NCBI GenBank assembly: GCA_002409215.1
Contig: DHUO01000006.1
Span: 2,419 to 38,314, forward strand
Source of the DNA: Candidatus Dojkabacteria bacterium UBA5232
GTDB lineage: Bacteria > Patescibacteriota > Dojkabacteria > SC72
Length of the DNA: 35,896 bases
Direction of reading: 5' to 3'
The translations under genes were made by a program, and so were the position numbers. Positions within the stretch are counted from its first letter, which is position 1. Each line of letters opens with the position of its first letter. The notes beneath the pieces are model-generated. The model saw only the letters and a program-made list of their open reading frames with translations, did not search any database and was not told the DNA's origin. Below, piece after piece: positions 1-35,896 of this stretch.

Positions 1-14
1 GAGAAGGAGATAAA

Positions 15-401
15 ATGTATATATCAAAAGAAGTAAAGAAAAGGATCATTGCCGCATTGGCAATTATCATTTTCGTTTTATTGTTTTTGCTTATTGCTCC
101 TGGAAAGAAGGGAGATACAAGTTCTCTCGAGAACTTCAGTTTTGTAAGAGAACAGAACCCTAGATATCTAGGTTCCTACACCCTTAAAAGGTGTAATCCA
201 GCAGCAGCAGCTGGTGCTTCATACGGTTGTTGGATCGAAACAGGAGAGTGGTCTTCCCACTTTGAACTCCTTACGGACTTAAACAGAAGAGTTGGTCTCT
301 CTTACACCACCTTTGGTGAGGGCACTTTTCGTGCTTCACCCGGATACAGTTGGGTATTAAGAGGGGATTTTCTCCAACTAGAGAAAACAAATAAAGATTA
401 G
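15..401 (+). CDS. hypothetical protein with one N-terminal transmembrane helix
   Basis: 128-aa ORF preceded by an AAGGAG Shine-Dalgarno-like motif at 4-9. Hydrophobic stretch IIAALAIIIFVLLFLLIA. No family recognised. Confidence 0.4.
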   Translation: MYISKEVKKRIIAALAIIIFVLLFLLIAPGKKGDTSSLENFSFVREQNPRYLGSYTLKRCNPAAAAGASYGCWIETGEWSSHFELLTDLNRRVGLSYTTFGEGTFRASPGYSWVLRGDFLQLEKTNKD

Positions 402-404
402 ACC

Positions 405-472
405 TTGGAAGAGGACCGCATACTAGAGCTAATGCTCAACATTTAATATGTTTGTATGTGGTTCCTCTCCAA
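405..472 (+). other. long imperfect hairpin enclosing two mini-hairpins (three-way-junction-like element)
   Basis: Arms 405-423 (TTGGAAGAGGACCGCATAC) and 454-472 (GTATGTGGTTCCTCTCCAA) pair over about 18 bp with one bulge per side and one G-U. Inside are GAGC/GCTC (426-429/434-437) and AACAT/ATGTT (438-442/448-452). No T-tract follows. Confidence 0.35.
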
Positions 473-529
473 TCTTCCTGCCCAATTTCATATATATGAT
501 AAAATAGATACATTAATCTCTCTTTCATC

Positions 530-1465
530 ATGCATATGAATAAAGAAATATATGATATCGCAATAATTGGTTCAGGACCTGCAGGATTAAGTGCTAGTAT
601 CTATGCAAGTAGATATAAATTAACAAACATTGTATTTGGTAAAGTATCCGGTGGAACCATAACAGAGGGGCATAAGATATGTAACTATCCAGGGTATGAA
701 GATATTTCAGGAATGGAATTAGGTATGAAGATGTTTAATCATGCTAAGAAGGAAGGCGGGCAAACTTCAACAGAGAGTATTGTTGATATTAAGAAAGAAG
801 GAGATGTTTTCAAGTTACTGACAGATACCAACAAGGAGTATTTTAGCAAGACATTGTTACTTGCAACAGGTACAGAGCGAAATGAGTTAGCTTTAGCTAG
901 TGGAGGTAGGTATTTAGGTAAAGGTCTTTCATATTGTGCTACATGTGATGGTATGTTTTTCAGAGGGAAGAGGGTTGCTGTTGTTGGTGGTAGTAGTTCT
1001 GCAACGATGTCTGCTGTTATGCTTTCTGATATTGCAGAGAAGGTATACATTATATACCGAGGGGAGGAGTTAAGGGGAGAGCCTGCTTGGGCAGAGCAAG
1101 CAAAGTCTACAGAGAATGTTGAGGTGATATACAGTACTAATGTAAAAGAGTTGTTTGGAGAGGACCGATTAGAGGGTGTGAAGCTTTCCCTCCCTTACAA
1201 AGGCTCTGAGGAGCTCAAAATTGATGGGCTTTTTGTTGAAATTGGCTCTCAGCCTAATATTGCACTTGCTAATGAACTTGGTGTAGAGGTTGATGATTCT
1301 AACTATATTATTGTAGATAAGGAACAGAAAACAAATGTTGAGGGTGTTTGGAGTGCAGGGGACTGTACAACGAACTCTAATCAATTCAAACAGGCTGTGG
1401 TCGCTGCTGGTGAAGGAGCTGTAGCTGCAAGCTCCATATATAGATATCTTAAAAGCCTTACCTAG
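530..1465 (+). CDS. trxB: thioredoxin-disulfide reductase
   Basis: 311-aa ORF with FAD motif GSGPAG, redox-active CATC (YCATCDG), a second dinucleotide-binding motif GGSSSA and C-terminal AGDCT. An alternative ATG lies at 536. Confidence 0.9.
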   Translation: MHMNKEIYDIAIIGSGPAGLSASIYASRYKLTNIVFGKVSGGTITEGHKICNYPGYEDISGMELGMKMFNHAKKEGGQTSTESIVDIKKEGDVFKLLTDTNKEYFSKTLLLATGTERNELALASGGRYLGKGLSYCATCDGMFFRGKRVAVVGGSSSATMSAVMLSDIAEKVYIIYRGEELRGEPAWAEQAKSTENVEVIYSTNVKELFGEDRLEGVKLSLPYKGSEELKIDGLFVEIGSQPNIALANELGVEVDDSNYIIVDKEQKTNVEGVWSAGDCTTNSNQFKQAVVAAGEGAVAASSIYRYLKSLT

Positions 1466-1658
1466 GTCTGCCCCTTGTTAAGAAGATTTTCATCTTTGGG
1501 TTATACATATCACAAAAGGTTTCCTAACCCTTGGCGTATGTAGGATGTTCTTTTTACAGATATACACGTATGGGAACACATCTCAGAAAGCCTTTCAAAA
1601 AGAAGAACTTTGAGGTTCTTAAAAAGTTCTGAACGAAGGCCAGGCCTAGGTCAGGCCT
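1454..1658 (+). repeat. copy A of a ~205-nt intergenic element with inverted GC-rich termini (MITE-like or structured RNA)
   Basis: Aligns end to end with the reverse complement of 17977-18185. Identical blocks are 1461-1484, 1513-1534 and 1581-1590, and 1621-1650 matches 29/30. Termini are built around CCTAGG/AGGCCT. Confidence 0.7.
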
Positions 1659-2139
1659 GTTGAGAGTTTACAAAATCAACCCACTCTTGGAGGTAGTTGG
1701 AGCTTGACCAGTATTTTGGATCTCCGACGTTAAACTCTATCATCCCACCGTTCTTTTCAATAGTGTCATACTCTGGAATGTTCTCTCTTGCTGTTCTGTC
1801 TCCACCTTTTGTGAAGACATCTGGTTTGATAATATCAACTGCCTCAACACAATCGTTTCTGGTTGTGCTGTTGTATATCACAACATAATCTACCCCCTTA
1901 ATACCATCTACAATCCTTGCTCTGTCCAGCTCCGCCATAAAAGGTTTACCTTTTTTAGTAACAGCTCTTTGATCTCCATCAACAATTACAACCAAAATAT
2001 CACCAAACTTCTTTGATTCCATAAGGCAGGATACATGTCCTGGATGAATTGGATCGTAAAAACCTGATGTACAAACAATCTTCTTTCCTTTGAGCTTTTC
2101 ATCTCTTAACTTAGGGAAATCTTCTAGAGGTATTATCAT
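1651..2139 (-). CDS. cytidylyl/adenylyltransferase-family protein (RfaE domain II / TagD-like)
   Basis: 162-aa ORF with an HxGH-type nucleotidyltransferase motif near the N-terminus (GFYDPIHPGHV). Size is typical of this family. Confidence 0.6.
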   Translation of the reverse strand: MIIPLEDFPKLRDEKLKGKKIVCTSGFYDPIHPGHVSCLMESKKFGDILVVIVDGDQRAVTKKGKPFMAELDRARIVDGIKGVDYVVIYNSTTRNDCVEAVDIIKPDVFTKGGDRTARENIPEYDTIEKNGGMIEFNVGDPKYWSSSNYLQEWVDFVNSQQA

Positions 2140-2295
2140 ATTTTTAAAATGACAACTTAATTAAGTATCTTACCTACCCTACTGATAATTGTCAAAAAAA
2201 CGATAATGGGGCTTGTAGTGTTTTTCTCTTTGAATACTTTTCTTCTATTTGCAACATATAACTAAAATTTGAGGAAATTGCCAAACTATGAGATA

Positions 2296-2324
2296 TTGAC
2301 CACCACAACCTGTTGTTGTATGTT
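2296..2324 (+). promoter_or_regulatory. candidate sigma70-type promoter of the nrdR-nrdD-nrdG operon
   Basis: TTGACC (2296-2301), a 17-nt spacer, then TATGTT (2319-2324), 32 nt upstream of the nrdR ATG. Confidence 0.4.
2303..2318 (+). promoter_or_regulatory. candidate NrdR box 1 (weaker)
   Basis: CCACAACCTGTTGTTG matches about 10/16 of the NrdR-box consensus acaCwAtATaTwGtgt, mainly in the outer arms. Its centre lies 32 bp from box 2, the canonical tandem spacing, and it sits in the promoter spacer. Confidence 0.4.
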
Positions 2325-2334
2325 GGATTCGATA

Positions 2335-2350
2335 ACACAATATATTGTAT
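2335..2350 (+). promoter_or_regulatory. NrdR box 2
   Basis: ACACAATATATTGTAT matches 15/16 of the NrdR-box consensus acaCwAtATaTwGtgt. It lies just downstream of the candidate -10. Confidence 0.7.
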
Positions 2351-2356
2351 AGAAAG

Positions 2357-2803
2357 ATGAAATGTCCATTTTGTGAATGTGAGGTCACGAAAGTTGTTGA
2401 TAAGAGAGATAACAACGAAGAGAACTCGACAAGAAGAAGAAGACAGTGCTTAAGATGTAGTAAGAGATTTACAACATATGAGCGAATGGAAGGGTTGGAT
2501 ATAACTGTTGTAAAGAAAGATGGCTCTTTAGAAAAATTTGATATACAGAAGGTGATTAAGGGTGTAAAGAAGGCTGTTGATACGGAGAAAGTAAGTGAGG
2601 ATGAGATAAGGGCATTTGCTGAAGAGATTGAGAGATTTGTTTTCAATAGCAAGGATCTTGTTAAGACAAAAAGCATTGGACTTAAGACATTGAAGTGGTT
2701 AAAGGGTAAGGATCATCTTGCATATATTAGGTTTGCCTCTGTATATAAAGAATTTGACAATTTAGAAGATATTAAAAAAGAAATTAAGAAATTAGAAGAT
2801 TAA
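2357..2803 (+). CDS. nrdR: transcriptional repressor NrdR (zinc ribbon + ATP-cone)
   Basis: MKCPFCECEVTKVVDKR...RRRRQCLRCSKRFTTYE is the canonical NrdR N-terminus with two CxxC pairs. The listed ORF starts at TTG 2345, but ATG 2357 gives the usual MxCPxC start. Confidence 0.92.
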   Translation: MKCPFCECEVTKVVDKRDNNEENSTRRRRQCLRCSKRFTTYERMEGLDITVVKKDGSLEKFDIQKVIKGVKKAVDTEKVSEDEIRAFAEEIERFVFNSKDLVKTKSIGLKTLKWLKGKDHLAYIRFASVYKEFDNLEDIKKEIKKLED

Positions 2804-2821
2804 TTTTTAGATAGTAAAAAC

Positions 2822-4906
2822 ATGCCCGATAAAAAAAGTATTCCTGTAAGTAGAAAAAAGACTCCTTCTGTTAAGAAAAGAGATGGTAGAGTTGTGAGAT
2901 TTAGTAAAGAGAGGATAGTTAGAGGTATATTTAAGGCTGCTGAGAGTGTTGGTGGAAAAGATAGGCAGAGAGCTGAGGAGATAGCAGATGAGGTTGTTAA
3001 AAGAATTAAGAAGAAGTATGGGAATAAGGATGTCATTAAGACAGAAAAGATTGCAGAGATTGTTTCTGAAACCTTAAAGGATATGGGACATGGGAAGACC
3101 TCTATTGCTTTTGATCTTTTTGTTAGTTTGAAGAATGAGATTAAGAATATTAAATCGTTGATTGATGCTAATACTTTAGTTAAGGATTATATTGATAAGC
3201 TGGATTGGCAAGTTAATGAAAATAGTAATATGGCCTACTCTTGGCAAGGGCTGAATAATTACATTTCATCTTCTGTTCAAGCAAACTATTGGTTGCATAG
3301 TATATATCCAAAGGAGATTTCTAATGGGAATATAAATAAGGATTTCCATATTCATGATTTAGGTATGTTAGCTACATACTGTTGTGGTTGGAGTTTGGAG
3401 GATTTGCTTCTAAAAGGTTTTACAGGTGTTCCGGGTAAGATTTCTTCAGCACCTGCTAAGCATTTTAGCACTGCATTGGGACAATGTGTAAACTTCTTAT
3501 ATACATTGCAACATGAGGCTGCAGGAGCTCAAGCTTTTTCGAGTTTTGATACTTTTCTTGCTCCTTTTGTAAGGTATGACAAGCTTTCTTACAAAGAGGT
3601 TAAACAGAAGATGCAAGAGTTTATCTACAATATGAATGTTCCAACTAGAGTTGGTTGTCAAATACCTTTTACAAATATAACAATGGACTTGATTCCTTCG
3701 GGTCAGTTAGCTGAACAGGGTGTGATAATTGGTGGGCAGGTGCAGAAAGAGAAGTATAAGGATTTTCAGAAAGAGATGGGGATGATTAATAAGGCATTTT
3801 GTGAAATTATGATGGAGGGTGATGCACAGGGAAGACTTTTCTCTTTCCCTATTCCAACATATAACTTAACTAAAGATTTTGATTGGGATAATCCAGACTA
3901 CAAACCAATTTGGGAGATGACTGCTAAGTACGGTATTCCATATTTTTCTAACTTCATTAATTCGGATATGAGTCCTGATGATGCTAGAAGTATGTGTTGT
4001 AGGTTGAGGTTGGATAATAGAGAGTTGAGAAAGAGAGGTGGTGGTTTGTTTGGTGCAAATCCTCTAACAGGTAGTATTGGTGTAGTGACAATAAACTTGC
4101 CTAGGATAGGATATGTTGCAAAGAATAAAAGAGAGTATTTTAAGATACTGAATAAGCAGATGGATTTGGCAAAGAAGAGTTTGATGATTAAGCGAAAGTT
4201 TGTTGAAGGATATATGGAGAAGGGTCTTTATCCATACTCTCGATACTATTTGGCAGATATTAAGAAAAGGTTTGGTGAGTATTACAAAAATCATTTTAAT
4301 ACGATTGGAATAATTGGACTTAATGAATCGTTGATGAATTTCTTTAAGAGTAAGGAGAAAGGTATTACCTCTGTGGAAGGAAGGGAGTTTGGTGTTGAGA
4401 TTATGCAACATATGAGGGAGAGATTAATGACATATCAACAGAAAACAGATCAGCTGTTTAATCTTGAGGCTACTCCTGGTGAGGGTGCTACATACAAATT
4501 TGCTAAGGCAGATAAGAAGAAGTTTGGAGATGACATTATTACAGCATCGGATGTAGCTATTCATGAGTGTGAGGATGCAGTACCCTACTATACTAATAGT
4601 TCTCAGATTCCCGTTGGGTATACGGAGGATATTTTTGAGGCGTTGGATCTTCAAGATGATTTTCAATGTTTGTATACAGGAGGGACTGTTCAACATGTGT
4701 ATATTGGTGAGAGAGTGAGTTCTGTTAATGCTACAAAGAATCTTGTTAGAAAGATTGCTGAGAATTACAGACTCCCCTACTTCTCTATTACTCCGACATT
4801 TAGTGTTTGTCCAAAGCATGGATATATTGCAGGTGAGCATCAGTACTGTCCTAAGTGTGATTGTGAGGTTGGGTATAGGGAGGGAATGTTATTTGAAGCT
4901 AAATAG
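2822..4906 (+). CDS. nrdD: anaerobic ribonucleoside-triphosphate reductase, catalytic body lacking the glycyl-radical C-terminus
   Basis: 694-aa ORF with an N-terminal ATP-cone (KRDGRVVRFSKERIV), class III RNR core motifs (SMCCRLRL, NLEATPGE) and the C-terminal Zn site CPKHGY...CPKC. It stops at TAG 4904-4906 before any RxxGY glycyl-radical motif. Confidence 0.9.
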   Translation: MPDKKSIPVSRKKTPSVKKRDGRVVRFSKERIVRGIFKAAESVGGKDRQRAEEIADEVVKRIKKKYGNKDVIKTEKIAEIVSETLKDMGHGKTSIAFDLFVSLKNEIKNIKSLIDANTLVKDYIDKLDWQVNENSNMAYSWQGLNNYISSSVQANYWLHSIYPKEISNGNINKDFHIHDLGMLATYCCGWSLEDLLLKGFTGVPGKISSAPAKHFSTALGQCVNFLYTLQHEAAGAQAFSSFDTFLAPFVRYDKLSYKEVKQKMQEFIYNMNVPTRVGCQIPFTNITMDLIPSGQLAEQGVIIGGQVQKEKYKDFQKEMGMINKAFCEIMMEGDAQGRLFSFPIPTYNLTKDFDWDNPDYKPIWEMTAKYGIPYFSNFINSDMSPDDARSMCCRLRLDNRELRKRGGGLFGANPLTGSIGVVTINLPRIGYVAKNKREYFKILNKQMDLAKKSLMIKRKFVEGYMEKGLYPYSRYYLADIKKRFGEYYKNHFNTIGIIGLNESLMNFFKSKEKGITSVEGREFGVEIMQHMRERLMTYQQKTDQLFNLEATPGEGATYKFAKADKKKFGDDIITASDVAIHECEDAVPYYTNSSQIPVGYTEDIFEALDLQDDFQCLYTGGTVQHVYIGERVSSVNATKNLVRKIAENYRLPYFSITPTFSVCPKHGYIAGEHQYCPKCDCEVGYREGMLFEAK

Positions 4907-4939
4907 TATCTTAATATTAAATTAATTAATTCAAAATAT

Positions 4940-5071
4940 ATGAAGAAGGTAAAAAGACAAAAATGTGAGGTGTATTCAAGAGTTGTTGGATATATTAGAC
5001 CGATTTCTCAATGGAATGTTGGTAAGCAGGCTGAGTGGAAGGATAGAAAGATGTTTAAAGTTTCAGCTTAA
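4940..5071 (+). CDS. stand-alone NrdD glycyl-radical segment (43 codons), in frame with nrdD
   Basis: Not in the ORF track because it is too short. It translates as MKKVKRQKCEVYSRVVGYIRPISQWNVGKQAEWKDRKMFKVSA*. EVYSRVVGY..P...WN.GK..E..DRK is the conserved NrdD C-terminal glycyl-radical signature. It shares the frame of 2822 and ends 2 nt before nrdG. Confidence 0.7.
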   Translation: MKKVKRQKCEVYSRVVGYIRPISQWNVGKQAEWKDRKMFKVSA

Positions 5072-5073
5072 AT

Positions 5074-5769
5074 ATGGTTAAAATTGCTGGGCTTGAGAGG
5101 GTTTCTTTAATAGATTATCCTGAGAAAATATCTGCCATCATTTTTACACACGGTTGTAATTTGAGGTGTTCTTTTTGTCATAATCCAGAGCTTGTTTTGG
5201 TTGATTTTGATGGTAATTTGGCTGTTAAAGAGAGTGGGCTTTTTGAGTATTTAGAGGGAAGGAAGGGGAAGATTGATGCTGTTGTTATTACAGGAGGAGA
5301 ACCTTTGTTGCATAAAGATATTGGGAAGTTAATTAAGAAGATTAAGGATATTGGATATTTGGTTAAGCTTGATAGTAATGGTTTTTTTCCTAAAGAGCTA
5401 AAGAGATTGATATCTAAAGGGTTGATTGATTATATAGCGATGGATGTGAAGTGGCCTGAGGATAGTTATGTTAAGTATAGTGGTGATGTTAAGGCTGTAG
5501 AGAAGATTAAGGATAGTATTTCTATTATTGAAAATAGTGGTATTGCTCATGAGTTTAGAACTACTGTTGTGAAGGGAATTCATGAGATAGAGGATGTTGA
5601 AGAAATTGTTAAAATGTTACCAGAAGATTCTCTTTTTTATATTCAAAATTTTAGGGCTGGGAAAACGATTAATCCTACATTAGATGGTTCTAACTCTTTT
5701 ACAGAGAAGGAGCTAAAAGATATTCTTAAAGTAGCCAGAAAACATGTTAAGAACTCCTATGTTAGATAG
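5074..5769 (+). CDS. nrdG: anaerobic ribonucleotide reductase activating protein (radical SAM)
   Basis: 231-aa ORF with the CxxxCxxC radical-SAM cluster motif (GCNLRCSFCHNPE) and the SAM-binding motif ITGGEPL. It lies immediately downstream of nrdD. Confidence 0.85.
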   Translation: MVKIAGLERVSLIDYPEKISAIIFTHGCNLRCSFCHNPELVLVDFDGNLAVKESGLFEYLEGRKGKIDAVVITGGEPLLHKDIGKLIKKIKDIGYLVKLDSNGFFPKELKRLISKGLIDYIAMDVKWPEDSYVKYSGDVKAVEKIKDSISIIENSGIAHEFRTTVVKGIHEIEDVEEIVKMLPEDSLFYIQNFRAGKTINPTLDGSNSFTEKELKDILKVARKHVKNSYVR

Positions 5770-6412
5770 ATGGGTTTTCTAGAACCTTTATTACCCTACC
5801 ATTAATCAAAGTATCACTATTTGCATCAATATATATTGGTTGATTTTGAGGGTTACTAGAGTCAGGGTATAGAATTACCATATTCTTACCTTTCTTAAAC
5901 CTCTTTACAGTTGCACAGTTATCTATTATCGCAACAACGATATCCCCATCTTCAAATTGTGCATCTTTTTGTACAACGATATATCTTCCATTATCTAGCT
6001 TTTCACCATCTATCTGCGCTAGATTCATAGAATCACCCTTGATAATAAGGCTAAACAAATTATTCTTCCTTCCGATTATGTTTCTATCAATCTTAAGAAC
6101 ACCTATATTTTCCTCCTCGGCACTTACCATTGGTAGTCCTGCATTTGCATATCCTAATATTGGGACTCCTACAAGATAGTCATATACTATCTGATCATCA
6201 TTCTCTACCATATGTATACCCCTTGGCTGACTAGTTCTGAAAATATAGCCTTTCTTCTCAAGGGCGGACAAATGTACAACGACACCTCTTTTTGTTGATA
6301 TACCTAGCGCTTCCCGTAGTTCGTTGAGTGAAGGAGCATATCCATTCTCTAAGTAACACTCTTTAATTATTCTAAGAACCTCTTCTTGTTTCTGAGTGAG
6401 TATACCATCCAT
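5762..6412 (-). CDS. lexA: LexA repressor (S24 peptidase)
   Basis: N-terminal winged helix (LTQKQEEVLRII...GYAPSLNELREALGIS), an Ala-Gly cleavage site (ANAGLP), catalytic Ser in GDSM and Lys in VKRF. Confidence 0.85.
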   Translation of the reverse strand: MDGILTQKQEEVLRIIKECYLENGYAPSLNELREALGISTKRGVVVHLSALEKKGYIFRTSQPRGIHMVENDDQIVYDYLVGVPILGYANAGLPMVSAEEENIGVLKIDRNIIGRKNNLFSLIIKGDSMNLAQIDGEKLDNGRYIVVQKDAQFEDGDIVVAIIDNCATVKRFKKGKNMVILYPDSSNPQNQPIYIDANSDTLINGRVIKVLENPSI

Positions 6413-6443
6413 ATGTGAGAATATTAAAATTAGATATATACCC

Positions 6444-6485
6444 AGTATACCCCCTTCGTGAAATTCTGCAACTACTTATAGTAGT
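6444..6485 (-). promoter_or_regulatory. candidate lexA promoter with adjacent 15-bp palindrome (possible operator)
   Basis: On the minus strand: TTGCAG (6466-6471), a 16-nt spacer, then TATACT (6444-6449). The perfect palindrome ACTACT-TAT-AGTAGT (6471-6485) abuts the -35. Confidence 0.3.
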
Positions 6486-6527
6486 AAGTTAGAACTGTCT
6501 TAAAGATTATATTATATCTTAATTTAC

Positions 6528-6556
6528 TTGAACCTTTTTTCAAGAAACAGTATACT
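6528..6556 (+). promoter_or_regulatory. candidate promoter of the lexA-divergent membrane-protein gene
   Basis: TTGAAC (6528-6533), a 17-nt spacer, then TATACT (6551-6556). The inverted repeat CTTGAA/TTCAAG (6527-6532/6539-6544) and a GAAC-N4-TTTC motif (6530-6541) overlap the -35. Confidence 0.3.
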
Positions 6557-6584
6557 TTTTATATTAATTTAATAATTTATTTAA

Positions 6585-6947
6585 ATGGCTGAAGAAAAAA
6601 GTGCTAAAAGAGTCTATAAATTAGACGATATAAAGTTCAATGAGGAGAATAAAACCATGGCTATTGTCTCATGGATTTCTATCGTAGGTCTCATTATGTT
6701 CTTTGTTGAAAAGAAGGATCTTTTTGTAAGATATATTGGTGCTCAAATAATAGTCGTTAATATTGCAGCTATTCTTTTGTCTTTGATTGTGATGGTAATA
6801 CCTTTACTTCGATGGTTACTTGCTCCAATGCTTCCTTTAGCTACCCTTGTTATAATTATCATCGGAATGGTTAAAACATCAAAAGGAGAGAGATTTGATA
6901 TTCCATTAATCTCTGAATATGCACTTAAACTAATGAGTGCTGTTTAG
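6585..6947 (+). CDS. small multi-pass membrane protein (DUF4870-like)
   Basis: 120-aa ORF with 2-3 hydrophobic helices (MAIVSWISIVGLIMFFV, IIVVNIAAILLSLIVMVIPLL, LATLVIIIIGMV). It is divergent from lexA and followed by a terminator. Confidence 0.5.
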   Translation: MAEEKSAKRVYKLDDIKFNEENKTMAIVSWISIVGLIMFFVEKKDLFVRYIGAQIIVVNIAAILLSLIVMVIPLLRWLLAPMLPLATLVIIIIGMVKTSKGERFDIPLISEYALKLMSAV

Positions 6948-6970
6948 GTCTTTTTAGATTGTAAATAGAA

Positions 6971-6998
6971 AAGGGGAGAGAAATCTCCCTTTTTTTTT
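6971..6998 (+). terminator. rho-independent terminator
   Basis: Stem GGGAGA (6974-6979) and TCTCCC (6984-6989) with a GAAA loop, followed by a run of 9 T (6990-6998). Confidence 0.65.
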
Positions 6999-7026
6999 AG
7001 TAATATGATAGAATTGTTTCGTACCT

Positions 7027-7100
7027 CGGGGAGTAGTTCAGATGGCTAGAACGCTGCGTTTGGGACGCAGAGGTCGCAGGTTCAAGTCCTGTCTCCCCGA
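7027..7100 (+). tRNA. tRNA-Pro (anticodon UGG)
   Basis: The cloverleaf folds by hand: acceptor CGGGGAG/CTCCCCG, anticodon stem CTGCG/CGCAG with loop TTTGGGA, T-arm GCAGG-TTCAAGT-CCTGT. CCA is not encoded. A TGaTAGAAT -10-like motif lies at 7006-7014. Confidence 0.9.
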
Positions 7101-7118
7101 CTCTACACTACTAAAGAT

Positions 7119-8012
7119 ATGCTACATACTACAATCAATTATCTTTCATATTTCCTAATTCCTCTATTATTCTTATTAATTTACCTAATTATTAGGTACA
7201 GAGATAGGTTGTTAAAAAAGAAACTCTTACTAATCCTATCTATTCTTTCAATACCCGTACTCTTACTGTTTATCTATGCAAGGTTTGTAGAGCCTAATAC
7301 AGTAAAGGTACGGAGTAGTGATATAGAGGTCGGTTTTAAGACGAAAATCGTACTAATTGCAGATACTCATATTGGAGTATATTCTAATAAATCTTTCTTT
7401 AAGAAGGTTGTTAATAAAATCAATAGTATAGAGGAAGTTGATGCAGTTGTGCTTGCAGGAGATATAACATATAACCCTAAAAGAGAGGATATTCTAGAAC
7501 TTCTTGCCCCTCTTAAAGATATAAAATACCCTGTGATTGCTGTTTTAGGAAATCACGACATTGGTCATCCTGGTCCTGATATTGAAGAAGATTTAGAGCT
7601 TGCGTTAAAAAGATTAGGGGTTATTTATCTAAAAAATGATTCTGTAAAGATAGAGGGTAATGATGATATAACTTTTTTGGGTTTGGCAGATCTTTGGTCA
7701 GGAGATGTGAATATTGAAAAGTTAAATTCTTTTGATGATAAAGAAAACTTAATTGTAATAGCACATAATCCTGATACGGTATATAAATATAATAAAAACA
7801 TTCCTGATTTAACTCTTTCTGGACATACTCACGGTGGTCAAATTAGATTGCCTTTAATATATGAACATTTCATTCCTTCAAGATATGGTTTTAATGAAGG
7901 TTTTTATAATATTGAAAAAGGTAAGATTTTTGTAACATCTGGACTTGGACAAACAGGATTACCTTTTAGGATAGGGATTAAGCCTGTTGTTGATATTCTA
8001 AATCTCTACTAA
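7119..8012 (+). CDS. membrane-anchored calcineurin-like metallophosphoesterase
   Basis: Two N-terminal TM helices followed by the metallophosphoesterase motifs ADTHIG, AGDITY, GNHD and GHTHGGQ. Confidence 0.8.
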   Translation: MLHTTINYLSYFLIPLLFLLIYLIIRYRDRLLKKKLLLILSILSIPVLLLFIYARFVEPNTVKVRSSDIEVGFKTKIVLIADTHIGVYSNKSFFKKVVNKINSIEEVDAVVLAGDITYNPKREDILELLAPLKDIKYPVIAVLGNHDIGHPGPDIEEDLELALKRLGVIYLKNDSVKIEGNDDITFLGLADLWSGDVNIEKLNSFDDKENLIVIAHNPDTVYKYNKNIPDLTLSGHTHGGQIRLPLIYEHFIPSRYGFNEGFYNIEKGKIFVTSGLGQTGLPFRIGIKPVVDILNLY

Positions 8013-8022
8013 CAAGTAGTGA

Positions 8023-9084
8023 TTACCACTTAATGGTATATCCTTTTAACCTAGTTCTAAGTGCAGAGTAAATGTAGTATATCCCGTATTTTATTTTATT
8101 TACTGGATAATCTCTACTATGTAGATACGTTATCTTCTCACCACCCAAACTTCTCTTAAACTCCCCTACACCACTCCAAGGGTGTTTTTTTTCCTCCCAA
8201 CCTTTAGGTGTCACCCCACCAAAAAGATCATACGTGGTACATCCTAACTCCTTTCCTAGTTCTAAACTCTTCCAATACAGTATTGGTGTAATAATCATAT
8301 TCTTCTGTCTAAACTCCGTACTAGAACAAGCTTGATAAAGGTGCATATTCTTACCGTAGACAGTGTTTTGCCATACTGAAATTGGTTTGCCATCATAATA
8401 TCCAATTACAAGGTAGCACATGCCATACTCCACCTGTTTTTTTAGTTCTGCGAGAAGTAGCTTTGTTGACTTATCTGTATATCCTTTAACCTTTACTGTC
8501 TGTTCATGTAACTTTTCAAAAACATTAAATTGAGAATCATCATTAAAAATCTTAACCTCTACTTCTGGCATCTTAGATAGTTTGTTTAACATATTTCTTC
8601 TGGAGGAGCTTAAATCACTTTTTAGTGAGTCCATATCCTTGGTTAAATCCATATGCTGTGATATTAAAGAATCAACATTGTGGATGGGAGCTTGGATAAA
8701 GCCGTTTTTATTGTAAAAATTAATCAAAATATCGTTCTCTATGTAAAGTGGAGAGAATCTAAACATAAAACAATTATTTTCTTTGCTTAAATCTTTACAA
8801 AACTCTGTTACCTCACTCCAAATCTCCTCGCTACCATCATCCATGAGCATAGGAGAATGCTTGCAGTCTAAGAACTTTCCGAAGAGTTTTGAATCACCAA
8901 TGTTCCCTGTGATTATTCCAACAAGCTTTTCATCTTTTTTGATGACATACCTAAATGCTTTAATCCCAACATCTATATTGTATTGATACCTTGCACTACT
9001 ATTAAGAAAAGAATATTCAGGAAGTTGCCTAACGTAATCATCCCATCTTTTATCATCTTCAATTTTCTCAAATGTAAGTTTCAT
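8023..9084 (-). CDS. FemAB-family peptidoglycan interpeptide-bridge aminoacyltransferase-like protein
   Basis: 353-aa ORF. The N-terminal pattern (W..Y....P..SFLNS..W) and overall length and layout resemble the FemX/FemAB family. Assigned from memory of the family only. Confidence 0.55.
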   Translation of the reverse strand: MKLTFEKIEDDKRWDDYVRQLPEYSFLNSSARYQYNIDVGIKAFRYVIKKDEKLVGIITGNIGDSKLFGKFLDCKHSPMLMDDGSEEIWSEVTEFCKDLSKENNCFMFRFSPLYIENDILINFYNKNGFIQAPIHNVDSLISQHMDLTKDMDSLKSDLSSSRRNMLNKLSKMPEVEVKIFNDDSQFNVFEKLHEQTVKVKGYTDKSTKLLLAELKKQVEYGMCYLVIGYYDGKPISVWQNTVYGKNMHLYQACSSTEFRQKNMIITPILYWKSLELGKELGCTTYDLFGGVTPKGWEEKKHPWSGVGEFKRSLGGEKITYLHSRDYPVNKIKYGIYYIYSALRTRLKGYTIKW

Positions 9085-9101
9085 TAAATCAGAATAACAA
9101 A

Positions 9102-10322
9102 TTAGATTACTTTTGCATACTTATCAATAATTTCTTTTATCTCTTTTGCTTTATCTTCATTCACTTCTATATTTGTTGGTAGGTTTATAATATGCTTAGA
9201 GCAGAACTCTACTTCTGAGCACTCACCTACTCTATATCCTAAACATTCTAGCTTGTCCCAAGTAATTGGGAATACTGGCGTTGTATACCAATTACCTGAT
9301 ATTACGCCTATCTCTCTTAGTCTTTGCTTAATCTCTACTGGATTTTCAACAAGGAGTGGGTATCTTAACAGGGTTTCATTTCTACCATATACATCTGCAA
9401 TCTTCTTTCTATTTTCATTAAACGCTGAAAGATGTTTTAATTGGGTTAGTAGTAGTCTGGCTTGCACATTACTCATCTTATGTATTCCATCAAAATCCAC
9501 AGTATCACTCGATGCCTGCTTTTTAATTACTCCCCAAAAACGATACCACAGTAGGAGTGCTTTACCTACTGTTATCTTTGGTAGCAGAATTTTCTTAAAG
9601 TAGTTCTTTTTAATCTTATCCCAACAGAGAACGTATTTTGCATTGTACAAGGCCTCTTTTGTTGAAAGCTCTTCAACCTCCTCATACTTCTTATCTAAAT
9701 CACCACTTAGAAAGTGCATATGATTTATCACCAATGCAGAGCCTTGTGTAGAGCTGATACTTTTATCCTGTGCAAAACTGAAGAAAAAAGCATCGGAATA
9801 TTTACCTATCTGCTTGTTTTCAAAATCTAATATATGCGCACAATCTTCGAGGATGAAAATATCATTGCTGTCGTTTCTTTTAGAGTTTTCTTGATCAACA
9901 ATCTCCCGTACTCTAGACATATTTGCGATGTTCCCAAAAGTATGTTGTACAACTATGGCTCTAGTTTTGTCAGAAATCTTCTCTCTCATTTTTTCCAAAT
10001 CCATATTAAAAGTATCTCTTTTGATATCAACAAAAACAGGCTTACATTTGCTCCAGAGAATTGGTGCTAATACTGCAATACAGGTAAAACCTTGAAGGAT
10101 AACTTCATCATCAGGTTGAAGGTTTAAGTTCTGAAAAAGGAAGTACATTGCATCTCTTCCTCTGTTAAAAAAATACACGCTTTTCTCGTTGTATTCATTC
10201 TGAAAAATGGTTTTCAGCTCATTAATACTACCAGTAACAGAAACAGTACCTTCTAAAATGCCTTTTGCAGCGTTCAAATCCTCTTCTGTTGTGTTTGGTG
10301 TAGAGCCTATGAATATACTCAT
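9102..10322 (-). CDS. DegT/DnrJ/EryC1/StrS-family PLP-dependent aminotransferase
   Basis: 406-aa ORF with a fold-type I sugar-aminotransferase layout and a candidate PLP lysine in FSFAQDKSISSTQGSAL. Its start overlaps the mutL stop (TAATG). Confidence 0.6.
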   Translation of the reverse strand: MSIFIGSTPNTTEEDLNAAKGILEGTVSVTGSINELKTIFQNEYNEKSVYFFNRGRDAMYFLFQNLNLQPDDEVILQGFTCIAVLAPILWSKCKPVFVDIKRDTFNMDLEKMREKISDKTRAIVVQHTFGNIANMSRVREIVDQENSKRNDSNDIFILEDCAHILDFENKQIGKYSDAFFFSFAQDKSISSTQGSALVINHMHFLSGDLDKKYEEVEELSTKEALYNAKYVLCWDKIKKNYFKKILLPKITVGKALLLWYRFWGVIKKQASSDTVDFDGIHKMSNVQARLLLTQLKHLSAFNENRKKIADVYGRNETLLRYPLLVENPVEIKQRLREIGVISGNWYTTPVFPITWDKLECLGYRVGECSEVEFCSKHIINLPTNIEVNEDKAKEIKEIIDKYAKVI

Positions 10323-12166
10323 TAATATGTTCTTTCAAAATTCTTATCTATCTCACTCAAGCTCATTTTCCATATAATTGGTCTTCCGTGGGGACAGCTA
10401 TATGGATTCTCACATTTTTTTAAACTTTCAAAAAGATCCTTCATTTCAATATATGAAAGCTTTTGTCCAGATCGAATACTTCCGTGACACGCTATTGTTG
10501 CTAATACATCATCTTTTCTTTTCTTGAATGATTTATGCAAGAGATTAATATTTTCTTCCAGTTCAAATATATCTTTAAATATTAATGTATAGTCTGATTC
10601 TGAATACTCTGCAGGAATTGTTTTTAGTGTAATTGCAGTATCTCCTACATCATATATGAACCCTAACTCCTCAAAGAACCCTTTATTTTCATCTAAAAAG
10701 ATTAACTCACTTTTAGAAAAGGTCATTTCTGCAGGAACAAGAAGGTTCTGCAGGTTGCTTTTTGTCTCTCTCTTCTCAAGTTTTTCAAAATTGATTCTTT
10801 CTGCAACAGCGTGTTGATCAAGAATCCAGAGTTTTTCATCATGAAATTCTATTACAATGTATTTATTAAATATTTGGAAGATAGTACGAATATCACTGTC
10901 TGTTGATATTTCTTCTTTGTCTTGCTGTACAGGTGGGGAATCTTTAAGAAGTTCGCTTGAGAACAGTAATGAGTCTTGTACTGATGATGAGCTTGTTGAT
11001 GTGTATATATTTCTAGGAGAGTACTCTTTCGATTTGGGGGTTGGTTGATTAAATCTCTCACGAAGAGAGTTAAAATCTGTACTGGAGTTTGTTGTTGGAT
11101 GGTGGTTTCTATCAGTTAATGAATGCTCTACTGTATCTGTTTTTTTATATGAGAGAGATTTTTCTAAAGCATGTTTTACCGCCTCTTCTACAGCAGAGTA
11201 TATTCTGTATGGGTTTTCAAATCTAACTTCTTCCTTCCTGGGATGTACATTTACATCTACAAGTTCTGGGTCTATATGGATATTTAAAACAAAATCCACT
11301 TTCTGTCCAAAAGGTAGATATCTAGAGTATCCTTCCATAATTGCCCTGACAATTCCCCTGTCAGTAACGGGACGGTTATTAATGAATATATATTGATGAG
11401 ATGACCTACTTTTATGTGCCGAAGGATGAGAGCTATATCCTGAAATTGTTGTACCAGCACCGTTGTAGGCGACTGCCAACATGTCCTCCTGAACGGGTTT
11501 TCCAAACACCTCTGAAATCCTTTCTTCTTTTAATTCTCCTGCCTTAGAGCCTTCTAGGGCCTTTAGATTAACAACCATCTTTCCATCTTTCTCTAAAGAA
11601 AAAGATATGTTGGGATATATTAAAAAATATCTATTTAGCATTTCATATATCTTCCTGTACTCTGTTGTTGCTGTTTTTAAGTACTTCTTTCTAGCTGGAA
11701 TGTTGTAGAAGAGATTTTCCACCCGTACAGTTGTACCTCCCTCTTTTGCTACTGTTGAGATATCTGATTGCCCTTCTTCATTAAACAGAATCTCATTAGC
11801 CCTATCCTCCTCTTTATATTTAGAAGATAGTTTTACTCTAGATACTGATGTTATTGTAGAGAGAGCCTCCCCTCTAAAACCCATACTCAGAAGTGTATTT
11901 AGATCCTCTATACTGCTAATTTTTGTTGTTGTATGGGGTTGGAAAATGGAGTTGAGATTCTCTCTTGGGATACCGATACCATCATCAGAAACCTCCATTA
12001 GATCAATACCGCCATTTTTAATTTTGACACTTATTTTTGTAGCTCCAGCATCAATTGAATTATCTACCAATTCTTTAATTACAGAAGAAGGTCTTTCTAT
12101 GACTTCACCAGCTGCAATTTGATTAATGACTTCTTCTGATAGTTTGTGTAATTTAATATTTGTCAT
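10322..12166 (-). CDS. mutL: DNA mismatch repair endonuclease MutL
   Basis: GHKL ATPase N-terminus (INQIAAGEVIERPSSVIKELVDNSIDAGA), endonuclease motif DQHAVAERINFE (DQHA-X2-E-X4-E) and C-terminal CPHGRP. Confidence 0.92.
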   Translation of the reverse strand: MTNIKLHKLSEEVINQIAAGEVIERPSSVIKELVDNSIDAGATKISVKIKNGGIDLMEVSDDGIGIPRENLNSIFQPHTTTKISSIEDLNTLLSMGFRGEALSTITSVSRVKLSSKYKEEDRANEILFNEEGQSDISTVAKEGGTTVRVENLFYNIPARKKYLKTATTEYRKIYEMLNRYFLIYPNISFSLEKDGKMVVNLKALEGSKAGELKEERISEVFGKPVQEDMLAVAYNGAGTTISGYSSHPSAHKSRSSHQYIFINNRPVTDRGIVRAIMEGYSRYLPFGQKVDFVLNIHIDPELVDVNVHPRKEEVRFENPYRIYSAVEEAVKHALEKSLSYKKTDTVEHSLTDRNHHPTTNSSTDFNSLRERFNQPTPKSKEYSPRNIYTSTSSSSVQDSLLFSSELLKDSPPVQQDKEEISTDSDIRTIFQIFNKYIVIEFHDEKLWILDQHAVAERINFEKLEKRETKSNLQNLLVPAEMTFSKSELIFLDENKGFFEELGFIYDVGDTAITLKTIPAEYSESDYTLIFKDIFELEENINLLHKSFKKRKDDVLATIACHGSIRSGQKLSYIEMKDLFESLKKCENPYSCPHGRPIIWKMSLSEIDKNFERTY

Positions 12167-12172
12167 AGATAC

Positions 12173-12181
12173 ATTTTAACA
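12173..12181 (-). promoter_or_regulatory. extended -10 (TGTTAAAAT) 6 nt upstream of the mutL ATG
   Basis: The minus strand reads TGTTAAAAT-gtatct-ATG, with no room for a 5' leader or SD. Confidence 0.4.
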
Positions 12182-12193
12182 CATTAGTATATT

Positions 12194-12202
12194 TGCTAAA
12201 AT
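12194..12202 (+). promoter_or_regulatory. extended -10 (TGCTAAAAT) 2/8 nt upstream of the uvrB ATGs
   Basis: TGCTAAAAT-at-ATG(12205)-agt-ATG(12211). A leaderless transcript would favour 12211. Confidence 0.4.
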
Positions 12203-12204
12203 AT

Positions 12205-14169
12205 ATGAGTATGGAAAGTTTTAAACTAGAATCAAAGTATGCTCCTTCACCTGATCAGCAGAAGGCAATTCAGGAGATTGTATTAAATTCTAAAAAGGAT
12301 GAGAAGCAGGCATTGTTAGGTGTTACAGGTTCTGGAAAGACTTTTGTAATGGCGAATGTCATTAAGGAGCTTAACAGACCTTCATTAATTATTTCACATA
12401 ACAAAACTCTTGCAGCACAGCTATATGAAGAGTTTAAGGAGTTTTTTCCTGAAAATGCTGTTAGATATTTTGTCTCATACTACGACTATTACCAACCAGA
12501 GGCATACGTTCCTGCAAAAGATTTATATATTGAAAAAGAATCTGAGGTTAACAAACAGATTGAAAACTTAAGATTTGCTGCAATGAATTCTGCGCTAACA
12601 AGAAGAGATACTATTGTTATAGCTTCTGTGTCTTGTATATATAATATTGGGCAACCAGAAAACTACGAGAATAAAGCTCTTTCCTTCTATGTTGGTCAAA
12701 CAGTACAACTCTCAGAAGTTGCGCTAAATCTTGTGAGTATGAGGTATGAGAGAGATACGTACGATTTTGTTAATGGCGTTTTTAGAATTACTGGTGATAT
12801 CATTGATATATTCCCGCCCTATGAAGATGTTTCAATACGTATTGAACTGTTTGGCAACAGGATTGAGAGAATTAGTATGGTAGATCCAATTTCCAAAAGA
12901 AAGATTGAGGAGAAGAAAGAAGTTTTAATCTTCCCTGCTACTTCATTAGTTTATTCTAAAGAGGTTATTGATGAGGCTGTAAAGAGGATTAGAAAAGATT
13001 TAGAGGATAGAGTGACATTTTTACAAAACATTGGAAAGGATTTAGAGGCTCACAGATTACAACAGAAAACAAACTATGATTTGGAAATGCTTGAAGAGGT
13101 AGGATATTGCAAGAGTATGGAGAACTACAGTATATATTTTGATGGAAGAAGGCCCGGAGAGGCTCCTTATACTCTACTTGATTACTTCCCTGATGATTAT
13201 CTCCTTTTTATTGATGAATCGCACATGACTATCCCTCAGATTGGAGGAATGTTTAATGGGGATAGGATTAGGAAAGATAATTTAATAGAGTATGGTTTTA
13301 GACTGCCAACTGCTAGGGATAATCGACCGCTGAACTTTGAGGAGTTTAGAAAGAGACAGGGAAAAACCCTCTACATCTCCGCTACTCCTGCAGAGTGGGA
13401 ATTAAAAGATAGTAACAATGTTGTTGTTGAGCTTCTAACTAGGCCAACAGGTCTTTTAGATCCTAAGATTGAGATAAGACCAATTAAGAATCAGATAGAT
13501 GATGTAATTAGTGAAATTAGTAAGAATGTTCAGAAAAAACAGAGGGTATTGGTAACAACCTTAACAAAAAGATTTGCGGAGGATCTCACTACCTATCTTC
13601 AAGAGGCTGGTATAAAGGTTCAGTATATACATTCAGATATTGACACCGTTGAAAGAGTTGATATATTAAGAGATTTGAGACTTGGAGAGTACGATGTGGT
13701 AGTTGGGATTAACCTTTTAAGAGAGGGTATTGACCTTCCGGAGGTATCTCTTGTAATTATCTTAGATGCAGATAAGGAGGGTTTTTTAAGATCAAGAACT
13801 AGTCTTGTTCAAACAATTGGTAGAGTAGCAAGACATGTTGAAGGTCGAGTTATCATGTATGCAGATAATATTACCGAAAGCATGAAATACGCTATTGATG
13901 AAACTAACAGAAGAAGAAAATATCAAGAAGAGTATAATAAGAAACACAATATCAAACCAAAGAGTATCACAAAAGAGATAAGAGGTAGATTGATTGAAGA
14001 AGAGGAAGATAAAGATGTTGATATGGATATTGAGAAAATGGATATAAGACAGAAGAAGATATTAGTAAAAGAACTTAATGAGGACATGTTAATAGCTGCT
14101 GATAGATTACAATTTGAGAAGGCAGCACAACTAAGAGATCAGATTAAAGAAATTAAATTGAGTATGTAG
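12205..14169 (+). CDS. uvrB: excinuclease ABC subunit B
   Basis: N-terminus FKLESKYAPSPDQQKAIQEI, Walker A GVTGSGKT, helicase motifs and a C-terminal UVR domain (AADRLQFEKAAQLRDQIKEI). The listed ORF starts at TTG 12193, and ATG codons at 12205 or 12211 are more likely. Confidence 0.93.
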   Translation: MSMESFKLESKYAPSPDQQKAIQEIVLNSKKDEKQALLGVTGSGKTFVMANVIKELNRPSLIISHNKTLAAQLYEEFKEFFPENAVRYFVSYYDYYQPEAYVPAKDLYIEKESEVNKQIENLRFAAMNSALTRRDTIVIASVSCIYNIGQPENYENKALSFYVGQTVQLSEVALNLVSMRYERDTYDFVNGVFRITGDIIDIFPPYEDVSIRIELFGNRIERISMVDPISKRKIEEKKEVLIFPATSLVYSKEVIDEAVKRIRKDLEDRVTFLQNIGKDLEAHRLQQKTNYDLEMLEEVGYCKSMENYSIYFDGRRPGEAPYTLLDYFPDDYLLFIDESHMTIPQIGGMFNGDRIRKDNLIEYGFRLPTARDNRPLNFEEFRKRQGKTLYISATPAEWELKDSNNVVVELLTRPTGLLDPKIEIRPIKNQIDDVISEISKNVQKKQRVLVTTLTKRFAEDLTTYLQEAGIKVQYIHSDIDTVERVDILRDLRLGEYDVVVGINLLREGIDLPEVSLVIILDADKEGFLRSRTSLVQTIGRVARHVEGRVIMYADNITESMKYAIDETNRRRKYQEEYNKKHNIKPKSITKEIRGRLIEEEEDKDVDMDIEKMDIRQKKILVKELNEDMLIAADRLQFEKAAQLRDQIKEIKLSM

Positions 14170-14173
14170 AGAA

Positions 14174-14926
14174 ATGAGAATTAAATATTTAGTAAATGAT
14201 AAATATGAGAAAGCAAAGCCTTTCAATGAATATATTCAGACTCACTTCCCTCAATTACTTACAGAAGAGAATCCAGAACTGTATATTGTTGCAGGAGGGG
14301 ACGGTTCAATGCTTCATGCTATCCAGGATACCATAGAGGATGGAATACCTTATCTTGGCAAAGCAATGGGGACTTTTAATTTCCTTATGAATGAGTTTGA
14401 AGATGATGAAAAAATTATACGTAGGTTATTAGATGACAAGATTAAGATAGATATATTTAAGACAAGTGCGATTGGGGTATATTTAGACAGTAAGAAGATT
14501 GGAGAGGCTGTTAATGATGTAATACTTGGAGAAGGGGTAATGGATTTGTTTAATTTTTCTATTTCCACTGCTTCTGGTTACTTTGATGAGTTCGAATTTA
14601 AAGCTTCTGGATTATGTGTTAGCACCCCTATTGGCTCTACAGCATTTAACTACAACAACAATGGTAGGATACTTCCTTTAACATCAGAGCTTCTTTCTAT
14701 CACGGGTATTGTCTCTAACAGATATTTGAATGATATTGTCCCTTTTGAGGAAATTCGTATTAGATCCAATTCCCCAAAGATATACCTTACTAAAGTTGGT
14801 GCAAGAGAGTTAAACGAGGGGTCTGAATTACTATTGAAAAAAGGCTCTACGATTGGGATAGGTTTTTTGAATAAGCGAGAATTTTTAAGAAGAAGGATTG
14901 AGATTGTACATAGGTTTAGGAAGTAA
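14174..14926 (+). CDS. nadK: NAD(+) kinase
   Basis: 250-aa ORF with the GGDGSMLHA diacylglycerol/NAD-kinase motif and the downstream pattern NDV...G....STP.GSTAFN. Confidence 0.8.
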   Translation: MRIKYLVNDKYEKAKPFNEYIQTHFPQLLTEENPELYIVAGGDGSMLHAIQDTIEDGIPYLGKAMGTFNFLMNEFEDDEKIIRRLLDDKIKIDIFKTSAIGVYLDSKKIGEAVNDVILGEGVMDLFNFSISTASGYFDEFEFKASGLCVSTPIGSTAFNYNNNGRILPLTSELLSITGIVSNRYLNDIVPFEEIRIRSNSPKIYLTKVGARELNEGSELLLKKGSTIGIGFLNKREFLRRRIEIVHRFRK

Positions 14927-14965
14927 ATACCTTATTTATAACTTAAATTAACAAGATTTTGATAT

Positions 14966-15229
14966 ATGCAAAGAGGTGTATTACAACTAACAAGAGAAGA
15001 GGTTGTTGCATTGAATAGTGCTTTCCATTGGGTAGTAAATGGACATACTATCCTTGCATCAAAGCTTCAGTATGCTATGGATAATCTTCAGGATATACAT
15101 AGTATTGAAGTTTCAGAAGATGATTTAGAATTACTTTTAGATGATATTATGCCTGTAGAACAAGAGAATATTGTTTTAAAAAATGCAATGCAAAAGGTTG
15201 GAGATTTGTTAAGGGAGTTTAGGAGATAA
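14966..15229 (+). CDS. hypothetical small acidic protein
   Basis: 87-aa ORF in an otherwise empty slot. No motif recognised. Confidence 0.35.
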   Translation: MQRGVLQLTREEVVALNSAFHWVVNGHTILASKLQYAMDNLQDIHSIEVSEDDLELLLDDIMPVEQENIVLKNAMQKVGDLLREFRR

Positions 15230-15283
15230 GTGTAATCCTACATATATTATACCACGAATAAGTGCTATGGGACAATAGATTTA

Positions 15284-15357
15284 TGGTTGCGGGACATGGA
15301 TTCGAACCATGATTCTCGGCTTCAAAGGCCGGTATCCTACCATTAGATGATCCCGCA
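15284..15357 (-). tRNA. tRNA-Gln (anticodon UUG), CCA encoded
   Basis: The reverse complement folds as a cloverleaf: acceptor TGCGGGA/TCCCGCA, anticodon loop CTTTGAA, T-arm CATGG-TTCGAAT-CCATG. The 3' end reads A-CCA (15287-15284). Confidence 0.85.
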
Positions 15358-15379
15358 AGAACAGATGTATTATACAATA

Positions 15380-15388
15380 TGCTATCAT
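15380..15388 (+). promoter_or_regulatory. extended -10 (TGCTATCAT) 7 nt upstream of ATG 15396
   Basis: TGCTATCAT-attaatc-ATG. Confidence 0.35.
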
Positions 15389-15395
15389 ATTAATC

Positions 15396-16499
15396 ATGTC
15401 CATATTCAGAAAGAGAAAAGATGTTAAAAAAACAGGCTTTACAAAAGTCTACATGCCTCTTAAAAAAAAGGTTCCTCACAAAGTTTTAAGAAAGAAGAAA
15501 AGAACACTCTTTGGACATAATAACAAACCTCTCAGAAGAAGAGCTTTCGATGCTGAGAAGTTTAAAAGAAGTTTAGTGATTGGTTTGGGAATACTATTTG
15601 GTATCGGTTTTCTATATCTTTCTATAATCTTCATTATTAATCTTAGAAAACAGAAACCTGTTGAAGTTATTACAGAGAATGTTGTTGGATTAATAGATAT
15701 TCCTGCTTTCCCAGGTTCAAGCTTCTTATTTGAAAATGATACCGAAAACACAGCAGTATCAGCATTCATTAGCTCTGGCGCATCTGCATATAAGATCCCA
15801 AATAAAAAGAGTATTGAAGATGTTTATGAATTTTATCAAGAACAACTGCCTGATAAAGGATGGTCATTCATAATATTAGCCCCCATTGCTTCAGAGAGTA
15901 TGGAAAGTGGACAGTATTGGGTGAAAGAAAGTACAGGTCTAAGAATATATACAAAACATAGAGATGTCTGGTACGAAACAATTACTAAAGAACAGGCAGA
16001 GAGCGGTTTGGCTGACAGAGTAAAAAAACGTGTTGAAAGAGATTTACTATTAACAAATGAGGACGCTCAAGATTTGCTTCCCGACTTTCCGTGGTTACTC
16101 AAAGTCCCGAGAGAGTATGTTATTAGCTATACAGTAGCTCCATATGAGAATATGAGGACATTAGTAATGAAAAAACTTGGTTCCGAAGAGAAGCTTTTAT
16201 TACTTCCAATAGATAAGTATCATGGGAAAGGATTGGATTATTACCTAGACAGGTATGTTGAGTACAGAAATAAAGAGGGGGAGGAAGCTTGTGGTATTAA
16301 GAGAACAACTATTGCATACGCACCCTATTCATCTGTTGTAAGAGGTGAGGTCTCTTGTAATAATGGTCTGCATGATGTAGCAGTCATTGTTAATCCAAAT
16401 ATAGGGATAGTTTATATATTGGATAGTAACCTAGCACAAAATCCGTATTTTGATGAAGTATTAAAAAATCTCCAACCCCAAGACTCTAGACGTTATTAA
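15396..16499 (+). CDS. hypothetical single-pass membrane protein with highly basic cytoplasmic N-terminal tail
   Basis: 367-aa ORF. The first ~60 aa are very Lys/Arg-rich, followed by the TM helix LVIGLGILFGIGFLYLSIIFII and a large C-terminal domain of unknown family. Confidence 0.5.
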   Translation: MSIFRKRKDVKKTGFTKVYMPLKKKVPHKVLRKKKRTLFGHNNKPLRRRAFDAEKFKRSLVIGLGILFGIGFLYLSIIFIINLRKQKPVEVITENVVGLIDIPAFPGSSFLFENDTENTAVSAFISSGASAYKIPNKKSIEDVYEFYQEQLPDKGWSFIILAPIASESMESGQYWVKESTGLRIYTKHRDVWYETITKEQAESGLADRVKKRVERDLLLTNEDAQDLLPDFPWLLKVPREYVISYTVAPYENMRTLVMKKLGSEEKLLLLPIDKYHGKGLDYYLDRYVEYRNKEGEEACGIKRTTIAYAPYSSVVRGEVSCNNGLHDVAVIVNPNIGIVYILDSNLAQNPYFDEVLKNLQPQDSRRY

Positions 16500-17958
16500 A
16501 ATACTCGAAAACCAACCTGCTTATTTTCTTATTATGCAAAACAGAGTCAATATCTTCTTGTGAGGCCTTTTTGATATTCTCAATACTTCCAAATGTTTTC
16601 AGAAGTTTATTCCTACTCTTCTCCCCCACCCCTACTATTTCATCAAGCTCTGAGGTTTTTGCTGTTTTTGCTCTTGCTTTCCTGTGGTGAAGAATTGCAA
16701 ATCTGTGAGCTTCATCTCGAAGATCTATTAACAGACCTTTATTCTGTATTTCAATATTCATACTCTCTCCATTCTCCCTGTTTAGATACCAAAACTCATC
16801 TAACAGTTTGGCTCCTCTTTTTCTGTATTTCCTGCCTTTCGTTATACCTAGAACACATATTTCTTTTGGGATATGGGGATTTACTACTGAAAGTTGAGCC
16901 TTACCTCCATCAATTAGTAATATCTCTGGCTCTAGTTCGTATTTTTTAATATGTTTTGAATCAAATCTTCTTTGCATAACCTCCTTTAACATATGCATAT
17001 CGTTTGGAGTGTCTAATTCCCTTATCTTAAACACCCTATACTGACTTCTTAGAATCTCTCCGTTTTGTGCTACTACCATGGAGCCGTAGGCATCCTTCCC
17101 CTGTATATTTGATATGTCATAACACTCTATTCTTTTTAATTTTTTCAAACCTAACTCAATTTTGAGGTCTTGAAAGTTCTCGTACAGCAACTTCTTTCTT
17201 CTTTTCACATACGTTTCAGCAGTATCTGTATATTCAAAATCTATTTTCTCTCCGAGATATTTCAAATCATTAATCTTATCTCTAAGTTCAGCTGCTTTTT
17301 CATAAAGTTTCTTTTTAGAGTATTGCCTCATTTTAACTTCAAGTTTTGCTATTTGCCCCCTTTTTCTTCCTTGTAGGAATTTGCGTATTTCATTGATATT
17401 TTTTCTATACTCCCTCTCCGATATATGTCCTTGGTATGGCCCTGGACAGAGTCCTAGGTGATAGTACATACACTCTCTGCTTCTAGTTCTTTCTTTGCAT
17501 GTGCAGAATGGGTGTAGTTTTCTCAGGTATGTGAAAACCCTTCTTGCCGAATGAGTGTTGGGATATGGACCAAAAAGTTCACCTTTTTGTAATTCTTTGT
17601 TGGTAATGCTCCTTGTTATTTTAACTGTCGGGAATTTTTCTTTTGTAGATAGATATATCCATGCGTATGATTTGTCATCTTTTAGTTCACTGTTGTATTT
17701 TGGTTTTAGTTCTTTAATTAGGGCTGATTCTAGTACTAGAGATTCTATCTCGTTATTTGTTTCTTCTACTTCGATTTTGGAGATAAAAGGGATCATTCTT
17801 TTTACATATGGTCTGTCGTAGAGAGTGTCGTTGAAGTATGATTTAACCCTGTTTCTTAGATTTAGGGCTTTACCTACGTAAAGGATTTTGTTGTTTTTGT
17901 CATAGAACTTGTATACCCCTGGTTTAAGGGGAAGTAGTTCTAGTTCGTTAAGGTTCAT
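16486..17958 (-). CDS. uvrC: excinuclease ABC subunit C (short form, 490 aa)
   Basis: GIY-YIG N-terminus (GVYKFYDKNNKILYVGKALNLRNRVKSYF), a Cys-rich segment, a UVR domain (YEKAAELRDKINDLKYL), the endonuclease region RIECYDISNIQG and a C-terminal HhH (VGVGEKSRNKLLKTFGSIENI). Confidence 0.9.
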   Translation of the reverse strand: MNLNELELLPLKPGVYKFYDKNNKILYVGKALNLRNRVKSYFNDTLYDRPYVKRMIPFISKIEVEETNNEIESLVLESALIKELKPKYNSELKDDKSYAWIYLSTKEKFPTVKITRSITNKELQKGELFGPYPNTHSARRVFTYLRKLHPFCTCKERTRSRECMYYHLGLCPGPYQGHISEREYRKNINEIRKFLQGRKRGQIAKLEVKMRQYSKKKLYEKAAELRDKINDLKYLGEKIDFEYTDTAETYVKRRKKLLYENFQDLKIELGLKKLKRIECYDISNIQGKDAYGSMVVAQNGEILRSQYRVFKIRELDTPNDMHMLKEVMQRRFDSKHIKKYELEPEILLIDGGKAQLSVVNPHIPKEICVLGITKGRKYRKRGAKLLDEFWYLNRENGESMNIEIQNKGLLIDLRDEAHRFAILHHRKARAKTAKTSELDEIVGVGEKSRNKLLKTFGSIENIKKASQEDIDSVLHNKKISRLVFEYFNNV

Positions 17959-17963
17959 GATTG

Positions 17964-17969
17964 ATTATA
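17964..17969 (-). promoter_or_regulatory. -10 box TATAAT 5 nt upstream of the uvrC ATG
   Basis: The minus strand reads ctgTATAAT-caatc-ATG. It lies 7 nt outside repeat copy B. Confidence 0.4.
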
Positions 17970-17976
17970 CAGTATG

Positions 17977-18185
17977 AGGCCTTGCCTAGGCCTGGCCTTC
18001 GTACAGAACTTTTTCATAAAGGGAGAGTTTGTATCTTTCTGAGAACCTTTCTTTAGCTACACCTTGCCACCCCTGTTCCTGCAAAGAGTACATGCTACCA
18101 AAACCAAGGGTTAGGAAACCTTTTGAGGTATGCACATCCAAAAGATGAACAGATTCTTAACAAGGGGCAGACCTAGGCCAGACCT
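17977..18185 (-). repeat. copy B of the ~205-nt element (inverted relative to copy A)
   Basis: The reverse complement aligns with 1454-1658. Identical blocks are 18154-18177 and 18104-18125, and 17985-18014 matches 29/30. It fills the dnaE-uvrC spacer. Confidence 0.7.
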
Positions 18186-18187
18186 AT

Positions 18188-21100
18188 CTAAACCGCAAAG
18201 ACATTCATCCATTCCCTAGTTTCATCATTGAGAGGTATTGTTTTTTTGAGCTGTACTACCTTGTTTTTACTCCCATCGTTAACAACTATCCTAACAAGTG
18301 TATCACCTTCTGAGTTAGCAATATATTTCTTTAATTGGGAAATCTCCTCCTGTGTGTGTTCTGGAGCTATTCTAAATGTAATACCCTCAAATACCTCTGT
18401 ATGCTTAGAAAGGTCTATCATTTTAGCTTTTTCTACGATAACACTCTTCTCCCCATCCCTAACATTAAGCTTACCAACAAGTAGTACTGCAGAACCCTCT
18501 TTGATAGTCCCTTTCAACTCTTGATATGTTCGTGGAAAAACCACAGCATCTGTTTTTGCAGTCTTATCTTCTATGCTTAAAAAGGCCATCATCTCACCCT
18601 TCTTTGTTGTAATCCTTCTGATTTTTGTAACCATAACTCCAAGAACAAGCAAATCATGATTCTTCTTTTCTGTAAGAGCCTCCTCTAACGTTATGACACC
18701 TTTGGAGAGGAAAAGATCTTGAAGATTGTCTAGAGGGTGACTGGAGAAATACAAACCTAAAAGTTCTTTCTCCCACTGTGGGATAAGGTTACGATCGGAT
18801 TCCTCATCTTTAATGAGTGGAGTTGCAACAATTCTTGTCTTCCCCTCTTCATCTTGCCCAAGGGAGAAGAAGTCAAACTGTCCTATACTTGTTGATTTTC
18901 TATTATCCTTCTCTTTTTCATATACTATTGGGAATGTTTTTATTAAATCTAACCTATCTCCAAAAGAGTCCATGGCTCCTGACATAATTAGATACTCTAT
19001 GGCTTTCTTACCAACACTTTCATACACCCTATGTACAAAATCATCTAAGTTTGAGTACTCACCATCCTCTTCCCTTTCTTTAATAATGGTTTTAACAAGC
19101 TCTCCTCCTACATTTTTTATCCCTCCCAAACCAAACCTGATACTATCTGTACCTTCTGCGTTAAAGTAGTAACCACTCTTATTTATATCAGGAGGTAAAA
19201 CATTAATTCCCAGTCTTTTACACTCTTTAAGATCTAAGATTACCCTATCAAACTTATCTACATCTCCTTCTAGAAGTGCTGCCATATATTCTAATGGGTA
19301 GTTCGCTTTAAGGTATGCTGTCCAGTATGCAATCATCGCATACGATGCACTATGTGCTTTATTAAAACCGTAGTTTGCGAACTGTATTAGTTTATCCCAC
19401 AACTTTTCAACCTTATCTTTATCAAAACCTTTTTCGATAGCACCGTTTACAAATGCAGGTTTTTCCTTTTCCATAACGTCTAACTTCTTTTTACCCATTG
19501 CTCTTCTTAGAACATCTGCTTTTCCTAGGGAATAGCCAGCTATTATCTGAGCAATTTTCATAACCTGCTCTTGATATGTTATAACTCCTCTTGTGACTGA
19601 TAGAACAGATTCTAGTTCATCAAAGATATAGTCTGGTTCCTGTTTGCCTTTCTTTACTGCCTGATACTCTGTAATGTACTGCATTGGTCCCGGTCGATAT
19701 GCTGCAATTATATAGCAGATATCTTCTAAACTTTCGGGCTCAAGTGTCCTAATCGTTCTTTTCATTCCCTCGCTTTCCATTTGAAAAATCCCTACTGTAT
19801 GACCTGATTTAATTAAGGAGAATGTGGCTTTGTCATATGCATCAATATTTCGTAGATCTACTTTCTCCCCTCTACTCCTTTCAATCTTCTTAAGTGCTGC
19901 ACCTATCACATGAAGATTTCTTAAGCCAAGAAAGTCGTATTTCATTAATCCTAGTGGCTCTATATCAAACATTTCGTACTGTGTCATACCTATACCCTCT
20001 CCATGAGCATCTCTTTGTATTGGGCAGTACTCAACAACTGGTTCTGGAGTAATGATTACACCACAAGCATGGGTAGACACCCCTCTGCATAATCCTGCTA
20101 CTTTTCTAACAATATTGGCTAAGTGTTTTGTTTCTTCTGAAGAATTAATTATATCTGCAAATTCCGGATTATGTTCAATCATGTAGTCTATATCTTTTGA
20201 TTTACCAAAAACAATCTCAACCATTTTAGAAAGTGTATCAGCTGTCTTAAGGTCAATGCCTATTACCCTTGCAACATCTCTAATCGCCTGGCGAGTTTGG
20301 AGCTTGCTAAACGTCCCTATCTGCTTTACATTATCTAAGCCGTATTTATCAATGGCGTATTGAATTACTTCATCCCTTCTTTTATCTGCAATATCAATAT
20401 CAAAGTCTGGCGGACTTGGTCTTTCCGGATTAAGGAAGCGCTCGAAGTACAGCTCCCAAGAGATTGGTTCTATGACAGTGATATCTGTTGCATACGCTAC
20501 TACCGAACCACATCCAGAACCTCTCATTCCCACAACAATATCATTATCCCTACAAAACTTTATGAAGTCCCTAACAACTAAAAAGTAGTCATCGTAACCC
20601 TTCTCGTGTATTAAGTCTAATTCATAGTCCAGACGCTTCATTAATTCATCATCAACTTTTTCATACTTCTCTTTTACCCCTTCATAAGCTAATTTCTTCA
20701 GGTATGTTCTTGCTGTTTCCCCTTCTGGAAGATCTAGGAACTTTGTTTCGACTCTTTCAAAGGTAATATCGTACTCCTCTATCTGGTCAGATATCTTCTG
20801 AGTATTCTCTATTGCTTCTGGAATATCGCTAAACAGCTCCTTCATCTGCTCTGAAGTCTTTACATAGAATTCATTGGTAGGCATCCTTCTCCTGTCTGGA
20901 TTATCCATAGTGTACCCATCTGAAATACACCAAAGTATTTCTTGGATTTCCGAATCTTCTTTATTCAGATAGTGGGAATCACATGTAGCTACAAGTGGTA
21001 GCTTTAATTCTTTTGCTATTTTAATTAACCCTTCATTAACCATGTTCTGCTCCTCCATCCCGTTTCTCTGAATCTCGATATAGAAGTTGTCTTTGAAAAG

Positions 21101-21586
21101 CTTGGAGTATTGTTGCGCTCTCTCTAAAGCTGTTTTCTCATCATTATTCAAAAGTGGTTGTGCAACTGGTCCTGCTAAACATGCAGAAAGTGCTATTAGC
21201 CCCTCTGTGTGTTTAGAAAGGGTCTCGATATCAATCCTGGGACGATAGTAGAAGCCTTCCATATGAGCAATGGAAACAATTTTGACTAGATTTTTGTAAC
21301 CTTGAAGATTCTTGGCAAGAAGTATTAGGTGAAAATAGTTGTTATCTATCCCATACTCTTTCTGATCCATAGATCTTGGAGCTACATAAACCTCACAGCC
21401 AATTATTGGCTTAAGTCCTTCTGCTTTCATCGCACTCTGGAACTTATAAACTCCGTACATGTTTCCATGGTCTGTAATTGCACACGATTTCATACCATTC
21501 TCTTTTAGTTTTTCAATCAAACTTGGTATTCTAATCGCAGCATCCAGTAGGGAGTACTCTGTATGTAAGTGTAAATGACTAAACAT
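18188..21586 (-). CDS. dnaE: DNA polymerase III alpha subunit
   Basis: PHP domain (FSHLHLHTEYSLLDAAIRI), polymerase core (GYSLGKADVLRRAMGKKK, FNKAHSASYA) and an OB fold. The listed ORF starts at TTG 21598, but ATG 21586 gives the usual MFSHLHxHT start. Confidence 0.93.
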   Translation of the reverse strand: MFSHLHLHTEYSLLDAAIRIPSLIEKLKENGMKSCAITDHGNMYGVYKFQSAMKAEGLKPIIGCEVYVAPRSMDQKEYGIDNNYFHLILLAKNLQGYKNLVKIVSIAHMEGFYYRPRIDIETLSKHTEGLIALSACLAGPVAQPLLNNDEKTALERAQQYSKLFKDNFYIEIQRNGMEEQNMVNEGLIKIAKELKLPLVATCDSHYLNKEDSEIQEILWCISDGYTMDNPDRRRMPTNEFYVKTSEQMKELFSDIPEAIENTQKISDQIEEYDITFERVETKFLDLPEGETARTYLKKLAYEGVKEKYEKVDDELMKRLDYELDLIHEKGYDDYFLVVRDFIKFCRDNDIVVGMRGSGCGSVVAYATDITVIEPISWELYFERFLNPERPSPPDFDIDIADKRRDEVIQYAIDKYGLDNVKQIGTFSKLQTRQAIRDVARVIGIDLKTADTLSKMVEIVFGKSKDIDYMIEHNPEFADIINSSEETKHLANIVRKVAGLCRGVSTHACGVIITPEPVVEYCPIQRDAHGEGIGMTQYEMFDIEPLGLMKYDFLGLRNLHVIGAALKKIERSRGEKVDLRNIDAYDKATFSLIKSGHTVGIFQMESEGMKRTIRTLEPESLEDICYIIAAYRPGPMQYITEYQAVKKGKQEPDYIFDELESVLSVTRGVITYQEQVMKIAQIIAGYSLGKADVLRRAMGKKKLDVMEKEKPAFVNGAIEKGFDKDKVEKLWDKLIQFANYGFNKAHSASYAMIAYWTAYLKANYPLEYMAALLEGDVDKFDRVILDLKECKRLGINVLPPDINKSGYYFNAEGTDSIRFGLGGIKNVGGELVKTIIKEREEDGEYSNLDDFVHRVYESVGKKAIEYLIMSGAMDSFGDRLDLIKTFPIVYEKEKDNRKSTSIGQFDFFSLGQDEEGKTRIVATPLIKDEESDRNLIPQWEKELLGLYFSSHPLDNLQDLFLSKGVITLEEALTEKKNHDLLVLGVMVTKIRRITTKKGEMMAFLSIEDKTAKTDAVVFPRTYQELKGTIKEGSAVLLVGKLNVRDGEKSVIVEKAKMIDLSKHTEVFEGITFRIAPEHTQEEISQLKKYIANSEGDTLVRIVVNDGSKNKVVQLKKTIPLNDETREWMNVFAV

Positions 21587-21600
21587 ATTTTGCCCCAATC

Positions 21601-21609
21601 TGCTATACT
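21601..21609 (+). promoter_or_regulatory. extended -10 (TGCTATACT) 6 nt upstream of ATG 21616
   Basis: TGCTATACT-gatatt-ATG. Confidence 0.4.
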
Positions 21610-21615
21610 GATATT

Positions 21616-22341
21616 ATGTCAGAAATTACTGAGAATCAAGATGAGTTTATTTCAATTGATTTAAGCCGAATAGTTGGCTCTAATATTTTTAGAGTTACAA
21701 CTATCCTCTGTTTCTTCATTCTGTATTACATCTTCATATCACCAAAAGTTGAGGTTTTCTTGACTCAGCAAATAGCTCAAAGTATGAGGGTAAGGGCAAG
21801 TGAACCTGTTAATGTGCTTTCTCCTGTTTTTGATATTTACTCCACATCCAAAGAGTATAATCTTGCTACATACAATCCTAAAAGCAGTACGATATCTAAA
21901 ACAAAATTCTTTACTGTGGACCCAAGAGTTATTGCTATGAATAAATTTCTAACAGATTATCACTCTCCTATGGCAAACAATGCGGAAACTTTTGTAAGAG
22001 AGGCAGACAAGTATGGGCTAGATTGGAGATTAATTGCTTCAATATCTGGTGTGGAGTCTGCTTTTGGGAATCTCATACCTGCGGGAACAAACAATGGCTG
22101 GGGATGGAGAGGAATTAATGGTAATGAGAGAGGATGGAGTATATTTGAAAGTTGGGAGAGTGCAATAATTCATATAACTGAAAGACTCTCGTTAGGGTAC
22201 GGTACTAACTTAACTCCTTTTGAAATAGAGCCTACATACTGTCCCCCCTGTGGTGCTAATCCTGAACACGCTTGGGCCAATGGAGTAACCAGATTTATGG
22301 GACAGTTACAGTACTATTTAGATAATTTAGAAAAAATGTAG
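21616..22341 (+). CDS. membrane-anchored lytic-transglycosylase-like protein (MltB/SLT_2-type motif)
   Basis: 241-aa ORF with an N-terminal TM helix and LIASISGVESAFG, which resembles the catalytic-Glu motif (G.ES.FG) of the MltB family. Confidence 0.45.
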   Translation: MSEITENQDEFISIDLSRIVGSNIFRVTTILCFFILYYIFISPKVEVFLTQQIAQSMRVRASEPVNVLSPVFDIYSTSKEYNLATYNPKSSTISKTKFFTVDPRVIAMNKFLTDYHSPMANNAETFVREADKYGLDWRLIASISGVESAFGNLIPAGTNNGWGWRGINGNERGWSIFESWESAIIHITERLSLGYGTNLTPFEIEPTYCPPCGANPEHAWANGVTRFMGQLQYYLDNLEKM

Positions 22342-22342
22342 A

Positions 22343-22636
22343 ATGATTAAACTACTTGTAAGAATAGGATATTTTATTTCCATCATTATCCAAGCAACCT
22401 TAGGTATTAGGATTATACTTGTAGGAATAAATGCCCAAAGTAGCTCTAATGAATTGGTTAAATGGATTATGACAAAGACCGATTTCCTTATTGCGCCATT
22501 CAAAGGAATTGTCGACAGTACAATACATATCAGTAATATCAAAATACCCACAGTACTACTTGTAGCACTAATATTCTATATCATTGTTGGGATTGTCCTT
22601 TCTGAACTACTCAAGTCATACAGAGAAAATGACTAG
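22343..22636 (+). CDS. YggT-family small membrane protein
   Basis: 97 aa, two TM helices flanking a TD.LI.PFKG motif, comparable to YggT/YlmG. Confidence 0.45.
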   Translation: MIKLLVRIGYFISIIIQATLGIRIILVGINAQSSSNELVKWIMTKTDFLIAPFKGIVDSTIHISNIKIPTVLLVALIFYIIVGIVLSELLKSYREND

Positions 22637-22644
22637 ACAGGGTG

Positions 22645-22653
22645 TGGTATAAT
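22645..22653 (+). promoter_or_regulatory. extended -10 (TGGTATAAT) 5 nt upstream of ATG 22659
   Basis: TGGTATAAT-acttc-ATG. Confidence 0.45.
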
Positions 22654-22658
22654 ACTTC

Positions 22659-23393
22659 ATGGCAAAGATAGATTTAAGAGGAGTGTTAGGTCTTTCAGTA
22701 ATCTATGAAGGTGACGATCTAACCTTAAAAGATACTGAATATAAAGAAAAACTGATTGTTTCGATTGATGATGTTAGGGAGCAATTATTAAACAAGGAAC
22801 TAGATTGTCCAGAAGTTTTCTACACCAAATACAAACAGCTTGATACAAAGAATCTCTTTACTTCCAAGAAACTAAAGCTAAATATATATACAATGAAGTC
22901 TAATCTGGCGGGAATAGAGTATGTAAAAACAAGAGCTACTAGGTGTGGTAAATATCCAAGAATCTTTGAAGTACTCTACGGTAGTGCTACCATACTAATC
23001 CAAAGATATAAATCTGCCAAGGAAAATAGGATTATCAAAATCCAAGCTAAGAAAGGTGACAAAGTCATTGTCCCTGCTGGGTATGATTTTGTCGCTACAA
23101 ACCCAAGACAAAGCTCTACTTTGATATTAGCTGAAGTTATGAGTATAAAGGCTTCACCAAGAGTTACTCTTGATGATAACAATGGAATAGCTTATTATGT
23201 AATAAGAAAAAATGCCAAACAAGAAATTGTTAGAAATCCTAATTACAAGATAGTTAATGAATTGGAAAAGGTTGATATGCAAAGTATAGTTAAGGATTAC
23301 GGCATAACTCCGAAGACAGCGATAACAAAACAGGTTATAAGAAAATATGAGAAATTTGACTGGTTATTTAAAGAAGACTCTGTTAGCTATTAG
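22659..23393 (+). CDS. cupin-type phosphoglucose-isomerase-like protein with degenerate metal site
   Basis: 244-aa ORF. Its pattern PEVFYTKY...AGIEYVKTRATRCG...IFEVLYGSATILIQ...GDKVIVPAGYDFVATN...NPNYK is collinear with archaeal cupin PGI (TKGHFH...EVY...G...PP.WAHR..N), but the His ligands are replaced. Alignment is from memory. Confidence 0.4.
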   Translation: MAKIDLRGVLGLSVIYEGDDLTLKDTEYKEKLIVSIDDVREQLLNKELDCPEVFYTKYKQLDTKNLFTSKKLKLNIYTMKSNLAGIEYVKTRATRCGKYPRIFEVLYGSATILIQRYKSAKENRIIKIQAKKGDKVIVPAGYDFVATNPRQSSTLILAEVMSIKASPRVTLDDNNGIAYYVIRKNAKQEIVRNPNYKIVNELEKVDMQSIVKDYGITPKTAITKQVIRKYEKFDWLFKEDSVSY

Positions 23394-25248
23394 TCTTTGT
23401 TTAATCATATTTCCTCTTTTTGTTCACAATGTTCTAGCACAAGATTCTCCATTTAATGTTACTTCATACTTTGTCCATAAGGTAAATGGTTCTAATATCA
23501 ATACAGAATTAACTCTCCACGTGACTACTGAAGCAAGAAGGGTTTTATCTATTTATACAGTATCAATACAGGCACCTAATATAAAAGCAAGTTGTTTTGA
23601 TAGCTCTGGTAATTCTATTAATTGCCAAAGCTACAATAGAACATCAACAACAGATGTCCAAATTGACCTAAGAAATAGTGTTGTTACTCCAGATACCCCC
23701 CTAGAGGTAAAGATAAGATATTCATATAAACTAGCAAACGAAATAGTATACTCATTCCCTTCAAAAGTTTTAGATGCTAAAACTTCAGAAATAAAGATTC
23801 TCTATCCAAAAGAGAAAGGAGAGTTTTCTTGGACTTCGGAAAACATTGCTTCAAAAGAAGAGAGTAGCAATTTTAGAGAAGTACATTTCAAAAATCCTAA
23901 AAAAGACTCTGTTTCAATATTTTTTGAGAAAGAGATTAAATACTCCCTAAGCATAAACAGGCAATTTAACAGCGGAAGTGGACAAGAAGGCTCAACATTC
24001 GAACTTGTCGTGCCTTTGGATGATTCCACCCAAAGCGTTGTTTGGGAAAGTATAGACCCTCTTCCAACCTCTGCCATTCAAGATGAGGATGGAAACTACA
24101 TTTTCAAATATTTAGTTAAAGAAGGAGAAAGCGTTAGTGCAAAACTATCTGGATATATTCTTAAGCAAAAAAGTGAGAGTGAGACAGCTACTGTACAGGA
24201 TTATTTAAGCACTCCCAAAGGATTATGGGAACTAAAGAGTAACACCGAACTTAAAAGAATTGCTAGCTTTATGAAAGAAAAAGGCCTGGATATTAACCCC
24301 TTAATGAGTGATGTTGAAAATCTTAATAAGTCTGAAAGAGAGTTGTTTTACAAACTTCTGTATCAGTACGTTATTCACAGATTAGATTATCCTAAAGATA
24401 TTGTTCTGGGTATAGAGAACAGTACAAGATTGGGAAGCAAGCACATCATGGAAAACGCCCTTACATCAACACAAGCGGATTATGCCGATTTTTATATGGC
24501 ACTTCTAAGAAACTATGCAATTCCTAGTAGATTAATTATTGGCTATGTGTCTAATGTAACTAATTATACTTCAGATGGTTTCTACCACTATTGGGTAGAG
24601 TACTATGACAAAAATAAAGAGGCATGGATTCAGGTAGATCCATTTTCAGAAGAGTATTTCGGACATAATATATTTGGTACCACACTTAATGATCATATTA
24701 CTGTCCTAAAAAGAGGAAAATCTCCTATGGCTCCAACCTTAACTTTCTACTCCCCTACTGACTTTATTGTTCAAATGGATCTTCAAGCTAATGTGCAAAA
24801 GAATATCTCTATTAACTCAGATCTTAACTTCGATGAGTATGATATTACCAAGAAGTATGCAAAAGCATATATCACCACATCTAATACAGGGAATGTTATT
24901 ATTTCCAAGATTGATTTATTAAAATCTAATATAGGTAATCTCAAAAAATATATAGATAGTGTTTACAATTCTTCATCCTCCCTTTTGCTACCTAAACAAA
25001 CAAGCAATATCCAACTTAACATTCCAACCACACAGCTTTCTTTCAAGAATCTCTCTGTCACAGCTCGATATACAAGTAATACTGGAGAGGCAAAAGAATT
25101 AACTCTTTCCGATGAAATACCACAAAACATTCCTCTTTATGCAAGAATGCTTTCAAAAATTCTCTCTCTGGTTTCTTTTGGTATATTACTATTTCTACTT
25201 TATACTATTTATAAATTGATTCAGCGAAGAAAATGGACACAACAGTAA
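23347..25248 (+). CDS. large secreted, C-terminally anchored transglutaminase-like protein (catalytic Cys apparently replaced)
   Basis: Signal peptide (LLAISLCLIIFPLFVHNVLAQ), a transglutaminase-core-like segment QADYADFYMALLRNYAIPSRLIIGYV...FYHYWVEYYDKNKEAWIQVDP and a C-terminal TM helix. It overlaps the previous gene by 47 nt. Confidence 0.55.
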   Translation: MRNLTGYLKKTLLAISLCLIIFPLFVHNVLAQDSPFNVTSYFVHKVNGSNINTELTLHVTTEARRVLSIYTVSIQAPNIKASCFDSSGNSINCQSYNRTSTTDVQIDLRNSVVTPDTPLEVKIRYSYKLANEIVYSFPSKVLDAKTSEIKILYPKEKGEFSWTSENIASKEESSNFREVHFKNPKKDSVSIFFEKEIKYSLSINRQFNSGSGQEGSTFELVVPLDDSTQSVVWESIDPLPTSAIQDEDGNYIFKYLVKEGESVSAKLSGYILKQKSESETATVQDYLSTPKGLWELKSNTELKRIASFMKEKGLDINPLMSDVENLNKSERELFYKLLYQYVIHRLDYPKDIVLGIENSTRLGSKHIMENALTSTQADYADFYMALLRNYAIPSRLIIGYVSNVTNYTSDGFYHYWVEYYDKNKEAWIQVDPFSEEYFGHNIFGTTLNDHITVLKRGKSPMAPTLTFYSPTDFIVQMDLQANVQKNISINSDLNFDEYDITKKYAKAYITTSNTGNVIISKIDLLKSNIGNLKKYIDSVYNSSSSLLLPKQTSNIQLNIPTTQLSFKNLSVTARYTSNTGEAKELTLSDEIPQNIPLYARMLSKILSLVSFGILLFLLYTIYKLIQRRKWTQQ

Positions 25249-25655
25249 TACTAGGAATAACTGTTATGATATTACTTCTCATTATTATTCTTTTTGCTGC
25301 GGTATATCTATCAAGCAAGAGAATTGACGCTACTAAAAGAGCTGAGATTCTTAATAAAGTAGATGAATTAAAAATGGCGACTGGAAGCTTAGAAGGATCT
25401 GTGAGAAGAGATGCTATTGTAAAACTAGATAACTTACTTTCAAAATCTCTTCAACTTAAATATAATAATACCTCTACATGTGGAGATAATTTGAAGAAAG
25501 CAAAAGATTTATTTTCTAGAAAAGATTACGACAATCTATGGAGTGTTCATAAAGTCAGAAATAATATTGTTCACAATGATTATGAAATAAGCGAAGCAGA
25601 AGCCCAAGAAGCATATAGCGTATACAAATCTAATATAATCAAAATATTAAAATGA
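25233..25655 (+). CDS. membrane-tethered protein with HEPN-like Rx4H motif
   Basis: 140 aa with an N-terminal TM helix (VILGITVMILLLIIILFAAVYL) and an all-helical C-terminal domain ending in HKVRNNIVHNDYEIS (R-X4-H, as in HEPN/DUF86/DUF4145 families). Confidence 0.4.
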   Translation: MDTTVILGITVMILLLIIILFAAVYLSSKRIDATKRAEILNKVDELKMATGSLEGSVRRDAIVKLDNLLSKSLQLKYNNTSTCGDNLKKAKDLFSRKDYDNLWSVHKVRNNIVHNDYEISEAEAQEAYSVYKSNIIKILK

Positions 25656-26272
25656 AACTTATCAAATTACAATCTATCCTCCTGTCTGTATTAACTGTTG
25701 CTCTCTTTTTCAGCTCCAAACCGATATATGCACAAGAAAACCTTGTCGATGATTTAATTAAAACTGTTGAGGAAAAAGGAAGTACTCAGACAGATTCATT
25801 AAACCAATATTTTGACATATCTTTAATTCGTGGAGGACAATCTGCATTTACAAAAGGAGTGGCTTATACAGTGAAAATTACACCTTATATGGATAGTCCT
25901 AGGACACAAATCCAATGGAGTCACCCTACTGCATTGAAAATATCTACAAGACATAAGGAATTCTTAGCAATGCAAAAAGGTGTTACATATACTCTTAAAG
26001 CCACCGTATCCCCTCAGAGAGGTGGTACTTACCCTGTCGCCGTATCTGCAGTATCATGGCAACACGACACCAACTACATTAATACAGCTAGGGACAATAT
26101 TACATTTGACAAGGGACTTATATTACAACCTGTAAGTCAATCATATGTTGTTGGTAACATTGCTAAGTTTCTAACAATTTTCTTGCTTGCTGGAGGGATA
26201 ATTTTTGCAGTAATAAAGGTCGTTAAAAAGTACACTCCTAAAGCAAAACAGTGGTTAACACCTCCTGTCTAA
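25652..26272 (+). CDS. secreted protein with C-terminal membrane anchor, unknown family
   Basis: 206 aa with a signal peptide (LLSVLTVALFFSSKPIYAQ) and a C-terminal TM helix (FLTIFLLAGGIIFAVI). The ATGA start overlaps the upstream gene. Confidence 0.45.
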   Translation: MKLIKLQSILLSVLTVALFFSSKPIYAQENLVDDLIKTVEEKGSTQTDSLNQYFDISLIRGGQSAFTKGVAYTVKITPYMDSPRTQIQWSHPTALKISTRHKEFLAMQKGVTYTLKATVSPQRGGTYPVAVSAVSWQHDTNYINTARDNITFDKGLILQPVSQSYVVGNIAKFLTIFLLAGGIIFAVIKVVKKYTPKAKQWLTPPV

Positions 26273-26472
26273 TCAGATAGGAAGTATGCAATATCTTTTC
26301 CTAACTCTTTGGAAATCATTAAAAGATTACTTATTGGAGGATATGCTTTACCATTCTCATAAATACTAATCGATTTGTCTGACAATCCAACTCTTGTTGC
26401 CAATTCTCTTTGGGTTAGCTTTTTCTCCAACCTGGCCTTTTTTAATCTCTCTGAAAATATCTTTATTGTCAT
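26269..26472 (-). CDS. XRE-family helix-turn-helix transcriptional regulator
   Basis: 67 aa. LKKARLEKKLTQRELATRVGLSDKSISIYENGKAYP is a classic Cro/C1-type HTH. Confidence 0.8.
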   Translation of the reverse strand: MTIKIFSERLKKARLEKKLTQRELATRVGLSDKSISIYENGKAYPPISNLLMISKELGKDIAYFLSD

Positions 26473-27030
26473 TTATCTAAAAAACAAATCAATTATTTTA
26501 TCAAACCATGATTCTTCTTTTGAAGAGTTCTTAGCATACTCTCTTTGGTCGTGTTTTGAATAATGTGATGTGGATTCTTCAAGTATTCTTTTGTCCGAAA
26601 TATATGGTTTATCTTTATTCTTGCGAAGCTCTACTATCATATTGTTTTTTTCCGAAAGAAGCCTGCTTAAATCCTCAAACTCTTGCACACGACTCTCATG
26701 CTCAGATTTTAATTTAAGGATTGTAGATTTCTGCTCTCTGTTTTCCTTTATTAAATCTGGATACTTCTTTGCCTTTGAAACTAAATCTTTATGTTCTTGC
26801 CCTGAGAGTAGCTTAAGAATGATATCACCCTTCTCCATTCTACTAATTCTGTAATATGCGGACTCTCTTGTCGATGGTTTTCTACCTAAAACCAACTTAA
26901 AAATCTTCTCTGTATTCTTATCCATCTCTAACATACCTTCAAAAGAAGATCTTCTTGGAGCAGCTCCGCCTTTTGAGTAGTTATCTGTACTATCTCCTTT
27001 GTCCCAAAGAGGTACATCTGCGTTTTTCAT
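26473..27030 (-). CDS. hypothetical coiled-coil protein (DUF4214-like segment)
   Basis: 185 aa. FKLVLGRKPSTRESAYY resembles the DUF4214 LGR.P...G..YW motif, and the central part is a charged coiled coil. Its stop abuts the XRE start codon. Confidence 0.45.
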   Translation of the reverse strand: MKNADVPLWDKGDSTDNYSKGGAAPRRSSFEGMLEMDKNTEKIFKLVLGRKPSTRESAYYRISRMEKGDIILKLLSGQEHKDLVSKAKKYPDLIKENREQKSTILKLKSEHESRVQEFEDLSRLLSEKNNMIVELRKNKDKPYISDKRILEESTSHYSKHDQREYAKNSSKEESWFDKIIDLFFR

Positions 27031-27035
27031 AGCCG

Positions 27036-27041
27036 ATTATA
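27036..27041 (-). promoter_or_regulatory. -10 box TATAAT 5 nt upstream of ATG 27030
   Basis: The minus strand reads TATAAT-cggct-ATG. Confidence 0.4.
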
Positions 27042-27081
27042 TTATATATTGTGGATAATTAGTAGCATGTAGGATTACATA

Positions 27082-27154
27082 AGCAGGGGACGGGACTCGA
27101 ACCCGCAACCCTCTGTTTGGAAAACAGATATTCTAACCATTGAACTACCCCTGC
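27082..27154 (-). tRNA. tRNA-Gly (anticodon UCC)
   Basis: The reverse complement folds: acceptor GCAGGGG/CCCCTGC, anticodon stem TCTGT/ACAGA with loop TTTCCAA, T-arm GCGGG-TTCGAGT-CCCGT. It lies 5 nt downstream of the rplS stop. CCA is not encoded. Confidence 0.9.
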
Positions 27155-27159
27155 AGTAG

Positions 27160-27645
27160 TTACTTCTCTTCTTCTTTAGACTCTTCTTTCTTCTCGACTT
27201 CCTCTACAACTTCTACATCTTCTACAACAGCCTCCTCTACTGTTTCTGCTTCTCCCTCTTCTGGTACAACAACTTCTTCTTCGTCTGTCAAATATATATC
27301 CTTAAGTTTATTAACCTTCAAAGCCCTCCTACCAACTCTCTCTCTTAAGTAAAATAGTTTTGCTCTTCTAACAGATCCTCTTTTGATAATTTCTATTTTT
27401 TGTAGCGCAGGTGCATGTAATGGAACTATCTTCTCAACACCTACACCGTAAGAGATTTTTCTTACAACAATATTCTTACTTAATCCAGACCCCTTAATTG
27501 CGATTACAACGCCCTGGAATATCTGTGTTCTCTCCTTACTTCCCTCCTTAATCCTTAGAGATAACTTAACCGTATCTCCAACCTTTACATCAGGTCTTTT
27601 TTTGTAAGAAGCTTCTTCTATTTTCTTCAATATATTGTTATCCAT
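27160..27645 (-). CDS. rplS: 50S ribosomal protein L19 with ~45-aa acidic C-terminal extension
   Basis: L19 core (VGDTVKLSLRIKEGSKERTQIFQGVVIAIKGSGLSKNIVVRKISYGVGVEKIVPLHAP...IEIIKRGSVRRAKLFYLRERVG) followed by DEEEVVVPEEGEAETVEEAVVEDVEVVEEVEKKEESKEEEK. Confidence 0.9.
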   Translation of the reverse strand: MDNNILKKIEEASYKKRPDVKVGDTVKLSLRIKEGSKERTQIFQGVVIAIKGSGLSKNIVVRKISYGVGVEKIVPLHAPALQKIEIIKRGSVRRAKLFYLRERVGRRALKVNKLKDIYLTDEEEVVVPEEGEAETVEEAVVEDVEVVEEVEKKEESKEEEK

Positions 27646-27697
27646 ATCTGTATATTTATAGTTAATTTGAAATCTCAGCTCTGATTATAGAATAAAA

Positions 27698-27726
27698 TTG
27701 AAAAATATGCCAGAATGTATTAATAA
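27698..27726 (+). promoter_or_regulatory. candidate gpmI promoter, -10 ends 6 nt before the ATG
   Basis: TTGAAA (27698-27703), a 17-nt spacer, TAATAA (27721-27726), then ctgcct-ATG (27733). Confidence 0.4.
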
Positions 27727-27732
27727 CTGCCT

Positions 27733-29262
27733 ATGAATACAAGACAGAAAGTATTATTAATAATATTAGATGGGTTAGGTGCTGCACCTAAAAACAACGG
27801 TAATGCGGTGGTTTTAGCACAACCCGAATCTTTAATTTCATACTGGTCATCATCAGCAAGAACATATTTAATTGCATCTGGAGAAGCTGTTGGTTTACCA
27901 AAAAATGTGAAAGGAAACAGTGAAGTTGGTCATTTGAATATAGGGTCTGGTAGAACTGTATATCAGAGTCTACCTAGAATTAACAATGCCATAGCGAAAG
28001 GCCAGTTAGCACAAAACAATACCCTGCGAGAGGCGTTTGCACACGCATACAAGTATGGTGGGAATATTCATTTAATAGGATTGTTAAGTGATGGTGGTGT
28101 GCATTCACATATAGATCATTTTAAGGCTGTTGTAGGCTACTTTTCAGATGCAAACTTCTCCAACAATTTATACATCCATGCATTTACCGATGGAAGAGAC
28201 ACCCCACCAAGCTCAGCTCTAACCTATCTCTCACAGATAGATAGGTATTGTCTAGACAGGGGGATAGGTAAAATTGCAACAATAATTGGAAGATATTACG
28301 GTATGGACAGGAATAACAAGTGGGACAGAACAGAGCTAGCATATGATTTGTTAGTTAAAGGTATTGGAGCTGAGTATCCAACATATCAAAATGCACTGGA
28401 GCATAACTACTCCCAAAATATTACAGATGAATTTATAGAACCTGCTGTGATAAATAAGTGTAAAATAGCACCAAATGATGCCGTTATATTAATGAACTAC
28501 CGAGCTGACAGAATACTTCAACTTACAGAAGCATTAATTTCTGATGATTTCTCTAACTTCCACAGAGAGAAGATTGAAAATCTCTATGTGGCAGGAATGG
28601 TCGAGTATCGAAAAAATTTCCCCCAGAAGGTTATATTCCCTAAACAATACATTAACCTAACATTAGGTAATGTAATAGACACAGAGGGGAAAACACAATT
28701 ACGTATTGCAGAAACAGAGAAGTTTCCTCATGTTACATACTTTTTTAATGGTGGAACATCTGTGATATATAATAATGAGGATAGGATAATCATTCCTTCC
28801 CCTAAAGTTGCTACATATGACCAAAAACCAGAGATGAGTGCTTTAGAAATCACTACTATTCTTTTAGATAGAATTAGTCGCAATATATATGATTTCATTG
28901 TTGTCAACTTTGCAAATACTGATATGGTTGGGCACACAGGTAATCTTGAAGCAGGTATAAAGGCTGTGAAGGTTGTTGATTACTGTGTAAGACAGCTTGT
29001 TCAGGAGTTTACGTTAAGAGGAGGCGCTGTCATTATCACTTCTGATCACGGTAATGTAGAGGAAATGATTAATCTTGATACAACAGAGGTAGATACAGAG
29101 CATTCCCTAAACCCCGTACCTCTTATCATCATTGATGGCAAGACACCATCTAAGACACTCCCTTACGGCTCTCTAAAAGATATAGCTCCAACTATACTCG
29201 ATTTGATGGGAATCTCTAAGCCTTCTGATATGACTGGTCAATCACTCCTTCGAACTATTTAA
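27733..29262 (+). CDS. gpmI: 2,3-bisphosphoglycerate-independent phosphoglycerate mutase
   Basis: 509 aa with LIILDGLGAAP, NSEVGHLNIGSGR, GGVHSH, FTDGRDT, ANTDMVGHTG and TSDHGN, the full iPGM motif set. Confidence 0.9.
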   Translation: MNTRQKVLLIILDGLGAAPKNNGNAVVLAQPESLISYWSSSARTYLIASGEAVGLPKNVKGNSEVGHLNIGSGRTVYQSLPRINNAIAKGQLAQNNTLREAFAHAYKYGGNIHLIGLLSDGGVHSHIDHFKAVVGYFSDANFSNNLYIHAFTDGRDTPPSSALTYLSQIDRYCLDRGIGKIATIIGRYYGMDRNNKWDRTELAYDLLVKGIGAEYPTYQNALEHNYSQNITDEFIEPAVINKCKIAPNDAVILMNYRADRILQLTEALISDDFSNFHREKIENLYVAGMVEYRKNFPQKVIFPKQYINLTLGNVIDTEGKTQLRIAETEKFPHVTYFFNGGTSVIYNNEDRIIIPSPKVATYDQKPEMSALEITTILLDRISRNIYDFIVVNFANTDMVGHTGNLEAGIKAVKVVDYCVRQLVQEFTLRGGAVIITSDHGNVEEMINLDTTEVDTEHSLNPVPLIIIDGKTPSKTLPYGSLKDIAPTILDLMGISKPSDMTGQSLLRTI

Positions 29263-29896
29263 CCTTTTCCTCCACCTTTCTCTCTTTAACAATATTGTAA
29301 ATACCTCTAGCAACATAGAGGATAAAAAGTATAACAAGAATAACCATTATAACTTTCTCATACTTACTAACATACCCTGCAACCTCTTCCCATTTTGAAC
29401 CTAAGAAGTAACCTGCCATCCCTAATATTGCCGACCATATTGCTGTACCAACAAGTGTATATAATGAAAAGACAATAAATTTCATCTTCGCAACACCTGC
29501 TGGAAATGATATTACCGTTCTAACAACAGGAATAAGCCTACCAAGCAGAACAATACCATTACCATGCTTTTCAAAAGCTTTGAAACCCTTATCAAGATCA
29601 CTTTTTGATATAAACAGATATTTACCGTACTTTTCTAGAAATGTCATCACAGACCTCTCTCCCCACCTACCCACAAGATAGAAAGGAAGAGAACCTAAAT
29701 AGGCAGCAATTGTTGCAACTAATATTGTAACAACTATATTCAAATCTCCTCTTGAGGCTACAAAACCAGAAAACGGGAGTATTATTTCACTAGGAATAGG
29801 TGCAAAGAAACTCTCTAAAAACATTGCAAGACCAACGCCCCAATATCCTGCGGAACCTATTAAATTTACAAGCCACTCTATTAATCCTGTAAGCAT
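29255..29896 (-). CDS. DedA-family membrane protein
   Basis: 213 aa. GYWGVGLAMFLESFFAPIPSEIILPFSGF is the DedA/SNARE-associated signature, and the protein has multiple TM helices. Confidence 0.8.
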   Translation of the reverse strand: MLTGLIEWLVNLIGSAGYWGVGLAMFLESFFAPIPSEIILPFSGFVASRGDLNIVVTILVATIAAYLGSLPFYLVGRWGERSVMTFLEKYGKYLFISKSDLDKGFKAFEKHGNGIVLLGRLIPVVRTVISFPAGVAKMKFIVFSLYTLVGTAIWSAILGMAGYFLGSKWEEVAGYVSKYEKVIMVILVILFILYVARGIYNIVKERKVEEKVK

Positions 29897-29939
29897 GAGA
29901 ACAATTATATATGAAATTAGATATTATGTTTAATTATCT

Positions 29940-30473
29940 TTAATCAGCTTCTGTGAAATACGTTTTAATACTATGCCCTACCTTAATTCCATGATTACTA
30001 GCAAAGTTTGCATTAACCTCCAAAACATTCCTATACGGTGAAGATGGGGATATTGATGGACAGTACTTCTCTGTACACGGTTCATTATTATCTTTAATAT
30101 CGACAATGAACCCAGAAGAATCAACAAAGATAATATCAAGAGGAATTAAACAATCTTTCATCCAAAAAGAATTACTGACATCCTCCTCAAACATAAACCA
30201 CATTCCATCATAACTACCCAAATACTTTCTATTTGACAAACCTAACCTTCTCTCTGTTTCTGTTTTAGCCAATTCAACATTTACAGTTAAATTCTCTCCT
30301 TCATCTGTATATATTTCAACATAATCCTTCCTGTCGCTTTTTTGTTCAAGTTTTTCCTCTTTTTGAGGTTCATTATCTGTTACTGTTATGTTAAGAAAGT
30401 TAAAGTGATTCTGTAAGTATATGAATGCAGAAGCAATCAGTACTAATATTATTAAAAATTTGAGTTGTCGCAT
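29940..30473 (-). CDS. DUF192-domain protein with signal/anchor
   Basis: 177 aa. RRLGLSNRKYL...GMWFMF......FWMKDCLIPLDIIFVD matches the DUF192 pattern. Confidence 0.7.
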   Translation of the reverse strand: MRQLKFLIILVLIASAFIYLQNHFNFLNITVTDNEPQKEEKLEQKSDRKDYVEIYTDEGENLTVNVELAKTETERRLGLSNRKYLGSYDGMWFMFEEDVSNSFWMKDCLIPLDIIFVDSSGFIVDIKDNNEPCTEKYCPSISPSSPYRNVLEVNANFASNHGIKVGHSIKTYFTEAD

Positions 30474-30520
30474 AATTAAATATACTACAATTAAACAAAT
30501 ATCGGTAGCTAGTCATGAAA

Positions 30521-30549
30521 TTGTAGAAATGTTGGAAATATGGTATAAT
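30521..30549 (+). promoter_or_regulatory. candidate promoter of the helD-like operon
   Basis: TTGTAG (30521-30526), a 17-nt spacer ending in TGG, then TATAAT (30544-30549), giving an extended -10. It lies 28 nt upstream of ATG 30578. Confidence 0.45.
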
Positions 30550-30577
30550 TTATATTGATAACTTCTACTTTTTCAAT

Positions 30578-32791
30578 ATGCAAACATTTGAAAAATATCT
30601 CAATCCTATTCACAAGAATATAGAAGAATTGTCCGATTTTACTAATATCCTTCCAGAATCCAACCTTGAAAAAGAGGAATATAAACATCTGGAAAAGGTA
30701 ACTCTCATTACCAAGAAGAAGATAGAACACCTTTTACCCCAATTAAAAAGATTGGAGGTTGAACTGGAGAGGCAGATTCAAGAGATTGATGCAGAAAATG
30801 ATCCAGATGCAAAAAAAGATGCTCGCAATGTGTACAACAGTATCCTGTATGAAATTGAGTTAATGGTTAATAGGATTAATAACGAACTAATTGCTTTTGA
30901 TTCACCATATTTCGGAAAAATTATATTCCAACCAAATCATTCAAGAAGCAATAAACCTTTAGAACTATATATTGGAAAGTTTGCTTTATTAGATAAAGAT
31001 ACAAATATTCCATTAATTACAGATTGGAGATCTCCAATTGCAAATATATATTATCAAAACTCTGGTCCTGCTAAAGATGTTTCTTTTTTTGCTCCTGTTG
31101 GTGAGAGGAAAGGTGAATTAAAACAGAAAAGACAGTTCCAGATATCAAGAGCAAGGATAAATGGGATATATGATGCAAAATCAGGTAATGTTGCAGCAGA
31201 TGAGTTCCTTCTCTCACAACTACAAGAAAGAATTGGTAAAAAGCTTCAAGATATTGTCTCTACAATTCAGACTCAGCAGAATGAGATTATTAGGGACAGT
31301 ATCAATGTACCCGCTTTGATGCAAGGAGTTGCAGGGAGTGGTAAAACGACAATCCTCCTTCATAGACTTGCTTACCTTTTCTATACCTATCCAAAAGAGA
31401 TTAATAATACAAATTCATTGATTATTGCTCCCAATCAAATGTTCATTGATTATGTTTCTGATGTACTACCAAATCTTGGTGTTAAGAAGGTCGAAACATT
31501 GACATACCTATTCTGGGCAAAGAAGGTTTTAGGATGGGATCAATACTATACAATTTCCTCCGAAAAGGAAGACTTAGGTATTAAGGAGTACAAGGGTTCT
31601 TTTGAATTTATTGAGATATTAGAAAGATATTTTGAAGAATTTGAAACAAATCTGTTAGAGGGTATTCCAAGTACAATTCGATATAGTATTACCGATAGAT
31701 ACTACGAACTAAAAGAACAGTATAAAGATATTAATATGGCAGAAAGAGTCTCACTAGCTATTGAGTATGCTTTTGCACAAAGGGCTTTTAAGAGGTATAG
31801 GGATGGGAAAATAAATAGTAGAGAGGTTGATCAGGAGAAAATTAAAAATGATATTGATAGGTATATTCATAAAACATGTGATATTTATGAACTGTATAAA
31901 GGTCTATTCAAAACAAAGCTGTTATCAAAGGATATTGCTAAACACTCTTTAGATGGTCTTAAGCATAATGGAAGAATACGTACTTTTAGAATCGAAGATT
32001 TAGCTCCAATGGTTTATTTGTATTTCAAGATAAATGGGAGTAAGTTTGAAGAGAAAGCGTATGTAATGGTTGATGAGGCACAGGATATGAGTCTTATACA
32101 GCTGCTCACACTACTTTCTATTGCAAAGAACGGCAACATAACACTTGCAGGTGATTTAGCTCAATCTATAATTCCTCCCTTCTATATCAAAGATTGGGAT
32201 GATGTTAAAAAGTTAATTAAAGATAAAACAGGTAAAAACACATCATATTATGAACTCCAGAAATGTTATAGAACAACTGTTGAAATTATTAACTACGCAA
32301 ATAGTATCTTCGAACATACGTTTCCTAAGTCATATAAACTTCCTGAAGCTGTTTTAAGACATGGAGATGATGTTAGGATAATAGAGGAAGAAAAAAACAT
32401 CCAAGATATGGATAGTGCTAAGATTAAAGAATTGGTTGATTTAATTAAAAAAGATTTTGAGAAAGGATCTGTAACTATTGCTTTACTGGCAAGGGATAAG
32501 AATCATGCAATAGATCTTTTTAATGTATTTAAAGAGTATGAAGAAGAGATAGGCAGGAATGTTATTACTTACTCTGATAACAACTATCAGAATGGTCTTT
32601 TAATACTCCCTATTGAGAATGCTAAAGGTTTAGAGTTTGATTCAATTATACTTGCAGATATTAATTCTGATTTTTACCAAGAAGATATGCTCTCTGACAA
32701 ACTACTTTATGTTGCACTCACAAGAGCCTTGCACAGAGTATATGTAATTACAAAAAAAGGAGATAATTTTTCTAGGAAGTTTTTAAGATAA
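30578..32791 (+). CDS. helD: HelD-like UvrD/Rep superfamily-1 helicase (RNA-polymerase-associated type)
   Basis: 737 aa with an N-terminal coiled coil, then the HelD signature SPYFGKIIF...LYIGKFALLD....PLITDWRSPIANIYY. Also Walker A GVAGSGKT, VMVDEAQDM, a C-terminal AKGLEFDSIILAD and LYVALTRALHRVYV. Confidence 0.7.
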   Translation: MQTFEKYLNPIHKNIEELSDFTNILPESNLEKEEYKHLEKVTLITKKKIEHLLPQLKRLEVELERQIQEIDAENDPDAKKDARNVYNSILYEIELMVNRINNELIAFDSPYFGKIIFQPNHSRSNKPLELYIGKFALLDKDTNIPLITDWRSPIANIYYQNSGPAKDVSFFAPVGERKGELKQKRQFQISRARINGIYDAKSGNVAADEFLLSQLQERIGKKLQDIVSTIQTQQNEIIRDSINVPALMQGVAGSGKTTILLHRLAYLFYTYPKEINNTNSLIIAPNQMFIDYVSDVLPNLGVKKVETLTYLFWAKKVLGWDQYYTISSEKEDLGIKEYKGSFEFIEILERYFEEFETNLLEGIPSTIRYSITDRYYELKEQYKDINMAERVSLAIEYAFAQRAFKRYRDGKINSREVDQEKIKNDIDRYIHKTCDIYELYKGLFKTKLLSKDIAKHSLDGLKHNGRIRTFRIEDLAPMVYLYFKINGSKFEEKAYVMVDEAQDMSLIQLLTLLSIAKNGNITLAGDLAQSIIPPFYIKDWDDVKKLIKDKTGKNTSYYELQKCYRTTVEIINYANSIFEHTFPKSYKLPEAVLRHGDDVRIIEEEKNIQDMDSAKIKELVDLIKKDFEKGSVTIALLARDKNHAIDLFNVFKEYEEEIGRNVITYSDNNYQNGLLILPIENAKGLEFDSIILADINSDFYQEDMLSDKLLYVALTRALHRVYVITKKGDNFSRKFLR

Positions 32792-33162
32792 TGATATTTG
32801 AATGTGTTAATTGTAAAAAGGAAGTAGATACACAAGGTAATATTGGGACAAGAAATAGGAATCATTGTCCATTTTGTCTTCATTCTCTACATCTAGATAG
32901 AAGTATTCCCGGAGATAGGAAGGAGGCGTGTAGAGGTGTGATGAAACCAATTGGTATTACATTTAAGAATGAAAGAAAAGATAAATATGGGAAAGAAGAA
33001 GTAGGAGAAATTATGATTATTCATGAATGTAGTAAGTGCAATGTTATTTCAAAAAACAGGATAGCTGGTGATGATAGTGCTGAAAAGATTTTAGAAATAG
33101 CAGAGAGAACAGTTAATAAAAAAGAATTAAAAGAGGTTAAGAGACAACTTTTTGGGGAGTAG
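32791..33162 (+). CDS. RNHCP-domain zinc-ribbon protein
   Basis: 123 aa. CVNCKKEV...TRNRNHCPFCLHSLHLD contains the eponymous RNHCP motif, and a second Cys pair occurs in ECSKCN. The start overlaps the helicase stop (TAATG). Confidence 0.65.
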   Translation: MIFECVNCKKEVDTQGNIGTRNRNHCPFCLHSLHLDRSIPGDRKEACRGVMKPIGITFKNERKDKYGKEEVGEIMIIHECSKCNVISKNRIAGDDSAEKILEIAERTVNKKELKEVKRQLFGE

Positions 33163-33196
33163 TTTTTGCCATATTATTCCAAGTATATTAAAATAT

Positions 33197-33766
33197 ATGA
33201 TTATGAACAAAGCAAAAATAGCAAGAATAGTATCCGAAATGTCAAATGGTTTTCTTACAATGATATTAACACCATTATTGGCAATTGGGACCTCTACATT
33301 GGGTACAAAATTAAAGATAATATACTCCCTTGCATATCTCCTCGTTACTATCCTACCCTACCTTATTCTGAAAAAATTGGGTAAAGCTTCTGACTACGAA
33401 TTTACAAACAGAAAAGAGAGACCTCCTTATTTTATAACAGTATCACTTCTTTTTGGCTTATTATTTTTAATATTAAAAACATACAGTATTCCAACCTTAA
33501 CAGATATTTCTCTTGCACTTTTTGTTGTTGCATCTGTAATAACCATAGTGACATTCTTTTGGAAAATTAGCGGACATATGACATACTCTACCCTTCTCTT
33601 TATGACCTTAGGGTATATTTTTTCACCATACGTTCTACTTCTTTTTCTCTTCTCACCCTTCATTGGATGGTCTAGAATCGTATTAAAAAAACATACTTTA
33701 GGACAAGTTATTGCAGGAACTATTGTTACGGCAACTATTTGCATTCTAATTTACTGGGTATTTTGA
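33197..33766 (+). CDS. PAP2-superfamily membrane phosphatase
   Basis: Multi-pass membrane protein with the three PAP2 motifs in order: KERPPYF (K..RP), ISGHM (SGH) and WSRIVLKKHTLGQV (SR.....H). The listed ORF begins at TTG 33152, but ATG 33197 is more plausible. Confidence 0.6.
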   Translation: MIMNKAKIARIVSEMSNGFLTMILTPLLAIGTSTLGTKLKIIYSLAYLLVTILPYLILKKLGKASDYEFTNRKERPPYFITVSLLFGLLFLILKTYSIPTLTDISLALFVVASVITIVTFFWKISGHMTYSTLLFMTLGYIFSPYVLLLFLFSPFIGWSRIVLKKHTLGQVIAGTIVTATICILIYWVF

Positions 33767-33770
33767 TAGA

Positions 33771-35222
33771 ATGGCTAAAATGAAAAACCACACTATTACA
33801 GAACTTAGAGAAAAATTACTTTCTAAAGAACTTTCTGCAAAAGAAATTACATTGTACTATCTTGATCGAATTAAGAAGTATGATGAGAAGTTAAATACAT
33901 ATATTACTGTTTGTGGGCAGGATGCTTTAAAGAAGGCTGAGGAGTTTGATAACAGTTTTGAAAAAAGTAAGAGGAAAAAATTAGGTGGTATCCCTATTTC
34001 CGTAAAGGATGTTTTTTCTACAAAGGGTATTCAAACAACATGCGCATCACGTATTTTGGAAGGATATAATCCTGTGTATAGCGCTACCGTTATAGATAAA
34101 ATACTTGATGAGGATGGCATTATTCTCGGCAAAACTAACTTAGATGAGTTTTGTCACGGTTCTGGTACAACTACATCATACTACGGCTCATCTAGAAACC
34201 CTTGGGATATAACAAAATTGCCTGGTGGTTCGAGTGGTGGTTCCTCTTCAGCATTAGCTGCAGATTTATGTGCTGGAAGTTTAGGAACAGAAACAGCAGG
34301 TTCCATAAGATTGCCAGCTTCATGGTGTGGGGTTGTTGGCCTTAAACCAACGTACGGAAGAGTTTCAAGGTATGGAGTTCTTGCAATGGGTTCATCCTTG
34401 GACAGTCCTGGGCCTTTAGCAAAGTCTGTTGAGGATGCTGCTCTTCTTCTAAATATCATTGCAGGGTATGACAAGCATGATCAAACTTCATCGAAAGTAG
34501 AAGTTCCTGACTATTTAGAAGCGGTAAGGAGAGGAAATATTAAGGATTTGAAGATTGCACTTCCTAAAGAGTATTTAGATATGAAGTTAGAGGATGGTGT
34601 TAGAGAAAACTTTTTAAATAGTATTAATATATTAAAGAAATTGGGTGTGAGTATTGAAGAAGTTTCTTTACTTGATCCTAAGTTTGGTATTGCGGTATAT
34701 ACTGTAACTTGTAGAAGTGAGGTGTCATCTAATCTTGCAAGGTATGATGGTAGCAGATACGGTTTTGAAGGGAGTAATAATGAAACAATTACTGAAAATT
34801 ACTCTACTACAAGAGGTGAGGGGTTGGGAGAGGAAGCTAAGAGAAGAGTTATGACTGGAACATTCTCTCTTTCGGCAGGGTATTCTGATGAGTATTTTAA
34901 GAAATCAGAGCAGGTAAGACAGCTCATAAAAGAGGATTTTGATGATATATTAAAGGAATATGATGTCATAATCGGGCCCTCTACTCCATCAGTAGCACTA
35001 AGTGACAAGGATGCCGAGAACCCCCTTTTCGGAGAGTTGGCTGATGTGTTAGCAGAAGGAAGCTCATTGGCTGGACTCCCTGGAGTTTCAATTCCAAATG
35101 GGCTTGCTAATAAGATGCCTACAGGAATCCAGTTCATTGGACGACATTTTGATGAGGCAACAATCCTGACACTTGCTCATGCATTAGAGAAAGAGATAGG
35201 AAGATTAACTCTAGAACTTTAA
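33771..35222 (+). CDS. gatA: Glu-tRNA(Gln)/Asp-tRNA(Asn) amidotransferase subunit A
   Basis: 483 aa with the amidase signature GGSSGGSSSALAADLCAGSLGTETAGSIRLPASWCGVVGLKPTYGRVSRYG and a typical GatA N-terminus (ELREKLLSKELSAKEI). Confidence 0.92.
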   Translation: MAKMKNHTITELREKLLSKELSAKEITLYYLDRIKKYDEKLNTYITVCGQDALKKAEEFDNSFEKSKRKKLGGIPISVKDVFSTKGIQTTCASRILEGYNPVYSATVIDKILDEDGIILGKTNLDEFCHGSGTTTSYYGSSRNPWDITKLPGGSSGGSSSALAADLCAGSLGTETAGSIRLPASWCGVVGLKPTYGRVSRYGVLAMGSSLDSPGPLAKSVEDAALLLNIIAGYDKHDQTSSKVEVPDYLEAVRRGNIKDLKIALPKEYLDMKLEDGVRENFLNSINILKKLGVSIEEVSLLDPKFGIAVYTVTCRSEVSSNLARYDGSRYGFEGSNNETITENYSTTRGEGLGEEAKRRVMTGTFSLSAGYSDEYFKKSEQVRQLIKEDFDDILKEYDVIIGPSTPSVALSDKDAENPLFGELADVLAEGSSLAGLPGVSIPNGLANKMPTGIQFIGRHFDEATILTLAHALEKEIGRLTLEL

Positions 35223-35896
35223 GGTTCTAGGACTCCCAAGGTCTTTCCATTAACCTCTATTTGGACCTCTTTTACAGTCGGAAACTGTTTCAAAGTGTTC
35301 TCTATCTGTGATCGTATTTTACTTGTTAAACATGTCCCTCCTACTCCCTCTGTTAATTTCTCATTAAAGTTTGCATACGCTACGCCATTCTTAATGTTGA
35401 GAGATTTAAGTTCTGTACCAATTGGTATTGATGTGTAGTAGCCTTTCCCTCGTTCCGTAATGTTTGGGCCTTTAAGAAGCTCTGTCAGGGATGCTTTCCC
35501 AACAGCAACAGTCTCAGTAATTCTTCTAACAACGTAATGTGTTTTTTCACACTTCTCAGAGTTCGGATCTTCTACACTATTTGAAAAATATATTTTAACA
35601 GACACCGTTTTGGTTGGCTCTTCAACTATTTCCTTTTTCTCAGCCTCTTTAACAGAGCATGTTGAGGTAAAGGTGACAGGTATTCTATATTCATCATGAT
35701 TCTCATCTAAACCTGAAGGATTGTTGTTTTGTAATACTATCTCACCATCTCCTAAGCAACCCTCTTTACAAGATATGCTTTTAGAAAATGAGAGGATTTC
35801 TTCAACTGTGTAATCGTCATTGCTTTCTACACTTCCTGTCATTATCTCTTTATCATTAATTAGAATTGAGTATTGGAAGGAGTTTTCAAAAAACCA
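35219..35896 (-). CDS. GerMN-domain protein (possibly 5'-partial at window edge)
   Basis: LLKGPNITERGKGYYTSIPIGTELKSLNIKNGVAYANFNEKL...IENTLKQFPTVKEVQIEVNG matches the GerMN pattern. The listed start is ATG 35842, but the frame stays open to the window end. Confidence 0.55.
   Translation of the reverse strand, partial: WFFENSFQYSILINDKEIMTGSVESNDDYTVEEILSFSKSISCKEGCLGDGEIVLQNNNPSGLDENHDEYRIPVTFTSTCSVKEAEKKEIVEEPTKTVSVKIYFSNSVEDPNSEKCEKTHYVVRRITETVAVGKASLTELLKGPNITERGKGYYTSIPIGTELKSLNIKNGVAYANFNEKLTEGVGGTCLTSKIRSQIENTLKQFPTVKEVQIEVNGKTLGVLEP

Follow-up and report, generated by a model that had tools for sequence, protein, structure and literature searches.

The window, a stretch of 35,896 nt from Candidatus Dojkabacteria bacterium UBA5232 (GCA_002409215.1, contig DHUO01000006.1, positions 2,419–38,314, forward strand), carries two copies of a repeat that, on balance, we read as members of an undescribed family of 203–209-bp non-coding, non-autonomous MITE-like interspersed repeats. 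The repeats are real and new as a family, yet of a familiar general kind; a literature search found no repeats or MITEs described in Dojkabacteria or Patescibacteria. The original prediction was made from two copies and counted a lack of further copies against itself; related Candidatus Dojkabacteria contigs yielded 20 distinct copies of 203–209 nt, spread over 10 different intergenic loci, and the family is so far known only from one clade of this CPR/Patescibacteria lineage. Comparison of these loci shows that the elements are gained in extremely short spacers between housekeeping genes, in either orientation, that they overwrite the last codons and supply new stops, and that they are later truncated or replaced.

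Anatomy of the repeat

The two window copies had been proposed to be homologous over 1454–1658 and 17977–18185. Alignment bears out the homology, with every identical block in place: the 24/24 block CCTAGGTCTGCCCCTTGTTAAGAA (1461–1484 against the reverse complement of 18154–18177), the 22/22 block CAAAAGGTTTCCTAACCCTTGG (1513–1534 against that of 18104–18125), the 29/30 block (1621–1650 against that of 17985–18014) and the 10-nt block TCTCAGAAAG (1581–1590), which lies in copy B at 18044–18035, though offset by 13 nt. In a repeat search, the two longest inverted repeats of the window correspond to this pair (I1, 99 nt, 83%; I2, 62 nt, 77%), and the family profile (nhmmer) recovers copy A with E = 3e-54 and copy B with E = 3e-50. 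The limits of copy B were kept (209 nt), and those of copy A were refined to 1453–1658 (206 nt) by comparison with the family. The features of the two loci are as follows.

1453–1658, plus strand: repeat copy A, 206 nt, between the convergent trxB and cytidylyltransferase-like genes (alignment and family profile)
1453–1474, plus strand: copy A left arm, with a degenerate outer heptamer AAGCCTT (1453–1459), ACCT, the inner heptamer AGGTCTG (1464–1470) and CCCC
1513–1534, plus strand: copy A internal block 2, CAAAAGGTTTCCTAACCCTTGG, identical in copy B
1621–1658, plus strand: copy A right arm, with AAAAAGTTCTGA, ACGAAGG and two CAGGCCT heptamers, and the complement of the minus-strand TGA (1651–1653)
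530–1465, plus strand: trxB-like gene (Pfam Pyr_redox_2, 5.9e-43), its last three codons and stop within copy A
1651–2139, minus strand: cytidylyltransferase-like gene (Pfam CTP_transf_like), its last codons CAG GCC TGA (QA, stop) from the copy A right arm
17977–18185, minus strand: repeat copy B, 209 nt, between the dnaE stop (18188–18190) and the uvrC promoter and start (alignment and profile)
18164–18185, minus strand: copy B left arm, AGGTCTG, GCCT, AGGTCTG and CCCC in succession
18104–18125, minus strand: copy B internal block 2 (alignment with copy A)
17977–18014, minus strand: copy B right arm, AAAAAGTTCTGTACGAAGGCCAGGCCTAGGCAAGGCCT (sequence and alignment)
18188–21598, minus strand: dnaE, DNA polymerase III alpha (Pfam), its stop 2 nt upstream of copy B
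16486–17958, minus strand: uvrC (Pfam)

The element terminates in imperfect inverted repeats, each ~40 bp long. Their outermost 18 bp (AGGYCTGRCCTAGGYCTG) are 97% complementary over the 20 copies, with similarity reaching ~40 bp, and consist of two AGGYCTG heptamers separated by RCCT and spaced 11 bp apart. Each element has four such heptamers, two in direct orientation at each end with one helical turn between them. In copy A the outer left heptamer is degenerate (AAGCCTT in place of AGGTCTG), and the CAGGCCT heptamers of the right arm lie at 1641–1647 and 1652–1658, 11 bp apart. The sequence ACGAAGG (1633–1639 of copy A) is invariant in the family alignment columns. The block-wise conservation first seen between the two copies extends across the family, with mean identity of 0.91–0.92 in the arms and 0.72 in block 2 (columns 67–90 of alignment A5) versus 0.52–0.58 in the centre; a conserved internal block, AAAGG-YYUCCUAAC-CCU, is flanked by this fast-evolving centre.

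Gain and turnover at short intergenic sites

Occupied and empty sites were compared at both window loci. As originally read, the trxB stop codon TAG lies inside CCTAGG (1463–1465) and the TGA of the minus-strand gene at 1651–1653. In L076–L080 the trxB/cytidylyltransferase site is empty, with a spacer of 2–5 nt, and the trxB-like protein, which ends in YLKSLT in the window, ends in YLNS or YLNK. All retrieved homologues of the cytidylyltransferase with at least 89% identity end in NSQQA or NSKQA, and less similar ones in NSKEE, NNKK, NSQK and the like. The repeat supplies the last two or three codons of these two genes and of a SpoU-type methylase gene, together with the stop codons of all three. 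Orthologues of copy B occupy the dnaE–uvrC site in L005–L011, L015/16 and L026; the site is empty in L014 and L039–L043 (spacer 26–38 nt), holds a different gene in L012/13 and is occupied in only two of five roughly equidistant clades. The uvrC −10 box TATAAT (17964–17969) is separated from the ATG by 5 nt and from the right end of copy B by 7 nt; the empty sites show the same placing of TATAAT before the ATG.

Every copy found sits at gene ends or between genes, and none lies within an ORF. At the tRNA-Arg locus (L029, L035 and L037), the element begins 0–4 nt past tRNA-Arg(GCG) and is followed by tRNA-Arg(UCG); in L030 it lies between divergent genes. Relative to the element strand, the upstream gene or tRNA is co-oriented at ~7 loci, points away at three (SpoU/RsmD-like, serS/SocA, and polA in L036) and is unclear at one. 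The −10 box of the next gene usually lies 2–11 nt past the element end.

The same loci record later change. At the upstream junction of polA (CCT followed by TTTRTGTTAAAAT), the element points one way in L027 and the other way in L036. A 2.46-kb TPR gene in L017 is flanked by all that is left of a copy, AGGTCTC and its final ~61 nt; this TPR protein was considered as a transposase and rejected, and its N-terminal 473 residues have no Pfam match. A variant at L023:5648–5817 shares the 18-nt terminus and has an unrelated interior, at a site that holds a canonical copy in L022 and L025. The L019 and L023 elements are 74% identical at one site with flanks at 91%, and the L019 element is 88% identical to copies at other loci. 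L022 and L023 share 72% identity on the left flank and 93% on the right, and the shift in divergence coincides with the element; likewise, the cytidylyltransferases of L020 and L032 are 94% versus 72% identical (amino acids) to that of the window, while their trxB (91%, amino acids) and elements (96%) are alike.

The tetranucleotide CAAC adjoins one end of the element in 6 of 10 loci, against a background frequency of 0.0043 (P ~1e-8), and can flank either end. In agreement with the original remark that no target duplication was obvious, comparison of the flanks revealed no regular duplication: 9 of the 10 loci lack a direct repeat of at least 3 nt, and the flanks of L027 carry a 6-bp direct repeat, TTTATG. 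The range of roles first proposed ran from a structured sRNA through a terminator or insulator to a REP-like site or a MITE-like element. The unrelated loci, empty sister sites, two orientations, truncated copy and terminus-only variant favour the MITE-like or REP-like end of this range, and the structured RNA has no covariation support.

A proposed model for insertion

These observations can be accommodated if a transposase or recombinase, provided in trans, recognises the ends by binding to the phased heptamers. Such a protein would pair both ends and integrate the element beside CAAC, leaving no regular target duplication. From then on the element would be a passenger, transcribed passively as a 3′ UTR or as the spacer of a tRNA operon; in that RNA the arms could form a rod of 35–45 bp. 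The MITE-like interpretation is weakened by the failure to find a partner transposase, by the missing target duplication, by a copy number that seems low (few copies per sample) and by orthologous copies that in some cases are conserved above four-fold degenerate sites. A search for an autonomous element or transposase sharing these ends, which covered 449 kb of related loci, metagenome matches to the right-arm pattern and IMG/VR, came back empty, and none of the flanks screened with Pfam has a Y1/RAYT-like gene. Block 2 and each of the two termini, scanned against IMG/VR, gave chance matches only, one of which (L038) has three tandem TAGGTCTGCCC 11-mers within an ORF. An exact-word scan of GTDB genomes with an 18-mer of block 2 returned two chance matches (a Leptolyngbya contig and a Bacteroidales contig), and is uninformative on distribution because the word is specific to the window genome.

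Is the element a functional RNA?

A different account is that the element acts as a structured RNA, a functional ~205-nt rod released from read-through transcripts (3′ UTRs and the tRNA-Arg spacer), which we consider unlikely. Its terminal helix might be a determinant of processing or stability, such as an RNase III substrate or a transcription-unit insulator, and the conserved C-rich loop UCUCCUAAC or the invariant ACGAAGG might bind a protein or RNA partner. The ends pair in all 20 copies, with 97% of cells in the terminal helix paired, and in both window copies they pair as originally described (minimum free energy (MFE) −63.3 and −70.7 kcal/mol; z = −2.9 and −2.3). One-sided changes in the outer helix all keep a G-U, A-U or G-C pair on the element strand. 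However, compensatory change is absent from the terminal helix, none of its 20 pairs being altered on both sides (in 20 related sequences, of limited power), and its covariation score is matched or exceeded by 30 of 500 shuffles. Moreover, the stem varies at precisely those positions that are Y or R in the heptamer/spacer motif, so degeneracy of a DNA site accounts for them without RNA wobble pairs. In the interior, four candidate hairpins are no better than shuffled controls, neither a stacked-pair covariation scan nor RNAalifold on all 20, 18 and 12 copies gives a consistent or covarying helix, and the single-sequence MFE folds of family members are mutually inconsistent.

Several features of strand and context are consistent with an RNA. 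Compared with its complement, the element strand gives a fold that is on average 4.7 kcal/mol more stable (13 of 20 copies, P = 0.017, the copies not being independent), the co-oriented upstream genes and tRNAs hint at a strand-specific role, and the tRNA-Arg spacer would be an ideal context for release by tRNA processing. An extended −10-like box, TGGTAGWAT, occurs at A5 columns 91–99 in ~15 of 20 copies and resembles the TGGTAnAAT boxes that precede genes in these contigs; and the centre drifts while the arms and block 2 are kept. Against this, there is no conserved upstream promoter, since the sequences 5′ of the element are unrelated; at three loci the upstream gene points away, the L036 element being reversed relative to its L027 polA orthologue; and sister lineages dispense with the element at both window loci. 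The element matches no Rfam 15 family: searches at gathering score with the whole window and at E up to 10 with the two copies returned only tRNAs and noise (best weak cmscan match rli40, 10.9 bits against a threshold of 100, E = 2.2).

Rates of change were compared with those at four-fold degenerate sites of the flanking genes. Element identity is 0.96 versus 0.74 for L020/L032, 0.94 versus 0.73 for L009/L015 and 0.75 versus 0.47 for L027/L036. Orthologous copies conserved above four-fold sites are unlike decaying junk DNA, and several such pairs also agree with an RNA role. These tests were rejected as proof of selection: recombination has made mosaics of the loci, and the outcome is mixed as a result.

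The statement that the element has no ORF needs qualification, as five copies have open frames of 67–71 codons over essentially the whole length. Codon periodicity is nevertheless absent: the three codon positions have entropies of 0.315, 0.320 and 0.319, 1-nt indels break the frame and the open frames are not conserved, and a small protein was therefore rejected. On inspection, the arms fit neither the kink-turn nor the attC-like consensus.

Is it a host DNA site or a terminator?

A rather more doubtful possibility is a DNA site that serves the host, in the manner of REP/BIME or ERIC, with the heptamers bound by a nucleoid-associated protein, topoisomerase or regulator; the element would then organise or insulate transcription units and spread by recombination rather than transposition. 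The arms are indeed conserved as sequence and not merely as pairs (12 of 20 outer-helix pairs never vary), and the 11-bp phasing of the heptamers, the two sharp divergence shifts at the element (L022 versus L023, L020 versus L032) and its usual position just before the next −10 box suit such a site. Yet copies are few, the loci are functionally unrelated, there is no known candidate for the binding protein, and sister lineages have the same promoters with neither element nor visible substitute. Furthermore, insertion accounts better than recombinational spread for the adjoining CAAC and for the two orientations at one junction. A LexA/SOS operator, considered because several neighbours are repair genes, was rejected: the arm has GTTC-N-GAAC, not GAAC-N4-GTTC, and an unbiased metagenome scan turned up neighbours of mixed function.

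A bidirectional intrinsic terminator, taken on to serve genes that converge or lie close together, is very unlikely: although the element always lies between transcription units, with at least one gene or tRNA 3′ end adjoining at most loci, and the right arm alone (not the left) forms a 7-bp G+C-rich hairpin that cmscan aligns to the terminator-like rli40 stem-loop, no U-tract follows the stem in either direction, 205 nt far exceeds what a terminator needs, relatives have hairpin-free spacers of 2–5 and 26–38 nt at the same loci, and the L030 copy lies between divergent genes.

Comparison with known repeats

Bacterial MITEs and MITE-like repeats include the Correia elements of Neisseria, enterobacterial ERIC/IRU, pneumococcal RUP and cyanobacterial Nezha; Correia and RUP elements duplicate a TA target. 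The Dojkabacteria repeat shares with MITEs a length below ~500 bp, the lack of a transposase ORF, imperfect terminal inverted repeats and dispersed copies with empty sites, and falls in the same 100–400-bp, non-coding, intergenic class, with a transcript foldable into a long hairpin, gene-end overlap and presence/absence polymorphism between relatives; like ERIC, it persists long at orthologous sites. It differs in lacking a fixed-length target duplication and a detected partner IS with the same ends, in its two phased heptamers per end and CAAC at one end only, and in being a low-copy repeat in a reduced-genome CPR host. Rickettsia palindromic elements are likewise palindromic repeats of the 100–200-bp class in a reduced genome that can contribute codons to host proteins, a likeness to which the five copies open in one frame add; the Dojkabacteria copies, however, never lie inside an ORF and have no codon periodicity.

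PATEs derived from IS200/IS605 and elements of the IS91 type integrate next to a specific tetranucleotide and do not duplicate their target. The Dojkabacteria element is similar in that CAAC (GTTG on the other strand) adjoins it and a target duplication is lacking, and its fold-back potential suggests single-strand intermediates. To our knowledge, however, PATEs and IS91-type elements have no long terminal inverted repeats, carry separate subterminal hairpins and have the target motif always at the same end; an IS200/IS605-type PATE, which has subterminal hairpins at both ends and its target tetranucleotide always 5′ of the left end, was rejected, as only the right arm forms its own hairpin and CAAC occurs at either end. 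REP units are ~35 bp long, form clusters, number in the hundreds and go together with RAYT transposases. REP/BIME sequences resemble the element in being extragenic, palindromic, conserved as sequence and tied to recombination and mosaic boundaries, and were rejected on its ~205-bp unit, single occurrence and Pfam-examined flanks free of Y1/RAYT-like genes.

6S RNA and bacterial Y RNAs are also ~200 nt long and closed by a long stem between their two ends, but the element is multi-copy and dispersed, has no conserved central bubble or tRNA-like domain, and shows neither an Rfam match (E up to 10) nor covariation; the known Rfam 15 RNAs (6S, Y RNA, OLE, HEARO, raiA and terminator-type sRNAs) were rejected, none reaching gathering score. 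Integron attC sites have R″/L″ and L′/R′ boxes (RYYYAAC ... GTTRRRY), cassette arrays and a nearby intI. An attC was rejected: the flanks GTTGTG, GTTGTA and GTTCTT misfit GTTRRRY, and the copies are isolated among housekeeping genes.

Implications

Genomes of CPR/Patescibacteria are small and tightly packed, and spacers of 2–40 nt are normal here, yet a 205-bp repeat repeatedly lodges in them. The repeat alters the ends of genes and coincides with sharp shifts in divergence, which bears on annotation; it is also relevant to the assembly and binning of Dojkabacteria genomes, and it serves as a marker of genome dynamics in an uncultured lineage. There is a small chance that the element is more than a decaying MITE: either a strand-specific ~205-nt rod RNA from tRNA operons and 3′ UTRs, whose arms, ACGAAGG internal loop and C-rich loop serve a cellular function, or a substrate on which an undescribed fold-back (hairpin-recognising) recombinase acts, inserting it beside CAAC in either orientation without target duplication. 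These readings are kept alive by the copies conserved above four-fold sites, the strand-asymmetric fold and the one-end CAAC. If the arms are the substrate of such a recombinase, or if the RNA is functional, the family would offer an entry point to the mobile-DNA or RNA biology of the CPR.

A repeat family in the window and its relatives

The window contains two copies of the element, with limits set by comparison of the family:

1453-1658, plus strand, 206 nt: copy A, between the convergent trxB and cytidylyltransferase-like genes
17977-18185, minus strand, 209 nt: copy B, between dnaE and uvrC

A repeat search returned this pair as the two longest inverted repeats of the window. The end-to-end alignment of 1454-1658 (plus strand) with the reverse complement of 17977-18185 in the original prediction was reproduced with all the identical blocks listed, and the paired G+C-rich ends it described are seen in the folds of both copies. 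As also described, copy A overlaps both stop codons: trxB ends at 1463-1465, and the cytidylyltransferase-like gene, on the minus strand, has its TGA at 1651-1653. Copy B has the dnaE stop codon 2 nt before it and the uvrC -10 box 7 nt after it. A fermentation-metagenome contig (L001; L numbers denote retrieved contigs or loci) overlaps the window and is identical over the element. Those homologues of UvrC and the cytidylyltransferase that have a named source are assigned to Candidatus Dojkabacteria (WS6, CPR).

Recognisable orthologous copies occupy the dnaE-uvrC spacers of relatives with 93%, 80% and 78% UvrC identity, and a scan of JGI metagenomes with a degenerate right-arm pattern gave 21 loci, including one chance match (L021) and one truncated copy (L017). 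Together, these sources yielded 20 distinct copies of 203-209 nt, which were aligned (alignment A5); a profile search across the 449 kb of collected loci found no further copies. The consensus is 5′ AGGTCTGGCCTAGGTCTGCCCC-NN-GTTAAGAAAATTTTAATC ... CAAAAGGTCTCCTAACCCTCGGC ... AAAAAGTTCTGAACGAAGGCCAGGCCTAGGTCAGGCCT 3′. The outer 18 bp of each end comprise two AGGYCTG heptamers with RCCT between them, hence an 11-bp heptamer spacing, and the two ends are mutually inverted, a likeness that fades over about 40 bp. Between pairs of copies, identity averages 0.92 and 0.91 for the outer arms, 0.71-0.79 for the inner arms, 0.72 for block 2 (the conserved internal block) and 0.52-0.58 for the centre. 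Block-wise conservation, claimed for two copies, therefore holds for the whole family.

Two further observations concern the sequence of the element. A5 columns 91-99 correspond to window 1541-1549 (copy A) and 18097-18089 (copy B); there, about 15 of the 20 copies have an extended -10-like box, TGGTAGAAT or TGGTAGTAT, which resembles the TGGTAnAAT boxes upstream of genes in these contigs, faces the right arm and could be an internal outward promoter. The 11-mer TAGGTCTGCCC, made up of the left arm's inner heptamer and spacer, recurs in tandem (three perfect copies with two or three imperfect ones) at 5807-5838 and 5902-5928 of L038, within a 203-aa ORF of an unrelated IMG/VR viral contig, probably by coincidence.

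Genomic contexts, gain and replacement

Genomic contexts of the element (10 loci)
trxB / cytidylyltransferase gene; convergent; copy A, L018, L020, L031, L032/33
dnaE -> uvrC; copy B, L005-11, L015/16/26
SpoU-type methylase gene -> RsmD-like gene; L019, L023; both genes run opposite to the element
upstream of mgsA/rarA; L022/25
upstream of polA; L027, L036; opposite orientations
88-aa gene -> fic; L028
tRNA-Arg(GCG) -> tRNA-Arg(UCG) -> argS; L029, L035, L037; element begins 0-4 nt past the first tRNA
serS <- -> SocA-like antitoxin gene; L030; divergent genes
infB -> RuBisCO large-subunit gene; L034
88-aa gene -> fic; L017; truncated copy

No transposase, integrase or RAYT gene lies next to a copy at any locus. 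The RuBisCO large-subunit homologue (L034:8778-10208) lies immediately 3′ of the element and infB; RuBisCO is known from CPR bacteria.

The trxB site is empty in L076-L080, where the convergent stop codons are just 2-5 nt apart, which indicates that the native C termini were replaced by the element. The TrxB terminus changes from YLNS or YLNK at empty sites to YLKQS or YLKSLT, and that of the cytidylyltransferase from NSKEE or NNKK to NSQQA. The final QA and stop codons (CAG GCC TGA) derive from the right arm, and a QQA or KQA terminus is present in all retrieved cytidylyltransferase homologues of at least 89% identity. Ancestry around the element at this site is mosaic. L020 and L032 are alike in TrxB (91% of amino acids) and element (96%); their cytidylyltransferases are 94% and 72% identical, respectively, to that of the window (1651-2139), and the window trxB is only about 70% identical to all of these.

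L014 and L039-L043 lack the element between dnaE and uvrC, and their 26-38-nt spacers contain a TGGTATAAT promoter alone; in one lineage (L012/L013), a YibE_F-family membrane-protein gene (8837-9985) occupies the position, with 27- and 15-nt spacers. Of five clades at about equal distances from one another (76-81% UvrC identity), only two have the element there, and their copies share only about 50% identity. Upstream of polA (81% amino acid identity), L027 and L036 have in common the junction CCT|TTT(A/G)TGTTAAAAT...ATGAAT, and the element is inverted in L036 relative to L027.

Other sites record truncation and turnover. The L017 remnant consists of AGGTCTC and the final ~61 nt, separated by a 2.46-kb segment (6314-8772) whose 776-aa product has TPR repeats at its C terminus and no Pfam match in its N-terminal 473 aa; a 395-nt segment with a MazG-like ORF (8834-9228) lies beyond the 61-nt remnant. 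Between the same neighbours (~96% amino acid identity), L028 has an intact element only. At the mgsA site, where L022/L025 hold a canonical copy, L023 has a 170-nt element (5648-5817) that shares the 18-nt terminus (AGGTCTGACCTAGGTCTG); its right end is partly complementary and its interior is unrelated to the family. The L023 and L022 flanks are 72% (left) and 93% (right) identical. At the methylase-gene site, the L019 and L023 flanks are 91% identical and the elements only 74%, and the L019 element shares 88% identity with copies found elsewhere.

Identity of element and four-fold sites
window vs L018-L032; element 0.72-0.75; four-fold sites ~0.5 (looser codon set)
L027 / L036; 0.75; 0.47
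L029 / L037; 0.70; 0.42
L020 / L032; 0.96; 0.74
L009 / L015; 0.94; 0.73
window / L005; 0.75; 0.61 (dnaE), 0.77 (uvrC, looser set)
L019 / L023; 0.74; 0.72-0.84

At saturating divergence, element identity stays at 0.70-0.75, a product of near-invariant arms and a nearly random centre. Short distances are inconsistent, some pairs lying far above neutral-site conservation and others not; sliding windows showed an equal spread of rates, and two abrupt divergence shifts coincide with the element. Because of this inconsistency and these shifts, we interpret the rates as a mixture of constraint, acting on the arms and block 2, and episodic replacement, not as proof of host function.

Other features of the window and its relatives

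Many genes have a TAnnAT box, often an extended -10 of the TGGTATAAT type, only 5-8 nt before the ATG, which leaves no room for a Shine-Dalgarno sequence and suggests frequent use of leaderless mRNAs by this Dojkabacteria lineage. Such boxes occur at window 17956-17969, upstream of the window genes at 22659, 12166 (-), 6412 (-), 27030 (-), 29896 (-) and 30473 (-), at L014:9985-10003 and in L039-L043. The sole convincing classical terminator-like hairpin within the first 20 kb (6973-6989, scored on both strands; GGGGAGAGAAATCTCC then a T-run) sits in the spacer that separates the 6585-6947 gene from tRNA-Pro; other such sites occur at background frequency. The anaerobic ribonucleotide reductase NrdD has 1335 aa with intein and LAGLIDADG matches in a related lineage (L076-L078, 1-2335), versus 694 aa and no intein in the window (2822-4906).

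Possible functions of the element

For the structured sRNA proposed originally, the pairing of the ends was reproduced; covariation and a common interior fold were not found. Tested as 31 pairs across 20 copies, the terminal rod is 92.9% paired, and 97% in the outer 20 pairs, of which 12 are invariant, five change on one side only and none on both. Its covariation score of 0.082 was matched by 30 of 500 shuffles. Four candidate interior hairpins are 71.7% paired, versus 71.5% in shuffles, and neither RNAalifold (three subsets) nor single-sequence folds gave a shared interior architecture. Weak hints favour RNA: all three outer-stem consensus mismatches are G-U on the element strand; this strand folds more stably than its complement, by 4.7 kcal/mol (13 of 20 copies; Wilcoxon P = 0.017, with copies that are not independent); the gene or tRNA upstream shares the element's strand at about seven loci, points away at three and is ambiguous at the mgsA locus; and the tRNA-Arg context would free the element through tRNA processing. 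The one-sided changes sit exactly at the heptamer Y and spacer R, which a degenerate DNA site explains equally well. A functional rod-shaped RNA is a possible minority reading, as is a site for a host protein.

The terminator candidate is unlikely as the element's reason for existence, since the stem is not followed by a U-tract and spacers of 2-38 nt suffice for sister lineages.

A protein-coding element was rejected. In L018, L022, L031, L036 and L037, one frame on the element strand is open for 67-71 codons, nearly the whole element (for example, ...GLGLPPVKKILISRIMHFTKGLL...KSYERRPGLGQA); it is broken in the remaining A5 copies, including A and B. Column entropy is flat over the three codon positions (0.315, 0.320 and 0.319), 1-nt indels distinguish the copies, and the element is not coding.

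A probable MITE-like interspersed repeat

CAAC adjoins one element end (outward-in, CAAC/AGG) at six of the ten loci and GAAC at a seventh; with a background frequency of 0.0043, the binomial P is ~1e-8 to 1e-10 for a motif picked post hoc. It is found on either end and never on both, the nearest case being L036 (left CAAA, right CAAC), and may be either a target motif or an eroded inverted-repeat extension (CAAC...GTTG). The earlier remark that target duplication is not obvious applies across the ten loci, none regular and the single case being TTTATG in L027.

Among the candidates proposed, the MITE-like element is favoured. Copies are dispersed and have inverted termini, they were gained in minimal spacers and occur in either orientation, and truncation, terminus-only variants and turnover at fixed sites are all seen. 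This is the pattern expected of a MITE-like interspersed repeat that is non-autonomous. The assignment is not yet clean because target duplication is not regular, a partner element was not found in the loci searched and CAAC is at one end only. Most economically, the four phased AGGYCTG heptamers would be bound by a protein that recognises the element ends and pairs them. With no Rfam match, even at E = 10, and no published account in the literature searched, the repeat family is new; its general kind is already known, that of bacterial MITE, ERIC, Correia or RPE-like repeats.

Follow-up and report, generated by a model that had tools for sequence, protein, structure and literature searches.

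The nrdD gene of this Dojkabacteria contig and the small open reading frame (ORF) that follows it very probably encode a class III (anaerobic) ribonucleotide reductase (RNR), the enzyme that forms DNA precursors in the absence of oxygen, which here is naturally made of two subunits, an NrdD body and a 43-aa peptide. Comparison with related genomes gives strong support to the two-piece enzyme that the original prediction listed among its explanations, and indicates that the division of NrdD over two genes is ancient, widely distributed and conserved, and that the gene is not broken. The window, which is the whole analysed stretch of 35,896 nt, contains the following features at this locus.

2335..2350, + strand: NrdR-box-like palindrome ACACAATATATTGTAT, immediately 5' of nrdR, with one mismatch to ACACWATATATWGTGT
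2357..2803, + strand: nrdR, 148 aa, with Zn_ribbon_NrdR and ATP-cone domains; length as in the gene-caller output
2822..4906, + strand: nrdD body, 694 aa and TAG, with ATP-cone, alpha/beta barrel, MCCR finger loop and zinc ribbon, without the glycyl-radical loop
4808..4858, + strand: zinc-ribbon ligand block C663-x2-H666 ... C676-x2-C679 (CPKH...CPKC), which stays on the body
4859..4903, + strand: clade-specific C-terminal tail of the nrdD body, D-CEVGYREGMLFEAK, net acidic
4904..4906, + strand: TAG stop of the nrdD body, read from the sequence
4907..4939, + strand: intergenic spacer, 33 nt, A+T-rich
4940..5071, + strand: small radical-subunit gene, 43 aa, with a PF13597 match to the last profile positions
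5074..5769, + strand: nrdG, radical-SAM activase, TIGR02495 (NrdG2) at 207.3 bits against a cutoff of 131.15, with a Radical_SAM domain

The palindrome was scored against ACACWATATATWGTGT, which we take to be the NrdR-box consensus; three other matches occur in the window, each with three mismatches. The start of nrdR was placed at ATG 2357, as against TTG 2345 in the mechanical ORF list. The earlier statement that nrdR and nrdG are intact is borne out by the Zn_ribbon_NrdR and ATP-cone matches of the former and the TIGR02495 and Radical_SAM matches of the latter. The gap between the stop of the small ORF and the start of nrdG at 5074 is 2 nt. An Rfam scan of the whole window returned three tRNAs only, with no family at the junction of nrdD and the small ORF.

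On re-reading, the nrdD ORF was found with the same coordinates (2822-4906) and the same ending as first described, ...YCPKCDCEVGYREGMLFEAK followed by the TAG at 4904-4906. Its product matches Pfam NRDD (PF13597) over profile positions 1-528 of 562 (E=1e-182), PF03477 (ATP-cone) and NCBIfam NF006126, the last with 994.6 bits (cutoff 548) over positions 4-653 of 684; positions 654-684 are absent from the body. The barrel, finger loop, zinc ribbon and NrdG in the operon are those of a class III RNR NrdD of the NF006126/PRK08270 lineage. However, the RVxGY radical loop, which single-chain NrdDs carry on the same polypeptide, sits on ORF 4940-5071. The MCCR finger loop occupies residues 391-394 (nt 3992-4003); finger loops carry MGCR or MCCR motifs, of which MCCR is the double-cysteine type (PMC9669993). 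Residues C663, H666, C676 and C679 align with the C-x2-H ... C-x2-C block of T. maritima NrdD (4COI/4U3E), and this ligand block is invariant across 36 Dojkabacteria loci. The C-terminal zinc ribbon is retained on the body and is predicted to bind metal. The body ends 15 residues beyond the last zinc-ribbon cysteine, C679, and stops about five residues short of the radical-loop entry in single-chain NrdDs. The tail has the consensus D-x-E-x-G-Y-[KR]-[ED]-G-M-x-F and a mean net charge of -3. In the 36 Dojkabacteria loci its G, Y, G and F are invariant and its M is found in 35 of 36, with pN of 0.21 against a saturated pS of 0.75. The NrdD family to which the body belongs is unusually rich in inteins.

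The ORF at 4940-5071 had been reported to encode MKKVKRQKCEVYSRVVGYIRPISQWNVGKQAEWKDRKMFKVSA, and this is confirmed; it shares the frame of the body, from which a single stop separates it. The peptide matches the last 33 positions of PF13597 (530-562 of 562, E=6e-10) and positions 649-683 of NF006126, and the body and the small ORF thereby cover complementary parts of the NRDD and NF006126 profiles. It consists of a basic N-terminus MKKVKRQK, the conserved Cys9, the finger EVYSRVVG17Y (Gly17 codon at 4988-4990) and a C-terminal helix. Stand-alone homologues of 39-76 aa form 93 clusters. The small ORF is under strong purifying selection, with pN of 0.097 against pS of 0.72 and dN/dS of about 0.04. 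The Cys of CEVYSR is present also in many intact relatives (KPCEVYSR) and is therefore ancestral, not specific to the split. A role of Cys9 as a fourth zinc ligand is not supported: the residue is missing from T. maritima NrdD, although the C/H/C/C block is there, and from some intact relatives.

The original prediction noted TGTGAGGT at 4862-4869 and 4964-4971, 102 nt apart, and took the two copies to bracket an insert; a recent insertion with a footprint like a target-site duplication was one of its possible explanations. The two copies and their distance are correct; the meaning given to them was not upheld by shuffling or by the relatives. A direct repeat of at least 8 nt occurs in 1220 of 2000 shuffles (61%) of 4850-5071. 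The longest word common to the body tail and the small-ORF start is 5-10 nt in 35 related loci, with sequence and spacing varying by locus, and most relatives have A/S/I-E-V/R/L at the tail position of Cys-Glu-Val. Since the repeat is at chance level and is not conserved in relatives, there is no evidence for an insert with a target-site duplication. The TGTGAGGT repeat is present because both segments happen to encode Cys-Glu-Val in the present sub-lineage, and the in-frame 102-nt insert bracketed by a direct repeat is a chance feature of the lineage. A decayed partial duplication, hinted at by a very short motif (ExGY compared with CEVYSRVVGY), may lie at the ancient origin. The assembly artefact that had been raised as a possibility was rejected, as the identical locus is found in five independent metagenome assemblies, in which 321 nt are 100% identical.

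It is important to compare this locus with those of related organisms. The best 120 NrdD homologues (73-96% identity, Dojkabacteria/WS6) are all without the radical motif and all have the tail xExGY[KR][ED]GMxF. Split bodies were found in 66 of 74 informative genome loci, and a radical ORF of 40-69 aa lies downstream in 66 of 66. In CPR bacteria, DPANN archaea, Bacillota and Proteobacteria, over an identity range of 43-99%, the truncation point, the tail and the downstream radical ORF recur. The junction of intact relatives is CPxC-(2-15 aa)-CEVYSRVVGY, and split bodies without exception stop past the zinc ribbon. Thus a protein that is a single chain elsewhere is encoded here by two adjacent, co-oriented genes divided at a fixed, conserved site. 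The check on conservation and selection that had been suggested came out in favor of a maintained split, and among the relatives examined neither a sibling genome with an uninterrupted gene nor decay of nrdG was found. Split forms appear to make up about half of the nearest NrdD sequence clusters. On a rough neighbor-joining tree, limited by its quality and by contig-truncated proteins, the split state requires about 24 changes, compared with about 42 for random labels. On this tree a single origin of the split is not clearly supported, the state being clustered, yet not cleanly monophyletic.

The arrangement of the two genes varies among the relatives. Over the 66 split loci the small ORF falls in the three frames relative to the body in 23, 19 and 24 cases. 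The body stop codons are TAA (42), TAG (17) and TGA (7), and the spacing ranges from overlap to about 800 nt, with spacers of about 16-33 nt in Dojkabacteria. In Halanaerobiales (Halanaerobium, Halothermothrix) the gene order is body-nrdG-small. The small ORF has its own ATG, and its MKK start is shared by Dojkabacteria as a conserved feature. In several outgroups a GGAGG-type motif lies a few nt 5' of the small-ORF start, or the start overlaps the preceding stop as ATGA or TAATG. No Shine-Dalgarno motif was found in the 4907..4939 spacer; a Shine-Dalgarno tetramer was found in 0 of the 27 long ORFs of the window, and the source organism initiates without such motifs. The 33-nt spacer contains neither a stable RNA structure nor a terminator, and the folding z-score of the spacer/leader, +2.39, means that it is less structured than its shuffles. 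The frames, the stops, the separate ATG and the gene order indicate that the small ORF is translated independently of the body.

A continuous NrdD chain could in principle be made by recoding, that is, by bypassing between the TGTGAGGT copies, by TAG readthrough giving a 34-aa insertion or by removal of a mini-intron. In its favor, a single TAG is all that separates body and small ORF in the shared frame of this window, and identical 8-mers for Cys-Glu-Val flank exactly 102 nt. However, the two are in frame in only 23 of the 66 split loci, the spacing extends to about 800 nt, nrdG intervenes in Halanaerobiales, and the repeat is at chance level and not shared by relatives. In addition, the stop lies 12 codons past the supposed take-off site, there is no hairpin (z-score +2.39) and the region is without any Rfam match. 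In the segments that would be skipped, the xExGYxxGMxF tail and the MKKVxRQR start, the amino acids are conserved and the synonymous sites saturated. Bypassing, as suggested earlier, is contradicted by the three frames, the overlap-to-800-nt spacing and the small ORF after nrdG. Stop readthrough, also suggested, is contradicted by the use of all three frames and stop codons and by the conservation of the would-be skipped segments at the amino acid level. Recoding is thus extremely unlikely. We give practically no credence to a recent inactivating insertion that left a pseudogene with the 43-codon ORF as a leftover. The truncation does take away a motif indispensable to canonical NrdD, and the 8-nt repeat is superficially like a target-site duplication, but the same truncation and tail with an intact radical ORF occur at 43-99% identity across CPR, DPANN, Bacillota and Proteobacteria. 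The dN/dS of the small ORF is about 0.04, and nrdG and nrdR are intact. This fourth of the earlier explanations is contradicted by a split conserved at 43-96% identity across phyla. Taken together, the frames, the stops, the own ATG, the gene order and the purifying selection leave practically no room for bypassing, readthrough, splicing or a recent insertion.

The two products could also be joined after translation into one chain, by intein-like trans-splicing or another ligation. Such joining would suit the richness of the NrdD family in inteins and the invariant Cys that opens the conserved small-ORF segment, a type of residue that follows a C-intein. The available lengths, about 15 residues after the zinc ribbon and about 8 before the Cys, are however too few for an intein fold. 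His-Asn is absent before Cys9, the Pfam scan of both products gave NRDD and ATP-cone only, with no intein domain, and the same Cys is found in many intact relatives (KPCEVYSR). The features of a split intein (N- and C-intein halves, Cys1, His-Asn-Cys) are missing from the nrdD/small-ORF junction, and post-translational joining is very unlikely. It is likewise improbable, if somewhat less so, that the small protein is not obligate. It would then regulate NrdG, act as its decoy substrate or store the radical, with the body obtaining its radical from elsewhere or having a different function. The close tie of the small ORF to nrdG (a 2-nt gap here, a position after nrdG in Halanaerobiales) is compatible with such a role, as is one Micrarchaeota locus, in which the split pair stands beside an intact NrdD. 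Against it, the body has all the catalytic hallmarks except the radical loop, and no other radical source is encoded nearby. The truncated body and the small ORF co-occur in 66 of 66 loci, and the peptide keeps the full conserved loop together with the helix which, in single-chain enzymes, lies packed against the barrel.

The two-subunit arrangement was modeled with AlphaFold2 as an artificial single chain, in which the natural in-frame linker was kept and the stop was replaced by X. With a diverse alignment including intact homologues the mean pLDDT was 89.5, and with a shallow alignment of Dojkabacteria only the pLDDT was 55. In the model, the peptide core (chain residues 711-740, pLDDT 90-94) is predicted to form a beta-hairpin with the Gly at its tip; because the alignment contained intact homologues, this confident loop placement is partly family knowledge. 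A fold search with the model matched the NrdD structures 8P23, 9DCA, 4U3E and 1H79. The confidence is about 50 for the body tail and is also low for the peptide N-terminus.

The proposed enzyme would work as follows. The body would supply the ATP-cone, the catalytic barrel with the MCCR thiyl finger loop and the zinc ribbon. The 43-aa peptide, translated separately from its own ATG on a shared nrdR-nrdD-small-nrdG transcript, would contribute the radical loop with Gly17 and the C-terminal helix. It would dock in the barrel without a covalent link, where canonical NrdDs have their glycyl-radical domain, and its basic N-terminus may pair with the acidic body tail. NrdG would abstract a hydrogen from the C-alpha of Gly17, and the radical would then pass to the finger-loop cysteine as in ordinary NrdD. 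Oxygen, by cleaving the chain at the radical glycine, would cost the cell a cheap, replaceable peptide and not the whole 80-kDa enzyme. By analogy, such a spare-part benefit against oxygen damage is plausible. A more tentative proposal, which we consider possible but rather doubtful, is that the 40-70-aa peptide is a consumable, exchangeable radical subunit, activated by NrdG (possibly off the enzyme), docked by a charge latch and swapped after oxygen cleavage. Activation off the enzyme would be possible since the small ORF and nrdG are translationally coupled.

Opposite net charges of the body tail and the peptide N-terminus were found in 51 of 62 pairs, and the signs are swapped in the proteobacterial clade. 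This may reflect an electrostatic zipper between tail and peptide, a proposal based on charge counts, both segments having been modeled with low confidence.

The closest known systems are the canonical single-chain NrdDs with NrdG (phage T4 1H79, E. coli, Prevotella copri 8P23, Thermotoga maritima 4U3E/4COI and S. thermophilus 9DCA). The ATP-cone, barrel, finger-loop cysteines, zinc ribbon, RVxGY loop and adjacent radical-SAM activase are all present here. However, every solved or characterized NrdD carries the radical loop at the C-terminal end of its own chain, while here it is a separate 43-aa product. Like GrcA/YfiD, the peptide is a small stand-alone homologue of a glycyl radical enzyme (GRE) radical domain, which would use the cognate activase and insert into a loop-deficient partner barrel. 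GrcA, however, coexists with a complete pyruvate formate-lyase (PFL) and rescues only the oxygen-cleaved enzyme. The present body is without a loop in 66 of 66 split loci, and the peptide would therefore be obligate. GrcA, with 127 aa, is a member of the PFL-type Gly_radical family, while the present peptide matches NRDD only. A 2026 review states that no GRE class other than the formate lyases has spare-part proteins (PMC13450708).

The split class II RNR of Pseudomonas aeruginosa, NrdJa/NrdJb, is likewise encoded by two adjacent operon genes divided at a fixed site, with an essential element on the C-terminal piece and a split conserved over a clade (Crona et al. 2015, PMC4520616). It differs in being B12-dependent and in that a zinc finger and reducing cysteines, and not the radical, are on NrdJb, which has 229 aa (PMC4520616). 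The likeness to bypassing systems (T4 gene 60, mitochondrial byps) is superficial, consisting of identical codons that flank a gap in the present window only. Bypassing in gene 60 involves codons that match between take-off and landing site, a stop immediately behind the take-off codon and a take-off hairpin. Here the stop is 12 codons on, there is no hairpin or other structure, the gap is twice the T4 size, the repeat is at chance level, and the relatives have varied frames and nothing conserved.

No description of a split NrdD was found in a full-text literature search, and reviews dating from 2015 and 2026 are silent on it. In all characterized glycyl radical enzymes the radical glycine is on the catalytic chain, and GrcA, the PFL backup, is the only known stand-alone radical domain. 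A class III RNR with its radical loop always on a separate mini-protein would give an essential enzyme a new quaternary design. Current annotation gives a "truncated" NrdD and a "hypothetical protein" or "oxidoreductase", and therefore many anaerobes and CPR/DPANN organisms could be misjudged. If the peptide is consumable, it would be a built-in repair for a large unrecognized class III branch (CPR, DPANN, Halanaerobiales and denitrifying Proteobacteria including Cupriavidus necator). If it is exchangeable, it would offer a natural system for studying activase access to a buried glycine. Because body and loop are separable, activase access to the buried loop and the survival of transient oxygen by anaerobes become testable.

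Culturable and genetically tractable hosts of split NrdD are Cupriavidus necator H16 and Halanaerobium. The pHG1 replicon of C. necator H16 has the same split, a 676-aa body and a 66-aa ORF named nrdD by RefSeq; the accessions of its body, small peptide and NrdG are WP_011154155, WP_011154154 and WP_011154153. A passage in PMC2864759, citing Siedow 1999, states that nrdDG is essential for complete denitrification under anaerobic conditions in this strain, and that a mutant without pHG1 grows very poorly on nitrate. Matches to the 43-aa peptide were found also in Ralstonia, Paracoccus and Bradyrhizobium records, and the small radical ORFs of some split loci carry RVVGW or RVVGF variants of the motif.

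The nrdD locus of the window and its surroundings are arranged as follows.

about 530-1465, + strand: thioredoxin-reductase-like gene (Pyr_redox_2), ~900 nt upstream of nrdR
1651-2139, opposite strand: CTP_transf_like gene, between the thioredoxin-reductase-like gene and nrdR
2335-2350, directly before nrdR: near-perfect NrdR-box-like palindrome, ACACAATATATTGTAT
2822 to the TAG stop at 4904-4906, + strand: nrdD body frame, C-terminal end ...CPKH-x9-CPKCDCEVGYREGMLFEAK
33 nt before ATG 4940: A+T-rich spacer between body and small ORF
ATG 4940 to 5071, + strand: small ORF of 43 codons, MKKVKRQKCEVYSRVVGYIRPISQWNVGKQAEWKDRKMFKVSA
from 5074, + strand: nrdG, next after the small ORF

The nrdD stop and the stand-alone 43-codon radical ORF are present in the sequence as the original prediction described them. 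The 694-aa body and the small-ORF peptide are complementary parts of the NrdD profiles, the body covering positions 1-528 and the small ORF 530-562 of Pfam NRDD (562 positions), and 4-653 and 649-683, respectively, of NCBIfam NF006126 (684 positions). Five contigs, from different metagenome assemblies, carry the exact body product and agree over all 321 nt spanning the junction; an assembly error is therefore ruled out as the source of the split locus. The likely start of nrdR is ATG 2357 (148 aa, as in gene callers), rather than TTG 2345 of the mechanical ORF list.

Of the database homologues of the body, the 120 best have 73-96% identity to it and come from Dojkabacteria or WS6 where named. 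They measure 679-699 aa, with one of 657 aa, or, where inteins are inserted, about 1000-1092 aa, and all 120 have the C-terminal end ...CPxCDxExGY[KR][ED]GMxFxxx, without RVxGY. A genome scan with one genome per species gave 80 loci, 74 of which include the body 3' end; 66 of the 74 are split and the other 8 intact, i.e. coding for a single chain with its own radical loop. An ORF of 40-69 aa with C-E-V-Y-S-R-V-V-G-[YWF] lies downstream of the body in 66/66 split loci, the radical motif having been widened to the Trp and Phe variants needed to recover all of them.

Several features of these relatives may be mentioned. In several small ORFs of Patescibacteria and Halanaerobiales, Trp (RVVGW; loci L037, L043, L048, L055, L057, L058) or Phe (RVVGF; L042, L045, L056) stands where Tyr normally follows the radical Gly. 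Many Dojkabacteria radical peptides carry a Cys-rich C-terminal extension such as DCGC, CATC, CGCN, CSSC, GCTTC or NCCCNN (L010, L011, L012, L013, L016, L019, L021, L025, L034, L070-L073), while the peptide of the window ends ...KVSA without it. Inteins are abundant in this NrdD lineage: close homologues P0006, P0058, P0079, P0111, P0114 and others reach about 1000-1092 aa, LAGLIDADG and intein-splicing Pfam domains being present in some of them, and among the cluster representatives (P0214-P0363) many are 1000-1879 aa long, their match to the query broken into 2-4 stretches. The NrdD of the window has none. In the Patescibacteria contig L051 the body tail (the C-terminal stretch past the zinc ribbon) and a 62-aa radical ORF occur twice, at 4460-4648 and 6727-6915, ~2.3 kb apart, which may reflect local duplication of the operon 3' part or an assembly repeat. 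A Micrarchaeota MAG (JACRGE010000044, L069:4-4821) has a split NrdD, whose body ends CPHQGNGESK at the stop and whose 80-aa radical ORF lies at 1973-2215, then nrdG, and then a second, intact NrdD paralogue without ATP-cone.

The comparison of the loci indicates separate translation of body and small ORF. Relative to the body, the small ORF is in frame 0 in 23 of the 66 split loci, in frame 1 in 19 and in frame 2 in 24, and the body stops are TAA (42), TAG (17) and TGA (7). In Halanaerobium saccharolyticum and Halothermothrix the gene order is body, nrdG, small ORF. Start/stop overlaps, ATGA or TAATG, occur at three loci, and a GGAGG-type motif lies a few nt ahead of the small-ORF start in several outgroup loci (Pacearchaeota, other Patescibacteria, Halanaerobiales). 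The Dojkabacteria loci have a gap of about 16-33 nt, and their small ORF always begins with ATG, usually Met-Lys-Lys. A Shine-Dalgarno motif (GGAG, GAGG or AGGA, within the 20 nt before the start) was found in 0/27 window ORFs of at least 150 aa, and its absence at the small ORF is thus normal for the organism, which appears to initiate without Shine-Dalgarno pairing, on A+T-rich leaders. The small-ORF leader is less structured than shuffles (folding z-score +2.39), and no terminator-like site was found between the genes.

Selection was assessed by a pN/pS comparison of 36 Dojkabacteria loci, whose synonymous sites have reached saturation (pS about 0.72-0.75). The small-ORF core (34 codons) has pN 0.097 and dN/dS of roughly 0.04, which is strong purifying selection. 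The body tail (11 codons) has pN 0.21, with G, Y, G, F invariant and M in 35/36. Any supposed skipped segment would contain both this tail and the small-ORF start MKKVxRQR, which are conserved as amino acids and therefore translated. Together with the varied frames, stops and gene order among the split loci, this excludes translational bypassing, stop-codon readthrough and a mini-intron. Bypassing and readthrough are both contradicted by a small ORF occurring in all three frames and by the intervening nrdG in the two Halanaerobiales. A very recent inactivating insertion in nrdD is likewise refuted by the translated tail and start, the separate translation and the wide occurrence of the split.

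The 8-nt direct repeat proposed to flank an insert is real: TGTGAGGT occurs at 4862 and 4964. However, 61% of shuffles of 4850-5071 contain a direct repeat of 8 nt or more, and the longest word common to body tail and small-ORF start is 5-10 nt across 35 related loci, with sequence and spacing varying by locus. The repeat exists in the window because its sub-lineage has Cys-Glu-Val in the body tail; in most relatives the first position is Ala, Ser or Ile. The insert-and-repeat arrangement is a coincidence and was rejected.

It is very probable that the locus encodes a genuine two-subunit class III RNR, and the original suggestion of a two-piece enzyme was right. The data show two genes that are translated separately, conserved together and complementary in their domains. 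The peptide would dock non-covalently in the barrel of the body, NrdG would generate the Gly17 radical on it, and catalysis would then take the same course that it takes in other MCCR-type class III RNRs (classification of the motif, PMC9669993). The thioredoxin-reductase-like neighbour and the MCCR double-cysteine finger loop fit an enzyme that could draw on a thioredoxin system as well as formate. Mean net charge is -3.0 for the body tail and +3.2 for the peptide N-terminus, with opposite signs in 51/62 pairs and reversed polarity in Elusimicrobia and Sideroxydans loci; such complementarity possibly aids docking. A more doubtful idea, drawn only by analogy from GrcA of pyruvate formate-lyase, is that the peptide might be an exchangeable spare part: a radical carrier that costs little and could be replaced once oxygen has cleaved it.

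AlphaFold2 with a shallow alignment gave pLDDT 55. A second input, the native sequence read through in its own frame with X in place of the stop, together with a 90-sequence alignment including intact relatives, gave an artificially tethered chain with mean pLDDT 89.5 and pTM 0.83. The body is confident to about residue 680, while the tail, linker and first 8 peptide residues have pLDDT of about 46-57. The peptide core is predicted to have canonical radical-finger geometry, with pLDDT 90-94, to be read with care given the tethered chain and the single-chain homologues in the alignment. Strands 716-720 and 725-727 flank the radical Gly (723, fused numbering), placing it in a turn, and a helix follows at 733-741. 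Foldseek matched the model to NrdD of P. copri, S. thermophilus, T. maritima and T4. Every solved NrdD structure consists of one chain, whereas the window encodes NrdD in two pieces.

A scan of 1.84 billion cluster representatives provided the 150 nearest NrdD clusters, which by C-terminus are 70 split, 58 intact and the rest unclassifiable, some "split" calls possibly being proteins cut at contig ends. In a crude neighbour-joining tree the split forms cluster (24 changes of state, compared with ~42 for shuffled labels), and the split clade of the window adjoins an intact clade reading CPKC-TIKQP-CEVYSRVVGY. Eight representatives (P0248, P0263, P0277, P0291, P0292, P0322, P0327, P0342) have a thioredoxin- or glutaredoxin-like C-terminus (...APTLVV...) beyond the radical loop, pointing to a fused reductant domain.

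A tblastn search with a proteobacterial small ORF matched 162 plasmid and chromid records, from genera including Ralstonia (132 records), Bradyrhizobium, Cupriavidus and Paracoccus. Plasmid pHG1 of Cupriavidus necator H16 (L087) has three consecutive genes in RefSeq.

first gene: 676-aa "ribonucleoside triphosphate reductase"
142 nt after it: 66-aa CDS named nrdD
overlapping the end of the 66-aa CDS: nrdG

According to the passage on these genes in the C. metallidurans CH34 (L086) genome paper, a secondary source citing Siedow 1999, nrdDG of C. necator H16 is essential for complete denitrification (PMC2864759); on that report the split enzyme is evidently functional in vivo. No description of split NrdD was found in the full-text literature searched, and a closed-access mention is possible, while databases already list the two pieces, by names that are generic or uninformative; split NrdD is thus unrecognised in the searchable literature, yet not rare. 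The radical subunit is overlooked even in model organisms: the CH34 gene list gives NrdDG as Rmet_5137 and Rmet_5139, passing over the gene between (PMC2864759), and the original pHG1 annotation calls the 66-aa protein "oxidoreductase".
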